The notes beneath the pieces were generated by a model. That model was given only the letters and a program-made list of their open reading frames with translations, did not search any database and had not been told where the DNA came from. Both the position numbers and the translations under genes were made by a program. 64,000 nt of DNA from an uncultured Candidatus Saccharibacteria bacterium (GTDB lineage Bacteria > Patescibacteriota > Minisyncoccia > Phycocordibacterales > WO2-35-19). Shown here in pieces: positions 1-64,000 of the stretch (positions are counted from its first letter, which is position 1; every line of letters starts with the position of its first letter). The stretch spans positions 110,098 through 174,097 of the forward strand of contig CAZPQX010000001.1 of NCBI GenBank assembly GCA_964589445.1, read 5' to 3'.

Positions 1-64
1 AAAAGCACCCCCTTTTCTTTATTTATCTTTTTTATTATTTGTTTTTTGTTATTTGTCATTTCCA

Positions 65-688
65 TTAGAGATTGTCTTTAAGATTTCTTAAGAAAACCTG
101 AGTAGTTACGACTATTGGACCCAAAGATCTGTTTGGATACTTGTCTATTTCGACACTTACCTTTATAAATCTGACACTGGTAACAGGTACAGGACTAGAA
201 AGGGGTGTGCTTGTACCTGCATAATTTGAATCAAAATATTGAAATATAGGACTAGAGGTACTATTTCTAACATTGTTTATCAAAGTAACTACCGATTCAT
301 TTGCACTATTATAAACAAGAGGATTTCCTGAAGGATTTATAACACCCTTTTTTAAGGAACCATTTTGAAGGAAGTACCTTACTTGCTCTTTATGTGAATC
401 ATTATCTATGTTACTAAAGAAGGTTATGCTTGATGTAGCTGCCTGGGAAATAGGGTAAGAACCTAGGCTAGACGGAGAAGTACTGCGAAGCTCCTTTGCT
501 ATGGTCTTAAGCACCCTCCTACCATCACTCTGTGCACTCAAGTTTTCTTGGGAAGTTGAATTGAACAAAAATATACTATTACTAAAATTAAAAACAGCGA
601 TAAGTATAGCTCCTCCCACAGCAACAGAAATAATAACCTCTGCGAGACTGAAACCATTATATTTTTTTATTTTTATAAATTTAGTCAT
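65..688 (-). CDS. Type IV pilin / pseudopilin with prepilin N-terminal cleavage-methylation motif
   Basis: N-terminus ...KKYNG|FSLAEVIISVAVGGAILIAVF matches the prepilin peptidase site (G, F+1, E+5) followed by a hydrophobic helix; overlaps the next pilin gene by 4 nt. Confidence 0.6.
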   Translation of the reverse strand: MTKFIKIKKYNGFSLAEVIISVAVGGAILIAVFNFSNSIFLFNSTSQENLSAQSDGRRVLKTIAKELRSTSPSSLGSYPISQAATSSITFFSNIDNDSHKEQVRYFLQNGSLKKGVINPSGNPLVYNSANESVVTLINNVRNSTSSPIFQYFDSNYAGTSTPLSSPVPVTSVRFIKVSVEIDKYPNRSLGPIVVTTQVFLRNLKDNL

Positions 689-2511
689 GGTGTCATCAAA
701 ATCTCCGTTCTCTTGGAAGAAGAGTTTAGGTTGAAGTCATTTACTGTTTGGGTTGAGTACCCCGGAGCAACCACCTCTATGTCATACAAACCAGTGGATA
801 ATCCACCAAAAGTGACTTGTCCAGGAGGAATGCAAGATGAAGAGAAAGAGATGACAAAATCAGAAACGGTAGGAGAAAGCGCTGGATTTATTGTACTTAA
901 AAATATTTTGTATCTTATATACCTACTTCCGTTGTGTACAGAATTTATTGAATTATTTGTTATGGTGTAAAAACTAGAAGCTGTACCGTCAGGCCCTAGG
1001 AAATTCCATGTAGTTGTAGCTGTATTATCAGGAGAAGTAGCTATTTGATATTTCACCGGGTCACTACCCAAAGAAGGGTTTTGATCAGTTGGCAATATAT
1101 CCACCTTACTCCAATTTGAAGATGTGCCTGTATCAAATATGGATGAGACAAGGAACCCAGAAGGTACAAAGTTACCGAGTGATTGTACAAGCTTCAAATC
1201 TCCCGCAGGGTTGCTTGTATCAATATTTCCGTCTGATGTATGAAATCTAGTCTCATCTGACCAATTGACTTGCCCACTACCACCCGACCAATTTGTTTGT
1301 CTAAAATAACCTTGATTTGTATCAAGTGTCTCAGAAAAACCAGTACGCGAAATAGTGACACTAGCTCCAGAAATAGGTAAACCAGTTGAACCATCTTTTA
1401 CGCCCACAGAAAGAAAAGATGGGCTACCTTCGGCCACTACAAGATCAATATTTTGTGTTGAGTCTGGAAGTATTGAAATCGGGAAGATTGGGTTGGTACC
1501 CGCAAGATAATTGCCTCCTGAAAGAGCGAAAGAAAAAACATCCCACTCCAAATTATTTATATTATATTCACCAGAAGAGTTGGTACTGAAGCTACCATTC
1601 CACTTAAATACATTTGGCGAAGTACCTATGAGCTTGGTGCCGTCTATAGAAAAAGGGACATTTGGTACAGGTAAACACTTGTCTGTTATGGTCCTGATAT
1701 TCAAATCACTAACTCTGTCTATAACAAAAGAAACCTGAGTGAGCTGTTGAAGCAAAACAGTCGCATCACTTTTTACTGGATTTGGGTTTGAAGTAGAAGT
1801 GGCATAAGTACGATCTGTAGTAAATCCTGATTTTGTAGCTGTAATCCTATAAGAATTTTGTCCTGGCGGTGCATCCACGATCTGGAGGAGACCTTCGTTG
1901 TTTGTTGTTTCGTTTATAGATATACCAAGAGTTGGATTTTGGACACTGACGTTTGCCTGAGGTACTGGGTTGCCATTTGCATCAAACACTCTTACGAACA
2001 ATGCTCCATTGGTAGAAGCCGACTCAAGATTTTTGGGAGCAAATACAGTATGAGCTTCAAAATCTGAGCTATCTTTACAATTTTGACACACCACATTAAC
2101 CTGCATCATTTTATAATCTGCGGGGGATAAATCATTGGGTGAGCCGCCTATAGTACCATCAAACGGATCGTCAATATTTCTGATTACTCTAGTAACAGAA
2201 AACTGCCTACCGTCGACCATAACCGTCGAAGTTGGTGCCACCACCCCGACGGGAATACCCCCTAACAACCCCACCTTGGCAAAGGGTATATTTCGGACAA
2301 GCTCAAATTCAGCATTCATCAAATCTATTGCTGCTATCTTGTCTCTGGAGACAGATACTAGTCTTGTGATAGAGACAAACCCTTGATAGATGGCCATAGA
2401 GACAACCGCAAAAATAGCAGCAGCTATCACCACTTCAATCATTGAAAAACCCCTACTAATACTTAGTTTAGTGATCAAAAAACTTTTTTGTTTTGGTTTA
2501 TTGGATAGCAT
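685..2511 (-). CDS. Large (608 aa) prepilin-type N-terminal domain protein (minor pilin/tip-like), S/T/N-rich C-terminal region
   Basis: N-terminus ...SISRG|FSMIEVVIAAAIFAVVSMAIYQGF carries a class III signal peptide motif; long low-complexity Thr/Ser/Asn-rich body; overlaps the pilC start. Confidence 0.55.
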   Translation of the reverse strand: MLSNKPKQKSFLITKLSISRGFSMIEVVIAAAIFAVVSMAIYQGFVSITRLVSVSRDKIAAIDLMNAEFELVRNIPFAKVGLLGGIPVGVVAPTSTVMVDGRQFSVTRVIRNIDDPFDGTIGGSPNDLSPADYKMMQVNVVCQNCKDSSDFEAHTVFAPKNLESASTNGALFVRVFDANGNPVPQANVSVQNPTLGISINETTNNEGLLQIVDAPPGQNSYRITATKSGFTTDRTYATSTSNPNPVKSDATVLLQQLTQVSFVIDRVSDLNIRTITDKCLPVPNVPFSIDGTKLIGTSPNVFKWNGSFSTNSSGEYNINNLEWDVFSFALSGGNYLAGTNPIFPISILPDSTQNIDLVVAEGSPSFLSVGVKDGSTGLPISGASVTISRTGFSETLDTNQGYFRQTNWSGGSGQVNWSDETRFHTSDGNIDTSNPAGDLKLVQSLGNFVPSGFLVSSIFDTGTSSNWSKVDILPTDQNPSLGSDPVKYQIATSPDNTATTTWNFLGPDGTASSFYTITNNSINSVHNGSRYIRYKIFLSTINPALSPTVSDFVISFSSSCIPPGQVTFGGLSTGLYDIEVVAPGYSTQTVNDFNLNSSSKRTEILMTP

Positions 2512-3724
2512 CTACTAGAGAATATGTAGGCAACATCATGGCTATAGCAAAAATACCAACAGCGATACCCATGAGCACCATTAGAAATGGCTCGATGATA
2601 GTAGAGAGATCTTTTGTTTTTTGATCTATTTCTGCCTCATAATAATCAGCTATGTTACCGAGCATCTCAGACATCTTACCTGTCTCCTCACCCACTGAGA
2701 GCATTTCTGAAAGAAATACAGGGTAAAGATTTTGATTTTCGGAATTTAAAGATACAGACAAAAGCTCGCCAAGCTCTACTTTTTTGGTTGCAGTAATTAC
2801 AATTTCTTTAAAATAATGATTTTGCAAAACATCTGATGTAGTTTCGAGAGCAGAAACAATAGGCACCCCAGAAGAAATAAGTGATGAGAGTGTCCTCGCT
2901 GTACGAGCGGCATTTACCTCCCTCGACATACTGCCTATCACAGGCAAATGCAAAACAAGAGAGTCTGAAAAGTCTTTGCCTCTTTTTGTTTTTAAACTGA
3001 AAAATACTGTAAGGAAAATAGCCATAAGTGAACCCAATGTAAGCAAAATGTTTAATCTCAAAAAGTCACTTATAGCCACAATAATCCTGGTAGGCAAAGG
3101 CAACTCAATATTTAAACCTTTAAATGTTTCTGTGAGAGTAGGTACCATATAAACCATGAGTACGATACCGATGACTAACATTATAGTCATGATAACGACA
3201 GGGTAAATCATCGCGCCCTTAACCTTCTTGGTAAGAAGGTAAGATTTTTCAAGTTGCTGCCCTATTGTCCTAAGGGACTCCGAAAGTTTGCCCGACTCTT
3301 CCCCCGCTCTCACCATAGAGACGAAAAGCTGAGAAAAAACTTCAGGGTGAGCTTCGAGTGATTTTGAAAAAGTCTCTCCAGAGCTAACTGAATTAGAGAT
3401 AGACTCGAGGAGAGAAATCATGTTTTTCTTCTTGGCCTGCTTTTGAAGTACAGAAAGAGCACGAGAAATAGAAAGGCCTGCATCTACCATAACTGCTATA
3501 TTTTTAGCAAAATTTATTTGATCTTCTGGCTTTATCTTTTTTCTAAAAGAAAAAATGTTTATACTAGGCCCCTTACTTTTTATTTCTTCTACAGAAACTA
3601 CAGAGCCGTTTTCACCCCTTATAGCAGAATATAATTCACCCTTGTCAGCAAAAGATTTTGTTTCCTGTTTTTCTACTCCATTTACTATGTATTTGTATTT
3701 ATAGTTTGGCATGCGATTTTGCAA
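2498..3724 (-). CDS. pilC: Type IV pilus assembly platform protein PilC (GspF family)
   Basis: 408 aa with duplicated GspF domains and three TM segments (MIYPVVIMTIMLVIGIVLMV..., IEPFLMVLMGIAVGIFAIAMMLP). Confidence 0.85.
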   Translation of the reverse strand: MQNRMPNYKYKYIVNGVEKQETKSFADKGELYSAIRGENGSVVSVEEIKSKGPSINIFSFRKKIKPEDQINFAKNIAVMVDAGLSISRALSVLQKQAKKKNMISLLESISNSVSSGETFSKSLEAHPEVFSQLFVSMVRAGEESGKLSESLRTIGQQLEKSYLLTKKVKGAMIYPVVIMTIMLVIGIVLMVYMVPTLTETFKGLNIELPLPTRIIVAISDFLRLNILLTLGSLMAIFLTVFFSLKTKRGKDFSDSLVLHLPVIGSMSREVNAARTARTLSSLISSGVPIVSALETTSDVLQNHYFKEIVITATKKVELGELLSVSLNSENQNLYPVFLSEMLSVGEETGKMSEMLGNIADYYEAEIDQKTKDLSTIIEPFLMVLMGIAVGIFAIAMMLPTYSLVDAIQ

Positions 3725-3805
3725 GATGCGACGTCATGCTAAATTATAGCAACATACAAAAATATTTTGAAAAAAATCTGTTTATAATAAAAAAATTTTT
3801 ATTAT

Positions 3806-5557
3806 TTATTCAGACACCACTCTCAAGACTTCTTCGATAGTTGTGAGACCTTGCGCAGCTTTGAAGACTCCGTCTTCGAGCATTGTGAGCATACCTTCTT
3901 TTTTTGCATGTAGCTCTATGTCTTCAGTAGTTGCACCTTTGATTATCAAATTTTTGACAGCAGAAGAAACATTGAGTACTTCGTATATACCTATACGCCC
4001 CTTAAATGCGTCCTCTTTAGCATCTTTCTCTGGCCTGAAGAAAGGCACATTTTCCCAGTCATCATTTTTGCCTATTATCTTTTCTTCTTTGAGCACATTG
4101 AGCACCACATCCAAATTGACCACTTTTGAAAGAGAGTCGAGCTCCGCTTTTGATAAATAATATTTTTCTTTTTTGTCTACCAATTTTCTTACGAGCCTTT
4201 GAGCAATGATAGCATCGAGAGTTGATATAAGTAGAAACGGCTCAACTTTCATATCGATGAGGCGGGGGATGGCGCCAGCGGCTGAGTTGGTGTGCAAAGT
4301 AGAGAGCACCAAGTGCCCAGTGAGGGATGCGTTGATAGCGAGGCTCGCTGTCTCTCCATCGCGGATCTCCCCCACCATTATGATATCTGGGTCCTGACGC
4401 ACGAGAGTACGTAGACCAGCACTAAATGTAAGCCCAATCTCTGGCTTCACTTGAGTTTGGTTGACCCTTTTCATTTGGTACTCCACAGGATCTTCGATGG
4501 TAGAAATATTTACATCATTGGTATTTAAAATATCGATCATTGTATAGAGTGTAGTAGACTTTCCGCTTCCTGTTGGGCCCGTGACTAGTATCATGCCTGT
4601 AGTGTGCTGCAAAACTTTGTGAAGCAAATCCAAACCTTGGCCATGGAAGCCGAGTGACTCGAGCGTAAAGCCCGAGACTGATTCGCGTAGTAACCTCATC
4701 ACTATCTTCTCACCATAATAAACAGGCAAAGTAGATACACGGAAAGAAACTTTTTCCCCATTCATGTCTATCTTGAACCTTCCATCTTGCGGAAGCCTCT
4801 TTTCGTCGAGCCTCAAATTTGAAAGCACTTTTATACGCGCAGCGAGCGAGTTGCCTATGTGTTTTGGCAACACCATGGCGTCATGCAACACCCCGTCTAT
4901 CCTATACCTTACAAGTATCTGATCTTCGAGTGGCTCGATGTGGATATCAGAAGAGTTTTGGATGATTGAGTGCTTGAGCAGTGTGTCGACTATCCTGACC
5001 ACAGGCAACTCTTCGGCAAGTTTCTTGAGATCGCTCGCACTTGCCTCTTCGCCAGGTATTTTTTCGGCTATTGTTTTTATGTTGTCAGACTCCTCCTTTA
5101 TCAAATCTCCGAAGTCGTCTTTGAGGTTTTTTTGGTATTGGATAAGTACACTCCTCATCGACTCCGAGTCAGTCAGGCGTGGCAAAATTTTGAGCCCCAC
5201 CTTTTTCTTTATGGAGTTGAGAGCCTGGAGGTCATCAGTATCGAGCATGGCGACTTCGAGAGAGTCGTCCCTTCTTTCGAAAGCTACCACGTTGTGCTTC
5301 CTGGCTATCGGCTCTGGGATAAGGGTGAGTATGTCTCTATCTATATTTTGACCTTTGAGATTTATGAAAGGGATACCCAGTATATATGCTTGTATCCTCC
5401 TTATGTCATCGTCAGAAAATTTGCCCTTAGAAACAAGAATATCGCTTATCGATTTCTTTTTTGTTTTAGCTTCTCCTTCGGCCTCTTCTACCTCCGTCTT
5501 TGAGATGAGGCCAGCATCAACTATAAATTCTTTTATTTGTGAGTCTTCTACATGCAT
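3806..5557 (-). CDS. pilB: Type IV pilus assembly ATPase PilB (GspE family)
   Basis: N-terminal GspE_N-like domain; Walker A LVTGPTGSGKSTTLYT; Asp box and His box (GEIRD, LVLSTLHTNSAAGAI) in the C-terminal domain. Confidence 0.9.
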   Translation of the reverse strand: MHVEDSQIKEFIVDAGLISKTEVEEAEGEAKTKKKSISDILVSKGKFSDDDIRRIQAYILGIPFINLKGQNIDRDILTLIPEPIARKHNVVAFERRDDSLEVAMLDTDDLQALNSIKKKVGLKILPRLTDSESMRSVLIQYQKNLKDDFGDLIKEESDNIKTIAEKIPGEEASASDLKKLAEELPVVRIVDTLLKHSIIQNSSDIHIEPLEDQILVRYRIDGVLHDAMVLPKHIGNSLAARIKVLSNLRLDEKRLPQDGRFKIDMNGEKVSFRVSTLPVYYGEKIVMRLLRESVSGFTLESLGFHGQGLDLLHKVLQHTTGMILVTGPTGSGKSTTLYTMIDILNTNDVNISTIEDPVEYQMKRVNQTQVKPEIGLTFSAGLRTLVRQDPDIIMVGEIRDGETASLAINASLTGHLVLSTLHTNSAAGAIPRLIDMKVEPFLLISTLDAIIAQRLVRKLVDKKEKYYLSKAELDSLSKVVNLDVVLNVLKEEKIIGKNDDWENVPFFRPEKDAKEDAFKGRIGIYEVLNVSSAVKNLIIKGATTEDIELHAKKEGMLTMLEDGVFKAAQGLTTIEEVLRVVSE

Positions 5558-5651
5558 ACGATTTTGCGAAATCGTTTAGAGCACGATTTACACTGTATGC
5601 ATTTATTATATTGTTATAGAAAAATAAAATCTAGGGAAAAACTCTGAAAAA

Positions 5652-6188
5652 TTAAATTTCTTTTCTGTTTCTGTTGTTTCTTGGATTTCCGATCAAATAT
5701 TTTTTTGGATTTTGATCTAAGTCGATGAAGTCATCAGCTGACTCGATAAGGCGAGCAGAAGTAGATTTGCCAAACGAAGCGACTTCCACCTGACAACCTT
5801 GGTTTTTTAAGTATTCAACAAGAGGCACGAAGTCTCCGTCACCTGTTATCAAGATGATCGCATCAAGTTTGGGTGCGAGCTTGATAGCGTCTACCGCGAG
5901 CCCCACATCCCAGTCACCCTTTTTTGCACCTCCTGCAAAAATCTGCAAATTTTTTGTTTTTGTTTCTATGCCCACTTTTTCAAGTGCGTCAAAAAAACTT
6001 CTTTCTTCACCGCTCTCTGTAGTGACTACATAAGCAACTGCTCGAGTCAAAGAACGGCCAGCGAGAGACTCTCTCACCACCTGATCAAAGTTTACTTTTG
6101 ATTTGTAAATGTTTTTTGCACTGTGATACAAATTTTGTGTGTCTATAAAAATACCGACACGTTGGCTTTTTTGTTTTATAACCGCCAT
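5652..6188 (-). CDS. NYN-domain (LabA-like, DUF88) predicted RNA nuclease
   Basis: IGIFIDTQNLYHS...ILITGDGDFVPLVEYLKNQGCQVEV is the NYN/LabA signature. Confidence 0.6.
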   Translation of the reverse strand: MAVIKQKSQRVGIFIDTQNLYHSAKNIYKSKVNFDQVVRESLAGRSLTRAVAYVVTTESGEERSFFDALEKVGIETKTKNLQIFAGGAKKGDWDVGLAVDAIKLAPKLDAIILITGDGDFVPLVEYLKNQGCQVEVASFGKSTSARLIESADDFIDLDQNPKKYLIGNPRNNRNRKEI

Positions 6189-6286
6189 AAATATAAAAAT
6201 TAGAGTATTAAAAAATCTAACATTCGAGAATTAAATAAATTAATTCCCAAATTCTAAAATTTAAAAACTAGACCGACAATAGAATA

Positions 6287-6559
6287 TTAAGCAGCTTTCT
6301 TTAGACCAAGCTTCTTAACTACTGAATTATACCTCTTAGCGTCTTTCTTTTCCAAATACTTCATGTGTGATTTCCTTGCAGCCACAAGTCCCAAAAGCCC
6401 TCTTCTTGAGTGCTTGTCTTTTTTATTTTTCTTTAGGTGAGAAGAAAGGTCGTCTATCCTACGGGAAAGTACGGCTATCTGAACCTCAGGAGAGCCAGTG
6501 TCTGTATCATGCACCTTTACTTCTTTTATTATTTTTTGCTTCTTTGTCTTTGTAAGCAT
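6287..6559 (-). CDS. rpsO: 30S ribosomal protein S15
   Basis: 90 aa; ...SPEVQIAVLSRRIDDLSSHLKKNKKDKHSRRGLLGLVAARKSHMKYL is canonical S15. Confidence 0.9.
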   Translation of the reverse strand: MLTKTKKQKIIKEVKVHDTDTGSPEVQIAVLSRRIDDLSSHLKKNKKDKHSRRGLLGLVAARKSHMKYLEKKDAKRYNSVVKKLGLKKAA

Positions 6560-6659
6560 TACCCCACAAGGTTAGCATAAATACCAATTTTTGGCAAGTG
6601 CCAAGGCAAAAGCCCCATTTTGGCTGATTTTGGGCTCTTTTGACTGTTGAGTTATCCAC

Positions 6660-6688
6660 TTGACATATCTACCTGTTTGGTATATAAT
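6660..6688 (+). promoter_or_regulatory. Perfect sigma70 consensus promoter TTGACA-17 nt-TATAAT
   Basis: ttgaca(6660-6665) tatctacctgtttggta tataat(6683-6688), then AAAGGAG RBS and ATG at 6706. Confidence 0.5.
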
Positions 6689-6705
6689 ATATAAAGGAGT
6701 TCCCA

Positions 6706-7038
6706 ATGACAATCAATATGAACGGCCTCGCTGAGGCCAAGATGAAGTGGTTTTCGGTCAGGATCTTCCTGATCACACTGATCATGTCCCTTGGTTGGAC
6801 GGGAGCTATGGTAGCTTCCCGCACGAGGGGGACCTACCAGGAGGTAAGTCACGAAGTTGGAATGATCATGGCGATGTTAACTTTAATGATCGTACTTCTG
6901 GCGATCCTCTGCCTCTGTGAGGGCAATTGGCAACCCGACCCCAGACCATGGAGCGACCGGACTTATGTGTCTGGGCGAGCATGGGTCTCCATGGCCCTTG
7001 CCCTCCCAATCACCAATATTTTCCTCCTACTACAGTAG
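6706..7038 (+). CDS. Hypothetical small membrane protein; first gene of the high-GC islet
   Basis: ORF with strong promoter and RBS; 2-3 predicted TM helices; GC content far above flanking host genes. Confidence 0.45.
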   Translation: MTINMNGLAEAKMKWFSVRIFLITLIMSLGWTGAMVASRTRGTYQEVSHEVGMIMAMLTLMIVLLAILCLCEGNWQPDPRPWSDRTYVSGRAWVSMALALPITNIFLLLQ

Positions 7039-7112
7039 GAGCAAACCGCCCCGTTTTAGACAAAGCTCCGTGCTCGTCTAGACGGGGCTTTCTGTTTGCT
7101 ATAATAAAGTAG

Positions 7113-8069
7113 ATGGATAAAAAACTTTTAAATACAGATGCAAACGAGCTCCCCTCTCACCCACTCGGGCAACTCGCACGACAATTCCTCGAATACATAG
7201 AGATAGAAAAAGGCCGCAGCCTGAAGACAGTAGATAATTACAAAAGGTACCTCTCAGTATTCCTACAACACACCAAAGTAGAAGATGCGGGAGATATCAC
7301 AGATTCCCTTGTAAGAGAGTTCCGCCTTTGGCTAAACAGGAAAGTGAGCGGCAACAATACGAAGACTGGCGACACTCTCTCACGCAAAACTCAAAACTAT
7401 TATCTGATAGCTTTGCGCGCCTTCCTCAAATATTTAGCTCGTCAAGAAGTGAAGACGCTGCCCGCAGAGAGGATCGAGCTCGCCAAGACTCCTGAGAGGT
7501 CACTCGACCTCATCACCCAAGACGAGCTAGAGCGCCTGATGGAAGCTCCTAAAGGAGAAGATTTGAAATCAATAAGAGACAGGTCTATCCTCGAGCTCCT
7601 CTTTTCAACTGGCCTCCGCGTCTCCGAGCTTTGCTCGCTGAGGCGCGATATCAACCTCAAGGCAGACGAGCTTTCGATACGAGGTAAGGGTGGCAAAGTG
7701 CGTGTCGTCTTCCTTTCTGAAAAGGCCAAAACTTGCGTCAAAGAATATTTGGCAAAAAGGAAAGATATGGACGACGCGCTTTTTGTAAAAGTAGATACTG
7801 AAAAAAGAGCGACCAAGATAGACCCACTCACCCCGCGCTCAGTAGAGAGGATCATCAAGCACTACGCGATAAAGTCCGGCATTTCCAAAAAAGTGACCCC
7901 TCACGTGATAAGGCACTGCTTTGCTACCGACCTCCTTAGCAACGGTGCTGACCTCCGCTCTGTACAAGCACTCCTCGGCCACGCTCACATAGGCACCACA
8001 CAGGTTTATACCCACGTGACCGACAAGCACCTCAAAGAAATCCACAAAAAATTCCATAACAAACGATAG
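7113..8069 (+). CDS. Tyrosine site-specific recombinase (XerC/XerD/phage integrase family)
   Basis: C-terminal catalytic signature ...TGLRVSEL...HVIRHCFATDLLSNGADLRSVQALLGHAHIGTTQVYTHV (R, H-x-x-R, H, Y); N-terminal SAM-like core-binding domain. Confidence 0.85.
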   Translation: MDKKLLNTDANELPSHPLGQLARQFLEYIEIEKGRSLKTVDNYKRYLSVFLQHTKVEDAGDITDSLVREFRLWLNRKVSGNNTKTGDTLSRKTQNYYLIALRAFLKYLARQEVKTLPAERIELAKTPERSLDLITQDELERLMEAPKGEDLKSIRDRSILELLFSTGLRVSELCSLRRDINLKADELSIRGKGGKVRVVFLSEKAKTCVKEYLAKRKDMDDALFVKVDTEKRATKIDPLTPRSVERIIKHYAIKSGISKKVTPHVIRHCFATDLLSNGADLRSVQALLGHAHIGTTQVYTHVTDKHLKEIHKKFHNKR

Positions 8070-8139
8070 CTTGATTTTTATACTCTTTTGGTGTATAATA
8101 TAATTTAGATTGATCTAACAAAAGAAAGGATGGCCCATC

Positions 8140-8862
8140 ATGGGAAAATCAGGAGTAGAACCGGAGGGGAAACCCTCGGTAGAGGCGATGTGGAAGAACC
8201 AGTCCAACCGCCTCCAACTGGCAAGAAATCAGGCTATGGTCGCTCGCAAGCTGGGCGACTATGCCTCCGCCCACAGCGGAATGCTGTCGGCGTACATCAC
8301 CATCCTCGGGGGCAACCCCGTTGAAGGTCGGCACCCAGTGAAGTTTTTCTTGCTGGCGCTGTGGCATGCATTTTGCATGTCGTGGCGGTTGGAGAAGCTC
8401 AACCACAACCAGCTGGATGTATGGATTTCATTCATACTGAAGCTGCGCGCCAAGATGCCGGCGTTTAAAAGCGTGCTAAATAAGACGCTTATAGACGCGG
8501 CTGTCCGCGAAGTAAGGGGCGCAAACACCAACGGCAAGCATCACCAGCTAGGTCTTGCACTGCTCACCTATGCCGAGGTGTTGCTTGCAACAGTTTACTG
8601 GGGTGATGAAACCCCTACCATAGTTAAAAATAAGATCAGAGTGGCTCTTGATCTGGAGCCACTGATCCGAGAAGAGTCCGAACAACCCCAAGGCCTGCAG
8701 CAGCTTGTCCGGATTCTCCGGAAAGCGGGCGAGCTCTACATCGCCCTTGGAGAACCACTCCAAGGGAAAGCGTACCTCAACTATGCTCTCGTCCTCGCCC
8801 AAGGCGAGGCAGATGCCCCAGACCAAGTCCCCAAGATCAAGGCTATACTGGCCAAGATCTAA
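8140..8862 (+). CDS. Hypothetical protein (240 aa), high-GC islet cargo
   Basis: Long ORF with RBS (aaaggatggcccatcATG) and an intrinsic terminator downstream; its start region is conserved with the gene at 35683. Confidence 0.5.
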   Translation: MGKSGVEPEGKPSVEAMWKNQSNRLQLARNQAMVARKLGDYASAHSGMLSAYITILGGNPVEGRHPVKFFLLALWHAFCMSWRLEKLNHNQLDVWISFILKLRAKMPAFKSVLNKTLIDAAVREVRGANTNGKHHQLGLALLTYAEVLLATVYWGDETPTIVKNKIRVALDLEPLIREESEQPQGLQQLVRILRKAGELYIALGEPLQGKAYLNYALVLAQGEADAPDQVPKIKAILAKI

Positions 8863-8869
8863 AACCCAA

Positions 8870-8911
8870 CCGCCCCTTCGGCACAAAATCCGAAGGAGGC
8901 GGATTTTGTTT
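8870..8911 (+). terminator. Rho-independent terminator
   Basis: ccgccccttcgg ... ccgaaggaggcgg hairpin followed by attttgttt. Confidence 0.5.
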
Positions 8912-8964
8912 ATATAAAGAGGAAAAATTTGAAAAAAAATGGTTTTCGTGTTAATTTTTTGCTC

Positions 8965-10032
8965 ATGCAATACAACGTAAAATCAAAAAAACTTCCTAAT
9001 TCGGAAGTTGAAATAGAGGTTAGTTTACCAGCTGAGGAGCTTGAAAAAGCCAGGAAAACAGCCATAAAAGAATTATCAGAAACCATGGAGATAGATGGCT
9101 TCAGGAAAGGCCATGTACCAGAAAATGTGGTACTCGAAAGAGCTGGAGAAGACCTTTTGCTCGAGAGAGCCGCTGATGTAGTACTCCAAAAACACTTCCA
9201 ATCAATAGTACTACAGGAGAAGTTTGATACCTTAGGTCACCCAGAAGTTTCTGTGACCAAACTTGCTCTTGGTAACCCTTTTGAATTTAAGGCAAAGTTT
9301 GCCGTGATGCCAGAGTTTGAGCTCCCCGACTACAAAAAAATAGCCAAGAAAATAAGAGAAGAAAACAAAAAAGAAGATAAGGAGTTTGAGGCAACCGAAA
9401 AAGAAGTTGATGATGTGCTTTTGCAAATAAGAAAGAACAAAGCTCACATCGAATGGCACAAAAACAACCCAGAAGCAGATCATCACGACCATGGAGATTT
9501 GGAAAATCCAGAGAGCCTCCCCGAGCTTACCGACGAGCTTGCAAAAGAAGCTGGTAATTTCAAAGATGTCGAGGAGCTTAAGGCAAAAATAAAAGAAAAT
9601 ATTATTTCAGAAAAAAAGCAGCGCGAAGCAGACAAGACAAGAGCTAAGATGATGGAGGCGATACTCAAAGACACTAAGATAGAGCTTCCAGAGGTACTTG
9701 TCGAAGCCGAGATAAACAAATCGATCGCACAGCTCAAAGACGATGTCGCAAGGATGGGCGGCAGTTGGGAAGATTATCTTTCACATACCAAAAAGACAGA
9801 GGATGACTTAAGGAAGGATATGCGCAACTCTTCTGCAGAAAGAGCCAAGATACAGCTCATATTCAACAAGATAGCTATAGCCGAAAAAATTGAACCGAAT
9901 GAGGAGATAATGGAGCAGGAAGTGAAGGTAATAAAAGAGCATTATAAAGATGCTTCAGAGCAAAGCGCTCGCATCTATGTGGCTACTATCCTCATCAATC
10001 AAGCAGTTTTGAAACTTTTGGAGAGCCAGTAG
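8965..10032 (+). CDS. tig: Trigger factor
   Basis: MQYNVKSKKLPNSEVEIEVSLPAEELEKARK... fits the trigger factor N-terminal domain, then PPIase-like and C-terminal domains; the ORF-table start at 8929 is probably a 12-codon over-extension. Confidence 0.8.
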   Translation: MQYNVKSKKLPNSEVEIEVSLPAEELEKARKTAIKELSETMEIDGFRKGHVPENVVLERAGEDLLLERAADVVLQKHFQSIVLQEKFDTLGHPEVSVTKLALGNPFEFKAKFAVMPEFELPDYKKIAKKIREENKKEDKEFEATEKEVDDVLLQIRKNKAHIEWHKNNPEADHHDHGDLENPESLPELTDELAKEAGNFKDVEELKAKIKENIISEKKQREADKTRAKMMEAILKDTKIELPEVLVEAEINKSIAQLKDDVARMGGSWEDYLSHTKKTEDDLRKDMRNSSAERAKIQLIFNKIAIAEKIEPNEEIMEQEVKVIKEHYKDASEQSARIYVATILINQAVLKLLESQ

Positions 10033-10050
10033 AAGAATTTAATCAAAAAA

Positions 10051-10124
10051 CCTGAAACAAAATTCTGACTCCTCCTCCCTAAAGGGTTCCCTTGGGAGTC
10101 AAAATTTTGCTTCAGGTTTTTTTT
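10051..10124 (+). repeat. Type-B palindromic element copy (22-bp arms around tcctccctaaagggttccc) plus T-run; acts as the tig terminator
   Basis: cctgaaacaaaattctgactcc ... ggagtcaaaattttgcttcagg tttttttt; the same element occurs twice in-frame inside fmt (56193-56240, 56411-56460). Confidence 0.55.
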
Positions 10125-10304
10125 GGAGCTTCTGGAGAGTGGATAGAACAGATAAGTAAAAAGTAAAAATAGAATAAAAAAGGTGAAAAGTTATTGAGCG
10201 TGCCTTGCGGAGGCTGACTGAGCCGAGCAGAGCAAAAAACCAGCAGGTTTTTATGCGTGCTAAGCGAAATAAGCTTTTCACCTTTTTTATTAGGACCAAA
10301 TAAA

Positions 10305-10997
10305 CTACAAAAACTTAGAGAGAGCAACAATAGCTGCTGTCTCGGCGCGGAGAGTGAGTTTGCCTAGAGAATAAACTTGAGCACCGGCGTTTTTAAATTG
10401 CCCTATCTCCCCTTCCGACCAGCCGCCTTCGGGACCGATAAAAATAGATAATGGTTGAGAGTCAGCAGTAACAAGTGAGGAATCAAAATAAACGCCAGAA
10501 GAATCAAAAAACACAATATTTTTTGCCGTCTCCAATGCCTCATTTAAGCTCAAAATACTTCCGATCTCGGGGACATCGGCCCTACCGCACTGCTCGCTTG
10601 CTTCGATTATTATCTTTTCAAGTCTTTCTATATTTAAATCTTTCTTTTCACTTCTCTCTGAAAGCACTGGCACTATCTTGGAAACCCCGAGCTCAGTCGC
10701 TTTCTCGGCAATCCACTCCATTTTATCTTTTTTGACGAGCGACTGGTAAAGAGTAATTTTTTTCTCGGGAATAACCCCTTCTCTTTTTGAAATAACAGAC
10801 ACCTCGGCTTCCCTATTTGTCATTCTTTCCAAAACACAATCAAACTCATTTCGAGAGCCATCGAAGAGCACCACTTGCGAGCCGACATTGTATCTAAAAA
10901 CATTTCTCCATTGGTGAATAAGCCTTTCATCTGAAATGCAAAATTTGTCTCCCACAACCCTCTCTTTAATGAAAAATCTATGAAGCCTCATAATCAT
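10305..10997 (-). CDS. rsmE: 16S rRNA (uracil1498-N3)-methyltransferase RsmE
   Basis: PUA-like N-terminus, C-terminal SPOUT fold with FIGPEGGWSEGE motif. Confidence 0.8.
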   Translation of the reverse strand: MIMRLHRFFIKERVVGDKFCISDERLIHQWRNVFRYNVGSQVVLFDGSRNEFDCVLERMTNREAEVSVISKREGVIPEKKITLYQSLVKKDKMEWIAEKATELGVSKIVPVLSERSEKKDLNIERLEKIIIEASEQCGRADVPEIGSILSLNEALETAKNIVFFDSSGVYFDSSLVTADSQPLSIFIGPEGGWSEGEIGQFKNAGAQVYSLGKLTLRAETAAIVALSKFL

Positions 10998-11030
10998 ATT
11001 TTCAAATAAAATAAATAAAAAGTAAATATA

Positions 11031-11384
11031 TTGACAAATACAATATATTTATGTAAAATAAAAAATAGAATGACTATCAACTTCACAATCAAAACCCGCC
11101 AAGGGATGGACTACTCCTTGGAATTTTCATCCGAGATTATTCCCACTGTAGGGAGCACTGTATGTTTCGGATGCGACACCGAGGGAGGCCCCAACGGATA
11201 CTACTTCAGGGTAGAAGAGGTCATATACTACCCCCTTAAGAGAGGCTCCCTAGCTTCCCTTAATCAGGGTAGTATGGCTATACAGGTAATACTCGAAAAC
11301 AATCATCAGAACCTGGGGAAACTTATCAGTCCAAAGAACTTACTCAACCCCGGAAAATGGGAGAAGAGACCTAGGGTGGCCTGA
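11031..11384 (+). CDS. Hypothetical protein (start may be 11070, MTINF...)
   Basis: ORF with upstream TTGACA-17-TAAAAT promoter-like sequence (11030-11059) and a clean terminator; no family recognised. Confidence 0.4.
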   Translation: MTNTIYLCKIKNRMTINFTIKTRQGMDYSLEFSSEIIPTVGSTVCFGCDTEGGPNGYYFRVEEVIYYPLKRGSLASLNQGSMAIQVILENNHQNLGKLISPKNLLNPGKWEKRPRVA

Positions 11385-11411
11385 TACGGTATTATCCTGT
11401 AATGATACCAA

Positions 11412-11441
11412 GGCCGGCGAGCAGTCGCCGGCCTTTTTTAT
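11412..11441 (+). terminator. Rho-independent terminator
   Basis: ggccggcgagcagtcgccggcc followed by tttttta. Confidence 0.6.
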
Positions 11442-11502
11442 TTTGCAAAATATGCTATAATTATATGGTAAAAGCTTATCAAAAATTAATAAAAATACAC
11501 AT

Positions 11503-12078
11503 ATGAGCATACTTGTACCCACAGTTATAGAAAAAACACACCAAGGTGAGCGAGCTTACGATATTTACTCTCGCCTACTCAAAGAAAGGATAATATTCCT
11601 AGGCGGCCCAATAGAAGACAATATGGCCAACCTCATAGTTGCCCAGCTTCTATTTTTGCAAGCAGAAGATGCAAAGAAAGATATTTCTATCTATGTAAAT
11701 AGTCCCGGCGGCTCAGTCTCTTCTACTCTTGCGATTATAGATGCTATGAACCATATAAAGCCTGATGTTTCTACTGTTTGCGTTGGTATTGCAGCATCAG
11801 GTGCCGCACTCGTACTTTCTGCGGGAGCTAAAGGTAAAAGGTTTATACTTCCAAATGCAGAGGTTATGATCCACCAGCCACTTGGCGGTGCAGAAGGTCA
11901 AGCTACTGATATCGCCATCACAGCAAAACACATACTCAAAACAAAAGACTCACTAAACAAAATGTTGGCTGCCAATACAGGCCAGCCCCTCTCCAAGATA
12001 GAAACAGATGTGGAAAGAGACTTCTTTATGGATAGCCAAGAGGCCAAAAAGTACGGGATAATAGACAAAATAATCTAA
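11503..12078 (+). CDS. clpP: ATP-dependent Clp protease proteolytic subunit
   Basis: ...[26 protein letters not shown]...[19 protein letters not shown]...MIHQPLGG; catalytic Ser/His context conserved. Confidence 0.9.
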
Positions 12079-12221
12079 AATACACACAAAAATAGATGCA
12101 AAAAGGCTGCCAAAGGGCGGCTTTTTTGTATTTGCCCTTCTTCAAGAAGTTTTGTATAATGCTTTCATTAACATTTAATAAATAGTATTTACAGTGACGA
12201 CAGATACTTACAACGAAACAT

Positions 12222-13751
12222 ATGTCATTAAAATTAGCGATACTGCTTGCAGGCTTCGCTTCTTTGATTGGTGTGGCATTCGGTTACTTCCTAAGGTGGA
12301 TAATATCACTCGGGCAGAAGGGATCGATGGAGCTCCGCATAAAGCAGATGGAGCTTCACGCCAAAGAAGAAGCTAAAAAAATAATCGAAGAGGCAGAAAA
12401 AAGGGCTGAAGAAACAGCCAAAGAACAGAGACAAGAATTCAAGGAGAGAGAAGAAAAAATAAAGAAAACAGAAGATAGACTGATAAAAAAAGAGGAGTTT
12501 CTAGACAAAAGACAAGTCGATATAGATAAAGAAATCGAGCAAGTCAAAGAAAGAGTAGTAGAAGTAAAGGCAATAAAAGAAAAGGCCGAAACAATCGAAA
12601 AAAAGAGAGCTGAAGAGCTTGAAAGAGTGGCTGGTATGAGCCAGGAAGACGCCAAAAACCTTTTGCTCAAAGAGGTGGAGAAAAAGTGTGAGGAAGATTT
12701 GATAGTAAAACTAAAGAAACTCGAAACTACTGGTATAGAAAAAATAGAGTCAAAGGCAAAAGAAATACTTACTACTTCTATCCAAAGGTTCGCCAATTCT
12801 GTTTCAGCAGAAGTGTTTTCAACTACAGTTGCTATCCCCTCTGATGAGATAAAGGGTAAAATCATAGGAAAAGAAGGTAGGAACATAAAAGCGTTTGAGA
12901 GAGTTTCTGGTGTTGAAGTGATAGTGGATGACACCCCAGGTCTTATCACCATATCTTCTTATGACCCGGTGAGGAGGCAGATAGCGAGAGTGGCGCTCGA
13001 AAACCTTATCCAAGACGGCAGGATCCAACCGGCAAAGATCGAAGAAATGGTTGATAAGGCAAAGCAAGAGATAAATAAAATAATGAAAGAGAAGGGTGAG
13101 CAGGCTGTTTATGAGTGCGGCGTATTCAACCTCGACCCAAGGATCATCGCCATCCTCGGCAGACTATACTTCAGGACTTCGTATGGTCAAAATGTCCTCC
13201 AGCACTCAGTTGAGATGGCACATGTAGCCGGTATGATAGCCACCGAAGTCGGAGCAAATGTCGCCATTGCAAAAGCCGGCGCCCTCCTCCACGACATAGG
13301 CAAAGCAGTCGACCATGAAATCACAGGTACTCATGTAGAAATAGGAAGGAGGATACTCCAAAAATTTGGCGCTGACGAAAGGATCATACGCGCTATGGAA
13401 GCTCACCACGGTGAATACCCTTACACCACTCTCGAGTCTTATATCGTACAGACTGCCGACGCAATATCAGGAGCAAGACCTGGAGCTAGAAGAGACAGTG
13501 TAGAAAACTACCTCAAGAGGCTTGCAGAGCTCGAAGGTATTGCTACTTCTTTCAACGGAGTAGATAAGGCTTATGCATTACAAGCCGGAAGAGAAGTAAG
13601 AGTGTTTGTCACCCCTTCACAAGTAACCGACCTAGAAGCCAAAAACATGGCTCGAGACATAGCTATAAGGATAGAAAACGAACTCAAATATCCAGGAGAA
13701 ATCAAAATACTCGTCATCCGCGAATCCCGCACAATCGAATTTGCGAGGTAA
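12222..13751 (+). CDS. rny: Ribonuclease Y
   Basis: N-terminal TM helix, long Glu/Lys coiled coil, KH domain (IGKEGRNIKAFE) and HD domain (LLHDIGKAVDHE). Confidence 0.9.
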   Translation: MSLKLAILLAGFASLIGVAFGYFLRWIISLGQKGSMELRIKQMELHAKEEAKKIIEEAEKRAEETAKEQRQEFKEREEKIKKTEDRLIKKEEFLDKRQVDIDKEIEQVKERVVEVKAIKEKAETIEKKRAEELERVAGMSQEDAKNLLLKEVEKKCEEDLIVKLKKLETTGIEKIESKAKEILTTSIQRFANSVSAEVFSTTVAIPSDEIKGKIIGKEGRNIKAFERVSGVEVIVDDTPGLITISSYDPVRRQIARVALENLIQDGRIQPAKIEEMVDKAKQEINKIMKEKGEQAVYECGVFNLDPRIIAILGRLYFRTSYGQNVLQHSVEMAHVAGMIATEVGANVAIAKAGALLHDIGKAVDHEITGTHVEIGRRILQKFGADERIIRAMEAHHGEYPYTTLESYIVQTADAISGARPGARRDSVENYLKRLAELEGIATSFNGVDKAYALQAGREVRVFVTPSQVTDLEAKNMARDIAIRIENELKYPGEIKILVIRESRTIEFAR

Positions 13752-13790
13752 ATCACACTTCTAAAAATTTCCATTTTTCATCATGATATA

Positions 13791-13997
13791 ATGAAGTTTA
13801 TGGTAAGGTTATCTGAAGTACAGATAGAAAAAACTTCTTCTTACTTGATTGATTTATCCAAACTCTTATTTGGTGCAACTGTTGTTCCAGTTTTTGTTCC
13901 AGGAAGTATTTTTAATGTTTGGTTTTTTATAGCTGGAGCAGGTGTAGCAGTATTCTTTTTTGGTTTCGGATTGTCACTAACAAAACAAAAAATATGA
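13791..13997 (+). CDS. Small hydrophobic protein (68 aa, about 2 TM), apparently leaderless
   Basis: TGATATAAT extended -10 ends 1-2 nt before the ATG; Gly/Phe-rich TM segment FFIAGAGVAVFFFGFGLSL. Confidence 0.4.
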   Translation: MKFMVRLSEVQIEKTSSYLIDLSKLLFGATVVPVFVPGSIFNVWFFIAGAGVAVFFFGFGLSLTKQKI

Positions 13998-14089
13998 GTC
14001 CCTCAGAATATTTACAAATTTTCTTTATTATTATGGGAATTTTTGGTATAATAATATACGTTATAGCAAAGAATAGTAGGCAAAAATAA
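13994..14089 (+). CDS. Small hydrophobic peptide (31 aa, MSPSEYLQIFFIIMGIFGIIIYVIAKNSRQK)
   Basis: ATGA start/stop overlap with the preceding ORF; single TM helix; one of three tandem paralogous peptides too short for the ORF track. Confidence 0.3.
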   Translation: MSPSEYLQIFFIIMGIFGIIIYVIAKNSRQK

Positions 14090-14090
14090 T

Positions 14091-14189
14091 ATGACAAATA
14101 TAATATTAAACATATTGACTGTGGCAGTGATATCAACAATGGCTTACTTGCTTTTCTTCTACCACCCAGAAAAAGAAGGTGGTAAATAA
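14091..14189 (+). CDS. Small hydrophobic peptide (32 aa, MTNIILNILTVAVISTMAYLLFFYHPEKEGGK)
   Basis: Starts 1 nt after the previous stop; paralogous to the next peptide. Confidence 0.3.
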   Translation: MTNIILNILTVAVISTMAYLLFFYHPEKEGGK

Positions 14190-14190
14190 T

Positions 14191-14292
14191 ATGGACAACA
14201 TACTCTTAAATATCTTCTCTGCGACAGTCGTCGCTATAATGGTTTATTTAGCCTTTTTCGACAATTCCGAAAAATGTCGTAACCACAAATAA
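14191..14292 (+). CDS. Small hydrophobic peptide (33 aa, MDNILLNIFSATVVAIMVYLAFFDNSEKCRNHK)
   Basis: Starts 1 nt after the previous stop; shares the N(I/L)LLNI...V..(M/I)(A/V)YL.FF pattern with the 14091 peptide. Confidence 0.3.
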   Translation: MDNILLNIFSATVVAIMVYLAFFDNSEKCRNHK

Positions 14293-14296
14293 TACT

Positions 14297-15697
14297 CTAT
14301 ACCAATTTATATTCCTTGTTTGGCTCAGGATATATTGATTCGACACCTACATAGTCGTGGAGTCGCTGGCAAAGGAAGAGTGAGGAGTGCGGCTCGCCCA
14401 TTATTACAAAAACTTTTTTAAGTTTGGTTTCTGAAGATTTATTTACTATTTGATCTACAAAATCAACCAAGTTGTCAGAATCTTTGTGCGAGGAATACCC
14501 CGATATCTTTTTTATTTTGGCTCTTACTTCTATCCTCTCTTTGCCGTTTTCTTTATTACCATCAGCTTCAATAAATACATGACTCTCCCCCTCTTCGAGC
14601 CTCTTGCCCAAAGACCCACTCGACTGATAACCAGCAAGCAAAATAGTAGAATTGGGGTCGCCAAGATAAAAGGCTTCGTGACTCAGCACCCTTCCACCCT
14701 CTGACATACCAGAGCCGGCTATGATTATTTTAGGGCCTTCTGTCTTTTTTATAGCGTCCGACTCTCTTATGTTTGAAATAAGTTTCAAACCTTTAAATTC
14801 AAAAATATCATCACCACCCTCTATTTCACTTTTTATAGAATCATTAAAATCTTTATTGTATTTTGAATATATTTTTAATACCTTGAGTCCTAGGGGTGAA
14901 TCAAGGAAAACAGGTAAAGGGGTGACTTCTCCATCTTCTATCATGTTATTTATCTCATAAAGCAAAACTTCCGTCCTCTCTATCGAAAATGCAGGGATGA
15001 CAAGTGCCCCTCCCCTTTTTTGAATATCAATTATAGCTTCTTTGAGCTCCTCCCTTCTATTTTCTCTGCCCTCATGATTCCTATCTCCATACACACTCTC
15101 CATAACCATATAATCTATATTCTCGGGTATTTCAGTATCTTTAAGCAAAGGAGAAGGTGAGTTGCCAAGGTCCCCAGTAAAAGCAAGTCTCCTAACACCT
15201 TCTTTTGTTTCTAAAGAAACCACGACAATAGATGATCCGAGTATATGCCCAGCATCAACCATCTCTACCTCTACCCCATCAAAAAGTTTTATTTTCTTGT
15301 GATAATCAAAACCTTCCCAAAGTGCAAAACTGTTTTCTATATCTTGCTTACCGAAGAGTTCTTTATGATGACGCTGCTTCAAGACCCTCATTTCGTCCTC
15401 AAGCATAGGCAAAGAAAGCTCTTTTGTTTCTTTTGTAGAAATTATCCTTCCGTTAAATCCCTCCCTTACTAGCTTTGGTATGCGGCCAATATGATCCATG
15501 TGAGCATGAGTGACCAGAAGAAAGTCTATAGAAGCAGGATCGTAAACAAAGTTTTTAAAATTTTCTTCCTCCTCTTTTCTGCCCCCTTGTTTCAGGCCGG
15601 CATCTACAAGTATTTTTTTTCCTCTAAACTCGAGGCAAATATTTGCCCCTGTAGCCGAACCTACCCCACCATAAAAACTTAAATTAAAATCTTCCAT
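14297..15697 (-). CDS. MBL-fold metallo-hydrolase with beta-CASP/RNA-specificity domain (RNase J/CPSF-like)
   Basis: Metallo-beta-lactamase motifs incl. LLVTHAHMDHIG (HxHxDH) and a C-terminal beta-CASP-like region; 466 aa. Confidence 0.65.
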   Translation of the reverse strand: MEDFNLSFYGGVGSATGANICLEFRGKKILVDAGLKQGGRKEEEENFKNFVYDPASIDFLLVTHAHMDHIGRIPKLVREGFNGRIISTKETKELSLPMLEDEMRVLKQRHHKELFGKQDIENSFALWEGFDYHKKIKLFDGVEVEMVDAGHILGSSIVVVSLETKEGVRRLAFTGDLGNSPSPLLKDTEIPENIDYMVMESVYGDRNHEGRENRREELKEAIIDIQKRGGALVIPAFSIERTEVLLYEINNMIEDGEVTPLPVFLDSPLGLKVLKIYSKYNKDFNDSIKSEIEGGDDIFEFKGLKLISNIRESDAIKKTEGPKIIIAGSGMSEGGRVLSHEAFYLGDPNSTILLAGYQSSGSLGKRLEEGESHVFIEADGNKENGKERIEVRAKIKKISGYSSHKDSDNLVDFVDQIVNKSSETKLKKVFVIMGEPHSSLFLCQRLHDYVGVESIYPEPNKEYKLV

Positions 15698-16205
15698 CTG
15701 CTATTTTAGTTAACTCTTTTTTAATGGAGTCAATTTCTTTTATAAACCCATACATACATGCAGTGAGACCCCCCAAAGAGTCCATTATGAAATCAAGGGT
15801 TGTGTCATACGCATAATTGTCTCCAGCAAAAACAGCTTCTCCTATCAAAAGCTCATAAATCTCCCAAGACACAGCTATAAATGCCATACCCACAAAAGAA
15901 ATAAAGAAAAATTGTTTGAATCCTCTTTTTTCTGGTTTGAAGTATCCTGAAAAAAAGTAAAACCATATAAAAAACAGACCAGCAAAAGCTCCGCCAAAAA
16001 AATGTACCAGGCTATCAAACTCATTTACGCTCCAATAAAGACTTCTATCTATGGCTATTTCATTTAATAAAAAAGTACAAAAAAGTACAAAAAATGTTTC
16101 GAAAAAAAGTGTGGTTTTTAACATCAAAATAATTTTAACACAAAATCCGTCTTGCGACGGAATCTTGTGTAGGACCACCAGAGTATAATTCCTAATTGCT
16201 TGCAA
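15684..16205 (-). CDS. Hypothetical polytopic membrane protein
   Basis: 4-5 predicted TM helices; overlaps the MBL gene by 14 nt. Confidence 0.4.
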   Translation of the reverse strand: MQAIRNYTLVVLHKIPSQDGFCVKIILMLKTTLFFETFFVLFCTFLLNEIAIDRSLYWSVNEFDSLVHFFGGAFAGLFFIWFYFFSGYFKPEKRGFKQFFFISFVGMAFIAVSWEIYELLIGEAVFAGDNYAYDTTLDFIMDSLGGLTACMYGFIKEIDSIKKELTKIADGRF

Positions 16206-16357
16206 TCAGGTGGGTGGCCTCGACTCTATCCCGTAATGGTTTAGAGAAAGTTAGCCTCCCAAAATATTTTCAAGTTAGAAAATATATCCAGCAGTCCTGT
16301 ACTTATTATAGTAAAGTACCAGAAGTTATGAAGTTTACAAGCACGTTTAAGTGTTTC

Positions 16358-16960
16358 TTATTCTAAGATACCGTCTAGGTTTACATCATACATTATTTGC
16401 TCCTGTACAAGACGGTAATTCATAAGCTCATTTTCATCAAACCAGTGTTTTATCTCGTTGTTTGCCTCATCTACCGAACCTGAAGCGTGTACTAAGTTTC
16501 TAACCGATCTATTGTCCATGTCTGACATTTGGTAAGAATCAAGCACAAAGTCACCCCTGATAGTACCTGTATCGGTAGAAAGAGGCTCTGTACCTCCTGT
16601 TATTTTTCTTACGATTTTGACAGCGTGAGCCCCTTGCCAAACCATGGCAAATACTGGGCCACTAGTCATATATTTCTTTAGATTCTCCAGGATCCTTGCT
16701 GTGATCTCAAGAGGGTCGTTTGAAGGCGGCTCCATGCCCTTATCTTTATAGCTCTTTATTGTTTTCTCTCCTGTCACTCTCCTCCATTCTGGATCAAGAG
16801 TATAGTGCTTTTCTATAAAATCAGCAGTGGGTACAAGCATTTTTACACCCACGAGTTTCAAACCAACTCTTTCGTATCTTTTTATTATCTCGCCTACGAG
16901 AGACCTCTGGATACCGTCTGGCTTTATAACAACTAAAGTTTTTTCTGTTTTTGGATGCAT
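16358..16960 (-). CDS. ndk: Nucleoside diphosphate kinase (long form with insertion)
   Basis: TLVVIKPDGIQRSLVGEIIKRYE... and NLVHASGS active-site His context. Confidence 0.8.
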   Translation of the reverse strand: MHPKTEKTLVVIKPDGIQRSLVGEIIKRYERVGLKLVGVKMLVPTADFIEKHYTLDPEWRRVTGEKTIKSYKDKGMEPPSNDPLEITARILENLKKYMTSGPVFAMVWQGAHAVKIVRKITGGTEPLSTDTGTIRGDFVLDSYQMSDMDNRSVRNLVHASGSVDEANNEIKHWFDENELMNYRLVQEQIMYDVNLDGILE

Positions 16961-17016
16961 GTTAAAAAATTAATTTAATATTAATAAAATTTAATCCTAT
17001 TAAATTAGATGTCAAA

Positions 17017-17781
17017 CTAAATCTTGGTCAATACCTCGATACCATCTTTGGTCACAGCCACTGTGTGCTCGAAGTGTGCAGAAAGAGACTTGTCTTTGGT
17101 GACAAAAGTATAACCATCTTTCATACGTTTAATATTGCGACTACCCAAACTAAACATAGGCTCTATAGCTATCACAAGTCCCGGCACAAGTTCAGGACCT
17201 TCGCCTCTCTCAGCTCTATTTGGCACATATGGCTCCTCATGCACATCGTACCCTACACCATGGCCCGAAAGTCCCTCTATAATCCCCATGTCGTGTTTTA
17301 CAGCTGCCTGCATCACAGCGTCCCCTATGTCGCCTATATGCCCACCCACCCTCATGGCTCTTATAGCCCTATCAAGAGCGTCACTTGTAGCGCTTATAAG
17401 TTTTTCCGCTTCTTCACTTATTTTTCCTACTGGCACAGTGATGGCTGCATCGGTGATAAGACCTTTATAGGTGACCCCGAGGTCGAGTGTGACTATGTCG
17501 CCTTCAAAAAGCATATTTTCACTCGGTATACCATGTACAATTTCTTCGTTTATAGAAACACAGAGAGAGGCAGGGTAAGGCCTCTTGGCATCGTATGGTT
17601 GGTAGCCAAGGAAAGAGCCTGTGCAACCTGCTTCATCCAAAAGATGCTCAGCATAATCATTGAGTTCTTGTGTCTTGACTCCAGGGGCAACTTTTTTAGC
17701 TACTTCTTTAAGTATTTTGGCATGAATCCTGCCACCCTCTTTCATTATTTCGATCTCCTCGTCTGTCTTGTATTTGATCAT
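17017..17781 (-). CDS. map: Methionine aminopeptidase type I
   Basis: Pita-bread fold metal ligands (D..D...H...E...E) in a 254-aa protein at the classic position after adk. Confidence 0.9.
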   Translation of the reverse strand: MIKYKTDEEIEIMKEGGRIHAKILKEVAKKVAPGVKTQELNDYAEHLLDEAGCTGSFLGYQPYDAKRPYPASLCVSINEEIVHGIPSENMLFEGDIVTLDLGVTYKGLITDAAITVPVGKISEEAEKLISATSDALDRAIRAMRVGGHIGDIGDAVMQAAVKHDMGIIEGLSGHGVGYDVHEEPYVPNRAERGEGPELVPGLVIAIEPMFSLGSRNIKRMKDGYTFVTKDKSLSAHFEHTVAVTKDGIEVLTKI

Positions 17782-17798
17782 TATCTAATTATAGGATT

Positions 17799-18392
17799 TT
17801 ATTCACCGATTGTCGCTTGTAGAATTTGCTTGTGCACGTCTTCTATTGCACCAGAACCGTCTATAGAAATAAATTTATAGTTTGGATTGTCTCTAAAGTA
17901 ATTTATAGCAGGGACCACATTTTCCTTGTACCACTTAAGGCGCGCCTCTATGTCTATCTTGTTGTCATCGCTCCTTCCTCTATTCCTGAGCCTCTCTGAA
18001 GCTACCTCATCAGACAACTCTATGGAAATAACGACAGGTTTTTTTCTACCATAAAACTTCATAGCTGAATCGAGTATAGGAGCCTCATGAGCCCTTCTTG
18101 AAAGACCGTCTAGCACTATATGCTCATTTCCTGAAACATGCCTTACGAAGTATTCTGTCCAAATCCATATAGGCAAAAATTCTGGGAGCAAGCCTCCTTC
18201 ATCTATAATCCTTTTTGTCTCGTGAGCAGTAAAGGAAGATTCGGTAGTAAAGTCTCTAAACTTCTGCCCTGTCTCTATGTAGAGGACTTTGGTCGCTCTG
18301 TCCCTCTCCTTCAATTTTTCTATGAGCATCTTGGCCTGAGTACCTTTACCGCATCCTGATGGTCCAAAAAATATGAAGGTTTGTTTGTCCAT
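17799..18392 (-). CDS. adk: Adenylate kinase
   Basis: P-loop GPSGCGKGTQAKML; located between secY and map as in canonical spc operons. Confidence 0.75.
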   Translation of the reverse strand: MDKQTFIFFGPSGCGKGTQAKMLIEKLKERDRATKVLYIETGQKFRDFTTESSFTAHETKRIIDEGGLLPEFLPIWIWTEYFVRHVSGNEHIVLDGLSRRAHEAPILDSAMKFYGRKKPVVISIELSDEVASERLRNRGRSDDNKIDIEARLKWYKENVVPAINYFRDNPNYKFISIDGSGAIEDVHKQILQATIGE

Positions 18393-18409
18393 TTTTATAT
18401 TATTTTATT

Positions 18410-19681
18410 TTAATATTCTCTTGCAGAGACTTGAGTGTCTATTTTTTTAACTAAATCAATAACAACTGAAACTACAATAAGTATACCAGTTCCTCCGATA
18501 GCTACAGCGCTTATGCCTGTGAGTGCTCCTATAGCTATAGGTAATACTGCTATAGCACCAAGGAACAAAGCACCTACCATTGTAAGTCTGAAAAGTATAT
18601 TTGATATGTAGCTTGAAGTAGAGCTACCAGGTCTCACCCCTGGTATAAAGGCGCCACTTCTCTGCAAATTTTTAGATATACTGTCTGGATCAAAAGTAAC
18701 TGCTGTGTAAAAGTAAGTAAAGATAAATACGAGTAGGAAATATAGTGACCCGTAAAATGCCTTATTAGTAAGTAGAGCCAAAGCTGAAGTAGCAAAGGAG
18801 CTAATACTTTGATTTGTTACGTTTACCAAGAATCCCAAGATCATCTGAGGGAAAGTGATTATAGAAATCGCAAATATGAGAGGTATCACTCCTGACTGAT
18901 TAACCTTCAAAGGAAGGTAAGTAGAAACGCCACCATAAACTTTGTTACCTCTCACCTGCTTTGCATAAGTTACTGGTATTGGCCTCTCTGCTTCGTTGAT
19001 AACTACCACACCCCAAACAACAATAGCAGTGACTATGGCGAATCCAATATAAGATGGGAGTTGCGCTGGATCAAAAGCAAGCAAGAGTCTACTTACAGCA
19101 CCAGGAAGGGCTGACACAATACCTGCGAAAATTATAAGAGAAAGACCATTACCAAGACCAAATTCAGTGATAAGTTCACCTATCCACATGATAAGCATAG
19201 AGCCAGCTGCTATGATTATCAGGTTTGTCAAAAGTTCAAAAGGAGCAAGTGGAGCCAAAACCCCCTGATTTTGCAAAAGTGCCATAAAAGAATAACCTTG
19301 TATAAAAGCTAGAGGCACTGTAAGGAGTCTCGAGTATTGAGAAAATTTGCGTCTACCCATTTCCCCTTCCTCTTGGTACATCTCTTTAAGACGAGGCCAC
19401 ATCACAGTAAGAAGCTGCATTATGATAGAAGCTGTGATACTTGGAGAAACTCCGAGCATGACAATAGAGAGGTTTGAAAGACCTCCTCCAGAAAATATAT
19501 TTAGAAGACCAAAAAAGTCATTACCAGAAACAAACTGTTCAAGCCTCATGGTATCTATACCTGGTATAGGGATCACCGCCAAAAACCTAAAGACAATAAG
19601 AAGAACTGCTGTAAAAAATATCCTCTTCATTAAAACAGCATCCTCGATAACAAGCCTAATTTTATGCATGAAGCCGTTCAT
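18410..19681 (-). CDS. secY: Preprotein translocase subunit SecY
   Basis: 423 aa, 10 TM helices, conserved SecY plug and lateral gate regions; follows rplO. Confidence 0.9.
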   Translation of the reverse strand: MNGFMHKIRLVIEDAVLMKRIFFTAVLLIVFRFLAVIPIPGIDTMRLEQFVSGNDFFGLLNIFSGGGLSNLSIVMLGVSPSITASIIMQLLTVMWPRLKEMYQEEGEMGRRKFSQYSRLLTVPLAFIQGYSFMALLQNQGVLAPLAPFELLTNLIIIAAGSMLIMWIGELITEFGLGNGLSLIIFAGIVSALPGAVSRLLLAFDPAQLPSYIGFAIVTAIVVWGVVVINEAERPIPVTYAKQVRGNKVYGGVSTYLPLKVNQSGVIPLIFAISIITFPQMILGFLVNVTNQSISSFATSALALLTNKAFYGSLYFLLVFIFTYFYTAVTFDPDSISKNLQRSGAFIPGVRPGSSTSSYISNILFRLTMVGALFLGAIAVLPIAIGALTGISAVAIGGTGILIVVSVVIDLVKKIDTQVSAREY

Positions 19682-19706
19682 TTTTTAATTTTTATTCCTG
19701 ACTAAA

Positions 19707-20150
19707 TTAAACTACAACCTTACCACCAACAGATTCTACTATCTTCTTTGCACCTTCTGAAATCTTAAGACCTTCTATATTTAGTGATTTTGTAAGCTCT
19801 CCTGAACCTAGTATTTTTACTTTAGGAAACTTACCGCTAATCTTGCTTATTACCCCCTTCTCAAGAAGAGAATTTAGATTTATTGTATCACCTTTAGAAA
19901 AGGATGCCTCGAGTACCGAAAGGTTGATCGCTGCAAATTCTGCGTTTCTTGTTTTAAGAGAATTTTTACCTCTTCCGCGAAGCTTAGGAAGCTTCTTGAT
20001 TATATCTCTCATCTCAGGTCTCTTTTTCCTTCCTGATCTTGCGTTCTGTCCTTTAGTACCCTTACCAGATGTTTTACCACGTTTACCACCACGCCCAACT
20101 CTAATAGGATTTCTGTTGCCTTTATTCTTTTTTAAATTATGAACCTGCAT
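19707..20150 (-). CDS. rplO: 50S ribosomal protein L15
   Basis: RVGRGGKRGKTSGKGTKGQNARSG... Gly/Lys-rich L15 N-terminus. Confidence 0.9.
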   Translation of the reverse strand: MQVHNLKKNKGNRNPIRVGRGGKRGKTSGKGTKGQNARSGRKKRPEMRDIIKKLPKLRGRGKNSLKTRNAEFAAINLSVLEASFSKGDTINLNSLLEKGVISKISGKFPKVKILGSGELTKSLNIEGLKISEGAKKIVESVGGKVVV

Positions 20151-20151
20151 T

Positions 20152-20709
20152 TTATTTTATCTTAGAAAGAGCCTTTATTGTTGCTCTAGCTATATTTAGC
20201 TTATTTTTTGACCTTGAAAGTATCTTTGAGGAAACCTCCTTTATACCAGCGAGCTCGAGCACTGTCCTCACTGAGCTTCCTGCTATCACTCCCTTTCCAG
20301 GAGCTGGCATGATAGTGACAAGAGCACTTGAGTATTTAGCATCAACTTCGTGAGCAATTGAACCCTTTTTATTTATAAGGACTTTTACCATGTTCTTCTT
20401 TGCTGATCTCAAAGCTTTTTCCACAGCTACTGGAGTGTCTGTAGCCTTGCCGATACCCACACCTACTCTACCCTTTCTGTCTCCCGCAACTACAGCGATA
20501 CTAAAAGCAAATCTTCTACCACCTGAAGTAACTCTTGTAACCCTTCTTACACTTATCACTTTATTATCAAATTCAGACCTTGGCTTTTCCGCACGTCTAA
20601 AAGGCTTGCGTTCGTTTTTGCGCCTGTCTCTTCCTCCATCTCTATCTGCTACAGGAGCTGCTGGAATATTTGTTGTTTCTTTTTCTGTTTTTACTTGATT
20701 TTCATCCAT
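20152..20709 (-). CDS. rpsE: 30S ribosomal protein S5
   Basis: VRRVTRVTSGGRRFAFSIAVVAGDRKGRVGVGIGKA... S5 dsRBD and C-terminal domain; ends 1 nt before L15 (no L30 gene between them). Confidence 0.9.
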   Translation of the reverse strand: MDENQVKTEKETTNIPAAPVADRDGGRDRRKNERKPFRRAEKPRSEFDNKVISVRRVTRVTSGGRRFAFSIAVVAGDRKGRVGVGIGKATDTPVAVEKALRSAKKNMVKVLINKKGSIAHEVDAKYSSALVTIMPAPGKGVIAGSSVRTVLELAGIKEVSSKILSRSKNKLNIARATIKALSKIK

Positions 20710-20719
20710 ATTTTTTCAA

Positions 20720-21067
20720 TTAAAACTCGAGACCACCCTCTCTCGCCCCTTCTGCAAGAGCAGCGACAGAACCAGTATAAATATAACCTCCTCTATCAAA
20801 AACTACTTTGCTTATACCTTTTTCCTTTGCCTTTTTAGCAAGACTTGCACCAGTAGCCTTAGATCTAAGGACAGCAGTCTTTTCTTTTACTGACATACTT
20901 GTTTCAGAAGCAAGAGTCACACCCTTGGTGTCGTCTATGATTTGAGCACTTATGTACCTATTTGATTTAAAAACACTGAGTCTAGGCCTCTCTGTTGTGC
21001 CAAAAACCTTAGCCCTGATGCGCTTTTGTCTTCTTTCTCTTTTTTGTTTTTTATTTTTAGTATCCAT
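20720..21067 (-). CDS. rplR: 50S ribosomal protein L18
   Basis: [20 protein letters not shown]...[22 protein letters not shown]. Confidence 0.9.
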
Positions 21068-21087
21068 TTTGTTTTCTAAATTTTAGA

Positions 21088-21621
21088 TTAGACGTTTTTC
21101 TTACCCTGCTTCCTTCTTATGATTTCACCTTCGTATCTAAAACCCTTTCCCTTGTAAGGTTCTGGCTTTTTAAGGCTTCTTACTTTTGCTGCGAAGCTTC
21201 CTACAAGCTCCTTATCGCTTCCTGATACTGTAACCACATTTTTATCAGCTGTAACTGTAAGTTCTTTAGGTATTTCTACATTTACTGGGTGAGAAAAACC
21301 AAGGTTTAGTACTAGATTTGTGCCGTTAACTTGAGATTTGTAACCCACACCTTCAAGTATAAGTTTCTTTTGGAAACCTTCACTTACACCCTTTATCATG
21401 TTTTTTATGTGAGAAGCGTAAGTACCCCAAAGAGCCATCAAGTTGTTACTGTTTCTGATCGGAGTAAGCATTACCTGCTTACCATCTACTTTTATTTCTA
21501 TATCAGAAGTAAACTTCCTCTCAAGAGAACCCTTGGGACCTTTAGCAGTGAAAACACCCGAGTTGAATGATACTTCAACATTGTTTCCTGCCACTATTTC
21601 TTTTTTACCTATTCTGCTCAT
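21088..21621 (-). CDS. rplF: 50S ribosomal protein L6
   Basis: 177 aa, duplicated L6 alpha/beta domains (MSRIGKKEIVAG..., GVGYKSQVNGTNLVLNLGFSHPV). Confidence 0.9.
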   Translation of the reverse strand: MSRIGKKEIVAGNNVEVSFNSGVFTAKGPKGSLERKFTSDIEIKVDGKQVMLTPIRNSNNLMALWGTYASHIKNMIKGVSEGFQKKLILEGVGYKSQVNGTNLVLNLGFSHPVNVEIPKELTVTADKNVVTVSGSDKELVGSFAAKVRSLKKPEPYKGKGFRYEGEIIRRKQGKKNV

Positions 21622-21627
21622 TTTTGT

Positions 21628-22020
21628 TTACCAAAGTTTAAAAAGTACTTCACCTCCAAGGTTTTGCTCTTTAGCATCACTGTCAGCAAGGATACCTTTT
21701 GGAGTAGAAAAAACTGAAATACCGAAGCCTCTCTTAAATTTCTTTATATCTTTAGCCTTCTCGTAAATTCTTCTTCCTGGCTTTGAAATTCTCTGCACAT
21801 CTCTTACTTTTGGAGTACCGTCTTCTCTGTATAAAAGAGTTACTGTCATTACATTTTTACCATCTTTAGCTTTACTTGAAACTTCGCCTAGAAAGCCTTT
21901 TTTAGACAAAAGCTCAGCTATCGCAAGCTTCATTTTTGAAGATGGCAAAGAAACGGTCTCCTTACTGACCATTCCTGCGTTCTTTATTCTTATTATGAAA
22001 TCTCCTATTGGGTCTGTCAT
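21628..22020 (-). CDS. rpsH: 30S ribosomal protein S8 (true start MTDPIGDFIIRIKNAG at 22020; the ORF-track N-terminal 30 aa are probably not translated)
   Basis: MTDPIGDFIIRIKNA... canonical S8 N-terminus. Confidence 0.85.
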   Translation of the reverse strand: MTDPIGDFIIRIKNAGMVSKETVSLPSSKMKLAIAELLSKKGFLGEVSSKAKDGKNVMTVTLLYREDGTPKVRDVQRISKPGRRIYEKAKDIKKFKRGFGISVFSTPKGILADSDAKEQNLGGEVLFKLW

Positions 22021-22103
22021 GTTTTTTCTAGGCAGTATCTTGCTCGTCAGTAGGCTACTATCCTTCGCGTTGCTCAGGATCTCGCTTCCTTCGGAAGCTC
22101 GAC

Positions 22104-22298
22104 TTACCAAGATGATTTTTTAATTCCCGGAATTTTCCCCTCGTTTGCAAGCTCTCTGAAACAGATTCTGCAAAGACCGAAATCTCCCATATAGCCTCTT
22201 CCGCGACCACACTTAAAACATCGGTTAACTGCCCTACTTGGAAACTTAGGTTTCTTTAGCGCTCTCGCTTTAACTGATGCTTTTGCCATACGGGTCAA
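22104..22298 (-). CDS. rpsZ: 30S ribosomal protein S14 type Z (zinc-binding)
   Basis: 61-64 aa with [20 protein letters not shown] zinc ribbon. Confidence 0.85.
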
Positions 22299-22352
22299 AG
22301 GTTAACAAATATCCCAAAAATAGTCAAATACGGACTTCCCACTTTGTTAAAA

Positions 22353-22449
22353 TTCGGCTAGATATTTTCTGAGGAAAGCCTTGAACCAAAGAAGTAGCGG
22401 GTACCACTCCCGGGTTAGGGGTGCTTTTCGAAGAATATATCTAGCCGGA
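22353..22449. promoter_or_regulatory. Long inverted repeat between the uvrB stop and the S14 start; candidate structured leader of the S14-S8-L6... operon or an atypical uvrB terminator
   Basis: arms ttcggctagatattttct (22353-22370) and cgaagaatatatctagccgga (22429-22449) around a 58-nt GC-richer core (gggtaccactcccgggttagggg). Confidence 0.3.
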
Positions 22450-22457
22450 TTAAAAAA

Positions 22458-24581
22458 CTACTTTGTGAGCATTTTTTCGAGTTCCTTGATCTCGTCGCGG
22501 AGGATAGAAGCCGTCTCAAAGTCGAGGATTTTGACTGAGGCATTCATTTGTTTCTCTTTAGTTTTTATGAGCTTCTGTATACTCTTGGCACTTGCGTTTT
22601 TGGTGTCTATCGCCAAAAGCTGCCCTACTGCCTGCCTGTGCTCCTTCTGAAGCTGGTCAGTGATGTCTTTGATCTCTTTCTTGATAGTCATCGGTGTGAT
22701 GCCGTGCTCTGTGTTGTAAGCCACTTGGAGGGCTCGCCTCCTGTTTGTCTCATTTATAGCACGCTCCATAGAGCCAGTGAGGTTATCTGCATAAAGCACC
22801 ACCTTACCTTCTACATTCCTAGCCGCCCTACCTATAATTTGGATGAGCGAAGTCTCGCTACGAAGGAAACCTTCTTTGTCAGCATCGAGGATACCGATAA
22901 ACTCAACCTCAGGAAGATCGAGCCCTTCTCTCAATAGGTTGACCCCCACGAGCACATCAAACTCACCTCTCCTAAACTTTGTAAGTATCTCGATCCTCTC
23001 TATCGTCTTGATATCACTGTGCAAATATTCTGCTTTTATTTTTCTTTCTTTCAAAAACTCTGACAAATCTTCTGCCATTTTTTTGGTCAAGGTAGTAGCG
23101 ATGGCTCTGTTGCCTTTTTTGATTGCTTTCTCAGCTTCGTTTATAAAATCAAATATTTGTCCCGGATACGCAGAAATCTTTTCGAGAGCAACTTTCGGAC
23201 CGCGACCGGCGGGAGAAGGAGGGGATTTTTCAGCAGAAAAATACCCCGGTTGATCGAGAGAAGATTTCTGGGTATCCGACTTCTTTGCAATAATCGGTCT
23301 GATGAAAATCTCTGGATCGATAAGACCAGTAGGCCTGATCACTTGCTCAACGATATTTTGCGAATGCTCAGCTTCATATTTACCAGGAGTAGCAGAAGTA
23401 TAAATAGTTTGACCCACTCTTTTTTCAAACTCATCAGCCTTGAGTGGCCTGTTGTCCTTGGCACTTGGAAGCCTGAAACCGTGCTCTACGAGAGTTTGCT
23501 TCCTCGCTTGGTCACCATTGAACATGGCACCAATCTGAGGCACAGCTACATGCGACTCATCTATGATAGTCAAAAAGTCCGGGGTACCATCTGCCTTGTG
23601 TGGAAAATAAGAAAGGAGAGTATGGGGTGCTTCGCCTTCTTTCCTTCCGTCAAAATGCCTGGAGTAATTTTCAATACCACTGCAATACCCCACCTCCTTT
23701 ATCATCGAAAGATCATAAGTAGTCCTCCTCTTTATCCTCTCTGCTTCAAGTATCTTACCTTCCTTTTCAAACTTCTTTAATTGTTTAGCGAGCTCTTCTT
23801 TTATGTCTTTGATTGCCCTCTTAGTTTCAGCTTCTGGAGTGATGAAATGCTTGGCAGGAAAGAGAAAGAAAGCCTGTTTTTCTTCTACCACCTGCATAGT
23901 GATAGCATCTATAATTTCTATCTTGGCTATCTCATCACCAACTATTTCAAGTCTGAATATTTTTTTCTCTGACACAGGCATGATCTCAACTACATTTCCA
24001 GTTGAGCGGAAAACTCCAGGCGAAAGGTCTGCATTTGTCCTTTCATAATGGATAGCCACGAGCTTCAAAAAGAAATCTTTCCTATCGAACTTGTCCCCCT
24101 TTTTTATTTTTAGATTTACTTTTTGATATTCCACCGGAGAGCCTAGACCATATATACAAGAAACAGAGGCTACAATAATCACATCTTTCCTTGTAAGCAA
24201 AGCTTCGGTCGATGCATGGCGGAGCCTTTCTATCTCTTCGTTTATCATCGCCTCCTTCTCAATATATGTATCAGTCACGGGCATATAAGCTTCTGGCTGA
24301 TAGAAGTCGTAGTAAGAAACAAAATAATGAACAGCATTTTCAGGGAAAAATTCACGATACTCCTGTGCGAGCTGAGCGGCTAGAGTTTTGTTGTGAGCAA
24401 TCACAAGAGTCGGCTTTTGGAATTGTTGTATCACATTTGCAGCAGTAAAAGTCTTACCGCTCCCAGTCACACCTAGGAGTGTTTGTTTGTCTAAACCTTT
24501 TTTTAAGCCTTCAACAAGACCTTTTATAGCTTTAGGCTGATCTCCTGCTGGCTCGAATTTTGAATGTATTTTAAATTCCAT
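22458..24581 (-). CDS. uvrB: Excinuclease ABC subunit B, carrying an in-frame insertion of about 40 aa
   Basis: Helicase motifs, UvrB interaction domain and C-terminal UVR coiled coil; extra segment DTQKSSLDQPGYFSAEKSPPSPAGRGPKVALEKISAYPGQ between ...IRP and TTLTK relative to canonical UvrB. Confidence 0.9.
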   Translation of the reverse strand: MEFKIHSKFEPAGDQPKAIKGLVEGLKKGLDKQTLLGVTGSGKTFTAANVIQQFQKPTLVIAHNKTLAAQLAQEYREFFPENAVHYFVSYYDFYQPEAYMPVTDTYIEKEAMINEEIERLRHASTEALLTRKDVIIVASVSCIYGLGSPVEYQKVNLKIKKGDKFDRKDFFLKLVAIHYERTNADLSPGVFRSTGNVVEIMPVSEKKIFRLEIVGDEIAKIEIIDAITMQVVEEKQAFFLFPAKHFITPEAETKRAIKDIKEELAKQLKKFEKEGKILEAERIKRRTTYDLSMIKEVGYCSGIENYSRHFDGRKEGEAPHTLLSYFPHKADGTPDFLTIIDESHVAVPQIGAMFNGDQARKQTLVEHGFRLPSAKDNRPLKADEFEKRVGQTIYTSATPGKYEAEHSQNIVEQVIRPTGLIDPEIFIRPIIAKKSDTQKSSLDQPGYFSAEKSPPSPAGRGPKVALEKISAYPGQIFDFINEAEKAIKKGNRAIATTLTKKMAEDLSEFLKERKIKAEYLHSDIKTIERIEILTKFRRGEFDVLVGVNLLREGLDLPEVEFIGILDADKEGFLRSETSLIQIIGRAARNVEGKVVLYADNLTGSMERAINETNRRRALQVAYNTEHGITPMTIKKEIKDITDQLQKEHRQAVGQLLAIDTKNASAKSIQKLIKTKEKQMNASVKILDFETASILRDEIKELEKMLTK
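23171..23270. repeat. MITE-like palindromic element (type A), about 100 bp with about 22-bp TIRs, inserted in-frame in uvrB
   Basis: TIR cagaaatcttttcgagagcaac / gttgatcgagagaagatttctg; core gggagaaggaggggatttttcagcagaaaaataccccgg; near-identical copy in tgt. Confidence 0.6.
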
Positions 24582-25905
24582 AATAATTTTTCAAAAACTC
24601 CTGCTTATACTCCACGAAATTATCTTCGATAATAGACTCCCTTATTTTGTCTGTCATATTAACAACAAAATGTAAATTGTGAATAGTGGCGAGTGTAGCC
24701 GCCAGCATTTCCTTCGCCCTAAAAAGATGAGCGAGTATACTTCTATTATAATGAGTACAAGTATAACATTTGCACGAGTCATCTACTGGCCTCAGGTCAC
24801 TTCTAAAACTACTATTTAAAATTGAAATCCTGCCATGGATGGTGTGTAGGGTGCCATTGCGCGCCATCCTTGTCGGAGCCACACAGTCAAAAGTGTCACA
24901 ACCATTTTCAACCCCAAGGAAAATATCGATAGGCTCACCCACCCCCAAAAGGTGCCGCGGCTTTTCTTCGGGCAAAATTTCATTTACCCACCTCACAGCA
25001 GTACTCATGTCTTCTTTTATAAAAGTGCCTCCGATGCCGAAGCCGTCAAAATCGAGAGCAGCGATTTGTTTTGCACTCATCTTGCGAAGTTCTTCGTGCC
25101 TGCCACCTTGGACGATACCAAAAAGTTGTTGCCCTCTGGGACTTTCATTCTGCTCAGCAGGAGAAAAAATGTTCTTGAGAGCAACTTTCGGACCGTGAAT
25201 GACGGGAGAAGGAGGATATTTTTCAGCAGAAAAATAATCCGGTTGCTCGAGAGAATATTTTTTCTCCTGATGATTTTTCTGTAATATTTTATGCTCAACC
25301 AAACACCTCTTGGCCCAACGCTCGGTGCGCTCGATAGTTGATTTTATTTTTTCAAAAGAAGCGTGAGGAGAAGTGAATTCGTCGAGTGCAAAGATGATAT
25401 CCGCACCTATCTTACTCTGTATTTGCATCGAGTCTTCAGGCGACATAAACCTAGGGCTACCGTCTATTACAGATTTGAAGTGAACACCATCTTCAGTGAC
25501 TTTGGCCATTGAGCCCTCTTTTTCCTCTTCAATACTTTCTACCACCTCTCTTTCTGGGGAATCAGCCGAGACAAACTTACCTATACCACTACCACTCGCG
25601 ACACCAAGCGAAAAAGCCTGGAAGCCACCAGAGTCTGTCATAGTAGGAAGTTGCCAATTCATCATGCCGTGCAGACCTCCATTTTTTTCCACCAAATCTT
25701 CGCCTGGCTGCAAATGCAAGTGATATGTGTTGGCGAGCACTACCTGAGCGCCCAAATCTCTGACTTGCTCTGAAGTTACAGCTTTAACTGTGGCCTTTGT
25801 ACCTACAGGCACAAAGGCGGGGGTCTTGATACGCCCATGTACTGTCGATATCAAACCCGCCCGCCCTAGTGAACCTTTTAGTCTTTTTTCTATTTTAAAA
25901 CCCAT
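24571..25905 (-). CDS. tgt: Queuine tRNA-ribosyltransferase, carrying an in-frame insertion of about 45 aa
   Basis: DSGGFQ, LGVGEPIDIFLGVENGCDTFDCVAPTR and zinc site CKCYTCTHY; extra segment KKYSLEQPDYFSAEKYPPSPVIHGPKVALKNIFSPAEQ before LFGIVQGG. Confidence 0.9.
   Translation of the reverse strand: MGFKIEKRLKGSLGRAGLISTVHGRIKTPAFVPVGTKATVKAVTSEQVRDLGAQVVLANTYHLHLQPGEDLVEKNGGLHGMMNWQLPTMTDSGGFQAFSLGVASGSGIGKFVSADSPEREVVESIEEEKEGSMAKVTEDGVHFKSVIDGSPRFMSPEDSMQIQSKIGADIIFALDEFTSPHASFEKIKSTIERTERWAKRCLVEHKILQKNHQEKKYSLEQPDYFSAEKYPPSPVIHGPKVALKNIFSPAEQNESPRGQQLFGIVQGGRHEELRKMSAKQIAALDFDGFGIGGTFIKEDMSTAVRWVNEILPEEKPRHLLGVGEPIDIFLGVENGCDTFDCVAPTRMARNGTLHTIHGRISILNSSFRSDLRPVDDSCKCYTCTHYNRSILAHLFRAKEMLAATLATIHNLHFVVNMTDKIRESIIEDNFVEYKQEFLKNYYGI
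25158..25269. repeat. MITE-like palindromic element (type A), about 112 bp with 24-bp TIRs, inserted in-frame in tgt
   Basis: TIR caggagaaaaaatgttcttgagag / ctcgagagaatattttttctcctg (22/24 complementary); core gacgggagaaggaggatatttttcagcagaaaaataatccgg. Confidence 0.6.
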
Positions 25906-26409
25906 TTATTGTACGATCTGTGCAGGAGCAGCTTCAGTAGATACAAGCTCTACAGTAAAGACAAGAGTTGAATTTGGAGGTATTGGACCTACTTGTGCGG
26001 AGCCGTATCCGAGCTCAGGAGGTATTGTCATTGTCCTTGTACCACCAACTTTCATACCAGCAAATCCCTGCTCCCAACCTTTTATGACTTCACCAGCTCC
26101 AAGCACAAATTGGAAAGGCTGACCAAAGTCTTTTGAATTTTGAAGTACTGTGCCATCAGAGAGAGACAATATATAGTGCACAGTCACAAGATCGCCTTGT
26201 TTGACTTCTGCTCCATTGCCTGGAGTTAGGTCATTTATAACAACACCTGTCCCTGTATTTGTATCGGCGTTTATAGCGGCCGCTGCGTTTTCATCCATTT
26301 GATTTTTATTAGTAAATAAAGCAGTAATGCTTGAACCAAAAAGAGTGTACCCCGTGAAAGCTATTGCCGCAAACACAGCTACCCATTCGGCTTTAGATAA
26401 TTTTCTCAT
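25906..26409 (-). CDS. FKBP-type peptidyl-prolyl cis-trans isomerase with N-terminal signal/anchor
   Basis: GDLVTVHYILSLSDGTVLQNSKDFGQPFQFVLGAGEVIKGWEQGFAGMKVGG...TVELV. Confidence 0.8.
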   Translation of the reverse strand: MRKLSKAEWVAVFAAIAFTGYTLFGSSITALFTNKNQMDENAAAAINADTNTGTGVVINDLTPGNGAEVKQGDLVTVHYILSLSDGTVLQNSKDFGQPFQFVLGAGEVIKGWEQGFAGMKVGGTRTMTIPPELGYGSAQVGPIPPNSTLVFTVELVSTEAAPAQIVQ

Positions 26410-26506
26410 TTAAAAATGGTTAAAATTTTAAATTTTTACTTTTAATTTAACTTCACCCCATATTAACATATTGCCTTAATTATTTAAAACCAATAAAATT
26501 AGCAAT

Positions 26507-27574
26507 ATGAAAGAACAAAATGCCAGTATCACGCTAAGTGAAATATCCGAGTCAGCAGAAAGAAGGGTCGCCCTCATATCGCAAGAATTTAAAGCTGGAT
26601 TTGAGTTCGTAAAAAACTACCCCAAGTCCGTCACCTTTTTTGGTTCAGCGAGGACCAAGACGGGAGATGAATATTATGAAAAGGCACGTGACCTCGCCAA
26701 GATGATAGTCGAAAAGCTCCACTACTCTGTAGTCACAGGTGGAGGCCCAGGCATAATGGAAGCAGCCAACAGAGGTGCCTATGAAGCAGGTGGCAACTCC
26801 ATCGGCCTCACCATAGAGCTACCACACGAACAAGTGACCAACCCCTACATCACAAGCCAGATGGGCTTTCATTATTTTTTTAGCCGAAAGGTCTGTCTTT
26901 CTTTTTCTGCTGAAGCTTACATATTTTTCCCTGGAGGCTTCGGCACACTCGACGAGTTCCTTGAGATTATGACCCTAGTACAAACCAAAAAAATACCCGC
27001 CGCACCAATCATACTTTTTGGTGAAAAATACTGGCAACCTCTTGATAAGTTTTTTAAAGGCTTCCTCAGAGACAAAGGTATGATAGACGAGCTCGATACT
27101 TCCCTTTACCTCATATCGGACGATGAGGCAGAAATATTGAAACTTATCGAAAAGGCACCAGTAAGATTTGGCATAAAATACAACGACTCTTCCGAAAAAT
27201 ATCTAGAACAAAATGGTAAAAATGCGACAGGCCCCCTAAGTCAACTTTCAGAAAAGCACTGCGTACCTTGCGAAGGTGGCATGCCTCCCCTTTCAAAAAC
27301 AGAGTCCGAGGTACTACTCAAAGAAGTAGATGAGTGGACCTTGATGGGAGAAAAAGAAATTCTAAAAACTTACAAATTCGAAGATTTCAAAGAAGCCATG
27401 CAGTTTGTAGTAAATGTAGGCAAAATAGCAGAAAAAGAAGGACACCACCCAGATATAAAAATATTTGATTACAAAAAAGTCGAGATACGCATCTCGACTC
27501 ATGCTATCGACGGCCTCTCCGAAAACGACTTTATCCTTGCATCAAAAATCGACGAGCTTCTGAGAGATAAGTAA
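26507..27574 (+). CDS. Fusion protein: LOG-family (TIGR00730) domain + pterin-4a-carbinolamine dehydratase (PCD/DCoH) domain
   Basis: N-terminus VTGGGPGIMEAANRGA and FFPGGFGTLDEFLE (LOG signatures); C-terminus ...EGHHPDIKIFDYKKVEIRISTHAIDGLSENDFILASKIDEL (PCD signature). Confidence 0.7.
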   Translation: MKEQNASITLSEISESAERRVALISQEFKAGFEFVKNYPKSVTFFGSARTKTGDEYYEKARDLAKMIVEKLHYSVVTGGGPGIMEAANRGAYEAGGNSIGLTIELPHEQVTNPYITSQMGFHYFFSRKVCLSFSAEAYIFFPGGFGTLDEFLEIMTLVQTKKIPAAPIILFGEKYWQPLDKFFKGFLRDKGMIDELDTSLYLISDDEAEILKLIEKAPVRFGIKYNDSSEKYLEQNGKNATGPLSQLSEKHCVPCEGGMPPLSKTESEVLLKEVDEWTLMGEKEILKTYKFEDFKEAMQFVVNVGKIAEKEGHHPDIKIFDYKKVEIRISTHAIDGLSENDFILASKIDELLRDK

Positions 27575-27651
27575 ACAAAAAGACCGAGCACTCGCGCGTT
27601 CGGCCTCCGAAAATACCCGACTGAAAGAACTGAGTCTGCATCCACCACCGC

Positions 27652-28125
27652 CTACCCTCCCTTCGAAACCATAAATTTTGCGACAGCTTTTTCAACCAGA
27701 CCCCTGCTGCCGAATTTGAAAGTATGGACATCCCCTGCTGCCATAACAGGATTACTCTCCGGCTCAGGGATAAGTACGAAGGAGTTAGCGGAAACAACCT
27801 CAACACTCCAAACCACCGAAAGAGTCTTTGTGTGCAAAACCTGGACAACAGATAGGTTTTTCCGCCCAACCTCCTCTGTTTTATAAATCACATGGAAAAA
27901 CTCTCCCATACCCCATTCTCTTAGAGCTTCTTCATAAAAACCAACTAAGGCTCTAATAGAGAGATAAATCTCAAGTGCTGGTTGCATAGCAGTCTTTATC
28001 TGCTTAGTATTGTCAGGTTTGTTGCGAAACTTGGACCAAAGGGCCAAAAGATCCCTATCTGCCCAACCCCTGTCATTCATGAGGGCTTTTAATACCCCCC
28101 AGGCAGTAACCAAAAGAGACAGCAT
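27652..28125 (-). CDS. Hypothetical protein (157 aa), high-GC islet
   Basis: GGAGG RBS 8 nt upstream of the ATG; GC content well above host; no family recognised. Confidence 0.45.
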   Translation of the reverse strand: MLSLLVTAWGVLKALMNDRGWADRDLLALWSKFRNKPDNTKQIKTAMQPALEIYLSIRALVGFYEEALREWGMGEFFHVIYKTEEVGRKNLSVVQVLHTKTLSVVWSVEVVSANSFVLIPEPESNPVMAAGDVHTFKFGSRGLVEKAVAKFMVSKGG

Positions 28126-28244
28126 GTGAGCAAACCTCCAGAAATACTATTAAACACTTCATCAAATAAAGCAATAGTGCTGGCGCCCTGCCTATCCACA
28201 GCCTCACTTGCAAAAATACTTAAATATGCTATAATGTAGTAAGA

Positions 28245-28451
28245 ATGACCGACAAAAATCGGTACCCTAAGGTGGATCAGGCTCTTGCTGAGCTTAACCA
28301 CACCGAGCTGTCACGGCTCGGTAAAAAGGGGGCGGCATCAAGAAAAAGAAGGAAAAAGAAAGTTAACCCCTTCAGAATAAAATTCCTGCTTCGTGGAGCA
28401 GCAGAAGCTGAGCGCGAAGCAAACCTCGATGTTTGCCCCATCCCCGACTGA
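28245..28451 (+). CDS. Small basic hypothetical protein (68 aa, RKRRKKK stretch), high-GC
   Basis: TATAAT box 12 nt upstream; GC-rich hairpin terminator downstream (gagccgcccccgagcggctc). Confidence 0.3.
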   Translation: MTDKNRYPKVDQALAELNHTELSRLGKKGAASRKRRKKKVNPFRIKFLLRGAAEAEREANLDVCPIPD

Positions 28452-28500
28452 GATTAGAGCCGCCCCCGAGCGGCTCATTTCTTCGCCCAAAAATTCTAAA

Positions 28501-31242
28501 CTAAAGAGAGTATTTTTTCATTACCAACTCTTCGATCTCTTGGCGAGGTCGACCATACTTTTCATAAGACAGATTTTTCAAATGTTCTACCATGAGAGTG
28601 TCGCCCTTTTGAGGCGGCAAAACTTCCATATTGAAAGGTTTGGCTGGTTTTCCATTTACCAAAAGTCTTAGGTAAGCGTTGCGATTGTCTATATTCATCA
28701 GGTCACTCGCGGCAAAAATCGGAGCAAATTGTTTTTCTAAATATTCACTGTCTTCTGCCCCGACACGGAAGGCACAAATGGAGCCGACATTGCCGAAAAC
28801 TGCGTCTCTTATACCCTCTTCTATTTGAGCTATAAATTGGTGAGCGATATTGAGTGAGAGTTTGTACTTCCTAGCTTCAGAGAGGATAGTGGAAATGGAG
28901 TCGGTGGTGATATTTTGGAATTCGTCGATATATAAATAGAAAGGTGGCTGATGGGAGCCGAGCGAGTCAGCTCTCGAAAGTGCAGCCATGAGTATCTTGC
29001 CTACCAATATAAGCCCGATGAGGTTGGCATTTATGTCCCCTAGCCTACCTTTAGAAAGATTTACTAGGAGGATTTTTTTGTTATCCATGATGTCGCGGAA
29101 ATTGAAAGAAGATTTTTCTTGAGCGATGACGGGTCGCATGATTTCGTTGGCGAGGAAGACATCAAACTTGTTGGTCACATATTGCACATAGTTGGCGAGA
29201 CCCTGCTCACCGCTAGTCTTTTCTGCATTTACCCAAAACTGTTTTACTAAAGGATTTTTACATTTAGAAACCTTATAATCTCTATAAGTTTTGTCAGAAA
29301 GCACGCGCGACATGTCGACGAGAGTGTTGCCTGAGGCTGGGTCTTCCATCACGAGGAGTGCTGAGTTCCTAAAATACTGCTCGAAGGCTGGACCCATCGA
29401 CTCTGGCACATTGCCATAAAGCTTCCTGAAAATACTAAAGAGTTCGTTGACTACAAAAGTTTTTTGTTCTGGGAATCTTTCGTCATATTCGAGCATGTTG
29501 AGAGCCATCGGCCTCTCTGTAAAGCCTGGGTCGAAATATATGACATCATCCATCCTTTCCTTTGGGACATTTGCGAGCACATCTTGGATATCAGAGCCAT
29601 GAGGGTCGATCATACAAACACCATTACCCATTTTTATATCTTGGATAATCATATTTTTGAGCAAAGTAGACTTACCTGTGCCAGTCTGGCCTATACAATA
29701 AAAGTGTCGTAAGCGATCGTCTTCGGACATCTTGATTTGAGTCTCTACACTCCTATGTTTGTTTACCCCAAGCACGATACCTTCACCTGAAATATCGAGA
29801 GGTGCCTGTGCAGTCGCGGCTCTCGACTGACGGAGGCCTTCAGAGACTTTGAGGGCGCTAGTTTGGAAGTGCATAAAAGAAGTAATCTCTCTTATGTTCA
29901 TGGGCAAAAAAGAATCCTGATCAAAAATCCTAAAACTAAAATTCTTTACCAAGTTTCTCAAATTGCCTTTTTCTGACTTATGCCACTTTAGGGAATTGCC
30001 GAGAGTATTGTTGAACTGATTGAAACTGGACTTGATACTCTCCAAGATTTCTTCTGCCTCTTCTTGGGTAGCGGATGAAGCGAGCACTCTCAGGTTGCAG
30101 CGTACTATGGGTGTGGTTATCTTCCTGCCTATTTCTTCAATTACAGTTTGGTCTATCGGCTCTGGCTTCTTTGGCTCTTCGCCCTCTTTCTCTTTTGGTT
30201 TGGAAGGTCCAAACATACCCTTGAGCGTGTGGAATACTTCGCCTCCTACACTATCAGGAATATCGAGCGCTTCGCTTAGTGGTGCGCCTGCCTTTATTTT
30301 ATCTAAAGCCTTCCTATATTTTTTGATATACCTATCCCCGACTGGCGACCAAAGTAGCTGTATGGCAGCTCCTTCACCATCGCGATTTACTTTTGAAAAA
30401 CCAGAAATAATAAGGTTGAGCGGGTCATGACTAAAGCTTTCATAAGTCTTGAGTGGATAGATTGGATTTTTCTCAAAGAGTGCATAGCTGGCTGCAGTGT
30501 GGCCTGTCTCGTTGAAGATATTGTAGTCGTCGTTTTTTTCTTCTATTTTTGCATTATGGAAAATCGAGAGAATAGACTTTTCAAAAAGACCCTTCCTAGA
30601 TAAAGGCACGGCCACATAAAAAACTACTTCCTTAGAAAAGTTGGAGTTGGCTATCTCGAGTGATATCCAATTTTCTTCACCTTCCTTTGAAACCGAGAGC
30701 ATGCTCGCATAAAACTGCTCCATGCCAGAAATAATTTCTTCCAGCTTTACGTTTTCCTTTCCTTCTTCTTCTTTTATCAAAACTTGGTACAAGACCATGT
30801 TCATAATCTTCCACATCTTCTCTTTTTCACTCACGCCGGGGATGGTGAAGCCCTCTCTTATGTACTCAGAAACAAAACGATGGAAGTCGTCTGTGATATG
30901 AAAGTTTGAAAGCTTCTCGACGGCAGAAAGAGCATTTTTGATACCCTTCTCTTTGGCGAGCTTCACGAGCTCACTCACCTGCTTGTCGTGACTCTCGGGA
31001 GATAGTTTGACTATGAAATTTTCAACCTCATCTTGTGAAGCGTGGAATTCTGGGTGCACCACTTCTTCTGACTTCACAGTTTTGTATTCGGCGAGTGTCT
31101 CTCGTGCTAGAAAAACCGGGTCTTTGTTTATACCCACCTGCTCTAGAGCTTTTTCTTTTTCGGCGACAAGCCCACGCAAATAAGAAACCTCCTCCTCTGG
31201 GTTTTTGAACGGGGCTTCGGGCATTTTAAATTTGTAGTCCAT
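28501..31242 (-). CDS. Soluble TraG/VirD4/TrwB-family (FtsK/HerA superfamily) P-loop ATPase, 913 aa
   Basis: Walker A FYCIGQTGTGKSTLLKNMI...CMIDPHGS; TraG-D_C-like Walker B region PFYLYIDEFQNITT...ARKYKLSLNIAHQFIAQ; no N-terminal TM helices. Confidence 0.65.
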   Translation of the reverse strand: MDYKFKMPEAPFKNPEEEVSYLRGLVAEKEKALEQVGINKDPVFLARETLAEYKTVKSEEVVHPEFHASQDEVENFIVKLSPESHDKQVSELVKLAKEKGIKNALSAVEKLSNFHITDDFHRFVSEYIREGFTIPGVSEKEKMWKIMNMVLYQVLIKEEEGKENVKLEEIISGMEQFYASMLSVSKEGEENWISLEIANSNFSKEVVFYVAVPLSRKGLFEKSILSIFHNAKIEEKNDDYNIFNETGHTAASYALFEKNPIYPLKTYESFSHDPLNLIISGFSKVNRDGEGAAIQLLWSPVGDRYIKKYRKALDKIKAGAPLSEALDIPDSVGGEVFHTLKGMFGPSKPKEKEGEEPKKPEPIDQTVIEEIGRKITTPIVRCNLRVLASSATQEEAEEILESIKSSFNQFNNTLGNSLKWHKSEKGNLRNLVKNFSFRIFDQDSFLPMNIREITSFMHFQTSALKVSEGLRQSRAATAQAPLDISGEGIVLGVNKHRSVETQIKMSEDDRLRHFYCIGQTGTGKSTLLKNMIIQDIKMGNGVCMIDPHGSDIQDVLANVPKERMDDVIYFDPGFTERPMALNMLEYDERFPEQKTFVVNELFSIFRKLYGNVPESMGPAFEQYFRNSALLVMEDPASGNTLVDMSRVLSDKTYRDYKVSKCKNPLVKQFWVNAEKTSGEQGLANYVQYVTNKFDVFLANEIMRPVIAQEKSSFNFRDIMDNKKILLVNLSKGRLGDINANLIGLILVGKILMAALSRADSLGSHQPPFYLYIDEFQNITTDSISTILSEARKYKLSLNIAHQFIAQIEEGIRDAVFGNVGSICAFRVGAEDSEYLEKQFAPIFAASDLMNIDNRNAYLRLLVNGKPAKPFNMEVLPPQKGDTLMVEHLKNLSYEKYGRPRQEIEELVMKKYSL

Positions 31243-31313
31243 CTTCTTTTAAATTATACAAAAACAAAAGCGCTTTAAGAAGCGCTTGTTGTTTAAAAAC
31301 TCATGAAATAAAT

Positions 31314-31508
31314 TTACATAGGCATCGAGTTGTTGCTCTTTGGCTTCAAAGAAACCAAAGCAGAAACACCTACGAGTATGTAAACTATTCTTGGGATCCA
31401 TCCCATCATGCTCATGCCAAGGAAACCAAACAAATCGTTTTGGAAGAGTCCTACTAGGAGCCAGTTGATGCCCCCTATGATGAGAAGCCAAAATGCTATT
31501 TTGCTCAT
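31314..31508 (-). CDS. DUF378-family small membrane protein (start at internal MSKIAFWLL...)
   Basis: MSKIAFWLLIIGGINWLLVGLF matches the DUF378 signature (LLI.GG.NW.LVG). Confidence 0.55.
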   Translation of the reverse strand: MSKIAFWLLIIGGINWLLVGLFQNDLFGFLGMSMMGWIPRIVYILVGVSALVSLKPKSNNSMPM

Positions 31509-31671
31509 AAAAATTTGAGTTAGTGTTTTAATAAAAACGACCACTTTTAATACATCTAAATTATACGACACAATAGTTTTGAAATAAAACCAAAAATTGT
31601 GTATTATTCTGCTTGTCCGCTAAATGCGTTTGGTTTGGTAGGCTTGCCCCGCGAAGCTTTAGCGTAGTGGG

Positions 31672-31850
31672 GGCCCTATCGTAAACGGTTAGTCGCCTCC
31701 TCGGCGACCCGCCGAGGAGGCGGGGACGGAGCCTTCTCAAGACTTAAAGAGGGGTTGAATTGCGAAAGCTTGGAGCAATTCAAAGCCGGACTGAGCGGAG
31801 GCGAAGGAGGCGGGGTCGTGGAAATTTTTAGCAAAAAATTATCTGTGACC
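31672..31850 (+). pseudogene. tRNA-Glu-like unit 1, disrupted by GC-rich hairpin insertions in the D-loop and T-loop regions (probably non-functional)
   Basis: Starts ggccctatcgtaaacggttag, then a 31-nt perfect hairpin (cgcctcctcggcg accc gccgaggaggcg), then ggacggagccttctcaagactt (CUC anticodon loop) and a disrupted T arm; no matching 3' acceptor strand. Confidence 0.3.
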
Positions 31851-31887
31851 GATTCCCAAATCGAACGTTGTGTAGTAAAAATATATG

Positions 31888-32050
31888 GCCCTATCGTCTA
31901 ACGGTTAGGACGGAGCCTTCGAGAGGTGAGGTTGGGATATGGGACCCAACCGCAAGACCTTTTGAGAATTTTTATGAGTAGAACGAAATAAAAAGCCCAA
32001 AAGGTGTACAGCGACTGTAAGTCGGAAAATTCGGGTTCGATACAATTAAA
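31888..32050 (+). pseudogene. tRNA-Glu-like unit 2: first 33 nt identical in register to the intact tRNA (through U33), then about 115 nt of unrelated GC-rich sequence and a T-arm remnant
   Basis: ggccctatcgtctaacggttaggacggagcctt | cgagaggtgaggttggg... ttcgggttcgatac; no 3' acceptor complement. Confidence 0.3.
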
Positions 32051-32054
32051 TAAT

Positions 32055-32126
32055 GGCCTCATCGTCTAACGGTTAGGACGGAGCCTTCTCAAGGCTTAAA
32101 TCGGGGTTCGATTCCCCGTGAGGTCA
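32055..32126 (+). tRNA. tRNA-Glu (anticodon CUC), 72 nt, CCA not encoded
   Basis: Cloverleaf by hand: acceptor ggcctca/tgaggtc (one G-U), D stem gtct/ggac, anticodon stem gagcc/ggctt with loop ttCTCaa, T arm cgggg-ttcgatt-ccccg. Confidence 0.75.
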
Positions 32127-32160
32127 CATTCAACAGCTAGCACGAGAAGCGTGCGAAATA

Positions 32161-32859
32161 ATGCTTCTTTACTGCCGAAGTTTTGTACATAATTACATTA
32201 TGAAGGAACACTTTGACAAAAATAAACGCCAGATATTGATGACAATTACACATCTGAATCGTTTTCATCTGCGCGCAGTAAGAAAAGATACTAAAGTAAG
32301 TGAAATTAGTTTAGATAATATTTTTGCAAAAATTATTATAGGGCTCTGGGTATCTCTATTAGAGGTTGAGTATGAATTATTAAACAGTAAAGTTGGATTA
32401 AAAAAAGAAAAAGATTCTTTAAAAGATAAATATTTGAAATTGTTAGATAGATTGTTTCAAGAAAAGTATTTAAATAATAGCGGAAAAGATATTAACCAAA
32501 GGAATTTAGGTCACGATAGTTATCATCGTTACAAAACTCTTAATGACATTATAAATAATGAATTAGCTAATTATATTGAGATTAGAAATAAAATAGCTCA
32601 TGGTCAATGGCATGTTGCTTTTTCAGATTCCGGAAAGGTTAATAATGACATAACCGCACATGTATGGAAATTATCTAAAAAAGATCTCCTCATTCTGAAA
32701 ACACTTGTCATAAATATACCTGCAATTTTAAATATTCTTTTTCAAAGCAAGAAAACTTTTGAAAGAGATTTTAATAAAATAATAAATAAAGTCTTATTAT
32801 CAAAAGAAGATAATGAAATCAGGTTTGGCTGGCTAAAAAATAAAGCTAGGAAAATATGA
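32161..32859 (+). CDS. Rx4H (HEPN-type) motif protein A, Abi-like; possible start at 32200 (MKEHFDK)
   Basis: ...ELANYIEIRNKIAHGQWHV... contains R-N-K-I-A-H in an alpha-helical context, resembling the RNxxAH signature of Abi_2/AbiD-type HEPN proteins; AT-rich accessory DNA next to a tRNA. Confidence 0.5.
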   Translation: MLLYCRSFVHNYIMKEHFDKNKRQILMTITHLNRFHLRAVRKDTKVSEISLDNIFAKIIIGLWVSLLEVEYELLNSKVGLKKEKDSLKDKYLKLLDRLFQEKYLNNSGKDINQRNLGHDSYHRYKTLNDIINNELANYIEIRNKIAHGQWHVAFSDSGKVNNDITAHVWKLSKKDLLILKTLVINIPAILNILFQSKKTFERDFNKIINKVLLSKEDNEIRFGWLKNKARKI

Positions 32860-33515
32860 GCCTTCTAGAAAATAAACCCAATAGTAAAGAGGAAAAAGTT
32901 CTAGAACTTTTCTATAATAGATTTTACGATTTGTACGAGGAATTATATCAAGAGGAGTTTTTTAAGAGAGAAGAATCCTACAGATTCTATCGAATACGAG
33001 AAATCTTTTCTGTATACAAAGAACTACTAGGGTATGAACCAATCCAATACTATATTAAATATGTTAAAAATGGGGGTAGACCACCTCTTGAGGGTTTAAT
33101 TGTTGATGATCTTTTTAGTTTTGTAAGAAACCTACTTCTACACTTTCCAGTTTTTGATAAATGGGAAGATGTTTACATAAGTAAAGATTTAGCTACTTGG
33201 AATAAAGTAGGTACTATTCATAAGTTTCTATTAAAAAGCAGTAAAATAAAAATCGATGATAGTGGAGTTATAAAATATAGGATATGGGAAAAGAGCAAAA
33301 AGCTAATGACTTATATTCAATTCCACTTACCAGAAGAATACAACGATAGTAGAAAAATATTCCTTAAAGAGGTTATTTCTGAAACAGATGGTATCAAACT
33401 TTGCATATCTTTTATGAAGCAAGTTCTAGATACACAAGTTCATTCTAATACTGAGGAGGATATTGTAATAATGTCTCAAGTTTACATGCCAATTCCTGAA
33501 ACTAGAAATCCATAG
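32856..33515 (+). CDS. Rx4H (HEPN-type) motif protein B, translationally coupled to protein A (ATGA overlap)
   Basis: ...DLFSFVRNLLLHFPVFDKWE... contains R-N-L-L-L-H; 4-nt overlap with the upstream gene. Confidence 0.5.
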   Translation: MSLLENKPNSKEEKVLELFYNRFYDLYEELYQEEFFKREESYRFYRIREIFSVYKELLGYEPIQYYIKYVKNGGRPPLEGLIVDDLFSFVRNLLLHFPVFDKWEDVYISKDLATWNKVGTIHKFLLKSSKIKIDDSGVIKYRIWEKSKKLMTYIQFHLPEEYNDSRKIFLKEVISETDGIKLCISFMKQVLDTQVHSNTEEDIVIMSQVYMPIPETRNP

Positions 33516-33679
33516 TCGCACGGGAAGGGTCATTAGAAACTTAATAACGTTACTCAGAATAACCTTACTGGACAACAAATCAGACAGGTTCTATCTCGAG
33601 AAGGCTCACCTTTTAGAGAGCGCTCGGGAAGGATATGAAAATTGGAGACTTTTTTCATTAAAAATGTATAATTTATTAA

Positions 33680-34303
33680 ATGGAATTTGTCTATATAGGT
33701 TTTGGATGGCTACTGGGTCTTTTAGCCCCAGCAACCACAAAACGGATTGCGGATCATTATGAAAAACAGAATCTTGAAAAGATTATTCTTAATGACATAA
33801 AAGATTTAAAGAAAAGACTCGGGGGAATACCCTATCTTGTATACCCTAAGCACGGAAAATTAAATCAAGAGATTTTTAATTGGATTAAAAGTAATTCTAG
33901 TATTGACTTCGATACCGGATTAACGCAACTTGCTGAACAAGGATTAACTGAGACCCAGATAATAAATCATCTAAATACAATAGGACAACAAGATGTAACA
34001 ACAACATACTTTAAGAAAGTAAACCTTTTTGCGACAGACTCTCATCTTACTAAATTAAGTTTAATTGAAAATAATCTAATGGAGAAAATTTTAGAGATAA
34101 AATTCCATGTACAAGCACTAAATGAAGACATCGATAGTTTTAGGGATGATCTAAAAATGACGTTTATGCCAGGAATCACTCCACAAAATCATATAATAGT
34201 ATCGGTTGAAATTGATAAAAAGAGTTTAATGATTGCAAAAAAGTCTATGTTTATAGTTGATAAAATTAATGAAATTCTATTCTCTCGAAAAGGGTCGAAA
34301 TAA
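33680..34303 (+). CDS. Hypothetical membrane-anchored protein (1 N-terminal TM helix), third gene of the accessory island
   Basis: MEFVYIGFGWLLGLLAPATT... TM helix, then a soluble domain with no recognised family; TGTATAAT box at 33657-33664. Confidence 0.45.
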   Translation: MEFVYIGFGWLLGLLAPATTKRIADHYEKQNLEKIILNDIKDLKKRLGGIPYLVYPKHGKLNQEIFNWIKSNSSIDFDTGLTQLAEQGLTETQIINHLNTIGQQDVTTTYFKKVNLFATDSHLTKLSLIENNLMEKILEIKFHVQALNEDIDSFRDDLKMTFMPGITPQNHIIVSVEIDKKSLMIAKKSMFIVDKINEILFSRKGSK

Positions 34304-34376
34304 TATACTTAAAAAACTTTAAATAGCCTTACGGAACAATGAACCCTGAGGCTCTATCTTGCTATACGCCCACAAA

Positions 34377-34405
34377 TTGACAATTACTTAATTTAGGAGT
34401 ATAAA
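34377..34405 (+). promoter_or_regulatory. Sigma70-like promoter TTGACA-17-TATAAA, followed by a 15-aa uORF (34422-34469, MKKLLGKDVCVYEKK) whose TGA overlaps the ATG of the downstream gene
   Basis: ttgaca(34377-82) attacttaatttaggag tataaa(34400-05); AGGAG RBS; ATGA coupling at 34466-34469. Confidence 0.35.
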
Positions 34406-34465
34406 AAAATAGGAGTACCTCATGAAAAAACTACTAGGTAAAGATGTTTGTGTATATGAGAAAAA

Positions 34466-35035
34466 ATGAATACGACTAATAGAACACAACAGCTCTGCGA
34501 CGCCCTCAAACAAGGCGCACCCTGGGGTTCACTCGCAAGATTCCTCGACACGATCAATTTGATCGAAGAATTGGAACAATTGGCCCCTATACTCCATGGA
34601 TCAAATAAAGCGGATCTAGCCGAGTACTACAAGGAGAACCTCCTTCGGTGGCCTGACCCCCAATTGCCGGCAGGGTTCAGCGAGAAGTACCCCCTGTTCT
34701 CTGCACGGCTAGATACACCAGGAAAAATTCGCATTCTTTTGCGGGGTGCATACTACCGCGATGTCCCCCCAGAAATTATGGGCGATGTTTTCGAAGAGAT
34801 CATCCGCCGTCACGAGGTGGAAGGCGAGAGAAAAATCGTTTATCGCAACTACCGCAACACTACGCGCGATCGCGCTTTGCGAATCGTATACCACACCCAG
34901 CTCCCATACTGGACCCTGACGGAACTGGCCCTGAATGGAATGCCCAACGTCGGCATTTCTACCAAAGAAGGTCTCTTCCTCGATTGGAGAACAAAAGAGG
35001 AGAGACTCGCAGCCGGCGAAACCGTGTATTCATAG
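34466..35035 (+). CDS. Hypothetical protein (189 aa), high-GC islet
   Basis: Abrupt GC jump exactly at the start codon; terminator with the same 3' end (ggcggattttgtt) as the 8140 gene. Confidence 0.5.
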   Translation: MNTTNRTQQLCDALKQGAPWGSLARFLDTINLIEELEQLAPILHGSNKADLAEYYKENLLRWPDPQLPAGFSEKYPLFSARLDTPGKIRILLRGAYYRDVPPEIMGDVFEEIIRRHEVEGERKIVYRNYRNTTRDRALRIVYHTQLPYWTLTELALNGMPNVGISTKEGLFLDWRTKEERLAAGETVYS

Positions 35036-35042
35036 TCAATTA

Positions 35043-35090
35043 GCCGCCCACAACAGGACAAGATCCGTTGGAGGGCGGATTTTGTTATCT
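35043..35090 (+). terminator. Rho-independent terminator
   Basis: gccgccc...ggagggcgg hairpin + attttgttatct; the 3' half is nearly identical to the terminator at 8890-8911. Confidence 0.45.
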
Positions 35091-35328
35091 AAATTTTCCA
35101 TAAGAATAGTTTATTCCTAAATAAACTTATTTTCAAAAACCTACCCCCCCATTGACTTCCCCATCATTTGAAGGCCGGCGGCTTTTTTTAAAAAATTCCA
35201 AATATCCCCTTCAAAAATTCAACAAATTTGTGGAGAAGAAATAATAATCAAAATTCTCTTTACAAAGTTTAAAAATACTTGCAAAACTGTATTGGCCTGA
35301 TAAGATCTGCAACGGAAAGGAGAAAGCC

Positions 35329-35553
35329 ATGAAGGTTTGCCCACATCGTGGTGAAAAATTCTCTAAGCGCAGGTGGGATAGAGAGACCAACCCACCCAAG
35401 ATGCGCTGTGCATCGTGCAGTGTCACTCTATTTTCCAGAGAAGGAATCCTAGACACCTGGGAATTTCTTCATCCTCCCGACGAAGGAGGGATAGGGAAAA
35501 AGCTGAATAAGCAAAAACCCAAAGAAGAACCTTCGTTCGGGGAGGAATACTAG
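35329..35553 (+). CDS. Small zinc-ribbon-like protein (74 aa)
   Basis: GGAGAAAGCC-ATG RBS; CPHRGEKF...CASCS Cys/His pairs. Confidence 0.4.
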   Translation: MKVCPHRGEKFSKRRWDRETNPPKMRCASCSVTLFSREGILDTWEFLHPPDEGGIGKKLNKQKPKEEPSFGEEY

Positions 35554-35682
35554 AACCTAAGTCTCCCTCACCCCCCTCAGCCGCCGCCCCACCACGGGCG
35601 ACCTTTCTTTTTCTCCTCTTTTTATCGCCTTGACACACCATATTTAATATTGTAATTTCTTAAAAGAAAGGCTTTTCATCAT

Positions 35683-35970
35683 ATGGGGAAATTAGGAGTT
35701 GAGCCTCAGACCGAGGCCATGATCCTGGAGAACTTAGGTAAGTCTCTCCAGACACTTCGAGATGAAAATCCCGAAGCCACCTTCGACAAAGAATTGGTCG
35801 AGGCGATTTGCTTAGAGCGAGTGTTCCCTCATCAAGCAGCAGGCCTGCTTGGAATGACAGAAGACGCCTCGCTCGACTTGTTTTTTGGGCTGTTTCGCCA
35901 AGAGTCGTCGCGACAGGAGTTCTTCTCGTTCTACGTGGTGCGGTGGAAGCAGAAGCACCAAGAACACTAA
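35683..35970 (+). CDS. Hypothetical protein (95 aa), high-GC; N-terminus MGKLGVEPQTE similar to the 8140 gene (MGKSGVEPEGK)
   Basis: About 45 nt spanning RBS and start are conserved with 8100-8160 (aaaagaaagg....catcatgggaaaatcaggagt.ga.cc). Confidence 0.4.
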   Translation: MGKLGVEPQTEAMILENLGKSLQTLRDENPEATFDKELVEAICLERVFPHQAAGLLGMTEDASLDLFFGLFRQESSRQEFFSFYVVRWKQKHQEH

Positions 35971-36069
35971 AACGAACCCCTCGCCCGCCGCGCCCACAAG
36001 GCCGGCGGCTTTCTTTTTGTTAAAATTTTAAGTCCCCCGCCCCAACCCACAATTTGCTATAATATACTC

Positions 36070-36402
36070 ATGAATCAAAATACTTTTAAATTTAAAAAAT
36101 GGTTTGGGAGGGTTTTAGGAGCTATGTTAGTTTTTGTACCAAATTTTGTCTATGCATTTTCTTTTGAATTCGTACAACAAAGCAACTACTCCGCTAGTAG
36201 CCCAGCAGGGCTCATCTCGGGGCTGTGGCATGGCATGATAGCCCCTTGGTCTCTCATCGCAAGATGGTTTTTTAGTGACATTGGGCTATATGCCTTTTCC
36301 AACACGGGCTGGTTTTATGATGCTGGCTTCCTCATTGGAGCTGGTGGCTCTATCCCTCTCGGCTGGCTCGCAGCCATAATCGCTACAATAGCAATGTTTT
36401 AA
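36070..36402 (+). CDS. Hypothetical membrane protein
   Basis: 3 predicted TM helices, low-GC host-like composition. Confidence 0.4.
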   Translation: MNQNTFKFKKWFGRVLGAMLVFVPNFVYAFSFEFVQQSNYSASSPAGLISGLWHGMIAPWSLIARWFFSDIGLYAFSNTGWFYDAGFLIGAGGSIPLGWLAAIIATIAMF

Positions 36403-36406
36403 ATAT

Positions 36407-36811
36407 ATGAACGAAACCTATATCTACAACGACCTGGTCAAGCCATTTTGGTCTCCTCCATCATGGATATTTGGTCCAGTGTGGAGCGTTTTGTATTTTA
36501 TAATAGCAATATCTTTCAGTACCATATTTTATAAAGCAATCAAAAAGGAAATCCCTTTCGCAACAGCCCTACCCTTTATACTCAATCTACTTTTCAACTT
36601 TTTGTTTACCCCGCTCCAATTTGGAATACAAAACAACATCTTGGCTTCTGTAGACATATTGCTAGTACTCGCGACCCTTGTCTGGGCACTCCTCACTGTG
36701 TATAAAAAGCACAAAAACCTACGCTGGATAGCCTACGCCAACATACCCTATTTGCTTTGGGTGACTTTCGCGACTTTTTTACAACTCACCATCACTTATT
36801 TGAATATGTAA
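36407..36811 (+). CDS. TspO/MBR-family (tryptophan-rich sensory protein) membrane protein
   Basis: FWSPPSWIFGPVWSVLYFIIAIS...LNLLFNFLFTPLQFG matches the TspO signature. Confidence 0.65.
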   Translation: MNETYIYNDLVKPFWSPPSWIFGPVWSVLYFIIAISFSTIFYKAIKKEIPFATALPFILNLLFNFLFTPLQFGIQNNILASVDILLVLATLVWALLTVYKKHKNLRWIAYANIPYLLWVTFATFLQLTITYLNM

Positions 36812-36856
36812 AAAAGCTTGTAATAAAATATGATAAAATATTTTTATTAAAATAAT

Positions 36857-37180
36857 TTGAAAGGTATGACAAATTCAAACCCAGCTATTGAAGCACTCAA
36901 AAGAGAGATCGAAAAAGAAGTACAAGAACTTAAAGAAAAACAAAACGAACAAAGGAAAAAAGACTCTGAGTTATCACGCAAAAAACAAGAATACGAGCGC
37001 AAACAAGCTGAGGCTGACAAACTAAAAAAGGAGCTTGAAGATTTGGAAAAGGAAGTAAACGATATTAAGTCAGATATACAGAAGCTAGAACAAGAAAGGA
37101 CGAACAAAGAATCTTCTTTAAGGGAGATGCAGCAAGAACTTGCAAATTCAATAAAAGAATCTGAAAAAGACAAAAAATAG
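36857..37180 (+). CDS. Coiled-coil hypothetical protein
   Basis: Continuous E/K/Q-rich heptad pattern over about 100 aa. Confidence 0.4.
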   Translation: MKGMTNSNPAIEALKREIEKEVQELKEKQNEQRKKDSELSRKKQEYERKQAEADKLKKELEDLEKEVNDIKSDIQKLEQERTNKESSLREMQQELANSIKESEKDKK

Positions 37181-37501
37181 GTAAAATTTTTAGACAAAGA
37201 AAAAGACGCTGTAGTGTTGCAAGTCACCGCAGCGCCTCGTCGAAAGTTTCCGTACTTATCCCCCGGGGAGGGGGCCCTAATGACTACCAGTCCTAGTCTG
37301 ATAGGCACCAGAAACATTCGAACAAAATCAAATCTAAACTATTTATTTAAAAAGTCAACAAAAATAAAGAGGGGTGTGGTACAGGGACAGAAACCACGAC
37401 CCCTCAGTGCTCACTTACTCTAACCTCCCACGAGGGTCGAGTGGCCACCATGGCTGAATGGCTGTGAGCTATATTGAGTATTAAATATAATAGATTTTTT
37501 G

Positions 37502-39220
37502 TCAAATGCCCTTTGAAATCGTTTCCTCTGGCCTATCGGGTGGCAGCTCGTAGTAGTTGATGAGGAATTTGGTGATATTGAGGAATGGGTCAGTCAAAGT
37601 CTCCGAAGCGTACCTAACATTTTTTGGGTAAGTATGGAAAAGAAAAACAAGGAACCTTGGTTTGAAAGCGGGGAAATATCCAAAAAATGAGTGGAGGTAT
37701 TTGTTTGGGGCATAACCAGCTATACCCTCCTCTGTCATCTGGGCTGTCCCAGTCTTCGCTGCCACGGAGTAGCCTGGTATCTTGGCTGTGCCATTCCTAA
37801 GAGAAGTGTCCACCACCTTTACAAGCATGCGAGTTATTTCTTCTGAAGTCTCAGGTTTTATCACTTGCTTTGCCGGAGCAAAAGAAGTCTTCTTTGTGAT
37901 ACCACTCTCATACTCTATTTTTTGGACTATATGAGGCACGATGAGTTTGCCACCGTTTGCAAGAGAAGAAAGTGCCCTCACAGTGGCTATAGGGGTAAGG
38001 GCGATACCTTGGCCGTAGCTCGCAGTTGCCATTTCTATATCTCTACCTGAGTCTAAGTTGTTTATCAGGCCAACTGTCTCGTTGGGTAAATCAATACCAG
38101 TCTCAGTGCCTATACCAAAACTTTTCATGTATTCAGGAAATTTGTCTCCCATCTTCATGGCCACATGAGCCACCCCTGTGTTTAAGGACTGATTTAAAAC
38201 ATCTTGCATAGTAGCTGTGCCTCTCCCCCTACCATCATAATTTGAAATGCGTTTTCCATTCAAAACAAGAAACCCAGCATCATAGTATGTACTCTCTGAA
38301 GTGATGACTCCTGTATCCAACCCAGAGGCTATGGTGAGGGGCTTTATTATCGAACCCATTTCAAAAACATCTTCCACCATAGGGTTCCTAAACGCAGAAA
38401 TACTACTCTCTTTAAAATTATTTAAATCGAAAGTTGGATCTGAGGCGATGGCGAAAATCTCTCCTGTGACTGGATCTATAATTATACCCCCCGCCAATTC
38501 ACTGCCCCAAGTTTCCTTTATATTTTCAAGTTCTTTTTGAAGGAAAACTTGTACAGAAGGTTCTATAGAAGTCACGATATCCCCCTCCTCTTCTGGTTTG
38601 TCACTAAATGTCTGCTTAACTCCAGAAAAAAATTCCGCAAAGAAATTATTAAATGCTTTGCTTTGATCTCTTTTTAATGTCTCTTCATAATACCTCTCAA
38701 GGCCATACCTCCCGGCAAGCTTATCTTCAAGGAAAGCCACGAAGCCAATACTTTGTGCTGCTAGGCTGCCCCCTGGGTAAAACCTCCATTTATCACCTGA
38801 GACATTCACACCATATAAATTTAGCTCTTTTATTTTATTTGCTGTTTCTGAATTCAGATTTTTTGCTATCTCTCTGTTTTTTTCTTTTTTATTAGATATT
38901 TTTGAGAAAAATTCTTCCCTAGTTATCGACATTACTTTGCTCAATTTTTCATAAATAAAATCACCGTCTTCTATCACGCTTGGATTTAGAGAAATAGTAA
39001 ATCCGGACCTTGAGATGGCCGCCGGTATCTTTTCACCCTTTCTATCTTGAAGATAAATTTCCCCACGATCAAAAGAAACTGTATTTTTGTTTACATACTG
39101 TCTTTCAGCAGAAGCAACAAAAGTCTCGCCCCTTACTATCTGAAGAAAATACAGTTTTATAACAAGAAATAAAGCAGCGACAATTAGAGCGACTGAAATA
39201 ATACGAATCCTGCCGTTCAT
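37502..39220 (-). CDS. ftsI: Peptidoglycan D,D-transpeptidase FtsI (class B PBP) of the dcw cluster
   Basis: N-terminal TM anchor, dimerisation domain, transpeptidase motifs SIIKP (SxxK), SxN and KTG(T); sits downstream of ftsL/rsmH/mraZ. Confidence 0.8.
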   Translation of the reverse strand: MNGRIRIISVALIVAALFLVIKLYFLQIVRGETFVASAERQYVNKNTVSFDRGEIYLQDRKGEKIPAAISRSGFTISLNPSVIEDGDFIYEKLSKVMSITREEFFSKISNKKEKNREIAKNLNSETANKIKELNLYGVNVSGDKWRFYPGGSLAAQSIGFVAFLEDKLAGRYGLERYYEETLKRDQSKAFNNFFAEFFSGVKQTFSDKPEEEGDIVTSIEPSVQVFLQKELENIKETWGSELAGGIIIDPVTGEIFAIASDPTFDLNNFKESSISAFRNPMVEDVFEMGSIIKPLTIASGLDTGVITSESTYYDAGFLVLNGKRISNYDGRGRGTATMQDVLNQSLNTGVAHVAMKMGDKFPEYMKSFGIGTETGIDLPNETVGLINNLDSGRDIEMATASYGQGIALTPIATVRALSSLANGGKLIVPHIVQKIEYESGITKKTSFAPAKQVIKPETSEEITRMLVKVVDTSLRNGTAKIPGYSVAAKTGTAQMTEEGIAGYAPNKYLHSFFGYFPAFKPRFLVFLFHTYPKNVRYASETLTDPFLNITKFLINYYELPPDRPEETISKGI

Positions 39221-39228
39221 GAAAGAGG

Positions 39229-39555
39229 CTACCTAGAATTAAAATTAATGGCTGTTCTCGCGTTGCCCTTGATGATGAATGTTTTACTATTTGCTTCTAC
39301 GAACCCGAGAGATACAGCAAGATCTGGGTTGATGGTATTTTCGGAAATAAGTCTTTGTGACTCCATTTCGCTCACCCTCATAGTAATCGACTGAACTTCT
39401 TCTTTGGTATTTTGAAGAACAGACAAAGTGCGCACTGTGCTGTTTGCAAAAAATATGTAGAGAGCGATGCAGAAAACAATAGAGAGCCCCACGGAAAACA
39501 AGGCACTCCTACTTTCTGCTATCGCTATCGCTTTTTCTTTTATTTGAACTCCCAT
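39229..39555 (-). CDS. ftsL: FtsL-like small bitopic cell-division protein
   Basis: 108 aa, single TM helix + short coiled coil, canonical position between rsmH and ftsI. Confidence 0.4.
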   Translation of the reverse strand: MGVQIKEKAIAIAESRSALFSVGLSIVFCIALYIFFANSTVRTLSVLQNTKEEVQSITMRVSEMESQRLISENTINPDLAVSLGFVEANSKTFIIKGNARTAINFNSR

Positions 39556-39578
39556 TTGTTTTTAATTATTTAATAAAT

Positions 39579-40481
39579 TTATATTTTTCTTATTACTCTA
39601 AGTTTGGCGCTACGGCTGCGAGGATTTTCGGCTATCTCTTGCTCGCTTGGAGTCATAGGTTTTTTACCAAAATCTTCTATGTACTCTGCTTCGCCACTTT
39701 CTACCTTTTCCCTAAAAAAATTCTTGACTATCCTGTCTTCAAGACTGTGGAATGAAATGACTGCCACTCTGCCGCCCTTTCTAAGGATAGTAAACGCACC
39801 ACGAAGGCCTTCTTCTAAAGCACGGAGCTCATCATTTACCGCTATGCGTATAGCCTGGAAAGTCTTGGTGGCTGGATGTATCCTGCCAAATCGGTAAAAG
39901 ACAGGCACTGCTCTCTTGATGATTTCTGCGAGCTCGAGTGATGTCTCGATTGGCTTATTTGCTCTCGCTTCGATAATAGCCTTGGCTATCCTCCTCGAAT
40001 ACTTTTCTTCGCCGTAGCCATATATCACAGTGGCAAGATTTTCTTCGCTCCAAGTATTGACCACATCATGAGCTGTGATGTCTTCTTCGCTTAAGTTACT
40101 CTTGAGACTCATGATAAGCGGCTCCTCCTTTTGAAAACTAAAACCCCTAGCCCCTTCTTCAAATTGAGGCGAGCTCCAACCAAGGTCGAAGACTATTTTT
40201 GAAGGCTGTTTTGCATCCAGAAGCTCTGGTGCTTTTTCGATATTTCTGAAATTTAGCTCTACTGCTTTATATCTGACCCCTGAGAGATCTAAATTTTCTT
40301 TTGCAATAGCAAGGGACATTTGGTCTGTGTCTATCCCGAAAAGCCCCACTGTGCCCTTGGTACGCCTAGAAACTTCCTCTAGGTGCCCACCTGACCCCAG
40401 CGTCGCATCAAGATAAACATCACCCTCTTCGAGAGCTAAACAATCTATCGCTTCTTTTAAAAGAACACTTTTATGGGCCAT
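39579..40481 (-). CDS. rsmH: 16S rRNA (cytosine1402-N4)-methyltransferase RsmH (MraW)
   Basis: MAHKSVLLKEAIDCLALEEGDVYLDATLGSGGHLEEV... SAM-binding motif. Confidence 0.9.
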   Translation of the reverse strand: MAHKSVLLKEAIDCLALEEGDVYLDATLGSGGHLEEVSRRTKGTVGLFGIDTDQMSLAIAKENLDLSGVRYKAVELNFRNIEKAPELLDAKQPSKIVFDLGWSSPQFEEGARGFSFQKEEPLIMSLKSNLSEEDITAHDVVNTWSEENLATVIYGYGEEKYSRRIAKAIIEARANKPIETSLELAEIIKRAVPVFYRFGRIHPATKTFQAIRIAVNDELRALEEGLRGAFTILRKGGRVAVISFHSLEDRIVKNFFREKVESGEAEYIEDFGKKPMTPSEQEIAENPRSRSAKLRVIRKI

Positions 40482-40486
40482 GGCGA

Positions 40487-40924
40487 TTACATTATCCCAA
40501 GTGAAGAAAGTTTTTCGGCCAAACTGTCGGCCTGCTTCTCCACCTGCCTCTTGTAATCAACCCACGACTTCTCATTCCATATTTCGAGCCTGTTTTGCAC
40601 ACCGATCAAAACTACTTTAGTTTTGAGATTGGCGCGCTCACGAAGGAAATCTGGAACCAAAACTCGCCCCATACCATCGATCTCTACTTCGACTGCTCCT
40701 CCAAACATATACCTGTTGAAGCTTCGCATGTCAGCAGAGAGGATAGATGAATTCTCCGAAAGTTTCGAAGAAATAGTCTTCCATTCTTCAGTGGTAAAAA
40801 CGAAGAGACATTGGTCGAGTCCAGGAGTAATAAATATTTTTTTACCTAGGAGGCTCCTCAGCTTTGAAGGCAGCGAAATCCTGTTTTTGTCGTCTATCGT
40901 ATGTGTGTATTCGCCTATAAGCAT
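40487..40924 (-). CDS. mraZ: Transcriptional regulator MraZ
   Basis: MLIGEYTHTIDDKNRISLPSKLR... duplicated DXXXR motif. Confidence 0.85.
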   Translation of the reverse strand: MLIGEYTHTIDDKNRISLPSKLRSLLGKKIFITPGLDQCLFVFTTEEWKTISSKLSENSSILSADMRSFNRYMFGGAVEVEIDGMGRVLVPDFLRERANLKTKVVLIGVQNRLEIWNEKSWVDYKRQVEKQADSLAEKLSSLGIM

Positions 40925-40939
40925 ATTTATTTATTACTC

Positions 40940-40985
40940 CTGTCACAACCCACTTCTTCCCACTTGGTTCCATTTTACACCACCT
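40940..40985 (-). promoter_or_regulatory. Candidate MraZ operator: direct GTGG(G) repeats with about 10-bp periodicity upstream of mraZ
   Basis: minus strand: aggtggtgtaaaatggaaccaagtgggaagaagtgggttgtgac. Confidence 0.3.
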
Positions 40986-41036
40986 GATTGCACCGGTCTA
41001 CCACAAAGCCCCATTTCCTGTGGATAAAAGCAAAAT

Positions 41037-41074
41037 CGCCCTATTTCTAGAGCGATTTTGCTTTCCAAAACCAA
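41037..41074. terminator. Perfect 13-bp inverted repeat hairpin downstream of lysK / upstream of mraZ
   Basis: aaagcaaaatcgc cctatttctaga gcgattttgcttt. Confidence 0.4.
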
Positions 41075-41089
41075 ATCCTGAACACTTTT

Positions 41090-42724
41090 TTATATGCTCA
41101 GTAGCTTGAGGCAAGTACCTCTGTCTATAGCCCAAATAAATGTGGACAGTCTAGGACCCGCATCTTTACTTATGAGAAGGTTGTAGAGATGTTTGAAAAA
41201 TGCTTTTTGAGCTGGAGCGTTTTCTTTGTCTGTCTTTGCAAGGTCTTTGGGGATGGAGTAAACCAATTTTTCCAACTCCTCCACTGAATCATATTCCTTT
41301 TCTAGTTCCTCCTTTAGTTTTCTAACTTGGTTTTTGGAGTTTTCATCCATAGAATCACTATAATTTTCATTTACAGAATCTCGGAGGGTAATAGACTCTT
41401 CTGGGTTATATTTTTGAAGCCAGTTCTTTGCTTTTTCTATTCTTACCTCTACAGAATTTTTATCATAATCAGCATTCAAATCTGTTATAAGATTCATTGT
41501 TTTATCCAAATTCCATTGAGTGATTTGGCCCAAAGAAACTGCTTGTTTGAAAGGAATAGGATTTTGGTATTTTTCATACCCACTGAGAGAAACCGACTTA
41601 GAGTCAGAAGGATTTTCTACTTCTCTATCAAACTCGTCATACTGTCTATATATTTCTGTGTCAAAAGCCAGACTAAAAGGTTGATCTGGTCTTCTTCTAA
41701 AATAAAGCCACTTAAGCAGTGAGGGCTCATATATGTCCAAAAGTTCTTTAGGAGAAATGGCATTGCCTTTAGAACCAGACATTTTACTTCCTCCTCCTTG
41801 TATACCTACAAATTTATATTCTGCAAAGAAAGGCTGTTCTATACCAAATATTTTTTCAGCTATCACACTAGAAACATCATAGCTGCTGCCCGGTGAAGCA
41901 TGGTCATGCCCGCCCGGTTCAAACACCACACCTTCTTGCTTCCATCTCATCGGCCAATCTACTTTCCATGCAAGCTTTGCTATCCTATCTTTTGATAGAT
42001 CCACGGTTTCCTCTTTTCCAGTTTCTACACACTTATAAGTAATGGAAGTCGCTCCGTCACAAGACAATACCTTGGTTGCATCTTTGTTTGTAAACCTAGA
42101 ATAAACAGATATGGGATAATAATTTTCAATATAATCTTCTTCATTGATTCCACCCTCTTCCTTACCCTTTTCAGTCATAAAAGAAAGCAACACTTTTGCA
42201 ATCTCCTTTCTCTTTTGAAGACTCAGGAAGATCATTTCATCGTATCGCCCACTCTTGTATTCGTCAGTCTGATATTTATATTCAAGCTCTATACCAAGCT
42301 CTCGCATAGCATTTTCAAAGGGTTTCTGAAAGTATTCTGCATAAGAAGAAAACCCCTCCACTGGACTAGGGACCATAGATAGTGGCATACCGATATACTT
42401 TTCAAATTCCTTGGGAATATTTACAGGAACCTTTCTAAATCTATCGAAGTTGTCCCAAGAAAAAATACATCTGGAATTTTTACCTTCTTTTTTTAAAGCC
42501 AAATGTACAGCAAAAGCAGTTATGACATCTCGGAAATTTCCAAAATGAACTATCCCAGACGGGCTAATACCAGCTGCGCAAGTAAAAACATCACTTTTTA
42601 CTTTGTTTATTATTTCAGAAGCAATTGCCTCACTCCAGTGTTTATTGTTTAGATCAAACTTATCTAGGTTTAGTCTTTTGTCATTCATTCTAGCTATTCT
42701 ACACCCAGAATTACTCAATACCAA
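41090..42724 (-). CDS. lysK: Lysyl-tRNA synthetase, class I (archaeal-type LysK)
   Basis: Class I motifs: ...ISPSGIVHFGNFRD (HIGH-like) and GGGSKMSGSKGNAIS (KMSKS); 544 aa. Confidence 0.7.
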   Translation of the reverse strand: MVLSNSGCRIARMNDKRLNLDKFDLNNKHWSEAIASEIINKVKSDVFTCAAGISPSGIVHFGNFRDVITAFAVHLALKKEGKNSRCIFSWDNFDRFRKVPVNIPKEFEKYIGMPLSMVPSPVEGFSSYAEYFQKPFENAMRELGIELEYKYQTDEYKSGRYDEMIFLSLQKRKEIAKVLLSFMTEKGKEEGGINEEDYIENYYPISVYSRFTNKDATKVLSCDGATSITYKCVETGKEETVDLSKDRIAKLAWKVDWPMRWKQEGVVFEPGGHDHASPGSSYDVSSVIAEKIFGIEQPFFAEYKFVGIQGGGSKMSGSKGNAISPKELLDIYEPSLLKWLYFRRRPDQPFSLAFDTEIYRQYDEFDREVENPSDSKSVSLSGYEKYQNPIPFKQAVSLGQITQWNLDKTMNLITDLNADYDKNSVEVRIEKAKNWLQKYNPEESITLRDSVNENYSDSMDENSKNQVRKLKEELEKEYDSVEELEKLVYSIPKDLAKTDKENAPAQKAFFKHLYNLLISKDAGPRLSTFIWAIDRGTCLKLLSI

Positions 42725-43175
42725 TTATTTTGTAAGTAACAGACCCAGCTGGAGTATTGAACTTGAAGCTCTCGCTCTTTTTCTTCCCGAGCACTGCTTC
42801 ACCAAAAGGAGATTTGACCGAAATCTTGCCTGTAGAAATATCAGACTCTTCGCCACCTACGATAGTGTAAACCTTTTCAGCTTTGTCGCCTTCTTTGACT
42901 ACTTTGACTACAGAGCCGACTACCACGAGGTCGGTATTGTGAGAAGAAACTATGACAGCATTTTTGAGTACAGACTCGATTTTTTGTATCCTGTCTTCCA
43001 CCACACCCTGCATATCGCGAGCTTCATGATATTCTGCATTTTCAGATAAGTCGCCAAGTGACTTCGCATATTCGAGCTGTTCGGCTATCTCCTTCCTTCT
43101 TACCTTTTTTAAATGTTCGAGTTCCTCTATAAGAGTTTTCTCTTTTTCTTTAGTTATATATTCTTTTTCGTTCAT
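42711..43175 (-). CDS. greA: Transcription elongation factor GreA
   Basis: N-terminal coiled coil with LSENAEYHEARD and C-terminal FKBP-like domain. Confidence 0.85.
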   Translation of the reverse strand: MNEKEYITKEKEKTLIEELEHLKKVRRKEIAEQLEYAKSLGDLSENAEYHEARDMQGVVEDRIQKIESVLKNAVIVSSHNTDLVVVGSVVKVVKEGDKAEKVYTIVGGEESDISTGKISVKSPFGEAVLGKKKSESFKFNTPAGSVTYKIIGIE

Positions 43176-43225
43176 ATTTTTAAATTAAATAGGAAATAGG
43201 CATTGTACTCGTTTTTGACCAAAAG

Positions 43226-44554
43226 TCAATGTGGATTTTTCTTGGTTTTCCACTCCTCGCCTTGCCTTACAAGCCTTTTTTGGTCTTTTGGGTCAGCGAG
43301 GAGCGGCTTTATGGCCTCCTCTGCAAATACTCCATTTTGAGAACCTTTGACCAAAATCACAGAATCTTCTTTCAAATTTCTAAAAACTATTTCACCCGCC
43401 TCTTTAGAACTTTGAGCTCTGTATACAGTGACACCTTTTGCTTGTGCAGCGTCAGCAAGGAAGCTATTTGCATCCCTACCTATCGTGACCACGAAATCCA
43501 GAGTCTCTGGATTACAGTATCTTCCCACTTCTGTGTGTGCATCAGGTGAAGAGACGCCAAGCTCATTCATCATGCCGAGCACTGCCACCTTGTGAATCTT
43601 TGGGTGAGTATACAGAGCGTCTAGAGCGATCTTCATGGATGCCGGGCTTGCGTTGTACGAATCGTCGATGATGACAGACTTTTTAATTCCACCAAGTGTT
43701 TGCATGCGACCTTCAAAACTTTGCAAGCCAGACAGAGAGTCTTTGGCTTCTTCGATAGAAAGTGACATGTGTCTCACAATAGCGAGGCCAACACAAACAG
43801 AGTAAAGCTGCACTTCTGAGACTGCGGGGTAAAATACTTCTGTCATCTTGCCTCCTTTGTAAGATATTTCGAAATTAAATCCGTTTTCTTGTTTTTTTAT
43901 ATTTTCAATCTTATAAACCGAGCCAAAACCCTTTCCGTAAAAAATTATCTTCTTATGATCTACATTTTCAGGTACTGTCTCGCACAAGTCTCTGTTTACA
44001 AAAATCACATCACTAAAGAAACTGACTGACCACTCTTCTTCCATCACATTTTCAAGTGACCCAAAAAACTCCATGTGCTCGGGAGTGACAGCTGTGAGCA
44101 CTGCGATATCGACATGCAGGTATTTGCGAAACTCTGCGATGTCGCCCGGCTTGTCAGTGCCTAGCTCTAGCACCACAAAGTCAAATGGGAAATCACTCAA
44201 TATTTGACCCTCGTTTTGTAAAATTACTTTTGCCCAAGCGAAAGGATTATATAAACTCGGCATCTCCTGACCAAACATACATAGGGGCACACTCAAAATG
44301 TCATTATAATTTCCTTCTTGGTATCGCACTCTTTTTTCTGCCGAAAGAGCTTTGGCTACCGCCATCTTAGTGCTCGTCTTGCCGATACTACCTACCACTC
44401 CGACAATTTTAAAATTGTGCTTGGCACGGAGTCTCCTGACCTGCGAGCCCAGGATAGAGACCAAGATACCTTTGAGAAGTGATTTCATTAAGATAAATTC
44501 TAGCCTACTTTGCCCACTCAAACACACTTGACAAAGTTGCAATATTCGTTGCAT
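43226..44554 (-). CDS. murF: Mur ligase family, likely UDP-MurNAc-tripeptide--D-Ala-D-Ala ligase MurF
   Basis: P-loop VVGSIGKTSTK, Mur ligase central and C-terminal domains (NASPASMKIALDAL). Confidence 0.6.
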   Translation of the reverse strand: MQRILQLCQVCLSGQSRLEFILMKSLLKGILVSILGSQVRRLRAKHNFKIVGVVGSIGKTSTKMAVAKALSAEKRVRYQEGNYNDILSVPLCMFGQEMPSLYNPFAWAKVILQNEGQILSDFPFDFVVLELGTDKPGDIAEFRKYLHVDIAVLTAVTPEHMEFFGSLENVMEEEWSVSFFSDVIFVNRDLCETVPENVDHKKIIFYGKGFGSVYKIENIKKQENGFNFEISYKGGKMTEVFYPAVSEVQLYSVCVGLAIVRHMSLSIEEAKDSLSGLQSFEGRMQTLGGIKKSVIIDDSYNASPASMKIALDALYTHPKIHKVAVLGMMNELGVSSPDAHTEVGRYCNPETLDFVVTIGRDANSFLADAAQAKGVTVYRAQSSKEAGEIVFRNLKEDSVILVKGSQNGVFAEEAIKPLLADPKDQKRLVRQGEEWKTKKNPH

Positions 44555-44587
44555 ACACTTTCCCGCGGCCGCGATTTTTTGTATAAA

Positions 44588-46303
44588 TTATTTTATATAT
44601 TCGGGAGTATTGATAGCCATCCAGTCGAGGAGTTGGCGCATTACATAAGTCGCACCAGTCAGGTTGGTCACAGGCCCTCTTTCCATCACCACAGCAAAAG
44701 CGTATTTTGGATTTTCATAAGGGAAAAATCCGATCACCCAAGAGTTTACAAATTGCTTCCTTGCTCCGAGCTCGGCGGTACCAGTCTTGCCTGCGACAGC
44801 AAGTCCGGGGACACTGAGACCTCTCGCGGTACCGTCAGTCACAGCAAGTCGCATGCCTTCTCGGGCAATTTGAAAGTGCTCTGGGTCACCTTCTACCCTA
44901 CCACCATCTACTACTGTCGAAGTCGAAGTAAACAAAATACTAGGCACCAAAAGCTTGCCGCCATTTGCAAGACTCGCAGTTGCTACGACAGCTTGTATTG
45001 GAGTGATTTGAGTACCGTATTGGCCGATCGATGTGTTGTAGGTGTCCCCGACTCTCCATATTTCACCATCAAAAGTTTTGGCTTTCCAATCAGGATCAGG
45101 GATGACTCCTGCGGCTTCTTTTTCATTATCAAATCCTGTCTTTTTGGTAAAGCCGAATTTTTCTAAATATTCTTTTATCCTCTGGACACCCAAACCTTTT
45201 TGAGAACCAAACCCGCCCCCTATTTGATAAAAGTAAACATCCGAAGAAACAGATATAGCCTTCCTCATATCTGTCGCGCCGTGAGCCTTCCAGTCTCTAA
45301 AAATAGTTGGTTGATCTGGATTGTATGGGTTGGGTATCACGAGGCGGCCCTCACTCACGATTTCTTTTTCTGGAGAAATTATATTTTCCTCAAGGGCCGC
45401 GAAGGCAAGGAAAGGCTTCACTATAGACCCTGGTGTATATAGACCTGATATAACCCTATTTAAAAATGGGTTGTTTGGATTTTGGAAATACCCTTGTATG
45501 GTTTCAGCGTCTGTCCCGTCAGTCATTACCGAAGGTTTATATTCAGGGAAAGTAGACATGGCCAAAACTTCTCCAGAGTGTATATCCATTATTATCCCTG
45601 AGCCACCCTGGAAACCTACTTTTTGTGCCAAACCTTCTATTGTTGAGTAAAGTTTATTTTGTACTCTTGAATCAACCGAGAGTACGGCATCCTCACCTAT
45701 CCTAGCCCTCCTTACGACACTTTCAGAAACAACATTGCCTGAGACATCAGTCTCCATAAATTTGATACCATTGCTCCCTGCCAATATTTCATCCAAGTAA
45801 AGCTCGGCTCCGTCTTTTGGCACAAACTCATCTTCATAATAAAAGCCGGCACTGTCTTTGGCAGGATATTTTATAAACCCAAGTAAGTTTCCGAGGCCAT
45901 CTAGTTCAGTGTACTTTCTTCTAGGAAACTCTTCCTGATCCAAAGACTCACTCTCTTTTTGATTCCACGAAAGCTTGGCACCCTCTCTGCTCAAGATAGA
46001 GCCGCGTGGCGCCACCACCACAATCTCTTTCAGTTTGTTGTTTTCACTTCTTTCTCTGTACTCCTCACCATTTACAACCTGCAAAGAAAAAATCTTAAAC
46101 AAAAAAACAGTTCCGATTAAAATAAAAAAAGTAAAGAAAAATGTAAAAGCCCAGGGAGACAAAGATTTTTCGAGGCGACCTTCGAGCTGATAGGTGTTGA
46201 ACTCTGGAAGATTTTTGGAATCTAGAAATATCAAATCAGGATCTATATCCTCATAGCTCCTTTTATTAAAACTCTTTATTATTTTTTTTAGATTGCCAAA
46301 CAT
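44588..46303 (-). CDS. mrdA: Penicillin-binding protein 2 (elongasome transpeptidase)
   Basis: TM anchor, SIVKP (SxxK), KTGT motif; immediately downstream of mreB-mreC-mreD-like. Confidence 0.8.
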   Translation of the reverse strand: MFGNLKKIIKSFNKRSYEDIDPDLIFLDSKNLPEFNTYQLEGRLEKSLSPWAFTFFFTFFILIGTVFLFKIFSLQVVNGEEYRERSENNKLKEIVVVAPRGSILSREGAKLSWNQKESESLDQEEFPRRKYTELDGLGNLLGFIKYPAKDSAGFYYEDEFVPKDGAELYLDEILAGSNGIKFMETDVSGNVVSESVVRRARIGEDAVLSVDSRVQNKLYSTIEGLAQKVGFQGGSGIIMDIHSGEVLAMSTFPEYKPSVMTDGTDAETIQGYFQNPNNPFLNRVISGLYTPGSIVKPFLAFAALEENIISPEKEIVSEGRLVIPNPYNPDQPTIFRDWKAHGATDMRKAISVSSDVYFYQIGGGFGSQKGLGVQRIKEYLEKFGFTKKTGFDNEKEAAGVIPDPDWKAKTFDGEIWRVGDTYNTSIGQYGTQITPIQAVVATASLANGGKLLVPSILFTSTSTVVDGGRVEGDPEHFQIAREGMRLAVTDGTARGLSVPGLAVAGKTGTAELGARKQFVNSWVIGFFPYENPKYAFAVVMERGPVTNLTGATYVMRQLLDWMAINTPEYIK

Positions 46304-46304
46304 T

Positions 46305-46577
46305 TTATATTTTCCTTTGCCAATTTATCCTATCTCCTAAGAAGAATGCCACAAAAATTAGGGCTATCGAAAATAAGCTGAAGATGTTGTCCCTCCAAAA
46401 TCCTTCGCCGAAATAATATATATTATCTAATAGAGCTGCGAAAATTATTATTTCATATGGTAGCTTTGCCAGGTATACATATATAAGAGCAAGTGGGAAA
46501 AATATCCACCACCCAAATACAAGGGTAAGGATGACCATGATGACAGAGTAAATAATCCTCAACATTTTATTCTTCAA
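46305..46577 (-). CDS. Small polytopic membrane protein in the MreD position (MreD-like)
   Basis: 90 aa, 3 TM helices, between mreC and PBP2. Confidence 0.35.
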   Translation of the reverse strand: MKNKMLRIIYSVIMVILTLVFGWWIFFPLALIYVYLAKLPYEIIIFAALLDNIYYFGEGFWRDNIFSLFSIALIFVAFFLGDRINWQRKI

Positions 46578-47412
46578 AAAAATCTAGTGCTTTCTCGATA
46601 AAAACAATCCTTGTCTTGAGTATGTTGCTAGGGAGCGACATGAGTACTAGCTTGAACCCGAGTGATTGGTTTTCTTCTACTGACTCCACTATCGCGAGTA
46701 TGTAAGGACGAGACCCTTCAAGCACAACTTTGTCCCCTGGGACTACATCGAAGTCTATCGGAAGCCTTGCTTCCATACCTCCACCACCCACACCCACCAC
46801 CTCAACCGGCTCGAGTGTCCTCTCTATAAACCCAAAAGAATTTTTATCAGCAAAAGAACTCAGAGCAACTACACTATTTTTGTTTGAAATTTTTACCACC
46901 CGGCCAATAAGGCTCACTCCATCACTGAAAACAAGGTCATTCTCTTCTATACCATCACTCAGGCCCCTATCTATGATAACAGAATCAAGTGGGATTTGTG
47001 GAGACCTGGCCAAGATCCGCGCGCCTACAAAGTCGGCTTGGGGACGCAACTTTAATTCACCATTTAATCTTTCGTTTTCAATTTTTAAGGAATTGTACTC
47101 GTGAGCGATGGCCGTGAGTCTCTCTACCTCCACAGAAAGTTTTGTATTTTCTTCTACCAAAGCCGCTCTTTCAGAAAAGAACTTACCAAAGAAGAAAAAG
47201 TTATTATAAAAAGTATTGCCACTATTCAAAAATGGAGAGGCGGGCCCGAGGAGAGAAACTCCGATATAATAAAACAAAGACACAAGGACTATCAAAGAAA
47301 CAAAGATTTTCAAAAACCTTTTGCTTCCTGATTTATTCCTATTATATTGATTTACTTGAAATATCATTTTCGTCTTGGACGAGTACATCTTTGTAGCTTT
47401 CGAGATTTTCAA
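46567..47412 (-). CDS. mreC: Rod shape-determining protein MreC
   Basis: N-terminal TM, coiled coil (ENTKLSVEVERLTAIAHEYNSLKIENERLNGELKL), C-terminal beta domain. Confidence 0.75.
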   Translation of the reverse strand: MKISKATKMYSSKTKMIFQVNQYNRNKSGSKRFLKIFVSLIVLVSLFYYIGVSLLGPASPFLNSGNTFYNNFFFFGKFFSERAALVEENTKLSVEVERLTAIAHEYNSLKIENERLNGELKLRPQADFVGARILARSPQIPLDSVIIDRGLSDGIEENDLVFSDGVSLIGRVVKISNKNSVVALSSFADKNSFGFIERTLEPVEVVGVGGGGMEARLPIDFDVVPGDKVVLEGSRPYILAIVESVEENQSLGFKLVLMSLPSNILKTRIVFIEKALDFFEE

Positions 47413-48409
47413 GGATTATGCCTGTGCCTCGCACCACACAAGTGAGTGGGTCATCAGCAATATAAACTGGCATATTTACTTCTTCTTCTAAGATTTGTGC
47501 CAAGCCTCTCGTTAGAGCACCACCCCCAGAAAGGTGCATTCCCCTGTGCATTATGTCAGAGAGTATTTCAGGAGGAGTAAGTTCCAAAACCTCTTTGGAA
47601 GCTGCCACCAACCTTTCTATGGAATGAGAAATTGCATTTCTAACATCAGAGTCCGTCACGATCACTTCCTTAGGGAGACCCGTCACCAAATCTCTACCTC
47701 TAGCTTTTGTTTCTATTGGCATCTCGCCAGGCAAAAGAGAGCCAATTGTTACTTTTATATTCTCGGCGGTCTTGTCGCCTATGACCATTTTGAATTCACT
47801 CCTTATATAAGAAGATATGTCACTATTTAACTTGTCTCCGGCGATTCTGACATTTTTTGAACTAACCACCCCGCCCATCGATATCACGGCGATATCAGCT
47901 GTGCCGCCACCTATATCTATCACCATATTACCCACCGGGTCATTTATCGGAAGATGCATACCTATAGCAGCAGCTATTGGCTCTTCTACTATATGCACTT
48001 CACTTGCGCCAGCGTTCATGGTCGCATCCCTCACCGCTCTAGTTTCAACATTTGTAATATGAGAAGGTACACCGACTACTACTCTTGGACCCAAAAACTT
48101 TTTAGATATCTCTTGAGATTTTCGAAGAAGAAAATGTATCATCTCTTCTGTAACTTCAAAATCAGAAATGACTCCGCCGACTATTGGTCTCACCACAGAT
48201 ATATGCGGCGGTGTACGACCAAGCATGTTTTTTGCCTCTCTTCCGAGAGCTACAATTTGGCCAGTTTTTTGGTTGAGCGCCACCACAGATGGTTCGTTGA
48301 TTATTATGCCCTTACCCTTCACATAGACAAGCACATTGGCAGTACCGAGGTCTATGCCGATATCATTTCGCAGCATGCTCTTCCACTTTTCTATTTTTTC
48401 TTTAAACAT
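47342..48409 (-). CDS. mreB: Rod shape-determining protein MreB
   Basis: IGIDLGTANVLVYVKGKGIIINEPSVVA... actin-fold ATPase motifs. Confidence 0.9.
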   Translation of the reverse strand: MFKEKIEKWKSMLRNDIGIDLGTANVLVYVKGKGIIINEPSVVALNQKTGQIVALGREAKNMLGRTPPHISVVRPIVGGVISDFEVTEEMIHFLLRKSQEISKKFLGPRVVVGVPSHITNVETRAVRDATMNAGASEVHIVEEPIAAAIGMHLPINDPVGNMVIDIGGGTADIAVISMGGVVSSKNVRIAGDKLNSDISSYIRSEFKMVIGDKTAENIKVTIGSLLPGEMPIETKARGRDLVTGLPKEVIVTDSDVRNAISHSIERLVAASKEVLELTPPEILSDIMHRGMHLSGGGALTRGLAQILEEEVNMPVYIADDPLTCVVRGTGIILENLESYKDVLVQDENDISSKSI

Positions 48410-48416
48410 TTTTAAA

Positions 48417-49649
48417 TTAGAGGTCTTTTATTTCTACATTTTTTACTTCTTGAGTCTTTCTGTTTTTAAGTTCTACTTTACCAGTGCCTACGTTTTTTTC
48501 GCTCACTACTATTTGATATGGGAGACCGATCAAATCTGCGTCATTAAACTTTTCTCCGGCTCTCAAATCGCGGTCATCATAAAGTACATTGTCTTCGCCA
48601 AGCTTCTCATATATTTCTTTGGCAGCCTTTTCCACTTCAGGATTTTGGGATTTTATCTCCAACAAGTGGTATTTGAAAGGAGCCACAGCCTCTGGCCAAA
48701 ACATTGAATTTTCGCCGCCATTTACCTCAACCAAGACACCCATGAGCCTTGTCACACCAATACCATATGAGCTGAGGTATGCCGGCCTCTTTTCTCCAGC
48801 GCTATCGGCAAAATTCAAGCCCATCTGCTCGGATTTCTTGGTTCCAAAATCAAATATATTACCTACTTCTGCAGCCTTCTTTTTCTCAAAGTCTTCTTCT
48901 TTCATTCCCATTTTTTCGAGAGCCTCCTTACCATAAACCTCTTCATTTATAGCAATACCCTTTTCTTTATTTACATAAATCCAGTCCTCGCCAGCTTCAC
49001 AAACAGTTTGAAATTCGTGACTAAATTTATCAGTAAACACACCCCCAGAAGCTGAAGTAACATAAGTAATGTCGCCAAGACCTACCCTATTGAAAACATT
49101 TTTATAAGCCTCAATTGTTTTGTTATAAAATTCTGTATTCTGAGCTTCTGTTGCTGCAAAATAATACATGTCCTTCATGACAAATTCTCTGCATCGCATA
49201 ATACCGCTCTTAGCTCGGAGCTCGTTTCTGAGTTTGTTTTGAAATTGATGAACACCTCTTGGTAAATCGTTATAACTTGAAATAAATGATTTGATCATTT
49301 CAGTTATAGCTTCTTCGTGTGACCAACCAAAACCTACTTCTGTATCATTTTTAAGTTTTGATTTGAACCACACATCAACCGCTTCATCATCCCACCTACC
49401 TGTTTTTTCCCAAGTTTCTTTTTTTTGGAGAGTAGACATGATTATTTCTACAGAGCCCAAACTCTCCATTTCTTCAGCAATGATCTTTTTGATTTTATTT
49501 ATAGTGATAAGACCCAGAGGTAAAATAGAATACACCCCTGCCATCTCCTTATTTATAAAGCCAGCTCTGATAAGTAACTGCGCGTTTTTGGAAGTCTCGT
49601 CGCTAGGAGCCTCTCTCCTTGTTTTAGTAAAAAGTTTTGATTGCCTCAT
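48417..49649 (-). CDS. proS: Prolyl-tRNA synthetase (short form, no editing insertion)
   Basis: MRQSKLFTKTRREAPSDETSKNAQLLIRAGFI... class II motifs and C-terminal anticodon-binding domain. Confidence 0.85.
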   Translation of the reverse strand: MRQSKLFTKTRREAPSDETSKNAQLLIRAGFINKEMAGVYSILPLGLITINKIKKIIAEEMESLGSVEIIMSTLQKKETWEKTGRWDDEAVDVWFKSKLKNDTEVGFGWSHEEAITEMIKSFISSYNDLPRGVHQFQNKLRNELRAKSGIMRCREFVMKDMYYFAATEAQNTEFYNKTIEAYKNVFNRVGLGDITYVTSASGGVFTDKFSHEFQTVCEAGEDWIYVNKEKGIAINEEVYGKEALEKMGMKEEDFEKKKAAEVGNIFDFGTKKSEQMGLNFADSAGEKRPAYLSSYGIGVTRLMGVLVEVNGGENSMFWPEAVAPFKYHLLEIKSQNPEVEKAAKEIYEKLGEDNVLYDDRDLRAGEKFNDADLIGLPYQIVVSEKNVGTGKVELKNRKTQEVKNVEIKDL

Positions 49650-49687
49650 GGACTTTATGTTATATCAGGCTGTCAATAAGGTCAAAA

Positions 49688-50902
49688 TTAGATAAGTTTC
49701 AATATGTCACGGTATGTCACAAAAAGCATGAGCGCTATCAGGATGAAAAATCCTGCCACATTTGTATACTCTGCGAACTTTTTGTTTATGGGCCTCTTTG
49801 TGATTGCCTCGACAGCCACAAACACAAGCCTACCGCCATCGAGAGCTGGAAATGGCAGAAGATTTATAACCGCCAAGTTTATAGAAATAAGAGCAGTAAA
49901 TGTCACGAGATAAGAAAACCCGAGTTTGGACGCGTCTCCCACCAAACCAACAATACCCACAGGACCAGAAACCTGAGAAACATCAGCCTGCCCCATGAAC
50001 GCATCTTTTATGAGACTCAGAGTCCCAGAGACAGTGAGATAAGTGATAGTAAAAGTAGCTTTGACTCCTTGATATAGTGCCTTATGGATAGGAAGCTTTA
50101 AGGTGCCTACTGTGTCCATACTTATACCAATGGCTTTCTTGCCTTCAACCAAATTTGAATTTGGCTCTATTTCAAAATCAAAAATTTCGTTACCTCTCTC
50201 AACTTTCACACCCACCAAACCTTCTGAAGTATTTATGAGACCTGAGACTTGCTCTGTAGTCGGACTTTTGAAAGAAGAATTTTTGTCAGAAACTTCTATG
50301 ATTTTGTCGCCCGTCTTGAGACCAGAAAGACTAGCAGGAGAGTCTTCGAGCACGCTCACTACTGTAGTTACAGGATTTTCGACTTGGCCTCCAAAATCAT
50401 TTTCGAGTGGAGCTGGTACTCCAATAAGGAAACTTAAAGAAAAAAGCATCCAGGCAAAAATAATATTGAACGTGACACCTGCTGCAAGTATAGTCGCCTG
50501 CCACTTTTTTGAAACTTCTGTAAATCTAAAATTTTTCTGAACAAAATATTCAGAAGAGGCTAGCGAGCCTGACTGAGGCGAGCTCGAGGAAAAATTCAGC
50601 AGAATTTTATCCGTGCTCTTCTGGGTATTTTGTGAAGAAAAATTTTCATTCTTTCGACTCGCAGAAACAACTTCACTGTCTTCCTCATAATTTTCTCCCA
50701 AAATTTTGACGAACCCACCAAAAGGAATCCAGTTGATACTAAAAAGAGTGCCCCATCTTTTACCAAGAGAAATAGCTCTCGGCGGATATCCAAAACCAAA
50801 CTCCTCTACTGCGACACCCGCTTTTTTAGCAGCAAGAAAGTGCCCAAGTTCATGGACAAAAACCAAAACGCTTAAAATTAAGATGAAAATAATTACAGTC
50901 AT
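49688..50902 (-). CDS. rseP: Site-2 protease RseP (M50 zinc metalloprotease with PDZ domain)
   Basis: HELGHFLAAK (HExxH) in the first TM region, PDZ domain, C-terminal LDGG motif. Confidence 0.85.
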   Translation of the reverse strand: MTVIIFILILSVLVFVHELGHFLAAKKAGVAVEEFGFGYPPRAISLGKRWGTLFSINWIPFGGFVKILGENYEEDSEVVSASRKNENFSSQNTQKSTDKILLNFSSSSPQSGSLASSEYFVQKNFRFTEVSKKWQATILAAGVTFNIIFAWMLFSLSFLIGVPAPLENDFGGQVENPVTTVVSVLEDSPASLSGLKTGDKIIEVSDKNSSFKSPTTEQVSGLINTSEGLVGVKVERGNEIFDFEIEPNSNLVEGKKAIGISMDTVGTLKLPIHKALYQGVKATFTITYLTVSGTLSLIKDAFMGQADVSQVSGPVGIVGLVGDASKLGFSYLVTFTALISINLAVINLLPFPALDGGRLVFVAVEAITKRPINKKFAEYTNVAGFFILIALMLFVTYRDILKLI

Positions 50903-50905
50903 TTT

Positions 50906-51454
50906 TTAGTTCCTTATCTCCTCTTCTTTCTTGTCTGCAATCTCCTGAAATTTACTACCGAACTCCTCTACATATTTTTGCATTTCTTCTTTGAGTCTAA
51001 ACTTATCGTCTTCACCCATGCCACCCTGCTTTTCTTTTTCATCTATTTCTTTGGAAGTTTTGTCGCGAATACCACGAAGAGAAACTCTCGCCTCTTCAAG
51101 TTTACTCTTCACGACCTTCACAAATTGCTCTCTCCTTTCTGAAGTAAGCTCGGGGAATATTACGCGCAAACCTTTTTCAAAAGGAGAAACAGAAAGACCA
51201 AGGTTTGATGTGGTGATTGATTTTTCGATGGCCTTTAGTACCGACTGATCCCAAGGCTCAACTTTTATGGTTCGAGCATCTTCCATGCCGATGTTTGCGA
51301 GCTCCCTTATGGACATTTGGCTACCATATGCCTCGACAGTCACGTTATCAAGAATTGAAATATTGGCCCTGCCAGTCCTTATAGAGGAGAGCTCCTTGCG
51401 AAGCCACTCTTCTACCGCTTTTGATTTTTCTTTGAATTCAGCGAAATTAAACAT
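50906..51454 (-). CDS. frr: Ribosome recycling factor
   Basis: 182 aa, RRF fold: ...LSSIRTGRANISILDNVTVEAYG... Confidence 0.9.
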   Translation of the reverse strand: MFNFAEFKEKSKAVEEWLRKELSSIRTGRANISILDNVTVEAYGSQMSIRELANIGMEDARTIKVEPWDQSVLKAIEKSITTSNLGLSVSPFEKGLRVIFPELTSERREQFVKVVKSKLEEARVSLRGIRDKTSKEIDEKEKQGGMGEDDKFRLKEEMQKYVEEFGSKFQEIADKKEEEIRN

Positions 51455-51474
51455 GTGATTTAGCTATACGATTA

Positions 51475-52098
51475 TTATAACACGGAACAAATCCACTCCA
51501 GAAGCATTTTTTGAGAAGCGCCTCTCTGCATAGAATAGATTTTGGCTTTTAATATACTATTTTTCTGTGAAAAATTTAATGAATTTTCTGAAGCCAAATC
51601 CTCTAGCCCCGCAATAAAATCTTTTATTTTAGATTTATCTGCATTTTTATGGAGAGACCTGACTACAGAGAGCCTCTCTGCCATACTACCTTCTAAAAAT
51701 TTTTGTGCCTTTGTACTTACTTCTTTTTTATCCAACAAATCCAATATCTCCACCCTGGAAAGAAGGGTTGGTAATATGGAGCCGATGCTTTCAAGTACCA
51801 AGAAAAAGTAAGTTCCCTCCTTTGGCTCCTCTAAAGTTTTGAGCATCGCATTTTGAGCCTCAAAATTTATTGACCTTGAAATGACAACACAAACTTTTGA
51901 GCCTCCTAAAAGAGGCTTACCGATAGCCCACCTCTCTAGCATCCTCGCACCCTCTATACTAAAAGACTCTTCTTCTAAAAGTAAAAAGTCTGGGTTGCCT
52001 TTTGTTTCAAAAGATATTTCTCTAAGCAAAATATCTTGTACCTTTTGCATATGACTTTCATTCGAAAGTATTATATTGGCATGATGAAGCTTGCTCAT
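51475..52098 (-). CDS. DNA polymerase III delta-prime (HolB)-like protein lacking the N-terminal ATPase P-loop region
   Basis: QNAMLKTLEEPKEGTYFFLV matches the clamp-loader box VII/sensor region (NALLKTLEEPP); 207 aa is short for HolB. Confidence 0.5.
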   Translation of the reverse strand: MSKLHHANIILSNESHMQKVQDILLREISFETKGNPDFLLLEEESFSIEGARMLERWAIGKPLLGGSKVCVVISRSINFEAQNAMLKTLEEPKEGTYFFLVLESIGSILPTLLSRVEILDLLDKKEVSTKAQKFLEGSMAERLSVVRSLHKNADKSKIKDFIAGLEDLASENSLNFSQKNSILKAKIYSMQRGASQKMLLEWICSVL

Positions 52099-52104
52099 TT
52101 TGGT

Positions 52105-53118
52105 TTACTTCTTAGATATTACTGCTTTTTTGTATGTACCAAGATAACCAAGAGCAATACCAGTACCCTCGACAACGCAAAATAGCGGCTTGTCTGCGAG
52201 TACTGCCTTTACGCCAGTCTTCGAAAAAATAAATTCAGGAAAATTGCGGAGAGATGATGTGCCTCCGGTCATTATTATCCCGTTGTCTATTATGTCAGCA
52301 GCGAGCTCTGGCGGCGTCTCTTGGAGTACATCTTTGACGGCCTTGACCATCTCGCGCAAATCTTTGGAAATAGCTTTTACGATTTCATTTGTTTTTATCT
52401 CGATTGACTTTGGAAGACCTGAGACTATGTCTCTACCTTTAATGGTCATAGAAAGCTCTTCTTCAAGTGGCAATGCAGAACCAATCGTAATTTTTATATC
52501 CTCAGATGTTTTGTCGCCTATAGAAAGATTGAAAGATTTTTTAATGTACTCGATTATGCTTTCATCGAGCCTGTTGCCTGCACATTTGACTGAAGTTGAA
52601 GCTACGATACCGCCAAGCGAGATCACCGCCACATCAATAGTACCTCCACCAATATCTGCAATCATGTGACCCTTGGCTTCATATATAGGGATACCTGCTC
52701 CGATAGCTGCAAGTATTGGCTCTTTTATCACATAAGCGTTTTTGGCACCTGCTTTTATCGCAGCCTCTATCACCGCCCTCCTTTCTGTAGAAGTCACTCC
52801 TGCGGGCACACTTATAAGGACTTCGGGTTTTATAAAACTCCAACCACCTAATGCTTTTTTAATATAGTAAGAGAGCATCACTTCAGTCACCTTATAATCT
52901 GCAATGACACCGTCCTTCATCGGCCTGTAGGCTTTGATGGCGTCAGGTGTCCTGCCTATCATGACTTTAGCTTCGCTACCTACAGCCAGTATCCTGTTGC
53001 TCTCTGCACCAACCGCTACCACAGATGGTTCGTTGAGTACCACACCCTTACCAGGGACGTAAACTAGAGTATTTGCCGTACCGAGATCGATTCCCAGTTT
53101 TTTAGAAAAAAATGACAT
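52105..53118 (-). CDS. MreB/Mbl-family actin homolog (second paralog)
   Basis: LGIDLGTANTLVYVPGKGVVLNEPSVVAV... full actin fold. Confidence 0.8.
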   Translation of the reverse strand: MSFFSKKLGIDLGTANTLVYVPGKGVVLNEPSVVAVGAESNRILAVGSEAKVMIGRTPDAIKAYRPMKDGVIADYKVTEVMLSYYIKKALGGWSFIKPEVLISVPAGVTSTERRAVIEAAIKAGAKNAYVIKEPILAAIGAGIPIYEAKGHMIADIGGGTIDVAVISLGGIVASTSVKCAGNRLDESIIEYIKKSFNLSIGDKTSEDIKITIGSALPLEEELSMTIKGRDIVSGLPKSIEIKTNEIVKAISKDLREMVKAVKDVLQETPPELAADIIDNGIIMTGGTSSLRNFPEFIFSKTGVKAVLADKPLFCVVEGTGIALGYLGTYKKAVISKK

Positions 53119-53191
53119 TACCTAAATACTACATACTAAGACGGAAATCGGCAATATTGAGAATATGTCAAATCTCTGACAAAATTTAATT

Positions 53192-55102
53192 ATGTTTGTA
53201 ATAGATTGCCTCCCCTTTTCAAAAGGTCTCAAGAAAGATAATCTTTCATACTTTTCTTCAGAATATGTGACCCCCGGCTCTTTGATCAAAATAACAGTAA
53301 GAAACCAAAAATTATCAGCTCTGGTCATAGACTCAAAAGATGCCCGTGAACGCAAAGCAGAAATAAAATCTGCAGATTTCAAACTAAGCAAAATATCCTC
53401 TCTCGTCTCAAAGCCTTTTTTGAGCAAAGAGTTCCTTTCTGCTGTCCAAGAAACTTCTAGTTTTTTCTCTGCAAACGAAGGCTCCATACTCTCTCAGCTC
53501 ATCCCCGCATCATTTCTTGAAAATCCCTCCCTTATCACATCTAAAAAGAAAAATATTTCTTTCAATACCGAGGAAAAGAAAAAAGCAGATGTGCTAGCCA
53601 TACAGTCTGAAGAGGACGACAGGATGAGCAATTATAGACTGCTCATAAGAGAAGAATTCGCTAAAAACAAATCTGTTTTCTTTTGCATTCCACAAAATGA
53701 AAGTATATTAAATCTCAAAAAAGAACTTTCTCGTGGTATAGACTCATATATATGTACTTTCCACAAAGACATGAGCAAAAAAGAATTCAAGGAGGAATGG
53801 GAAAGAGCAAATGACTCTTCACACCCAGTGGTGATAATAGGCACATCTAAATGGCTTTTTATGGAAAGAGAAGACCTCGGGGCTATCGTGCTTGAAAATG
53901 AAAACAAAAATGGCTGGAAAACTCTCTTTAGGCCTTTTGTGGATATGCGTTTCCTTATTGAAAAATATGCTGAAAAAAGAAGAGTGAGAATTATATTTGG
54001 AGACTTGGTTTTAAGGCTTGAGACACTTAGCCGATATAAACAAGGAGAAATATTGAGTTTTGAAAACGTGAAATGGCGAATAAGTGAGGATGTTGAAACA
54101 AGAGTGATAGACATGAAAAAAGACTTAAAAAAAAGCAGCGAGTTCCGATCTGTGTCTCTTGAGCTACTTGAATCAATAAAAGAAAATATAGAAAACAAAT
54201 CTAACATGTTTATCTTTTCTTCTAGGAAGGGATTTTCTTCAAACATAATATGCAGGGATTGTGGAGAAGAAGTAAAATGTTTCAACTGTGAGAGCCCTAT
54301 GGTTTTGTATAAAAAGAAAAATTTTGATGGAGGAGAAGAAAATATATTTCGCTGCCACCAGTGTGACGAGAGGAGAGATGCCTTAGAGCACTGCCAAAAA
54401 TGCCGCAGCTGGAGGCTTGAGGCTTTTGGGTCGGGCATAGAGAGAGTGGTTGAAGAAATAAAAAAGGTACTACCAGGGGTAGCTTTGTATGAACTAAGTA
54501 GTGACACTGCTACAAGCAGCAACAAGGCTTCAATTATCGTAAACAATTTTTATGAAAACAGAGGAGCAATACTTATCGGGACAGAAATGGCACTCCCCTA
54601 CCTTCATAAAAAAGTTTCTTCTACAGCTATAGCATCTTTTGACTCACTCTTTTCTGTACCTGACTTCCGTATAGGAGAAAAGATTTTTAGTATCATCCTC
54701 GAAACCAAATCTCTAGCAAAAACACGCTTTTTTATACAAACAAGAAACACAGAAGATGAGTACGTAAAAAGTGCTATGAGTGGAAACGTAAATAAATTTT
54801 ATGAAGACGAGCTTGGTGACAGGAGAGCTCTCGGATATCCTCCTTTTGGCATTTTTATCAAAATTACAGTACGAGGACAGAGAAACCTGGTGCAAAAAGA
54901 ATCAGAAAAATTGAAAAAATATTTCTCTGAATATGACAGTTCGTTTTTCTCATCACTCCACGAAAAAAAGGGTGAGGCTTCCTGCTTTAATGCTGTTATA
55001 AAAGTTAAAAAAGAAGAGTGGCCTGACCCAGAAATCAGCTCGATACTCAAATCCCTACCCCCTCACTTCGAAATCAAAGTCGACCCAGACAACCTACTAT
55101 AA
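53192..55102 (+). CDS. Primosomal protein N-prime (PriA)-like with degenerate helicase motifs
   Basis: N-terminal 3'BD-like region; C-terminal Cys4-Cys4 zinc region (CRDCGEEVKCFNCESP...CHQCDERRDALEHCQKC) typical of PriA; Walker A GxGKT not found and the DEEH box reads LENE. Confidence 0.55.
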   Translation: MFVIDCLPFSKGLKKDNLSYFSSEYVTPGSLIKITVRNQKLSALVIDSKDARERKAEIKSADFKLSKISSLVSKPFLSKEFLSAVQETSSFFSANEGSILSQLIPASFLENPSLITSKKKNISFNTEEKKKADVLAIQSEEDDRMSNYRLLIREEFAKNKSVFFCIPQNESILNLKKELSRGIDSYICTFHKDMSKKEFKEEWERANDSSHPVVIIGTSKWLFMEREDLGAIVLENENKNGWKTLFRPFVDMRFLIEKYAEKRRVRIIFGDLVLRLETLSRYKQGEILSFENVKWRISEDVETRVIDMKKDLKKSSEFRSVSLELLESIKENIENKSNMFIFSSRKGFSSNIICRDCGEEVKCFNCESPMVLYKKKNFDGGEENIFRCHQCDERRDALEHCQKCRSWRLEAFGSGIERVVEEIKKVLPGVALYELSSDTATSSNKASIIVNNFYENRGAILIGTEMALPYLHKKVSSTAIASFDSLFSVPDFRIGEKIFSIILETKSLAKTRFFIQTRNTEDEYVKSAMSGNVNKFYEDELGDRRALGYPPFGIFIKITVRGQRNLVQKESEKLKKYFSEYDSSFFSSLHEKKGEASCFNAVIKVKKEEWPDPEISSILKSLPPHFEIKVDPDNLL

Positions 55103-55140
55103 GATAGAAAAAATAAGAGAAATGTTGTAAATTATGAAGC

Positions 55141-55698
55141 ATGGAAGGAATATTACAAAGAGAAAATAAGATCTTGAGAAATAAGTCTCTCGAGGTGCCA
55201 GTGGAAGCAATCAAGACTCGCAAAATAGAAGTCATCATAAACATGATGAAAAAAGCGCTTGATTCTCAGGAAGACGGCGTGGCTATCGCAGCTCCTCAAA
55301 TAGGAGAAAATTTGCGCATCTTTGTAGTATCCAAAAGGATATTTGAGATAATGGAAGAGGAAAAAAGTAAGTCCAGGTCAAAGAGAGAAAACTTAGAGAG
55401 CTTCGAGAAAGAGGGACTGGACTACACAGATATGGTTTTTATAAATCCAGTCATTCTCAAACAATCAAAAAAGAAAAGTTTAGTAGAAGAAGGATGCCTA
55501 TCTGTGAGGTGGTTGTATGGAAAAGTAGAGAGGTTCGACAAAACACTTGTACGTGCCTATGACGAGAATGGCCAAATATTTACCATGGGTGGCTCTGGAC
55601 TAATGTCACAAGTTTTCCAACACGAAATAGACCACCTCGACGGAATACTTTTCATAGATAAAGCAAAAAAATTAAAAGAAATGCCACCAAAATCATAA
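55141..55698 (+). CDS. def: Peptide deformylase (with a Lys/Glu-rich insertion)
   Basis: Motifs GVAIAAPQIG, EGCLSV, QHEIDHLDG. Confidence 0.85.
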   Translation: MEGILQRENKILRNKSLEVPVEAIKTRKIEVIINMMKKALDSQEDGVAIAAPQIGENLRIFVVSKRIFEIMEEEKSKSRSKRENLESFEKEGLDYTDMVFINPVILKQSKKKSLVEEGCLSVRWLYGKVERFDKTLVRAYDENGQIFTMGGSGLMSQVFQHEIDHLDGILFIDKAKKLKEMPPKS

Positions 55699-55701
55699 TT
55701 C

Positions 55702-56832
55702 ATGATTCATGATTCAAAAAAAATAGCATTTTTCGGTAGCTCAGAATTCAGTGTTTATGTCCTAGATGAACTCCTTTTGCATGGTATAAAACCCTCACTC
55801 ATAGTCACTACACCAGACAAACCAAAAGGTAGGAAGCTAGTGCTCACCCCCAACCCCTGCAAAGTTTGGGCAATAGAAAATGATATTGAAGTTATCGCCC
55901 CTGCTTCTCTTAAAAAAGACAACGAATCCCTGATCCAAAACCTGAAAACTAAAAACTACGACCTATTTTTGGTCGCTTCTTATGGCAAAATAATCCCCAA
56001 AGAGATTTTTGAAATCCCTACAAAACAAACTTTGAACATCCACCCTTCTATGCTCCCGAAATACAGAGGTGCCTCCCCTATCCAATCACAAATTTTAAAT
56101 AATGAAAAAGAAATCGGCGTGAGCATCATGGTCATTAGTGAGGGTATGGATGAGGGGCCGGTGATAACTCAAAAAATTCTTCCGCATCATGCAAATTTTG
56201 ATCGTTCCTCCCTGAAGGGTTCCCACACGACTCAAAATTTCCACGATGCTTCAGAATTTCTGAAGCCGCAGGGTTTTGGGGGGCTTGCGAGCTTGACTGA
56301 AGCGAGCACGAGGAATTTTTTAGCAGAAAAATATCCGTGCCCCCAAAACTCTGTGGCGGAAGAAATTTCCTCGAATCAAAATTTTGATCGTTCTTCAGGC
56401 AAACCAAATGAAAATTTTGACTCCTCCTCCCTAAAGGGTTCCCACGGAGATCAAAATTTTCATTTGGTTTGCCTTGGGAGGATAGAGCTCGAAAGGGTAT
56501 TAGCTATTGAAGGCGCTCGCCTTTTCGCCCACATACTCCCAGAATGGATGCAAGGAGCTATTGACCCCATAATGCAAAACGAAGCAGAGGCGACTTACTG
56601 CAAAAAAATAGAAAAAGAAGATGGGCTTTTGGACTTAAACGACGACCCATACAAAAATTATTTAAAAATAAAAGCCCTTGAAGGCTGGCCTGGCACTTAC
56701 TTTTTCCTAGATGGTAAAAGAGTGATAATCAAAGAAGCCACATTTGAAAATGGTGAACTCGAAATATTAAAAGTCATCCCCGAAGGCAAAAAAGAAATGC
56801 CTTACTCTGACTTCCTCCGTGGACAAAAATAA
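55702..56832 (+). CDS. fmt: Methionyl-tRNA formyltransferase carrying an in-frame insertion of about 70 aa built from palindromic repeat elements
   Basis: N-terminal formyltransferase domain (IHPSMLPKYRGASPIQSQIL) and C-terminal domain intact; 376 aa vs about 310 typical; inserted region contains NFDRSSLKGSHTTQNFH / NFDSSSLKGSHGDQNFH repeats and RNFLAEKYP. Confidence 0.85.
   Translation: MIHDSKKIAFFGSSEFSVYVLDELLLHGIKPSLIVTTPDKPKGRKLVLTPNPCKVWAIENDIEVIAPASLKKDNESLIQNLKTKNYDLFLVASYGKIIPKEIFEIPTKQTLNIHPSMLPKYRGASPIQSQILNNEKEIGVSIMVISEGMDEGPVITQKILPHHANFDRSSLKGSHTTQNFHDASEFLKPQGFGGLASLTEASTRNFLAEKYPCPQNSVAEEISSNQNFDRSSGKPNENFDSSSLKGSHGDQNFHLVCLGRIELERVLAIEGARLFAHILPEWMQGAIDPIMQNEAEATYCKKIEKEDGLLDLNDDPYKNYLKIKALEGWPGTYFFLDGKRVIIKEATFENGELEILKVIPEGKKEMPYSDFLRGQK
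56193..56460. repeat. Cluster of repeat elements inside fmt: two type-B palindromic copies (56193-56240, 56411-56460), a half copy (56377-56400) and a type-A-related core (about 56305-56340)
   Basis: gaaaattttgactcctcctccctaaagggttcccacggagatcaaaattttc matches the intergenic copy at 10051-10124; aggaattttttagcagaaaaatatccg matches the uvrB/tgt element core. Confidence 0.5.
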
Positions 56833-57019
56833 AAAGGGAGGATTGCGGAATCCCCCCATTTTGCCACATAAGCAGGCTTCCAAGGGCTACACGTGGCCAC
56901 CTTACCCAGAGAAGGTCTGTCCTGAACAGACCTAAACAGACTAACAAATCTGGAATAAAAAAACAAGTATAAAAAATGATTTTGGAAATAATATACCAAA
57001 GGTGTTTGCGCCAAATATG

Positions 57020-57385
57020 TTATTTCTCTCCCCTCAGCATCCTCTTGATCATCGCGCTGCCTTTTCTAAATAGATGCAAGACTTTCTTTTTGTTGGTAGA
57101 AAGCTTGCGCGCGATTTCGTCTTTCACTTCGTCTATCGATGCATACAAATCTTCGGTCTCGGCTACTGCATAATGGTCGTTGCCGTTTTCCATCACATGA
57201 AATTCTGCCTTGAAAAATTCGCCTGACTTGTGATGTTTGGTGGTCTTGCCCACTTCGACATTTACAAGCACTTCGTCTGTATTTTTAAGAAACTTCTCGA
57301 GCATGGCTACTTTCTTTTCTACATATTCGGAGATAGCAGGAGTAAGACTAATATTTGTACCTTTTGTGTTTATATTTATTTTCAT
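57020..57385 (-). CDS. hpf: Ribosome hibernation promoting factor / RaiA family (short form); true start MKININTKG
   Basis: MKININTKGTNISLTPAISEYVEKKVAMLEKF... RaiA fold; the upstream 53 aa of the ORF-track model are unlikely. Confidence 0.75.
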   Translation of the reverse strand: MKININTKGTNISLTPAISEYVEKKVAMLEKFLKNTDEVLVNVEVGKTTKHHKSGEFFKAEFHVMENGNDHYAVAETEDLYASIDEVKDEIARKLSTNKKKVLHLFRKGSAMIKRMLRGEK

Positions 57386-57463
57386 ACCCATATTATACAC
57401 CCGAGGCAAACTAATTTGAATACAAGCCGGTTCACATAAACACTCTGAACCCTTTCTCAAAAT

Positions 57464-57481
57464 GTAGCGATGCATCGCTAC
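57464..57481. promoter_or_regulatory. Perfect 18-bp palindrome GTAGCGATGCATCGCTAC about 80 nt upstream of hpf (candidate operator)
   Basis: Exact dyad symmetry, intergenic, between hpf and the small GC-rich gene. Confidence 0.3.
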
Positions 57482-57519
57482 AAAAAGATAAAATAGATAA
57501 ACAAAAGCTCGGCCACTCC

Positions 57520-57702
57520 CTAAGGAGCGCCGAGCCACTGGCATAAATCGTGCCAGATGTAGTCTGTTCCGGGGGATACGGCTAGCGCCAATAGCCCCCC
57601 GAAAATGAAAACGAACAACCCTTCCCGCCGCCCTGACATGGCCAGGGCAAACGAGGTGGCGGAAGACACAAAAAGTGCGGACCTAAGGAGAATCATCTCC
57701 AT
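57520..57702 (-). CDS. Small GC-rich membrane protein (60 aa)
   Basis: Strong RBS GGAGGTGAACC-ATG; two hydrophobic segments; GC-rich hairpin terminator downstream (gctcggc...gccgagc). Confidence 0.35.
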   Translation of the reverse strand: MEMILLRSALFVSSATSFALAMSGRREGLFVFIFGGLLALAVSPGTDYIWHDLCQWLGAP

Positions 57703-57784
57703 GGTTCACCTCCACTAATATATTATATCACAAAGTAGGAAAAAAGCAAGGATTTTTGGATTTAGGCAGATGGCCTAAAAACCT

Positions 57785-58669
57785 TTAATTATCAAATATT
57801 TTTAGGAGATATGGGTCTATTTGCGACTGCTTCAAATCATAAAACCTCTCCTTCTCTTCGTGGAGTCTGAAAGCAAGCGCTTTACCCACAAACCTCCAAT
57901 GCCATGGCTCATACTGGTAGTACTCATTGCCGTCTGGGTATGAAAGTATAAAGCCGTACCTGTAAGCATTGTCGATGAGCCACTTATAACCCTCTGTAGT
58001 GTCAAAAGCGTTGAAGTTGCTACCTGTCTTTGAAGTAGTGAAGTCTAGCGTGGTACCGAGTTGATGCTCTGAGTACCCTTGGTCGGCAGAAAATTTATTG
58101 GCACCACTACCATAAGTGACGCTGTACTGATTTTTGAGAGAAGTTTGCTCAGCAAAAGACCTGTAAGCAGAGATTATTTTTAGATCTACACCAGCATTCA
58201 TGGCGTCTTTTATCATTGTTTCCAAAAATGGATATGCCTTGGAGTGAAAATAAAAATTCCTTGATGGCTCATGCAAAAAATCTTTATTTATTTCTGCTAA
58301 AGATTCTGGTACATAGTGCTCGTTTAAAAAGTAAACTTTAGAATACTTTTGCAAAAGCTCTTTGTCAGTTTTGGACAGCTTGTCCAAATTGCCTACTGTA
58401 CTTGCTATCTCTTGTATTTGGCCACTGAAAAGCGAGTTTTTATACTTCTCTGCTTCTAGCTCATTTGCAAGCTGACTATTCTCCCCTTCTAGCTCGATCA
58501 TTGCTAGCTTTTCCTTTTCGAGCTCAGAGCTCAAGAGACTAGCCTTGCTTGTCGAAGTAAAATAGAAATATCCAAAAATTATAGCGAGAGCCATAAATAC
58601 AAGAGAAATCACTACCCAGATTTTAGTTTTAGCAAAAACACTATTACTCATTTGTTTTATCAAGTTCAT
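57785..58669 (-). CDS. Peptidase M15B (VanY / D-Ala-D-Ala carboxypeptidase-like) with N-terminal TM and coiled coil
   Basis: ...ISAYRSFAEQ...SEHQLGTTLDF...WHW... matches the VanY/M15 signature. Confidence 0.7.
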   Translation of the reverse strand: MNLIKQMSNSVFAKTKIWVVISLVFMALAIIFGYFYFTSTSKASLLSSELEKEKLAMIELEGENSQLANELEAEKYKNSLFSGQIQEIASTVGNLDKLSKTDKELLQKYSKVYFLNEHYVPESLAEINKDFLHEPSRNFYFHSKAYPFLETMIKDAMNAGVDLKIISAYRSFAEQTSLKNQYSVTYGSGANKFSADQGYSEHQLGTTLDFTTSKTGSNFNAFDTTEGYKWLIDNAYRYGFILSYPDGNEYYQYEPWHWRFVGKALAFRLHEEKERFYDLKQSQIDPYLLKIFDN

Positions 58670-58883
58670 TGCCGATATCTTCTACAAAAGTGCCTGCCGG
58701 AGAAGTGCACTGTCTCGGATAACTCTCCATTATGGGGAAACCTGCAAGCATACATTCTTCAAAGTTTGAGACAACTACAGAAAATTCCTCCCCATCATTT
58801 CTAAAGGCAAAATAATACATAGTGTAAATAACACCAAGTATCAAAAGTGATACAAATAATTTTTTCATAAAACTACTAAACAT
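58644..58883 (-). CDS. Small membrane protein, hypothetical
   Basis: N-terminal TM helix; overlaps the M15 gene start by 26 nt. Confidence 0.3.
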   Translation of the reverse strand: MFSSFMKKLFVSLLILGVIYTMYYFAFRNDGEEFSVVVSNFEECMLAGFPIMESYPRQCTSPAGTFVEDIGNELDKTNE

Positions 58884-58914
58884 TTTTTAGAATGATATCA
58901 CGTTGCTCAATTAT

Positions 58915-61900
58915 TTATCTACTCTTTTGCAATTTTAGGAGCAGCTCTTGAACCTGACTTTGCAAAACCTTTATTTGATCTTGCAGCATCTGGTTGCTCT
59001 GACCCACACTAGACTGAAGAGTATTGCAGCTAGTACCAAGCATTGAATTTATTTTTAACCGAGTAACAGGTCCTGCCATACCATAACCAGTAGTACGATA
59101 ATCCCCTGAAGAAACTATATTGTTATCTCTTTGAAATCTTTTTACTGACTCTATAGTTACAGGGCCAAAAAAACCGGTCACATTGTCTGCTGTTGTATAG
59201 CCCTTCTGTACCAGAAAGTTTTGAAGGGTCTTAACATCTTCTCCTTCAGATCTAAAAGCCAGGTTTCGACTCAAGGCAGAAGAAGAAGGTGTGCATGTCA
59301 CGGTAGGACTAACAGTATCGGGAGCAGAGGAAACAGATAAATTTCTTCGACCTGAAGAAGTACTACCGCCCCCACCACCACCCGAAGAAACTGGTGCTGG
59401 ATCGGAAGCGTGAGATTCACTATCAACCAGAAACTCAACAAACAAAGGATCAGAATAAACGCCCAAATCATCTACCACAAAAAGAGAATAATAATATGTA
59501 TTTGGTGTCACATTTGTATCTCTAAAACTTGTAGAAGTACAATCAATGGTTGCAATGCGTTTTGATTCGTCAGGAGTTGAGACATAACCAGTAGTTGATC
59601 TGTATATTTTTATGTTCTGACAAAGATCATAATCGATACTTCCCCACTCGAGTATAACAGAGCCCTTCCTAGCATTTATAAACTGTATCTTTGGAGGCTT
59701 GACCAACCTATCTTTGGTCTTAAAGTTCTTTAGTTCAGAAACTAATTTATTTTGTGAAGCATCTGTCGCAGTAATTTTGTAATAGTAAGTAGTACCTGGC
59801 TCCAAATCTCTTATCAATAGACTGTGATTTTTTTTCATATCTGAAGTGGATATGCTTGTACCAAGAGAAGTAGTCTCCCCATATTCTATCTTAATTGCCG
59901 AATTTTCATTTGTAGTAAAGCCGACCAAAGCAGAGACCCAACCCAGATCAGAAACATCTATTGAGGATATATTCGGTGGAGTGGTGTCTTGTGCTGGCTC
60001 TGATGGTATAGAAGGTGATGGAAGTATTGGTATTTGGCTAGCACTAGTTTTAACTCCCGCAATAGCATTGTTCAAAATATCCATATTTACACCTATGTCT
60101 GCACCATCTGTACCTGCATTTTTATATACAGAACTGCTATTTAATTTGAAATTACCACTAGATAAATCTGTAAACCCCACGCCCACCAATGATGACACCA
60201 ATGTCCCACTTGGATACATCCTCAGCAAGTTATCGTTTGATATATTTACGTCTGCATACCTAGAAGATGTATTGATTAAAAGATTTTTAGCATAAGAATA
60301 ATTAGGGAAATATGTATCCAAATACCCCTTACCCTCCATTACATTTCCAAAACCATAAGCTGACCTTTCAAATATATTGTTGGTTAAAACAATGTTCGGA
60401 TTTCTAACGTTGTCTTCGTAGTTTGTAAAGAAAGTGTTGTAGGTACTAAATATAGTGTTGTGGTTGAACTCAACATCAGACGTGCCATTATATATTTGTA
60501 CGCCTCGACTGAGCTCGTTAGTCCATGAAGGATCATTGTAAAACAAGTTATTCTGCACCTTTACTCTTTTTGTAACTGGGGTTAACTTGGTCCAATCATT
60601 GTAACTTTCACTACCTTGAAACATGATCCCAACTTCGACATTTTTTATAATGTTATTGGTTATTGTCATATCTTGTGCAAAACAAAACGGACATGTTCCG
60701 TCCTGATTGGATGATTTTATAAGCAAACCATAACCAATCTGAGCACTCATCCAACTATTTTCAAAGATGTTACTATCGAGCAAAACGCGTTGCATAGATT
60801 TTGTTTCAAACAAATTTTTTATCGCATAATTTTTACCCGCGAATGTAGAATGTTTTGGATTCCAATATGCTGGCTTAATAAAATAATTTTTTCTGATTTC
60901 GAAATCCGAAGGTATCACTCCGAAATACGCTTTACTATTTGCATCAGGCACATTTGCAATAGGATCAAAAGTTATATTGTTTCCGCTTATAGACCTTACG
61001 GTTGTCCAATTTGCTTCTCCAGTCTTACCACCCACCGTAAACATAATACCCTGCCCCACACCCAAACCCTGGACTGAAGACAAAGTAGCAGAGCTAGTAG
61101 TCTGACCTGTAACAGTAGGCGAATAGCTAATAGAAGGGTCTGCCCCTCCAAACATAATATTTTCACCAGATGCTTCTAAATAATTATTTACGAATTTAAA
61201 AGGTCCAGCCGCATTCCAACCCATTATGGTTTGGGTATCTTGCCAAGTACTTTGGATCTGTGATATATGCGAATCTATGACAGCACAGTTGTTACAGTTC
61301 ATCCTAATACCTCTTTTAGTTTCGCTTGCTATATCTCCATGGATATATACGCGATCAAAAATAATATTTCTTGGCTGCTCTTGAGGGTCAGTGTCTATAC
61401 CATTGCGTAATTTTGATTGCCACCAATCCCCCAAAACAACAAGTTCACTAACAAAAGAATCAGGAAATTGTTGAGTGATTTCGAGACCTATAAGTCTATA
61501 ATTACTCGCAGCCGTTTTTGTCTGAATTACTGCTGCATTTGACCCGGGACTTACCAACTTTGCCATTTTTGAAGCATCACTCGGAGACACACGAGTACCT
61601 GGAGCCACAAAATTTGAACCTAGATTTGCAGTTCTTATTGTGACCCAACCACTGCCGGTGGTTTTTTTAGGTAAGTAAAAAGGCCCCACAAAAGTAGCCC
61701 CAGCCTGCACACAAACAGTATCGCCAAGTTTTGCTGAATCTATAGCTGCCTGCAAATCACCACCACTAGCCACATTTATAGTACAAGTATCAGATGTTGA
61801 AGGTAGTGTCGTGTCTACATAAGCCCTTGGTAGCTCTGGAGTTGATGCTCCTAAAACTTGTCCATTTATATTAGGGACCTGAGCAACTTGAGTTTTGGGC

Positions 61901-61980
61901 AATACACCCAAATTAGTACCAAGCAACATGCTGAGTGCAGCGAGAGCAGAAGCCAATTTAGACATTAATTCTATTTGCAT
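58915..61980 (-). CDS. Large secreted/surface protein (1021 aa): signal peptide, right-handed parallel beta-helix repeats, Gly-rich linker, putative peptidoglycan-binding domain and C-terminal coiled coil
   Basis: N-terminal hydrophobic signal; many N/G/T-rich PbH1-like repeats; GGGGGGSTSSG linker; LQNFLVQKGYT...GFFGPVTIESVKRFQRDNNI resembles PG_binding_1. Confidence 0.55.
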   Translation of the reverse strand: MQIELMSKLASALAALSMLLGTNLGVLPKTQVAQVPNINGQVLGASTPELPRAYVDTTLPSTSDTCTINVASGGDLQAAIDSAKLGDTVCVQAGATFVGPFYLPKKTTGSGWVTIRTANLGSNFVAPGTRVSPSDASKMAKLVSPGSNAAVIQTKTAASNYRLIGLEITQQFPDSFVSELVVLGDWWQSKLRNGIDTDPQEQPRNIIFDRVYIHGDIASETKRGIRMNCNNCAVIDSHISQIQSTWQDTQTIMGWNAAGPFKFVNNYLEASGENIMFGGADPSISYSPTVTGQTTSSATLSSVQGLGVGQGIMFTVGGKTGEANWTTVRSISGNNITFDPIANVPDANSKAYFGVIPSDFEIRKNYFIKPAYWNPKHSTFAGKNYAIKNLFETKSMQRVLLDSNIFENSWMSAQIGYGLLIKSSNQDGTCPFCFAQDMTITNNIIKNVEVGIMFQGSESYNDWTKLTPVTKRVKVQNNLFYNDPSWTNELSRGVQIYNGTSDVEFNHNTIFSTYNTFFTNYEDNVRNPNIVLTNNIFERSAYGFGNVMEGKGYLDTYFPNYSYAKNLLINTSSRYADVNISNDNLLRMYPSGTLVSSLVGVGFTDLSSGNFKLNSSSVYKNAGTDGADIGVNMDILNNAIAGVKTSASQIPILPSPSIPSEPAQDTTPPNISSIDVSDLGWVSALVGFTTNENSAIKIEYGETTSLGTSISTSDMKKNHSLLIRDLEPGTTYYYKITATDASQNKLVSELKNFKTKDRLVKPPKIQFINARKGSVILEWGSIDYDLCQNIKIYRSTTGYVSTPDESKRIATIDCTSTSFRDTNVTPNTYYYSLFVVDDLGVYSDPLFVEFLVDSESHASDPAPVSSGGGGGGSTSSGRRNLSVSSAPDTVSPTVTCTPSSSALSRNLAFRSEGEDVKTLQNFLVQKGYTTADNVTGFFGPVTIESVKRFQRDNNIVSSGDYRTTGYGMAGPVTRLKINSMLGTSCNTLQSSVGQSNQMLQDQIKVLQSQVQELLLKLQKSR

Positions 61981-62227
61981 AACATTTTATAAATATTTAA
62001 TGTATTTAAGTATAGACTAAACACAATAACACTCAACTCTGAATTAGCCTTATCTCTTCATCTTTTCTTCATGATTGCTTTTACCACCCAAATCCCCCAT
62101 TTGGCAATTTAAGACTATTTTGTTAATATGATTTTGTTCTTTAAAAGAGAATATTTTGTCTTAAAGTTTTTTACAAAACTTTAGTGACACATTCCGCGGT
62201 AGCTCAGCTGGTAGAGCGGCGAGCTGT

Positions 62228-62822
62228 GGATAGGTTTACACTCAAGGCTGGTATACTTATGTATATATGCCAGAGAAGAGAACCTATGCTGATCGTGCTG
62301 AATATTTGCGAGAAGCCGTCAAAAAAAGAAGGAAAAAACTTCGAGAAATGGCTCGCGAATATGGTGGAGGTAAGTGTGCAATATGTGGTTATAAAAAATC
62401 ACCAAGAGCACTAGCCTTTCATCATCTCAACCCACAAGAAAAAGATTTTGGACTTTCCGTTAAAGGATTGACCAGATCCTGGGAAAAGATGAGGAAAGAA
62501 ATAGATAAATGTATCTTGCTTTGCGCAAACTGCCACGCAGAAGTGCACGATGGTATTACGCAGCTTCCCGAGGTAACTCGGGTTGAAAAACGAGGTGAAT
62601 TCGGGGAAGCCCTTCGTGGGTAATCCCGAGCCAAGACCAGCACTAATTTTGGTTTTTAATTTTTATAAATCAAAATTAGTGCTGGTAAGGTGTAGAGACT
62701 ATCCGTAATTGGAGTACTTTTCGGACTAAAAGTCCGGATGGGAAGCGCCTCGCCACTTATATCTCACAGAGATTTTAAGTGGATGATATAGTCCATCCCT
62801 CTTAGAAATTTGAGGATAAATG
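62228..62822 (+). mobile_element. Group I intron (about 595 nt) within the tRNA anticodon loop
   Basis: Catalytic-core hallmarks near the 3' end: R-like tttcggactaaaagtccgg and S-like gatgatatagtcc (P7 pairing gacta/tagtc); intron ends with G before exon 2; encodes an HNH ORF. Confidence 0.6.
62267..62623 (+). CDS. HNH homing endonuclease encoded within the group I intron
   Basis: GGGKCAICGYKK...LAFHHLNPQEKDFG...LLCANCHAEVHDG (Cys pairs, HH and N...CANCH HNH motif). Confidence 0.75.
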   Translation: MPEKRTYADRAEYLREAVKKRRKKLREMAREYGGGKCAICGYKKSPRALAFHHLNPQEKDFGLSVKGLTRSWEKMRKEIDKCILLCANCHAEVHDGITQLPEVTRVEKRGEFGEALRG

Positions 62823-63002
62823 TAACTCGTTGGTCGTAGGTTCGAATCCTACCCGCGGAGCAACAAACACGAAGTCCTGATGCGTAGCATTAGGGCTTTT
62901 GTGTTTGTATCTGCCTGTAGGATTCGAACCGAAGGTGCCTGTTTTTAAGGAATAAGATGACTATAAAAACAGAGCATCTCGACCGGAAGAATGGAGGGAG
63001 AG

Positions 63003-63022
63003 GCGAATCCTACCCGCGGAGC
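63003..63022 (+). repeat. Direct repeat of the tRNA 3' end (T-loop half + acceptor + CCA), 160 bp downstream of the tRNA
   Basis: gaatcctacccgcggagcca vs tRNA 62843-62861 gaatcctacccgcggagca; an inverted partial copy (gtaggattcgaacc) lies at 62917-62930. Confidence 0.5.
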
Positions 63023-63094
63023 CATCAAAATGACCTTGTTCTGCAGGGTCATTTTGTTTGACCCAGATAGGGTTCAGAACCAATTTTTGTTATA

Positions 63095-63547
63095 ATGTTT
63101 TTTATGAAGCAAATACACTTAAAAGGTTCTTGGATAATTAAGGCACCTAAAGAAGAAATCTATAAGATAGTTTCTGACTTTGAAAATATGCCAAAACATT
63201 TTCCAACTATTGCGGAGTCAGTACGCATTACTGAAAAGCAAGGAAATCATCAGAAAATGGAGGCACGGGTAAAATCTTTTGGAAAAGTGTTTGATGTGCA
63301 GATGAATACCGAGCTTGTGCCTAATATAGGATTTAAGTCTACTAACTCTTCATCGTTTGGTACTTCTGGTTATGAGGAGCTATTGATGGAAGACGTTGAT
63401 GGTGGTACAAAAATTAACTACACATACGAAGTTGAAATCCATAAACCATTGTTAAGATTAATAGCAACGCCTTTGATAAAGTGGTTTGCAATGTGGTCTT
63501 GGAAACGTGCTTTTATTGATGTGCTACGAAAAATCGTAGAGAAATAG
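63095..63547 (+). CDS. SRPBCC-superfamily (START/polyketide cyclase-like) protein
   Basis: 150 aa; pattern ...WIIKAPKEEIYKIVSDFENMPKHFP... typical of Polyketide_cyc2/SRPBCC ligand-binding folds. Confidence 0.55.
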   Translation: MFFMKQIHLKGSWIIKAPKEEIYKIVSDFENMPKHFPTIAESVRITEKQGNHQKMEARVKSFGKVFDVQMNTELVPNIGFKSTNSSSFGTSGYEELLMEDVDGGTKINYTYEVEIHKPLLRLIATPLIKWFAMWSWKRAFIDVLRKIVEK

Positions 63548-63773
63548 TTTGTTTATAAGTTCTGAAGTGGAACCACTGGAAACAGTTCAAAAATCTTAGA
63601 AAAATCCAAATCTCTTTTAATAGTAGTCCAATTGAGAGTTCTGAAATCGTCCAACAGAGGGAGCAACAAAAAGAAAGCACTCTAGCTGAGTGTTTTTCTT
63701 TTTTATACACCTACACTTGGAGCCATTACATACCCTTGACAATATAATGTTTGAGTTATAATTTTTTTTCAGA

Positions 63774-64000
63774 ATGTTGAAAACAATTTTTGTTATACTC
63801 GTGGGGTGCATGACCGCATTCCACTTTCTCAAGAATGTGAGGTACTACAGCCGCAAAAACAGGATTGTGCTACCAATCCTATACACCACGAGCCTGGTAC
63901 TCCTGTGGCACCTTAGTCCCCTCTTCTTTGCCATCACAGCGGTAAAGACAGTGTTCTTTTGGGACCATGTATTGGAGACAAAATTCAACTACTATGGGAC
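63774..64000 (+). CDS. Partial CDS (runs off the window): hypothetical membrane protein
   Basis: ATG at 63774 followed by an open frame to the window edge; two hydrophobic segments. Confidence 0.3.
   Translation, partial: MLKTIFVILVGCMTAFHFLKNVRYYSRKNRIVLPILYTTSLVLLWHLSPLFFAITAVKTVFFWDHVLETKFNYYG

Follow-up and report, generated by a model that had tools for sequence, protein, structure and literature searches.

Patescibacteria have tiny, streamlined genomes and yet tolerate many insertions in their stable-RNA genes, and group I introns are abundant in the tRNA genes of these bacteria. To our knowledge, only rRNA insertions have been surveyed so far in the group. REP/BIME sequences, MITEs and the Rickettsia palindromic elements are short, ORF-less and hairpin-forming, scattered between genes and sometimes lying within them. 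tRNA-scaffolded RNAs are known both as engineered expression scaffolds and as gammaherpesvirus transcripts that fuse tRNA-like and miRNA sequences. Insertion sequences, or intervening sequences, in CPR rRNA genes were described by Tsurumaki et al. (2024, PMC11270868); for more than half of these, Rfam gave no group I classification, and the text of that paper mentions neither tRNA nor the RNA module described here. Integration events leave partial tRNA genes behind as attL/attR duplications (Williams 2002; van der Gulik et al. 2023, PMC9897764).

Three tRNA-Glu-like units stand in tandem at 31672-32127 of the window, the whole 64-kb stretch of DNA that was analysed, and only the last is a complete tRNA gene (Table 1). 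The host is a Zambryskibacteria-like member of the Patescibacteria/Parcubacteria. This anatomy is seen directly in the sequence and bears out the initial annotation, which had listed three units with a single complete tRNA-Glu(CUC); within the array, ARAGORN and Rfam both call unit 3 alone. Units 1 and 2 begin with the same GGCCCTATCGT (at 31672 and 31887), and unit 3 begins with GGCCTCATCGT (at 32055). Unit 3 has an ortholog at the equivalent position in related loci L002-L014. The promoter at 31579-31607 is the sole good match upstream of the array, and its homologue lies directly 5′ of tRNA-Glu in the closest relatives (L002, L003 and L006), where promoter and tRNA-Glu(CUC) follow one another and the extra units are absent. 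The leader motif GCTTGCCCCGCGAAGCTTTAGCGTAGTGG recurs immediately 5′ of tRNA-Glu in L014 (92% over 25 nt), and L129 contains it as well (93% over 29 nt). A Logan contig (L001), which is an independent assembly, is identical to the window over 25212-32111, so the array is not an assembly artefact; that contig terminates at 32111, within the T-loop of unit 3.

Table 1. Features of the tRNA-Glu array and its surroundings, in window coordinates.
Feature	Position	Strand	Remarks
Sigma-70-like promoter (TTGAAA, 17 nt, TATTAT)	31579-31607	+	10/12 positions match
Conserved leader motif, directly 5′ of unit 1	31642-31670	+	
Unit 1, pseudo-tRNA-Glu	31672-31859	+	no tRNA call by ARAGORN/Rfam
GC-rich hairpin (81% GC) in D-loop of unit 1	31693-31723	+	
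T-loop insert of unit 1, "family B", 100 nt	31755-31854	+	
Unit 2 5′ part, tRNA-Glu positions 1-34	31887-31920	+	94% to real tRNA
Unit 2 insert, 104-nt three-hairpin RNA module	31921-32024	+	model R1
Unit 2 tail, remnant of tRNA positions ~44-58	32025-32043	+	32027-32041 vs 32098-32112, 87%
Unit 3, functional tRNA-Glu(CUC)	32055-32127	+	ARAGORN; Rfam tRNA 60.7 bits
Accessory island between tRNA-Glu and PBP2 gene	32128-37480		5.3 kb, 8 ORFs

Unit 2 is a truncated tRNA-Glu interrupted in its anticodon loop by a three-hairpin RNA module. Its 5′ part comprises the acceptor 5′ strand, the D arm, the anticodon stem 5′ strand and the loop up to C34, and the unit matches unit 3 at 94% over 36 nt (31885-31920 vs 32053-32088). 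The initial annotation had unit 2 identical to the real tRNA through U33; the identity reaches C34, and acceptor positions 5-6 differ. The module is laid out as GAGGUGAG-hp1-CGCAAGAC-hp2-GUGUACAGC-hp3, which in unit 2 reads GA-GAGGTGAG, hairpin 1, CGCAAGAC(C), hairpin 2, (G)GTGTACAGC and hairpin 3 with its GTA loop. We defined the family by a covariance model, R1, comprising GAGGUGAG, a hairpin, CGCAAGAC, a long hairpin, GUGUAC(A/C)GC and a 5-bp hairpin whose loop is GUA, the stems covarying. The unit 2 insert has the junction motifs, the hairpin order and the covarying stems, and scores 87.6 bits (E 8e-26) over 31909-32030. At 44% GC, in a window of 40.4%, it is not the GC-rich hairpin for which it had been taken. 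Beyond the module, unit 2 has no anticodon-stem 3′ strand and resumes with the variable loop, T-stem 5′ strand and T-loop; the T-stem 3′ and acceptor 3′ strands are absent. The same Glu chimera junctions and 3′ truncation are repeated in L004, L085, L097, L104 and L174, and architecture of this type recurs in at least six other loci. In L004 the 5′ part of unit 2 is 100% identical, 56 nt of tRNA-like sequence are identical in all, and the module structure is kept through many compensatory changes spread over all three hairpins.

Unit 1 is a nearly whole copy that carries two different inserts. It retains the acceptor 5′ strand, the D arm with its insert, the anticodon arm (loop TTCTCAA, one stem mismatch), the T-stem 5′ strand and an insert-bearing T-loop; the T-stem 3′ strand is degenerate (CCCAA) and the acceptor 3′ strand absent. 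Its anticodon region is 87% identical to that of unit 3 over 38 nt (31724-31761 vs 32076-32113). The D-loop hairpin is perfect, as had been noted, with arms of 13 bp rather than 12 (31694-31706 and 31710-31722), and comparable GC-rich inverted repeats ending GGCGGG(G) occupy the D-loops of L174 and L143. A window search for further copies of its GC motif gccgaggaggcgg, which the initial annotation had suggested looking for, returned unit 1 only, plus an ordinary terminator at 8890; a strict inverted-repeat search was uninformative as a census of GC hairpins. The second insert lies in the T-loop, as originally proposed, since the T-stem 5′ strand directly precedes it. It opens with a hairpin at 31755-31783 (TTGAATTGC-GAAAGCTTGGA-GCAATTCAA) resembling module hairpin 1, followed by GC-rich AGCCGGACTGAGCGGAGGCGAAGGAGGCGGGGTCG, the hairpin AAATTTTTAGCAAAAAATT and GTGACCGATT. 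The view that the inserts are broadly GC-rich holds only for the D-loop insert and for 31784-31818 (74%); the T-loop insert as a whole is 47% GC. Model R1 gives this insert 2 bits only, which places it outside the module family, and family B recurs in its own right in L061, L076, L037, L069, L029, L067, L072 and L068.

Neither unit 1 nor unit 2 qualifies as a canonical tRNA, taken as a paired acceptor stem and T arm with a call by ARAGORN or RF00005. ARAGORN run with introns allowed and thresholds relaxed, the search that the initial annotation had recommended and whose success would have counted against it, made no + strand call for either; the same run recovered the tRNA-Asn at 62193-62861 with its 595-nt intron. 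The acceptor 3′ strand TAGGGCC occurs nowhere on the + strand of the window, and no 3′ half (T arm plus acceptor) that could complete units 1 and 2 was found on that strand. That both are nevertheless genuine tRNA genes whose inserts come out as introns, through self-splicing or the action of an endonuclease and a ligase, would accord with the group I intron that splits tRNA-Asn in this genome and with the layout that the module has in common with part of that intron. The sequence effectively refutes this reading, which we regard as highly improbable. The acceptor 3′ strand and a proper 3′ side of the T-stem are absent from both units, unit 2 is also without the 3′ side of its anticodon stem, the intron-aware search is empty, and the Rfam group I model (RF00028) finds no match at E ≤ 10 in 31400-32300. 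An archaeal-type (bulge-helix-bulge) intron was also considered and rejected: there is no 3′ exon that would restore the anticodon stem of unit 2 or the acceptor stem of either unit.

The resemblance to group I introns is weak and is best taken as a lead about ancestry. In its layout the module weakly recalls the P3-P7 half of the tRNA-Asn intron, where the best nearby R1 match is a colinear stretch at 62578-62718 (6.8 bits, E 0.016). The two have in common GAGGUG, corresponding to the 5′ strand of P3, a hairpin where P4/P5 would be, GC-AAG-ACC...GGU...GC in the P6 position, and then GUGUA-AG with a GUAA hairpin; like tRNA group I introns, modules sit in tRNA loops. Unlike group I introns, which measure at least 250 nt, the module is about 100 nt long, lacks P1-P2, P8 and P9, has no P3 partner strand in the canonical place and is followed by neither a 3′ splice site nor a 3′ exon. 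It shows no similarity to the 23S-type group I intron in L100, and no other tRNA-type introns were found in the retrieved loci. By these measures the module does not count as a group I intron.

In Patescibacteria the module is one member of a large structured-RNA family that we found neither in Rfam nor in the literature searched. An exact-pattern scan recovered it in 94 metagenome stretches, model R1 matched 111 times in 703 kb, and Parcubacteria loci yielded nine significant R1 matches in 1.27 Mb; the pattern was matched in none of the viral contigs scanned. Rfam 15 returned no relevant match at E ≤ 10 for window region 31400-32300 or for the module-bearing locus L046, and none at E ≤ 0.05 among 20 module-bearing loci. 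Covariation in the module is strong: 98.1% of cells are paired (81.1% in shuffles), and changes on both sides are seen at 14 of 17 pairs (286 such cells). None of 500 shuffles was as strong, and slid controls reached 31-57%. The sense strand also folds better than the antisense strand (122 vs 26 segments, p = 1.7e-16), and about 25 junction nucleotides are conserved.

Modules and family B elements recur in the loops of stable-RNA genes. Both families turn up across many Patescibacteria, where extra tRNA copies carry them in anticodon, variable, T or D loops; they are also present within 5S copies and next to tmRNA. Pairs of a broken and an intact copy exist for 5S rRNA and next to tmRNA as well. 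About one-sixth of module copies are fused to or lie beside a same-strand tRNA gene or fragment, and about 83% adjoin no tRNA; some of the others adjoin tmRNA or 5S genes. Comparison with the intact neighbouring gene placed insertion points after GAGG in the anticodon arms of Glu, Phe and Arg tRNAs, in the variable loop of Ile, in the T-loop of Gly and nested within the loops of other modules, and each mapped insertion replaces 2-3 nt. Elements run antisense to the host gene in two 5S cases and in both orientations in L069. The initial annotation had proposed mobile GC-rich hairpins that target tRNA loops; recurrent structured families in such loops come close to that, but their main element is the 44%-GC module with its conserved junctions and covariation, present once in the 64-kb window, and not a GC-rich hairpin.

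Modules are scattered between genes, sometimes lie within them, and are often placed just 3′ of coding genes. They have no conserved gene neighbourhood: the neighbours are unrelated housekeeping genes, which from reading their sequences we take to include gatB, ligA, ftsA and an RNase J-like gene. The module is found as well in free-standing RNAs of roughly 190 nt, which fold very stably (L046, z = -4.6); the assignment of the L046-type RNA as tmRNA, RNase P RNA or SRP RNA was unsupported by ARAGORN and Rfam. Two candidate general features of the module were dropped. A P1-like stem pairing an upstream CCUY with the module GAGG occurs in 33 of 76 copies and is not enriched over the controls (distant sequence, 23 of 76; shuffles, about 20 of 76); a closing helix around the module reaches z below -2 in only 27 of 75 copies and is not universal.

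We favour, with about even confidence, a reading in which two dead partial copies of tRNA-Glu, units 1 and 2, have been colonised by intron-like structured RNA elements. In its favour we count the failure of both units as tRNAs, their absence from the closest relatives, the covariation and sense-strand bias of the module family, the mapped insertion points, the repeated chimera junctions, the broken-and-intact pairs at 5S and tmRNA loci, and the colinear P3-P7 match. The copies would lie between the ancestral promoter and the sole working tRNA-Glu(CUC), unit 2 as tRNA positions 1-34/40, then the module, then positions 44-58, and unit 1 with its D-loop occupied by a GC hairpin and its T-loop by a 100-nt element. 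The elements, intron-derived or intron-like, would have entered exposed loops of stable-RNA genes after RAGG or GGG. Lacking the rest of a ribozyme core as well as a 3′ exon, they could not splice out, and the invaded copies would be dead as tRNAs. Redundant partial copies beside an intact gene may be safe harbours in which such elements persist. We infer that transcription from the promoter at 31579-31607 takes in the entire array and that an RNase P cut at 32055 would free the real tRNA; the elements themselves would be mobile and without a separate function.

Several observations count against colonisation of dead copies. The window, with a single module copy, gives no sign of mobility, and the weak group I likeness, with no 23S-type or Rfam match, speaks against intron ancestry. 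Copies on the same contig (L109 and L144) are not near-identical but differ by compensated changes, and neither terminal repeats nor target duplications were found at modules. The antisense 5S cases and the two orientations in L069 fit poorly with insertion at the RNA level. The combination of 56 identical nucleotides with a maintained module structure between the window and L004 looks like selection in place, that is, function, and not like a decaying relic.

The main rival, possible but on balance doubtful, is that the chimeras function as non-coding RNA genes built on a tRNA scaffold. In that case the module would be the working element, perhaps a binding platform or a small ribozyme, and the tRNA pieces would supply transcription, folding and RNase P/RNase Z processing, as in engineered tRNA scaffolds. 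Strong structural selection, extending to the orthologous copies in the window and L004, argues for such a domesticated RNA, as do the sense-strand bias, the compensated divergence of same-contig paralogues and the retention of the architecture in at least six diverged loci of otherwise streamlined genomes. Some carriers are closed by an acceptor-stem copy of the adjacent tmRNA or tRNA (L024, L028 and L103), a significant closing helix encloses about one-third of copies, and the stand-alone RNAs are very stable. Yet the extra units are missing from L002, L003 and L006 and are therefore dispensable, no chimera has an acceptor stem, and the tRNA parts are partly degenerate, with the D stem lost in L097 and big extra inserts in L104 and L174. 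Gene conversion would make the tRNA-like parts follow the neighbouring gene as they do, and their conservation is therefore no necessary sign of function. Some elements are antisense to 5S fragments, and the unrelated gene neighbourhoods point to no role. Spanning both readings is a broader and tentative proposal, possible but less likely than not: module and family B may form a previously unrecognised class of ORF-less miniature RNAs derived from a group I core, mobile or domesticated on tRNA scaffolds. Within such a class, the elements might insert after RAGG or GGG in tRNA, tmRNA and 5S loops, or act as a small ribozyme or binding module.

Downstream of the array lies a genuine accessory island, as the initial annotation had recognised. 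Its 5.3 kb are wedged between tRNA-Glu and the PBP2 gene, which adjoin one another in related genomes, and none of its eight ORFs has a homologue in 14 related loci; it has the lowest GC of the window (31.6%, over 32001-34000). The tRNA is a hot spot for integration, with this island at its 3′ end, and the array could in principle be a stack of attachment-site scars, as the initial annotation had also suggested: integrative elements would have recombined repeatedly in tRNA-Glu loops, duplicating part of the gene each time, and the inserts would be the leftover ends of internally deleted elements, miniature and mobilisable only in cis. The junctions in the anticodon and T loops coincide with classic crossover sublocations (Williams 2002, as cited in PMC9897764), and integration-derived partial tRNA genes are common (PMC9897764). 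Direct repeats of tRNA segments flank the inserts (34 nt here; 3′-end copies in L174, L024 and L028), and a gene fragment beside the tRNA in L004 reads, in translation, as a large serine recombinase.

The details of the array make attachment-site scars unlikely. No integrase was found in the flanking ORFs (Pfam and PHROGs scans) or elsewhere in the window, and no attR or second copy of the tRNA 3′ end exists in the 64 kb at up to three mismatches. Between the repeats at 31887-31920 and 32055-32088 there are 134 nt that contain no ORF. What has been duplicated is the 5′ portion of the tRNA, on its upstream side; integration would normally carry the 3′ portion off to the opposite end of an island. 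After the module the tail picks up at positions 44-58, which is what a plain insertion into a copy of the gene should leave. The small architecture recurs in the other loci, most module copies adjoin no tRNA, and covariation and strand bias indicate a folded transcript and not recombinase binding sites.

Insertions in Patescibacteria thus affect tRNA loci too. The array exposes an abundant RNA module with conserved junctions, strong covariation and no Rfam match. Should the module be a miniaturised group I relative, it would bear on how introns decay, spread and are reused in bacteria; should it be a working RNA on tRNA scaffolds, it would represent a new class of non-coding RNA in a major and poorly understood branch of life. 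Such units can also mislead tRNA annotation and cause assemblies to end at tRNA genes.

Each described system matches the array in part. Like the partial tRNA genes left by integration, units 1 and 2 are partial copies beside an intact gene, with junctions in the anticodon and T-loops, and that gene borders a genuine island; unlike them, these copies derive from the 5′ part, sit 134-215 nt upstream and come without genes, integrase or displaced 3′ end, and the intervening DNA is a conserved folded module found also far from tRNAs. The CPR rRNA insertions (PMC11270868) share the bacterial group and the preference for loops of stable-RNA genes. Their hosts are functional 16S and 23S genes, from whose transcripts they are excised, whereas the hosts here are broken extra copies of tRNA, 5S and tmRNA ends.

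Like tRNA-scaffolded RNAs, the chimeras join a structured RNA to tRNA sequence beside tRNA-processing sites. They differ in having no acceptor stem, and RNase P or RNase Z would have to rely on the neighbouring intact tRNA for recognition. With REP/BIME sequences, MITEs and Rickettsia palindromic elements, the module shares its short, ORF-less, hairpin-forming character. It departs from these elements in the lack of detectable terminal inverted repeats and target duplications and in the compensated divergence of its same-contig copies, and its conserved junction nucleotides make it more ribozyme- or aptamer-like than palindrome-like.

Three units with tRNA-Glu-like starts occupy positions 31672-32127, and only one of them is a tRNA. 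As the initial annotation held, ARAGORN and Rfam accept solely the third unit, tRNA-Glu(CUC) at 32055-32127. Its proposed check of units 1 and 2 as intron-containing tRNAs came back negative: ARAGORN made no plus-strand call on either unit, even with introns allowed and thresholds relaxed. Identical settings recovered a tRNA-Asn(GUU) gene split by a group I intron; plain ARAGORN missed this gene, and allowing introns was needed to find it. An assembly artefact is excluded for the array, because an independently assembled Logan contig is identical to the window over 25212-32111. The host is a Patescibacteria (CPR) bacterium; the 913-aa ATPase gene beside the array shares 75% identity with genes from Candidatus Zambryskibacteria assemblies.

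Both extra units are truncated tRNA copies with inserts. Unit 1 is the fuller, retaining the acceptor 5' strand and an anticodon arm (loop TTCTCAA, a single stem mismatch) and lacking the acceptor 3' strand. In unit 2, the tRNA-derived 5' part runs into GAG-AGG and then the insert; the 3' strands of both T-stem and acceptor are missing, and the acceptor 3' strand sequence TAGGGCC is absent from the window's plus strand. Spliceable introns, which would make units 1 and 2 interrupted but functional genes, are excluded with near certainty because their exons are missing. The array described initially stands, with corrections. The initial proposal of mobile GC-rich hairpins in tRNA loops is partly right: recurrent structured inserts do sit in loops, but the unit 2 insert is only 44% GC.

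Coordinates and contexts of the array, the module and related features (L-numbers denote fetched related loci or metagenome stretches; other coordinates are those of the window)
Feature	Location	Strand	Remarks
Unit 1 D-arm insert	31694-31722	+	Perfect 13-bp hairpin, 81% GC
Unit 1 T-stem 5' strand	31750-31754	+	
Unit 1 T-loop insert	31755-31854	+	100 nt; degenerate T-stem 3' strand after it
Unit 2 5' part	31887-31920	+	tRNA-Glu positions 1-34; differs from the real gene only at acceptor positions 5-6
Unit 2 insert (module)	31921-32024	+	104 nt
Unit 2 tail	32025-32043	+	Matches tRNA positions 44-58
Island	32128-~37480		5.3 kb between tRNA-Glu and PBP2 gene; 8 ORFs, window's lowest GC
Split tRNA-Asn(GUU)	62193-62861	+	595-nt group I intron; Rfam match 62535-62815, 64.5 bits
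Module in Glu anticodon arm	Window, L004, L085, L097, L104, L174		
Module in Phe anticodon arm	L165		
Module in Arg anticodon arm	L169, L134		
Module in Ile variable loop	L122		
Module in Gly T-loop	L086		
Module within loops of other modules	L086, L146, L122, L157		
tmRNA and module-like element	L028 16825-17413	-	tmRNA 16997-17413 (Rfam 98 bits), element 30 nt downstream; also L024 12173-12315
Broken extra 5S copy or fragment	L100 9549-10129; L069 ~20800-21200; L037 ~18300-18800		

The unit 2 insert belongs to a widespread RNA family. Scanning with GAGGTGAG-N(12-30)-CGCAAGAC-N(25-55)-GTGTACMGC as the search pattern gave matches in 94 metagenome stretches and none on the viral contigs scanned. 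A covariance model, R1, built from 56 diverse copies of this three-hairpin module, scored a single copy in the window at 87.6 bits; across 1.27 Mb of Parcubacteria loci it found 9 significant copies, and across the 703 kb of fetched DNA it found 111. Among aligned R1 copies, 98.1% of cells were standard pairs, against 81.1% in shuffles; both sides had changed in 14 of 17 pairs (286 such cells), and none of 500 shuffles equalled the module's covariation values. Sliding the partner columns as a control dropped pairing to 31-57%. The search pattern fixes three sequence blocks, so that their invariance among pattern-derived copies is partly by construction; in R1 matches outside the pattern (L007, L061, L024, L028, L063) they vary only slightly. 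Sense strands folded better in 122 segments and complements in 26 (p = 1.7e-16), a bias that points to the module being a transcript. Rfam 15 at permissive thresholds gave no match for the window region, the stretch L046 or 20 module-bearing loci, and no description of the module was found in the papers searched.

Module copies are associated with stable-RNA genes. About one-sixth of unique copies have a same-strand tRNA within 300 nt, by our estimate well above the expectation from tRNA density. Where an intact neighbouring gene can serve for comparison, the module lies directly after GAGG or GGG, with 2-3 nt replaced. The six Glu chimeras with a neighbouring tRNA have their junctions in common, and their tails end just past GTTCGA, a remnant of the T-loop (in L085 this is less clear). 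The tRNA-derived parts of each resemble its own neighbour, which indicates local origin or gene conversion. Module-like elements also occur 3' of tmRNA, closed by a copy of the tmRNA acceptor stem; in L028 and L024, acceptor and T-arm copies bound the element, giving a tRNA-like minihelix bearing a module. In three loci, a module or a family B element interrupts one member of a tandem pair of 5S rRNA genes, and the L069 5S region holds two inserts in opposite orientations. Other copies have unrelated housekeeping genes on either side and often follow a stop codon by a few nucleotides. A significant closing helix surrounds about one-third of copies. Some belong to stand-alone RNAs, about 190 nt long, that have the module as core and their own terminator. 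The one at L046 14855-15045 (minus strand) folds far more stably than its shuffles (z = -4.6) and drew no Rfam, tRNA or tmRNA call; similar RNAs occur in L082, L102, L111 and L149. RNAs of this type carry conserved 5' GGAUGCAGUUCGAGG and 3' GAGCGAAGC motifs.

Unit 1 carries inserts of other kinds. Its T-loop insert is a member of a second recurrent family, family B (hairpin, AGCCGGAGYGAGCG..GGCGGGGUCG, AAAUUUUUAGCAAAAAAUU hairpin, GUGACCGAUU), which recurs in L061, L076, L037, L069, L029, L067, L072 and L068. In L029, L099 and L069, family B begins with the module's 5' part (UGAG, hairpin 1, CGCAAG), and the two families are therefore related. D-loops in L174 and L143 also hold GC-rich inverted repeats ending GGCGGG(G). 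L143 has a complete tRNA-Thr(GGU) nested inside another tRNA's D-loop (~10640-10830, minus strand); the inverted repeat on its two sides, CCTGCCCGCC... / ...GGCAGGCGGGG, is GC-rich and of the same kind as the unit 1 D-loop hairpin. The short GC motif singled out initially proved not to recur in the window beyond unit 1, except in a terminator at 8890. Separately, a short conserved leader motif, GCTTGCCCCGCGAAGCTTTAGCG, occurs at window 31642-31670, L014 8668-8692 and L129 11670-11698; in two of these genomes a tRNA-Glu-type unit follows it directly, and in the third a terminator precedes it.

The best-supported reading, to which we give an even chance, is that units 1 and 2 are dead partial tRNA-Glu copies bearing structured RNA elements of an intron-like kind. 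The promoter at 31579-31607 would drive transcription of both units together with the real tRNA, and RNase P would then free the tRNA. The main alternative, that the chimeras are working RNAs, draws on structure-preserving evolution between the orthologous window and L004 copies. L004 has the unit 2 arrangement, with 56 nt of tRNA-like sequence and the junction identical to the window; the inserts differ by compensatory changes in all three hairpins, and adding the distant L046 sequence gives double changes in 13 of 29 predicted pairs. We nevertheless consider working RNAs less likely: their tRNA-derived parts have decayed, and the extra units are absent from the closest loci (L002, L003, L006), where the same promoter leads directly to tRNA-Glu(CUC).

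Attachment-site scars, the other reading offered initially, are less probable still. They would fit the loop junctions and the integration hot spot at tRNA-Glu. PBP2 adjoins this tRNA in 9 related loci; here an island intervenes, whose 8 ORFs have no homologues among 14 related loci. Two of the ORFs match functionally uncharacterized phage protein families (phrog_12663, phrog_30702), and neither an integrase nor an attR or tRNA 3'-end copy was found. The Logan contig breaks off within the tRNA T-loop, at 32111, which fits population variation at this site. L004 (1-780, shown on the minus strand) carries a putative large serine recombinase gene fragment, assigned by reading the translated sequence, on the opposite strand immediately 3' of the orthologous tRNA-Glu(CUC), which suggests that this hot spot holds a different element there. 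The island lies 3' of tRNA-Glu and the extra units 5', a polarity that does not fit scars; the hot spot they share is the only connection we see between the two. Stacked remnants are further unsupported because the interval is 134 nt without genes and most modules lie far from tRNAs.

The local array is a modest example. It brings to light a covarying RNA module that is abundant in Patescibacteria, has ties to stable-RNA genes and was found in neither Rfam nor the papers searched, and the family is worth follow-up. Derivation of the module from a group I intron is a lead rather than a result, because the top R1 match in the tRNA-Asn intron region, a colinear stretch at 62578-62718, scored only 6.8 bits (E 0.016), a 23S-type group I intron showed no module likeness and the fetched loci yielded no further tRNA-type introns. 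An ORF for an HNH-type endonuclease lies in the 5' part of the tRNA-Asn intron. In the Rfam alignment, GAGGUG forms its P3 5' strand, followed by P4/P5, P6 (GC-CAA-GACC...GGU-AAG-GU) and GUAGAGACUA (J6/7 and P7). Set against this order, the module runs GAGGUGAG, hairpin 1, C-GC-AAG-ACC...GGU-GUACA-GC and hairpin 3.

Follow-up and report, generated by a model that had tools for sequence, protein, structure and literature searches.

The AT-rich islet located directly 3' of a tRNA-Glu gene in the 64-kb stretch of DNA analysed here (the window) contains three genes, ORF1, ORF2, and ORF3, each of which is found alone elsewhere, so that the islet is better described as stacked single-gene cargo than as one three-gene system. 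In the reading that we prefer, which we regard as evenly poised, ORF1 and ORF2 would encode two independent solo HEPN RNases of the abortive-infection or toxin type, and ORF3 an unrelated membrane-anchored helical protein, all three having been stacked at a tRNA-Glu hotspot. The initial annotation had proposed a single defence module. A defence-related reading is favoured by the HEPN signatures, the mobile and defence contexts of homologues, and the tRNA hotspot, but the combination of the three genes into one module is not supported in view of the solitary occurrence of each family.

Composition and gene content of the islet

The islet (positions 32161-34303) has a GC content of 29.9%, compared with a mean of 40.5% (sd 2.6%) for all 2143-nt segments of the 64 kb, and the window-wide minimum for segments of this length falls within these coordinates, which confirms the AT-rich block 3' of the tRNA-Glu gene described previously. 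All three ORFs are encoded on the plus strand and, as had been noted from the sequence, the first two overlap by ATGA (Table 1). The start of ORF1 is most likely the ATG at 32200, because the homologues and the gene call of L001 begin there. Intrinsic terminators were not found in the islet. The dN/dS ratios of 0.09-0.22 across the three genes (0.12-0.22 for ORF1) suggest that all of them are functional. In searches against Pfam, NCBIfam, and PADLOC with the proteins of the islet and their neighbours, ORF1, ORF2, and ORF3 had no significant match, and PADLOC gave no match at E<=1 for the islet proteins.

Table 1 Features of the islet and of its tRNA-Glu flank (coordinates refer to the window)
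Feature	Position	Strand	Remarks
Decayed tRNA-Glu copy A	31672-31761	+	D-arm, 31-nt GC-rich hairpin insert, anticodon arm to T-loop; truncated in T-loop
Decayed tRNA-Glu copy B	31887-32041	+	5' half, ~106-nt insert, T-arm fragment; repeats D2, D17
tRNA-Glu(CTC), intact	32055-32127	+	ARAGORN; Rfam RF00005, 60.7 bits; left boundary of AT-rich islet
Conserved post-tRNA stretch ATTCAACAGCTAGCACGAGAAGC	32128-32150	+	Aligned with L017, L018, L023
CATAAT -10-like box of ORF1	32188-32193	+	
ORF1	32200-32859	+	Likely start (longest ORF from 32161); 219 aa; putative stand-alone HEPN protein, RiboL-PSP/AbiD-AbiF-related kind
RNKIAH motif of ORF1	32584-32601	+	Encoding positions
ORF2	32856-33515	+	219 aa; widespread, very conserved family matching no profile model
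RNLLLH motif of ORF2	33126-33143	+	Encoding positions
Weak direct repeat of tRNA T-arm, 3' end, and post-tRNA stretch	33585-33632	+	Between ORF2 and ORF3
TATAAT box of ORF3	33667-33672	+	
ORF3	33680-34303	+	207 aa; probable N-terminal membrane anchor, then helical bundle

ORF1 and the RiboL-PSP-HEPN family

Judged by its sequence, ORF1 represents a putative stand-alone HEPN protein related to the RiboL-PSP and AbiD/AbiF kind. This assignment is based on three lines of evidence: an invariant glutamate together with an RNxxxHGQW motif, the PF18735 matches of relatives, and a phage protein cluster match. The ORF1 translation carries IEIRNKIAHGQWH with R142 and H147; 55 homologues were found, and residues R142, N143, H147, G148, Q149, and W150 as well as the acidic residue E68, which is located N-terminally of the motif, are invariant in 36 relatives. 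PF18735 (HEPN_RiboL-PSP) is matched by 7 of these 36 proteins, one of which (P0027) scores 28.6 bits versus a cutoff of 28.4, the rest remaining below the cutoff. ORF1 itself matches phrog_12663 (function unknown) with an E value of 1.2e-11, the sole PHROGs match among the three proteins. The earlier proposal that the Rx4H motif of ORF1 is a HEPN signature is thereby strengthened. The protein of the window had no match at E<=1 in Pfam including PF18735, and a PDB sequence search with the ORF1 family profile yielded nothing.

The suggested resemblance to Abi_2/AbiD holds only in an indirect form: the ORF1 family matches neither Abi_2 in Pfam nor the Abi models of PADLOC, but it is tied to AbiD/AbiF via the RiboL-PSP-HEPN family, a distant relative of these proteins (Anantharaman et al. 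2013, PMC3710099). The RNxxxH(G) signature and the conserved upstream glutamate are common to the ORF1 family and the RiboL-PSP-HEPN proteins. The ORF1 family differs from them in that an L-PSP endoRNase fusion is absent from ORF1 and ParB from the neighbourhoods of ORF1 relatives that were examined, in that ORF1 of the window is below detection by PF18735 itself, and in the invariant HGQW extension, which marks a distinct subfamily.

ORF2 and its predicted HEPN-like core

ORF2 belongs to a separate family with a predicted HEPN-like helical core, and a profile model of this family does not yet exist. Its translation carries FSFVRNLLLHFPV with R91 and H96. Among 38 relatives N92 and H96 are invariant, R91 is conserved in at least 90%, and E56 is likewise invariant. 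In both ORF1 and ORF2 the conservation of the R-x4-H motif thus clearly exceeds what chance would produce. The predicted architecture comprises a HEPN-like four-helix core (approximately residues 10-95) and an alpha/beta C-terminal domain; R91-N92-x3-H96 closes predicted helix 77-95 on its C-terminal side, and E56 falls within predicted helix 40-58. [quoted passage not shown] Conservation and expected structural position thus speak for the initial view that the Rx4H motif of ORF2 is of the HEPN type. The nearest structural neighbours of the helical core are HepT-type HEPN toxins (8xdj, 7ae2, 5yep, 1wwp), and the all-helical model of ORF3, which serves as an internal control for these fold matches, had no HEPN match among its top 60 in an identical run. 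When ORF2 was compared with the PDB by Foldseek, no match was significant, and a PDB sequence search with the family profile gave no result. Pfam, NCBIfam, PADLOC, and PHROG models matched neither ORF2 nor its 38 relatives nor 10 distant relatives; these last, distant or longer proteins retrieved in a search of 1.84 billion representatives, contained no informative Pfam domain. The comparison with HEPN and Abi profiles recommended at the outset gives no direct match for ORF1 but PF18735 matches for some of its relatives, and is negative for ORF2.

The ORF2 family comprises about 400 clusters at 90% identity and extends over Patescibacteria, Bacteroidota, Campylobacterota, Bacillota, Actinomycetota, WOR-3, and one Nanoarchaeia MAG, named carriers in the genome collection being Campylobacter concisus, Paenibacillus (among them P. 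baekrokdamisoli KCTC 33723), Ruminiclostridium cellobioparum DSM 1351, and Robinsoniella peoriensis. Its distribution is patchy (57 loci among 185,579 species genomes), and approximately 10 of the 57 loci are broken by frameshifts or stops. Identity across phyla amounts to 55-85%, which is atypically high for a defence gene and counts against the preferred reading. This conservation, the lack of a sequence-profile tie to HEPN, the negative Foldseek result, and the position of one homologue (L006) amid prophage replication and packaging genes would suit an alternative in which only ORF1 is a HEPN RNase and ORF2 is a non-nuclease that serves mobile elements as an anti-defence protein, regulator, or exclusion factor, its RNxxxH motif having a structural or ligand-binding role. 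We consider this alternative unlikely, since the motif ends a core helix and the invariant glutamate belongs to the long helix before it, an arrangement known from HEPN domains, since defence genes are frequent neighbours, and since a toxin-like gene that is costly to its carrier would be expected to decay as often as ORF2 does.

ORF3

ORF3 is unrelated to ORF1 and ORF2 and forms a cassette by itself, with a separate promoter-like site. The initial description as a single-pass membrane protein is probably correct as far as the N-terminal anchor is concerned, but this segment is only moderately hydrophobic, with a Kyte-Doolittle 19-residue mean of 1.36. The homologues have a GC content of 32-35% in genomes of 49-50% GC.

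Genomic context of the homologues

The survey of homologue neighbourhoods that had been suggested in the initial annotation placed homologues in prophages, in defence islands, and in further mobile settings. Genes found in the vicinity of homologues include those of CBASS and Pycsar systems together with integrases; a P2 Old-type nuclease, PycTM, and ArdC; and Type I restriction-modification, Fic, SIR2_2, a resolvase, and a T4SS coupling protein. One homologue is located in a Clostridium prophage. Tandem repeat arrays resembling type III antitoxins did not occur consistently across loci near ORF2 homologues, and outside Patescibacteria tRNA genes were absent from the vicinity of the homologues.

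The 3' flank of tRNA-Glu as insertion hotspot

In Patescibacteria MAGs, homologues of ORF2 or ORF3 occur singly 3' of tRNA-Glu, which identifies this flank as an insertion hotspot. In L017, L018, and L023 an ORF2 homologue follows immediately after tRNA-Glu, and in L013 and L015 an ORF3 homologue does so, which supports the initial reading as far as the tRNA 3' flank is concerned. L015 and L018 have PBP, tRNA-Glu, and one more upstream gene in common (annotated as a Mur ligase in L015, unannotated in L018) and differ in the cargo that follows. PADLOC gave no match for other hotspot cargo (L077, L079, L081, L023), which therefore cannot be called defence.

The pseudo-tRNA copies reported upstream of the intact gene were recovered as repeats: 31724-31761 of copy A is 87% identical to 32076-32113 (direct repeat D1), and 31885-31920, covering the 5' half of copy B, is 94% identical to 32053-32088 of the intact tRNA-Glu. 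Copy A was called neither by ARAGORN nor by Rfam. Downstream of the intact gene, the conserved CAGCTAGCACGAG stretch is common to the tRNA-Glu flanks of other Patescibacteria genomes with differing downstream cargo. Exact-pattern matches were obtained in metagenomes (L077-L080) with unrelated downstream genes, and in L079 and L082 the stretch comes after a displaced tRNA 3' fragment. It probably represents either one arm of a recombination site or flanking sequence of ancestral origin. The repeat between ORF2 and ORF3 has a weak score (27/48) and is position-specific, because it is the best non-self ungapped match anywhere in the window on both strands, the next ones reaching 26, 26, and 25; it may mark an old junction between two insertions. 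An analogous second copy (20/30) lies between tRNA-Glu and the ORF3 homologue in L013; the displaced fragments of L013, L079, and L082 are clearer than the repeat in the window.

A copy of the tRNA 3' end that could serve as attR was not found in the window at <=3 mismatches, and gapped local alignment gave nothing above background. No integrase or recombinase gene was found among the ORFs of the islet, in the flanking ORFs at 34466-35035 and 35683-35970, in the large ORFs between 17.8 and 31.2 kb, or among the gene calls further downstream in L001; the islet is flanked by core housekeeping genes. With tRNA-targeted islands and P2/P4 hotspots (Rousset et al. 2022, PMC9122126) the islet shares variable cargo at a fixed tRNA site, an AT-rich foreign composition, and what may be decayed pieces of the tRNA 3' end separating the cargo. 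In contrast to classical attL/attR islands, it has no integrase or recombinase in or adjoining it; each unit consists of one gene, roughly 0.7-1.5 kb long, and its downstream repeat, at 27/48, is too decayed to be statistically firm.

The recurrent adjacency to tRNA-Glu in Patescibacteria could also be explained by housekeeping RNA-processing factors tied to this tRNA, for example in its maturation or turnover. This explanation is close to refuted by the patchy distribution of the ORF2 family, the absence of nearby tRNA genes outside Patescibacteria, a GC content foreign to the host, the different cargo at the same site of syntenic genomes, and the occurrence of pseudogenes.

Joint and separate occurrence of the three genes

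The initial annotation had regarded ORF1 and ORF2 as paralogous and as coupled partners. Paralogy was rejected: in an hhalign comparison the two families reached a probability of 3.6%, with approximately 21 columns around RNxxxH aligning. An obligate partnership is not supported by the distribution of the families. At 60 further ORF2-family loci (57 genome and 3 viral loci) no member of the ORF1 or ORF3 family lies within 6 kb, and an adjacent ORF2 relative is absent at all four distant ORF1 loci examined (P0031, P0029, P0016, and P0040). When all neighbours within 3 kb at the 60 loci were clustered, a conserved partner of ORF2 was not found across lineages, only within-lineage synteny. ORF3 relatives occur without ORF1 and ORF2. 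In L017 an ORF2 homologue with 82-84% identity follows tRNA-Glu directly, without ORF1, and is under purifying selection despite this absence.

The ORF1-ORF2 pair is kept only in the close relatives L081 and L082/L083 (73-93% identity), of which L081 retains the overlap and L082/L083 show a 4-nt gap; in L081 a different gene of 324 aa occupies the place of ORF3. The divergence of the two genes is congruent (dS of 0.14/0.16 and 1.40/1.47). Together with the ATGA overlap this is compatible with some functional coupling of ORF1 and ORF2 in the present lineage. It would also agree with an obligate heteromeric HEPN RNase whose composite site is formed across the two subunits, with ORF3 as its membrane component, and so would the presence of exactly one RNxxxH motif per protein. 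Such an enzyme appears improbable in view of the lack of ORF1 or ORF3 relatives at the 60 other ORF2 loci, the solo ORF1 relatives, the selection maintained on ORF2 of L017, the replacement of ORF3 in L081, and the lack of detectable homology between the ORF1 and ORF2 families.

As both genes are short, overlap, and run in one direction within a mobile islet, they might alternatively form a toxin-antitoxin-like pair, one HEPN toxin being neutralised by the other protein according to the logic of HEPN-MNT (HepT-MntA), and cognate neutralisers are indeed common for HEPN toxins (PMC3710099). We consider this very unlikely, since neither ORF is a nucleotidyltransferase or matches any antitoxin family, since the two families mostly occur apart, since both proteins hold their catalytic-type residues invariant, and since tandem-repeat RNA arrays as expected for a type III antitoxin do not recur consistently near ORF2 homologues. 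The likeness to type II/VII HEPN-MNT systems lies in the HepT-type structures nearest to the ORF2 core and in the two-gene overlap; the differences are the absence of a nucleotidyltransferase partner from the window, the length of ORF1 and ORF2 (about 219 aa versus about 130-140 aa for HepT), and the occurrence of both families mostly as single genes.

Proposed origin and mode of action

According to the preferred reading of two independent solo HEPN proteins, the islet, which probably lies on a Patescibacteria (CPR) chromosome, would have arisen by the stacking of independent AT-rich cargo genes 3' of tRNA-Glu. Each HEPN protein would assemble with copies of itself into a homo-oligomer with a composite RNase site made up of two RNxxxH motifs, and would be kept inactive until a phage or stress cue appears. 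The triggered enzyme may then cut tRNA, mRNA, or rRNA and thereby stop growth in an abortive-infection or toxin-like manner, as described for solo HEPN proteins with a defence role, for example HepS. In the present lineage ORF1 and ORF2 would be co-transcribed and co-inherited, with neither requiring the other.

HepS ('HEPN Solo') is an abortive-infection protein of <250 aa from the Salmonella Gifsy-1 prophage, which forms a tetramer and functions as a trigger-activated anticodon nuclease (Nature 2026, PMC13043305). The islet proteins resemble it in that they stand alone, are shorter than 250 aa, carry one Rx4-6H motif each (R100-H105 in HepS, R91-H96 in ORF2), and are products of accessory genes of mobile elements or prophages, and by analogy an auto-inhibited homo-oligomer with triggered tRNA cleavage is a plausible model for them. 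ORF2 differs by its additional alpha/beta C-terminal domain; moreover, HepS is absent from the top fold matches of ORF2, and the ORF1 and ORF2 profiles showed no detectable sequence similarity to PDB chains.

Implications

A more far-reaching proposal combines two elements: that the 3' flank of tRNA-Glu is an integron-like capture site for integrase-free, apparently leaderless, AT-rich single-gene cassettes parted by decaying tRNA 3'-end fragments, and that ORF2 represents a new family of solo HEPN RNases, present in bacteria and in a Nanoarchaeia (DPANN) MAG, whose extreme conservation reflects a universal target such as tRNA. We regard this combination as unlikely; if it were true, the capture site would be a way for small genomes to sample defence genes. 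In its speculative extreme ORF2 would act on tRNA-Glu itself, and the site of insertion would then be tied to the target. The neighbours at this hotspot also call for caution against annotating adjacent genes as a single system. The presence of the ORF2 family in named strains makes it open to experiment. Should ORF1 and ORF2 prove to be active RNases of the solo HEPN kind, the islet and its tRNA-Glu counterparts in other Patescibacteria MAGs would represent a compact, single-gene form of immunity in very small genomes.

Organization of the islet

The three plus-strand genes studied here form an AT-rich islet 3' of tRNA-Glu, the only tRNA gene of the window. The GC content of positions 32161-34303 is 29.9%, against a mean of 40.5% (sd 2.6%) over every window of 2143 nt in the 64 kb, and the lowest GC content of the whole window falls within this segment. 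As the tRNA, the three ORFs with their ATGA overlap, the GC minimum and the upstream tRNA copies were all found, the observation behind the initial annotation is confirmed. One correction concerns the start of ORF1, which according to the homologues and an independent gene call (L001) is likely the ATG at 32200, giving a protein of 219 aa.

Features of the islet and its surroundings
Feature	Position	Strand	Remarks
VirD4/TraD-like coupling ATPase	28501-31242	-	913 aa
Decayed tRNA-Glu copy	31672-31761		31-nt GC-rich hairpin insert; truncated in T-loop
Decayed tRNA-Glu copy	31887-32041		About 106-nt insert in anticodon loop region; truncated in T-loop
tRNA-Glu(CTC)	32055-32127		Intact
Post-tRNA stretch	32128-32150		About 23 nt
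ORF1	32161-32859	+	Longest ORF; directly after tRNA-Glu
Inverted repeat, left arm	32851-32878		28 nt, imperfect
ORF2	32856-33515	+	Overlaps ORF1 by ATGA
tRNA-3'-like repeat (weak candidate)	33585-33632		Between ORF2 and ORF3
Inverted repeat, right arm	33587-33614		75% complementary to left arm
ORF3	33680-34303	+
Downstream ORF	34466-35035	+	189 aa; 52% GC

The islet is flanked by core housekeeping genes, upstream those for ribosomal proteins, SecY, Adk, UvrB and Tgt together with a lone VirD4-like ATPase, and downstream those for TspO, PBP2, RsmH, MraZ, LysRS, GreA and a Mur ligase. Domain scans detected no recombinase in the islet or the flanking genes scanned, and the islet contains no integrase. 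The VirD4/TraD-like ATPase gene stands alone amid housekeeping genes 0.8 kb upstream of the tRNA array; its product matches the PADLOC mad8 model (3e-12), and an 851-aa relative adjoins the ORF1 relative P0040 in locus L085. The ORF just downstream of the islet, whose GC content exceeds the window mean, is present in L001 and has no match in Pfam, NCBIfam, PADLOC or PHROG.

The pseudo-tRNA copies noted previously proved to be two decayed tandem tRNA-Glu copies upstream of the intact gene, neither of which is called by ARAGORN or Rfam. Their orientation places 5' fragments ahead of the intact gene, contrary to the prediction for simple 3'-end integration.

The tRNA-Glu gene as an insertion hotspot

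In several Patescibacteria MAGs, single homologues of ORF2 (L017 of Saccharibacteria, L018 and L023 of Paceibacterota) or of ORF3 (L013, L015) are located directly 3' of tRNA-Glu. L015 and L018 share the upstream order PBP, second gene (a Mur ligase in L015, without annotation in L018) and tRNA-Glu, and differ in their cargo, which is ORF3 in L015 and ORF2 in L018. The ORF3 homologues form islets whose GC content (32-35%) is below the 49-50% of their genomes. The post-tRNA stretch ATTCAACAGCTAGCACGAGAAGC, with the core CAGCTAGCACGAG, is common to L017, L018 and L023 and occurs also on four metagenome contigs (L077-L080) with unrelated downstream genes (DUF5677 and DUF4238 proteins; an AMP-binding/KAS III/PPTase cluster; a 947-aa protein). 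Distantly related Patescibacteria lineages conserve this stretch irrespective of the downstream gene; it may represent an attachment-site arm, a conserved trailer or another element. In place of the live tRNA, a degenerate and displaced tRNA 3' fragment precedes it in L079 and L082. Single cargo genes at tRNA-Glu, the shared stretch and the displaced tRNA fragments together indicate that insertions took place repeatedly at the tRNA 3' end and moved older cargo downstream. In the window, ORF3 would have been inserted first and the ORF1-ORF2 unit later.

On L077 (Ga0172380_10015528), tRNA-Glu is followed by the genes for the DUF5677 and DUF4238 proteins and two uncharacterised genes; DUF4238 proteins are reportedly a single-gene antiphage system, and PADLOC gave no match for this cargo.

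Self-matches aside, the closest counterpart of the tRNA T-arm, 3' end and post-tRNA stretch lies between ORF2 and ORF3; as it agrees at 27 of 48 positions, compared with 26 at the next best sites, it is suggestive at most of a tRNA-3'-like repeat. It overlaps the right arm of an inverted repeat that brackets ORF2 and may be due to chance; in this arm, the tRNA-Glu anticodon-stem sequence GAGCCTTCTC is found in reverse complement.

ORF1 and ORF3 are each preceded by a -10-like hexamer (CATAAT or TATAAT) whose end lies 6-7 nt from the ATG (32188-32200, 33667-33680), and alignments revealed the same spacing before the ORF2 and ORF3 homologues in L017, L018, L023 and L013. No Shine-Dalgarno spacing is evident before any of these start codons, which in combination suggests that the cassette mRNAs are leaderless. 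A Patescibacteria hotspot with single-gene, possibly leaderless cassettes is a modestly novel observation.

Independent distribution of the three genes

The initial annotation proposed ORF1 and ORF2 as paralogous HEPN partners in a candidate defence module with a membrane-anchored ORF3. No paralogy is detectable, as hhalign gave a probability of 3.6% and aligned the motif stretch alone. One genome from each of 185,579 species was scanned together with a viral collection, which yielded 57 genome loci and 3 viral loci with ORF2 relatives. Family HMMs detected no ORF1 or ORF3 partner within 6 kb at any of them, and clustering of all neighbours revealed no conserved neighbour family beyond within-lineage synteny. 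ORF3 relatives also occur solo, as do the ORF1 relatives P0031 (amid metabolic genes), P0029 (adjoining integrases), P0016 (near a Phd/YefM antitoxin and a SIR2_2 gene) and P0040 (flanked by a resolvase with RadC on one side and a T4SS coupling protein on the other, with type I restriction-modification in the vicinity). Stacking at the hotspot accounts for the three-gene "module", which is an artefact.

The ORF1-ORF2 pair recurs in close relatives only: in L081 (93% identity for both) the overlap is kept and a different 324-aa gene takes the place of ORF3, and in L082/L083 (73% and 75%) the genes are separated by 4 nt. Since the synonymous divergences of ORF1 and ORF2 agree (dS 0.14/0.16 and 1.40/1.47), both genes travelled together in the window lineage. 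L017 lacks ORF1, though its ORF2 (dS 0.72) is closer than that of L082. The dN/dS ratios of all three genes (0.09-0.22) denote purifying selection. As the families mostly occur apart, an obligate ORF1/ORF2 heteromer is unlikely, and a toxin-antitoxin-like pair, against which the same distribution speaks, is less likely still.

The ORF1 and ORF3 proteins

ORF1 has 55 homologues, and in an alignment of 36 sequences E68, R142, N143, H147, G148, Q149 and W150 are invariant. No match in Pfam, NCBIfam or PADLOC was obtained for the window protein; seven of the 36 relatives match PF18735 (HEPN_RiboL-PSP), the best being P0027 with 28.6 bits (gathering score 28.4), and the aligned part spans the motif. 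ORF1 also matches phrog_12663 (E 1.2e-11), which has no assigned function, and 14 viral contigs carry distant relatives. RiboL-PSP-HEPN proteins are distant kin of AbiD/AbiF according to a 2013 survey (PMC3710099). From the invariant motif and the PF18735 matches we conclude that ORF1 is, as first proposed, a putative HEPN-superfamily protein, representing a distinct subfamily near RiboL-PSP-HEPN; its novelty is that of a subfamily-level new member of a known family.

ORF3 (37 homologues) lacks an Rx4-6H motif. Its N-terminal segment is moderately hydrophobic (Kyte-Doolittle 1.36) with a conserved GWLLGLL core, and its confident all-helical model (pLDDT 89) matches only generic or designed helical bundles.

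The ORF2 family

The ORF2 family comprises 396 homologous clusters when grouped at 90% identity; a search of 1.84 billion proteins gave 217 representatives at the 50% level. The members searched had no assignment in Pfam, NCBIfam, PADLOC or PHROG and no PDB sequence match, and in sequence terms the family matches no existing model. It occurs in Patescibacteria, Bacteroidota, Campylobacterota, Bacillota, Actinomycetota, WOR-3 and one Nanoarchaeia MAG; no tRNA was found near homologues outside Patescibacteria. This distribution makes a housekeeping role tied to tRNA-Glu highly improbable. The mean column identity of the alignment is 60%, and intact homologues share 52-84% identity with the window protein across phyla. 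Because frameshifts or stops split about 10 of the 57 genome loci (L055, L056, L065-L067, L069-L073), very strong constraint goes along with frequent inactivation. The Nanoarchaeia homologue (L020, contig JAQVLH010000128.1) is intact, with 72% identity; its assignment to a DPANN archaeon implies inter-domain transfer, or else mis-binning of the 4-kb contig.

N92, H96 and E56 are invariant and R91 nearly so. In the AlphaFold2 model (pLDDT 77), a helical bundle at the N-terminus is followed by an alpha/beta C-terminal part. RNxxxH lies where helix 77-95 ends, and E56 is within helix 40-58; HEPN proteins are described as having their catalytic motif and helix-2 acidic residue so placed (PMC3710099). 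For the all-helical ORF3 model, treated in the same manner as an internal control, HEPN was absent from the top 60 matches. Motif conservation and modelled placement support the earlier assignment of ORF2 to HEPN; profile searches gave no link, and Foldseek was negative. The two negative results and the unusually high conservation favour the alternative that ORF2 is not a nuclease at all, to which we assign a small probability; a HEPN-like RNase core, as predicted from the model, is likely, not established.

The neighbourhood survey proposed with the initial annotation revealed contexts typical of mobile or defence cargo. The Sulfurimonas relative follows a CBASS-like operon, with PycTM and integrases; that of Leadbetterella adjoins a P2 Old-type nuclease, with PycTM and ArdC; that of Clostridium lies in a prophage between replication and packaging genes; and others adjoin a type I restriction enzyme or a Fic protein.

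Proposed mode of action

The active site of HEPN RNases is composite and combines two Rx4-6H motifs across the dimer. With one motif per protein and mostly solo occurrence, ORF1 and ORF2 would most likely each form their own homo-oligomer. Their closest functional analogue is HepS of Salmonella Gifsy-1, a prophage-encoded solo HEPN protein of <250 aa that forms an auto-inhibited tetramer, is opened by a phage tail-tip protein and then cuts tRNA anticodon loops (PMC13043305). By analogy, we propose that ORF1 and ORF2 may be held as latent RNases until a phage or stress trigger activates them, whereupon they would cleave RNA and arrest growth; the alpha/beta domain of ORF2 would be the likely sensor. 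ORF2 probably adds a new architecture, a HEPN-like core with an uncharacterised domain, to the solo-HEPN defence/toxin class. We consider the finding solid, testable and, though unsurprising in kind, of some help in understanding how small genomes defend themselves.

What the first reader, a model, noticed from the sequence alone, without database searches (positions are those of the whole stretch)
56190..56465. fmt carries a composite in-frame insertion of about 70 aa built from three or four copies of two palindromic repeat families, one of which is also the tig terminator
Fmt is 376 aa, against about 310 aa typically. The extra region (HHANFDRSSLKGSHTTQNFH…RNFLAEKYP…NFDSSSLKGSHGDQNFH) is encoded by two type-B palindromes with arms aaaattttga(c/t)c.. 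around the loop tcctccct(a/g)aagggttccc, plus a type-A-like core (aggaattttttagcagaaaaatatccg). The same type-B palindrome occurs intergenically at 10051-10124, where its 22-bp arms and a T-run form the tig terminator. One repeat family therefore acts both as a transcription terminator and as an in-frame coding insertion.
Basis: seen in the sequence. Interest (0 to 1): 0.75.

Follow-up and report, generated by a model that had tools for sequence, protein, structure and literature searches.

The report
Hairpin repeats translated inside fmt gene
In an uncultivated Patescibacteria (CPR) bacterium, the essential enzyme gene fmt carries about 91 extra codons made of stacked hairpin-forming DNA repeats that stay in frame, much like the palindromic elements of Rickettsia, and one of these repeat families also sits just after stop codons, where a transcription terminator would be.

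Summary
It holds about 298 nt (56177-56474) where an orthologue with no insertion has 25 nt. The segment is four abutting pieces: B hairpin, A element, solo B arm, B hairpin. The 19-nt B core occurs three times in the window (0.01 expected). The third copy starts 13 nt after the tig stop and ends in T8.

The host is a Paceibacteria-like CPR bacterium. Syntenic fmt genes from other assemblies run from empty to A only, A+B1, and A+B1+B2, all in frame.

B copies in about 35 CPR contigs share a conserved 21-nt apex. Their arms differ but stay complementary (26 of 28 stem pairs covary). All 12 independent in-ORF sites are sense-oriented, in nine protein families. Of 15 intergenic copies, 14 lie 20 nt or less after a co-oriented stop.

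The inserted peptide is predicted disordered. It lies in a loop inside the N-terminal domain, not in the interdomain linker. Within the insert, synonymous divergence is half that of the flanking gene, so the constraint acts on the nucleic acid.

Best reading: RPE-like mobile hairpins new to CPR. Terminator activity and the mobilisation mechanism are inferred, not shown.

The parts
55702..56832 (+). fmt (methionyl-tRNA formyltransferase), 376 aa, intact ORF containing the composite insertion
   Evidence: ORF list. Pfam Formyl_trans_N and Formyl_trans_C. Foldseek top hits are Fmt structures 4iqf, 1fmt and 2fmt. Catalytic N112, H114 and D150 are invariant in 120 orthologues.
56177..56474 (+). Composite in-frame insertion of about 298 nt, where the empty orthologue L047 has 25 nt. 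Net gain is about 91 codons, roughly Fmt residues 160-258.
   Evidence: DNA alignment of syntenic fmt genes. Loop-length census in 120 orthologues. pLDDT below 50 for residues 173-253. The whole segment folds at -137 kcal/mol, z -11.
56174..56259 (+). B element copy 1 (hairpin). Apical core at 56206-56226, TCCTCCCTGAAGGGTTCCCAC, encodes SSLKGSH.
   Evidence: model R1, 78.8 bits
56255..56367 (+). A-family element: 28-nt outer arms enclosing a GC hairpin and the AT hairpin GGAATTTTTTAGCAGAAAAATATCC, which encodes NFLAEKYP.
56372..56398 (+). Solo B-type arm or mini-palindrome (ATCAAAATTTTGAT), present only in this lineage.
56397..56474 (+). B element copy 2: 24-nt perfect arms, apical core at 56425-56445.
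   Evidence: 94.6 bits
10045..10124 (+). Intergenic B element. It starts 13 nt after the tig stop, has a 28-nt stem and a T8 run at 10117-10124. Terminator-like position between the convergent genes tig and rsmE.
8929..10032 (+). tig (trigger factor), the gene upstream of the intergenic B copy.
   Evidence: Pfam Trigger_N and Trigger_C
10173..10291 (+). Intergenic A-family element, next to the B copy downstream of tig.
23163..23278 (-). A-family element in frame inside uvrB (707 aa); peptide ...QPGYFSAEKSPPSPAGRGPKVALEK...
25154..25273 (-). A-family element in frame inside tgt (444 aa).
50528..50646 (-). A-family element in frame inside a Peptidase_M50 (RseP-like) gene (404 aa).

Best explanation
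The extra segment of fmt is a pile-up of non-autonomous, hairpin-forming repeat elements of two families, A and B. They inserted one after another into a single permissive loop of the enzyme and are read through by the ribosome, as happens with Rickettsia palindromic elements.

Each element has a conserved apical module and long arms. The B apex is the 21-nt TCCT-CCC-TAAA-GGG-TTCCCAC. The A centre is about 65 nt and forms two small hairpins. The arms differ from copy to copy but remain self-complementary.

In most B copies only one frame per strand is free of stop codons, so insertions in genes survive only in that frame. In the sense orientation they add the hydrophilic peptide NFD-x-SSLKGSH-xx-QNF. 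In Fmt the stack adds a predicted disordered stretch of about 91 residues between strand 154-159 and helix 260-283 of the N-terminal domain. The catalytic residues are untouched.

Between genes, the same B hairpin sits directly after stop codons in the sense orientation with a T-rich tail. There it most likely acts as an intrinsic-terminator-like or 3'-end-protecting hairpin.

Shown here: the repeat anatomy, the in-frame state, the presence/absence series among orthologues, the covariation of the arms, the orientation and position biases, and nucleotide-level constraint after insertion.

Inferred: mobility as such (no transposase or target-site duplication was identified), terminator activity, and translation of the insert.
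For: Repeat anatomy and chance controls.

Host organism and orthologues: Patescibacteria/Paceibacteria-type Fmt homologues.

Nested presence/absence series in syntenic def-fmt-hpf loci from independent assemblies, with all length differences in multiples of three:
- L047: empty site.
- L046: A only.
- L045: A, B1 and a remnant of the B2 3' arm.
- L044: A, B1 and B2.
- window: the same plus a solo arm.

B copies in other CPR contigs. On 39 copies, 88.8% of stem cells pair against 63.9% after shuffling and at most 56% with slid partners. 26 of 28 stem pairs change on both sides.

In-frame hosts by Pfam: SpoU methylase, Mur ligase, RNase R, TruB, RluA-type synthase, SMC, DNA polymerase A, PMT_2 and Fmt.

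Frames and orientation: 23 of 39 copies have exactly two stop-free frames, one per strand. Yet every one of the 27 copies classed as in-ORF lies in the sense orientation of its ORF; 25 of these were carried forward, representing 12 independent sites. 14 of 15 informative intergenic copies lie 20 nt or less downstream of a co-oriented stop.

Permissive loop: its length ranges from 12 to 106 residues in 120 orthologues. The AlphaFold model has pLDDT above 90 for the fold and below 50 for residues 173-253. Sequence alignment to 4iqf places the insert between its residues 155 and 172.

Constraint after insertion, window against L044:
- Insert: pS 0.31, pN 0.125.
- Rest of fmt: pS 0.62, pN 0.068.
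- Windows flanking the insert: pS 0.75 and 0.80.
- Fisher test on synonymous differences: p = 3e-5.

The same trend holds in the arms of orthologous copies in RluA, RNase R, SMC and SpoU genes. Orthologous B1 arms differ by compensated double substitutions that change the peptide.

Intergenic copies have T-richer 3' ends than in-ORF copies (7.7 against 5.4 T in 16 positions, p = 0.009), while hairpin stability is the same.
Against: - No transposase, target-site duplication or clean empty/filled pair at nucleotide resolution was found. The orthologues are too diverged for that.
- Unlike classical MITEs, the termini are the least conserved part and the apex the most conserved. A transposase that binds terminal inverted repeats therefore does not fit.
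- Long-term conservation of orthologous in-ORF copies is not expected for purely selfish, decaying insertions.
- The consensus terminator scan finds no terminator at the tig copy, and several in-ORF copies also carry T4-T5 runs. Termination is therefore unproven.
- No expression or proteomic data are available. Translation of the insert rests on frame conservation alone.
- Loci found through the exact core are biased towards intact cores. The fmt orthologues L044-L047 were found through protein homology and do not carry this bias.
Confidence: 0.75

Rival explanations
1. The hairpins are host-functional RNA or DNA modules rather than tolerated selfish DNA. On this view the conserved 21-nt apex is a binding site for a protein or RNA. 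In-ORF copies are kept because they regulate the host gene, for example through translation-dependent intragenic attenuation, RNase III cleavage or ribosome pausing.
For: - Synonymous divergence in the fmt insert is half that of the flanking codons, and the drop is sharply bounded.
- The arms of orthologous copies in four other genes show the same pattern, with pN roughly equal to pS.
- In-ORF hairpins are as stable as intergenic ones.
- Sense orientation is strict even though an open frame exists on the other strand.
- The apex is nearly invariant across different CPR classes, and a variant extends the apical mini-stem while keeping its flanks.
Against: - Fmt orthologues without any insert are the majority, so the element is dispensable for Fmt.
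- G-U pairs are not enriched on the sense strand (14 G.T against 42 A.C mismatches), which speaks against selection on the sense RNA alone.
- Conservation could instead come from ectopic gene conversion towards a family consensus.
- No Rfam family matches.
- There are no expression data.
Confidence: 0.2
2. The insertion is a lineage-specific protein adaptation of Fmt, a new functional peptide segment or domain selected at the protein level.
For: The frame has been kept open over considerable divergence. pN/pS in the insert is below 1, at about 0.4.
Against: - The same DNA occurs in at least nine unrelated protein families and between genes.
- The peptide is predicted disordered.
- pN in the insert is twice that of the rest of Fmt, while pS is half.
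- Compensatory arm changes alter the peptide.
- Other orthologues carry unrelated inserts, or the same elements reversed, at this loop.
Confidence: 0.03
3. The segment is an assembly or sequencing artefact, or fmt is a pseudogene.
For: Long perfect palindromes can confuse assemblers. The window comes from a metagenome-assembled genome (a single NCBI record).
Against: - Three independent assemblies from other samples (ENA and NCBI) carry diverged but collinear versions with intact frames and indels in multiples of three.
- The core of fmt is under strong purifying selection, with pN/pS about 0.11.
- Catalytic residues are invariant.
Confidence: 0.01

Closest known systems
Rickettsia palindromic elements (RPE; Ogata et al. 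2000 Science; reviewed in PMC2229807 and PMC10969869)
   Same: - Dispersed repeats of about 100-150 bp that fold into long stem-loops.
- Several families in one small genome.
- Copies both between genes and fused in frame into conserved housekeeping genes without breaking them.
- The inserted peptides lie outside the folded core.
   Different: - A different phylum (Patescibacteria), with no sequence relationship shown.
- Here the apex is the conserved part and the termini are hypervariable but co-varying.
- B copies are strictly sense-oriented, and intergenic copies sit in terminator position.
- Up to three and a half elements are stacked in one loop.
- Orthologous in-ORF copies show reduced synonymous divergence.
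SPRITE, BOX and RUP repeats of Streptococcus pneumoniae (PMC10969869, citing Croucher et al. 2011)
   Same: SPRITE is a dispersed repeat that resembles a Rho-independent terminator. Pneumococcal repeats cluster and insert into one another, like the B-A-B stack here.
   Different: The pneumococcal repeats are essentially intergenic and are not described as widespread in-frame coding insertions. Their sequences are unrelated.
REP/BIME elements mobilised by RAYT transposases (PMC3733652)
   Same: Hairpins located after genes, proposed to act in termination, attenuation and mRNA stabilisation. Structure matters more than the sequence of the stem.
   Different: REPs are 20-40 nt, GC-rich, extragenic and tagged by a GTAG or CGTC head. 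The B and A elements are 75-115 nt, AT-rich in the arms, lack that tag and occur inside ORFs.
Correia/NEMIS and ERIC MITEs (PMC2229807)
   Same: Long stem-loop transcripts. Some forms carry open frames that are fused to host ORFs.
   Different: Those elements have conserved terminal inverted repeats and TA target duplications. Here the termini are variable and no duplication could be identified.
Coding palindromes and hairpin elements of mitochondrial genes (Nematomorpha, PMC6649704; sponge RHE, PMC2800124)
   Same: Long inverted repeats embedded in frame in essential protein genes, with both arms translated.
   Different: Organellar genomes and different sequence families. No terminator-position copies are described.

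Membership tests
RPE-type in-frame palindromic repeats (as a kind) | A repeated element of about 100 nt that folds into a long stem-loop | tested here: met
   B hairpins fold at -26 to -47 kcal/mol with z -5.4 to -9.2, and the A hairpins at z -5.3 to -6.7. 44 B copies were found with model R1 in 296 kb.
RPE-type in-frame palindromic repeats (as a kind) | Copies both intergenic and fused in frame into conserved protein genes that stay open | tested here: met
   Fmt, UvrB, Tgt and an M50 protease in the window. Nine host families for B in other contigs. 17 intergenic copies analysed, 15 of them informative for flanking-gene orientation.
RPE-type in-frame palindromic repeats (as a kind) | The insert lies outside the folded core and is compatible with the host fold | tested here: met
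   The AlphaFold model has pLDDT above 90 for the fold and below 50 for residues 173-253. The same loop ranges from 12 to 106 residues among 120 orthologues.
Rickettsia RPE families proper (RPE-1 to RPE-10) | Sequence homology to a Rickettsia RPE consensus and occurrence in Rickettsiales | not tested
   No RPE consensus sequences were available in the tools. The host is a Patescibacteria by Fmt homologues, so membership in the named families is not claimed.
Classical MITE | Conserved terminal inverted repeats recognised by a transposase | tested here: not met
   The outer arm columns are the most variable part, with four or more pair types per position, and the apex is invariant.
Classical MITE | Target-site duplication flanking the element | tested here: inconclusive
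   The orthologous empty and filled fmt sites are too diverged to read exact junctions.
Classical MITE | A related autonomous insertion sequence or transposase in the genome | not tested
   Only a XerC/D-type recombinase was seen among the ten window proteins scanned. The window ORFs were not all scanned.
REP/BIME | A 20-40 nt GC-rich palindrome with a GTAG or CGTC head, extragenic | tested here: not met
   The elements are 75-115 nt with AT-rich arms, have no such head, and many lie inside ORFs.
Intrinsic (Rho-independent) terminator | A stable hairpin directly downstream of a stop codon, in sense orientation | tested here: met
   The tig copy starts 13 nt after the stop. 14 of 15 informative intergenic copies lie 20 nt or less after a co-oriented ORF.
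Intrinsic (Rho-independent) terminator | A short GC-rich stem with a small loop, followed by a U-tract | tested here: inconclusive
   The tig copy has T8, and intergenic copies have T-richer tails (p = 0.009). However, the stem is 28 bp and AT-rich, the loop is 21-22 nt, and the consensus scan finds nothing.
Intrinsic (Rho-independent) terminator | Transcripts end at the element | not testable with these tools
   No RNA data are available.
Rfam RNA families | A match at or above a family's gathering score | tested here: not met
   Only sub-threshold generic miRNA-hairpin matches were found.

The most novel reading that the evidence does not exclude
The B hairpin may be more than tolerated junk. 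It could be a host-maintained nucleic-acid module with a conserved 21-nt apical motif containing an anti-Shine-Dalgarno-like UCCUCC, recognised by a factor. Paceibacteria would then use it as a portable 3'-end or termination signal. Copies inside ORFs would persist under purifying selection as conditional, translation-dependent attenuators or processing sites within essential genes. This would explain three observations: the strict sense orientation, the halved synonymous divergence, and the compensatory evolution that overrides the encoded peptide.
Probability: 0.2. Interest if true: 0.85.

Novelty: new variant of a known kind. Interest (0 to 1): 0.62.

Why it matters
In-frame palindromic repeats have been treated as a peculiarity of Rickettsia and a few other lineages. 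No report for Patescibacteria/CPR turned up in the held literature.

Here they appear in at least nine housekeeping protein families across several CPR groups. That has practical consequences:
- It explains part of the unusual protein lengths and 'insertions' seen in these reduced genomes.
- Annotation and structure prediction should mask such segments.
- The elements could serve as markers of lineage history.

The anatomy is the reverse of a MITE: the apex is conserved and the arms co-vary freely. Together with the strict link to transcription direction, this points to a mobilisation or selection mechanism that is not yet described. The nucleotide-level constraint inside coding sequence makes a testable case that a mobile terminator-like hairpin can remain functional, or at least be actively maintained, while being translated.

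Tried and rejected
- **Rfam.** A gathering-threshold search of the whole window and permissive searches of both loci gave only sub-threshold generic hairpin (miRNA) matches.
- **Simple terminator scan at tig.** No hit, because its loop limit is 3-8 nt.
- **Source contig of the window's Fmt.** The exact-sequence look-up found nothing on record.
- **Census of in-frame B peptides in the protein databases.** The 41-aa profile found nothing. A phmmer search of 1.84 billion representatives with the 31-aa B2 peptide returned one unrelated repetitive protein, P0121.
- **Replication-strand explanation for B orientation.** Rejected. The B-bearing strand has positive GC skew in most loci but negative skew in the window and its close relatives, while the orientation always follows the host gene.
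- **Selection on the sense RNA alone.** Not supported. G.T wobble pairs (14) are rarer than A.C mismatches (42). These counts are partly non-independent, because subfamilies share mismatches.
- **Target-site duplications.** Not readable from the diverged orthologues.
- **A candidate A core at 26902.** Rejected. It lies in the conserved PGGxGT region of a LOG-like protein and has no palindrome.
- **Non-CPR hits to the 19-mer** (Acidimicrobiales, Prosthecobacter, Brevifollis, Aquifex, Synechococcus; L001, L005, L007, L009, L011, L012; also L027). These have no hairpin arms and match the roughly 9 chance hits expected for that scan.
- **Intein or intron reading.** No splice or intein motifs were seen, and frame conservation across lineages argues that the segment is read through.
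Full report
**1. The observation**

The ORF at 55702-56832 (+) is open and encodes 376 aa. Pfam finds Formyl_trans_N at residues 6-171 and Formyl_trans_C at 302-350, leaving about 130 residues unmatched between them.

The 19-mer TCCTCCCTRAAGGGTTCCC occurs exactly three times in the 64-kb window, at 10073, 56206 and 56425. Shuffles give 0.01 expected matches.

Repeat finding and folding show that each occurrence is the apex of a long hairpin:
- 56174-56259: -26.4 kcal/mol.
- 56397-56474: 24-nt perfect arms, -46.5 kcal/mol.
- 10045-10122: -34.9 kcal/mol.

Between the two fmt copies lies a third hairpin at 56255-56367 (-57.5 kcal/mol). A 27-nt solo arm follows at 56372-56398. The whole 321-nt segment folds at -137 kcal/mol, z = -11.

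Its centre of about 65 nt comprises a GC hairpin and the AT hairpin ATTTTT(C/T)AGCAGAAAAAT. That centre aligns with copies at 50528-50646 and 10173-10291, and more distantly with 23163-23278 and 25154-25273.

The intergenic B copy starts 13 nt after the stop codon of a gene that Pfam confirms as trigger factor. It carries a T8 run at 10117-10124, and the next gene (rsmE) is convergent.

**2. Host organism and what the insert replaces**

The closest Fmt homologues come from Patescibacteria/Paceibacteria-type metagenomic bins, with Zambryskibacteria among the named ones. In an alignment of 120 orthologues, the loop between the conserved GP and the conserved R of LGRxELE is 14-15 residues in most sequences and 106 residues here.

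Four syntenic def-fmt-hpf loci from other assemblies form a nested series at the DNA level:
- L047: 25 nt at the site.
- L046: the A element only.
- L045: A, B1 and only the 3' arm of B2.
- L044: A, B1 and B2.
- window: the same plus the solo arm.

All length differences are multiples of three and every frame is open. This rules out a sequencing artefact or a pseudogene. It also shows gain or loss of individual elements among close relatives.

**3. Where the insert lies in the protein**

The AlphaFold model, built on the 120-sequence alignment, has mean pLDDT 80.8. 260 residues score above 90, and residues 173-253 form one continuous low-confidence stretch. That stretch lies between strand 154-159 and helix 260-283. 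Foldseek returns bacterial Fmt structures as the top hits.

Sequence alignment to the Bacillus anthracis Fmt structure 4iqf pairs query 7-158 with residues 6-155 and query 267-341 with residues 172-246. The insert therefore sits in a loop within the N-terminal catalytic domain, before its last helix, and not in the interdomain linker. N112, H114 and D150 are invariant in the alignment.

**4. The B family outside the window**

Exact-core scans of species-representative genomes and of JGI metagenomes returned 43 loci. Hits in non-CPR organisms have no flanking arms and match the roughly nine chance hits expected.

In every CPR hit the core is the apex of a hairpin with about 28 paired positions. 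The 5' arm is A-rich and the 3' arm is T-rich, usually with a one-base bulge in the 3' arm.

On 39 distinct copies:
- 88.8% of stem cells pair, against 63.9% after shuffling and at most 56% with slid partners.
- 26 of 28 stem pairs show changes on both sides.
- The 18 apical columns are invariant, partly because the loci were found through the core.

A covariance model searched over 296 kb found 44 copies. Only four had variant apices. One of these extends the CCC/GGG mini-stem to nine pairs while keeping its flanks. The architecture is thus the reverse of a MITE: conserved apex, hypervariable but complementary ends.

**5. Genomic context of B copies**

Every one of the 27 copies classed as in-ORF is in the sense orientation of its ORF, and 25 of these were carried forward. 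They represent 12 independent sites in Fmt (two sites), RNase R (two), SMC (two), an RluA-type synthase, TruB, SpoU methylase, Mur ligase, DNA polymerase A and a PMT_2 membrane protein. All but the PMT_2 copy use the frame that gives NFD-x-SSLKGSH-xx-QNF.

In 23 of 39 copies exactly two frames are stop-free, one on each strand. Frame filtering alone would therefore predict both orientations. The reverse peptide (NENFDLRGNPSGRSSQNFH) does occur, in one Fmt orthologue (P0007) at the same loop.

Of 15 informative intergenic copies, 14 lie 20 nt or less downstream of the stop of a co-oriented ORF. Orientation follows the host gene and not strand composition: the B-bearing strand has positive GC skew in most loci but negative skew in the window.

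In-ORF and intergenic hairpins are equally stable (means -35 and -37 kcal/mol). Intergenic copies have T-richer 3' ends (7.7 against 5.4 T in 16 positions, p = 0.009).

**6. Evolution after insertion**

Nei-Gojobori proportions for the window against L044:

| Region | pN | pS |
|---|---|---|
| 274 core codons of fmt | 0.068 | 0.617 |
| 95 aligned insert codons | 0.125 | 0.306 |

The drop in pS is confined to the insert. The adjacent 40-codon windows have pS of 0.75 and 0.80. A Fisher test on synonymous differences gives p = 3e-5. L045 gives the same picture. These fmt loci were found through protein homology, so they carry no bias from the core search.

Orthologous B1 arms differ by compensated double substitutions. 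One example is AAATTTTGA/TCAAAATTT against AAACTTTGA/TCAAAGTTT. Another is GCATCAT.../...ATGATGC against GAATCAG.../...CTGATTC. These changes alter the peptide (LPHHANFDR, LPHHKNFDR, LKNQQNFDH).

In RluA, RNase R, SMC and SpoU orthologues the arms show pS of 0.17-0.67 against host pS of 0.52-0.90, and pN of 0.12-0.40 against host pN of 0.10-0.18. In the arms pN is roughly equal to pS, and both fall below the neutral level of the host gene. The constraint is therefore on the nucleic acid and not on the peptide.

Stem mismatches are not enriched for G.U on the sense strand (14 G.T, 42 A.C and 39 transversions against 995 Watson-Crick pairs). Pairing is thus of the Watson-Crick, DNA-like kind. 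That would also result if one arm were corrected against the other by template switching. Shared ancestry of subfamilies limits how far this count can be pushed.

**7. Interpretation**

The best-supported account is that A and B are non-autonomous hairpin repeats of the same general kind as Rickettsia palindromic elements (PMC2229807, PMC10969869). They land in many places, and in genes they persist only in an open frame and in loops that tolerate extra residues.

The Fmt loop is such a site. Besides A and B in the sense orientation, orthologues hold several other inserts there:
- B reversed (P0007).
- A reversed (P0104 and P0107: CTDIFLLENSSCSLQSSSQ, the antisense reading of the A centre; compare the minus-strand ORF).
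- A family with peptide PSPxQGEG...GGEV.
- A family with peptide ISNFQF.

Between genes, the position, orientation and T-rich tail of the B hairpin make a role as terminator or 3'-end-protecting hairpin the most likely one. The pneumococcal SPRITE repeat is the nearest described analogue (PMC10969869).

Three things remain inferred: how the elements move, whether transcripts end at them, and whether the fmt insert is translated. No transposase or target duplication was identified. Termini that vary freely argue against a transposase that binds terminal repeats.

The strict sense orientation and the conservation of orthologous in-ORF copies are not explained by simple selfish decay. Either the host selects on the hairpin, or copies are homogenised towards a conserved family consensus by ectopic conversion.

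**8. Comparison with the literature and verdict**

Searches of the held literature found RPEs, MITE reviews and mitochondrial coding palindromes, but nothing on such elements in CPR/Patescibacteria. Rfam has no matching family.

I file this as a new variant of a known kind. It works like RPE-type in-frame palindromes. Membership in the named Rickettsia families is not claimed, and the defining MITE feature of conserved termini is not met.

Its interpretation is largely right, with three corrections: insert size, position in the fold, and the unproven status of terminator activity.

Noticed in passing
window 23163-23278 (uvrB), 25154-25273 (tgt), 50528-50646 (Peptidase_M50 gene), 10173-10291 (intergenic): Four further A-family elements. 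Three are in frame inside housekeeping genes on the minus strand. All five A copies in the window, including the one in fmt, have the same orientation on the + strand whatever the gene strand, unlike B, which follows the gene. The AT-hairpin core encodes FSAEK in either orientation.
   Followed up: partly
window 22351-22451: Another long hairpin (29-nt arms, 43-nt centre) begins 7 nt downstream of the uvrB stop codon. Its sequence is unrelated to A and B, so it may be a further terminator-position repeat family.
   Followed up: no
window about 62450-62860, and 62839-63033: An Rfam group I intron hit at 62535-62815 (64.5 bits). It is preceded by an HNH-like coding stretch (…CANCHAEVHDG…) and followed by a tRNA 3'-half-like sequence (GGTTCGAATCCTACCCGCGGAGCA), which is repeated at 63004-63025 and occurs inverted at about 62910-62930. 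This looks like a tRNA gene interrupted by an intron carrying an endonuclease. ARAGORN does not call it.
   Followed up: partly
window 31724-32127: tRNA-like direct repeats (31885-31920 against 32053-32088, 94% identical), but only one tRNA (Glu-CUC, 32055-32127) is called by ARAGORN and Rfam. There may be degenerate or intron-containing tRNA copies upstream.
   Followed up: no
Fmt orthologues P0024, P0057, P0093, P0099 and others; RNase R in L008:521-2644(-): A third in-frame family, with peptide (F/L)PSP(D/E)QGEGGRRPGGV, is consistent with a GC-rich CCCTCTCC...GGAGAGGG-type palindrome. It occupies the same Fmt loop in other lineages and also occurs in RNase R. A second Fmt site holds TPK(Q/R)SEGG... 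in P0004, P0024 and P0099.
   Followed up: no
L030:468-560(-): A chimeric B copy. Its 5' arm and 3' arm do not pair (-11 kcal/mol). The 3' arm closely resembles that of the window's tig copy, which suggests recombination between two copies.
   Followed up: no
L021:4730-4822(-) and L021:5222-5314(-): Two B copies with identical arms lie 492 nt apart inside one RNase R gene. This indicates recent duplication or transposition of a whole element, outer arms included.
   Followed up: partly
window fmt codons 341-376 (56722-56829): Synonymous divergence against L044 is also low in the last 36 codons of fmt (pS 0.28, against about 0.6-0.8 elsewhere). This hints at an overlapping nucleotide-level constraint at the 3' end of the gene.
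   Followed up: no
window 8929-10032: The trigger factor is only 367 aa. It matches Trigger_N and Trigger_C but shows no PPIase (FKBP) domain at E <= 1e-5.
   Followed up: no
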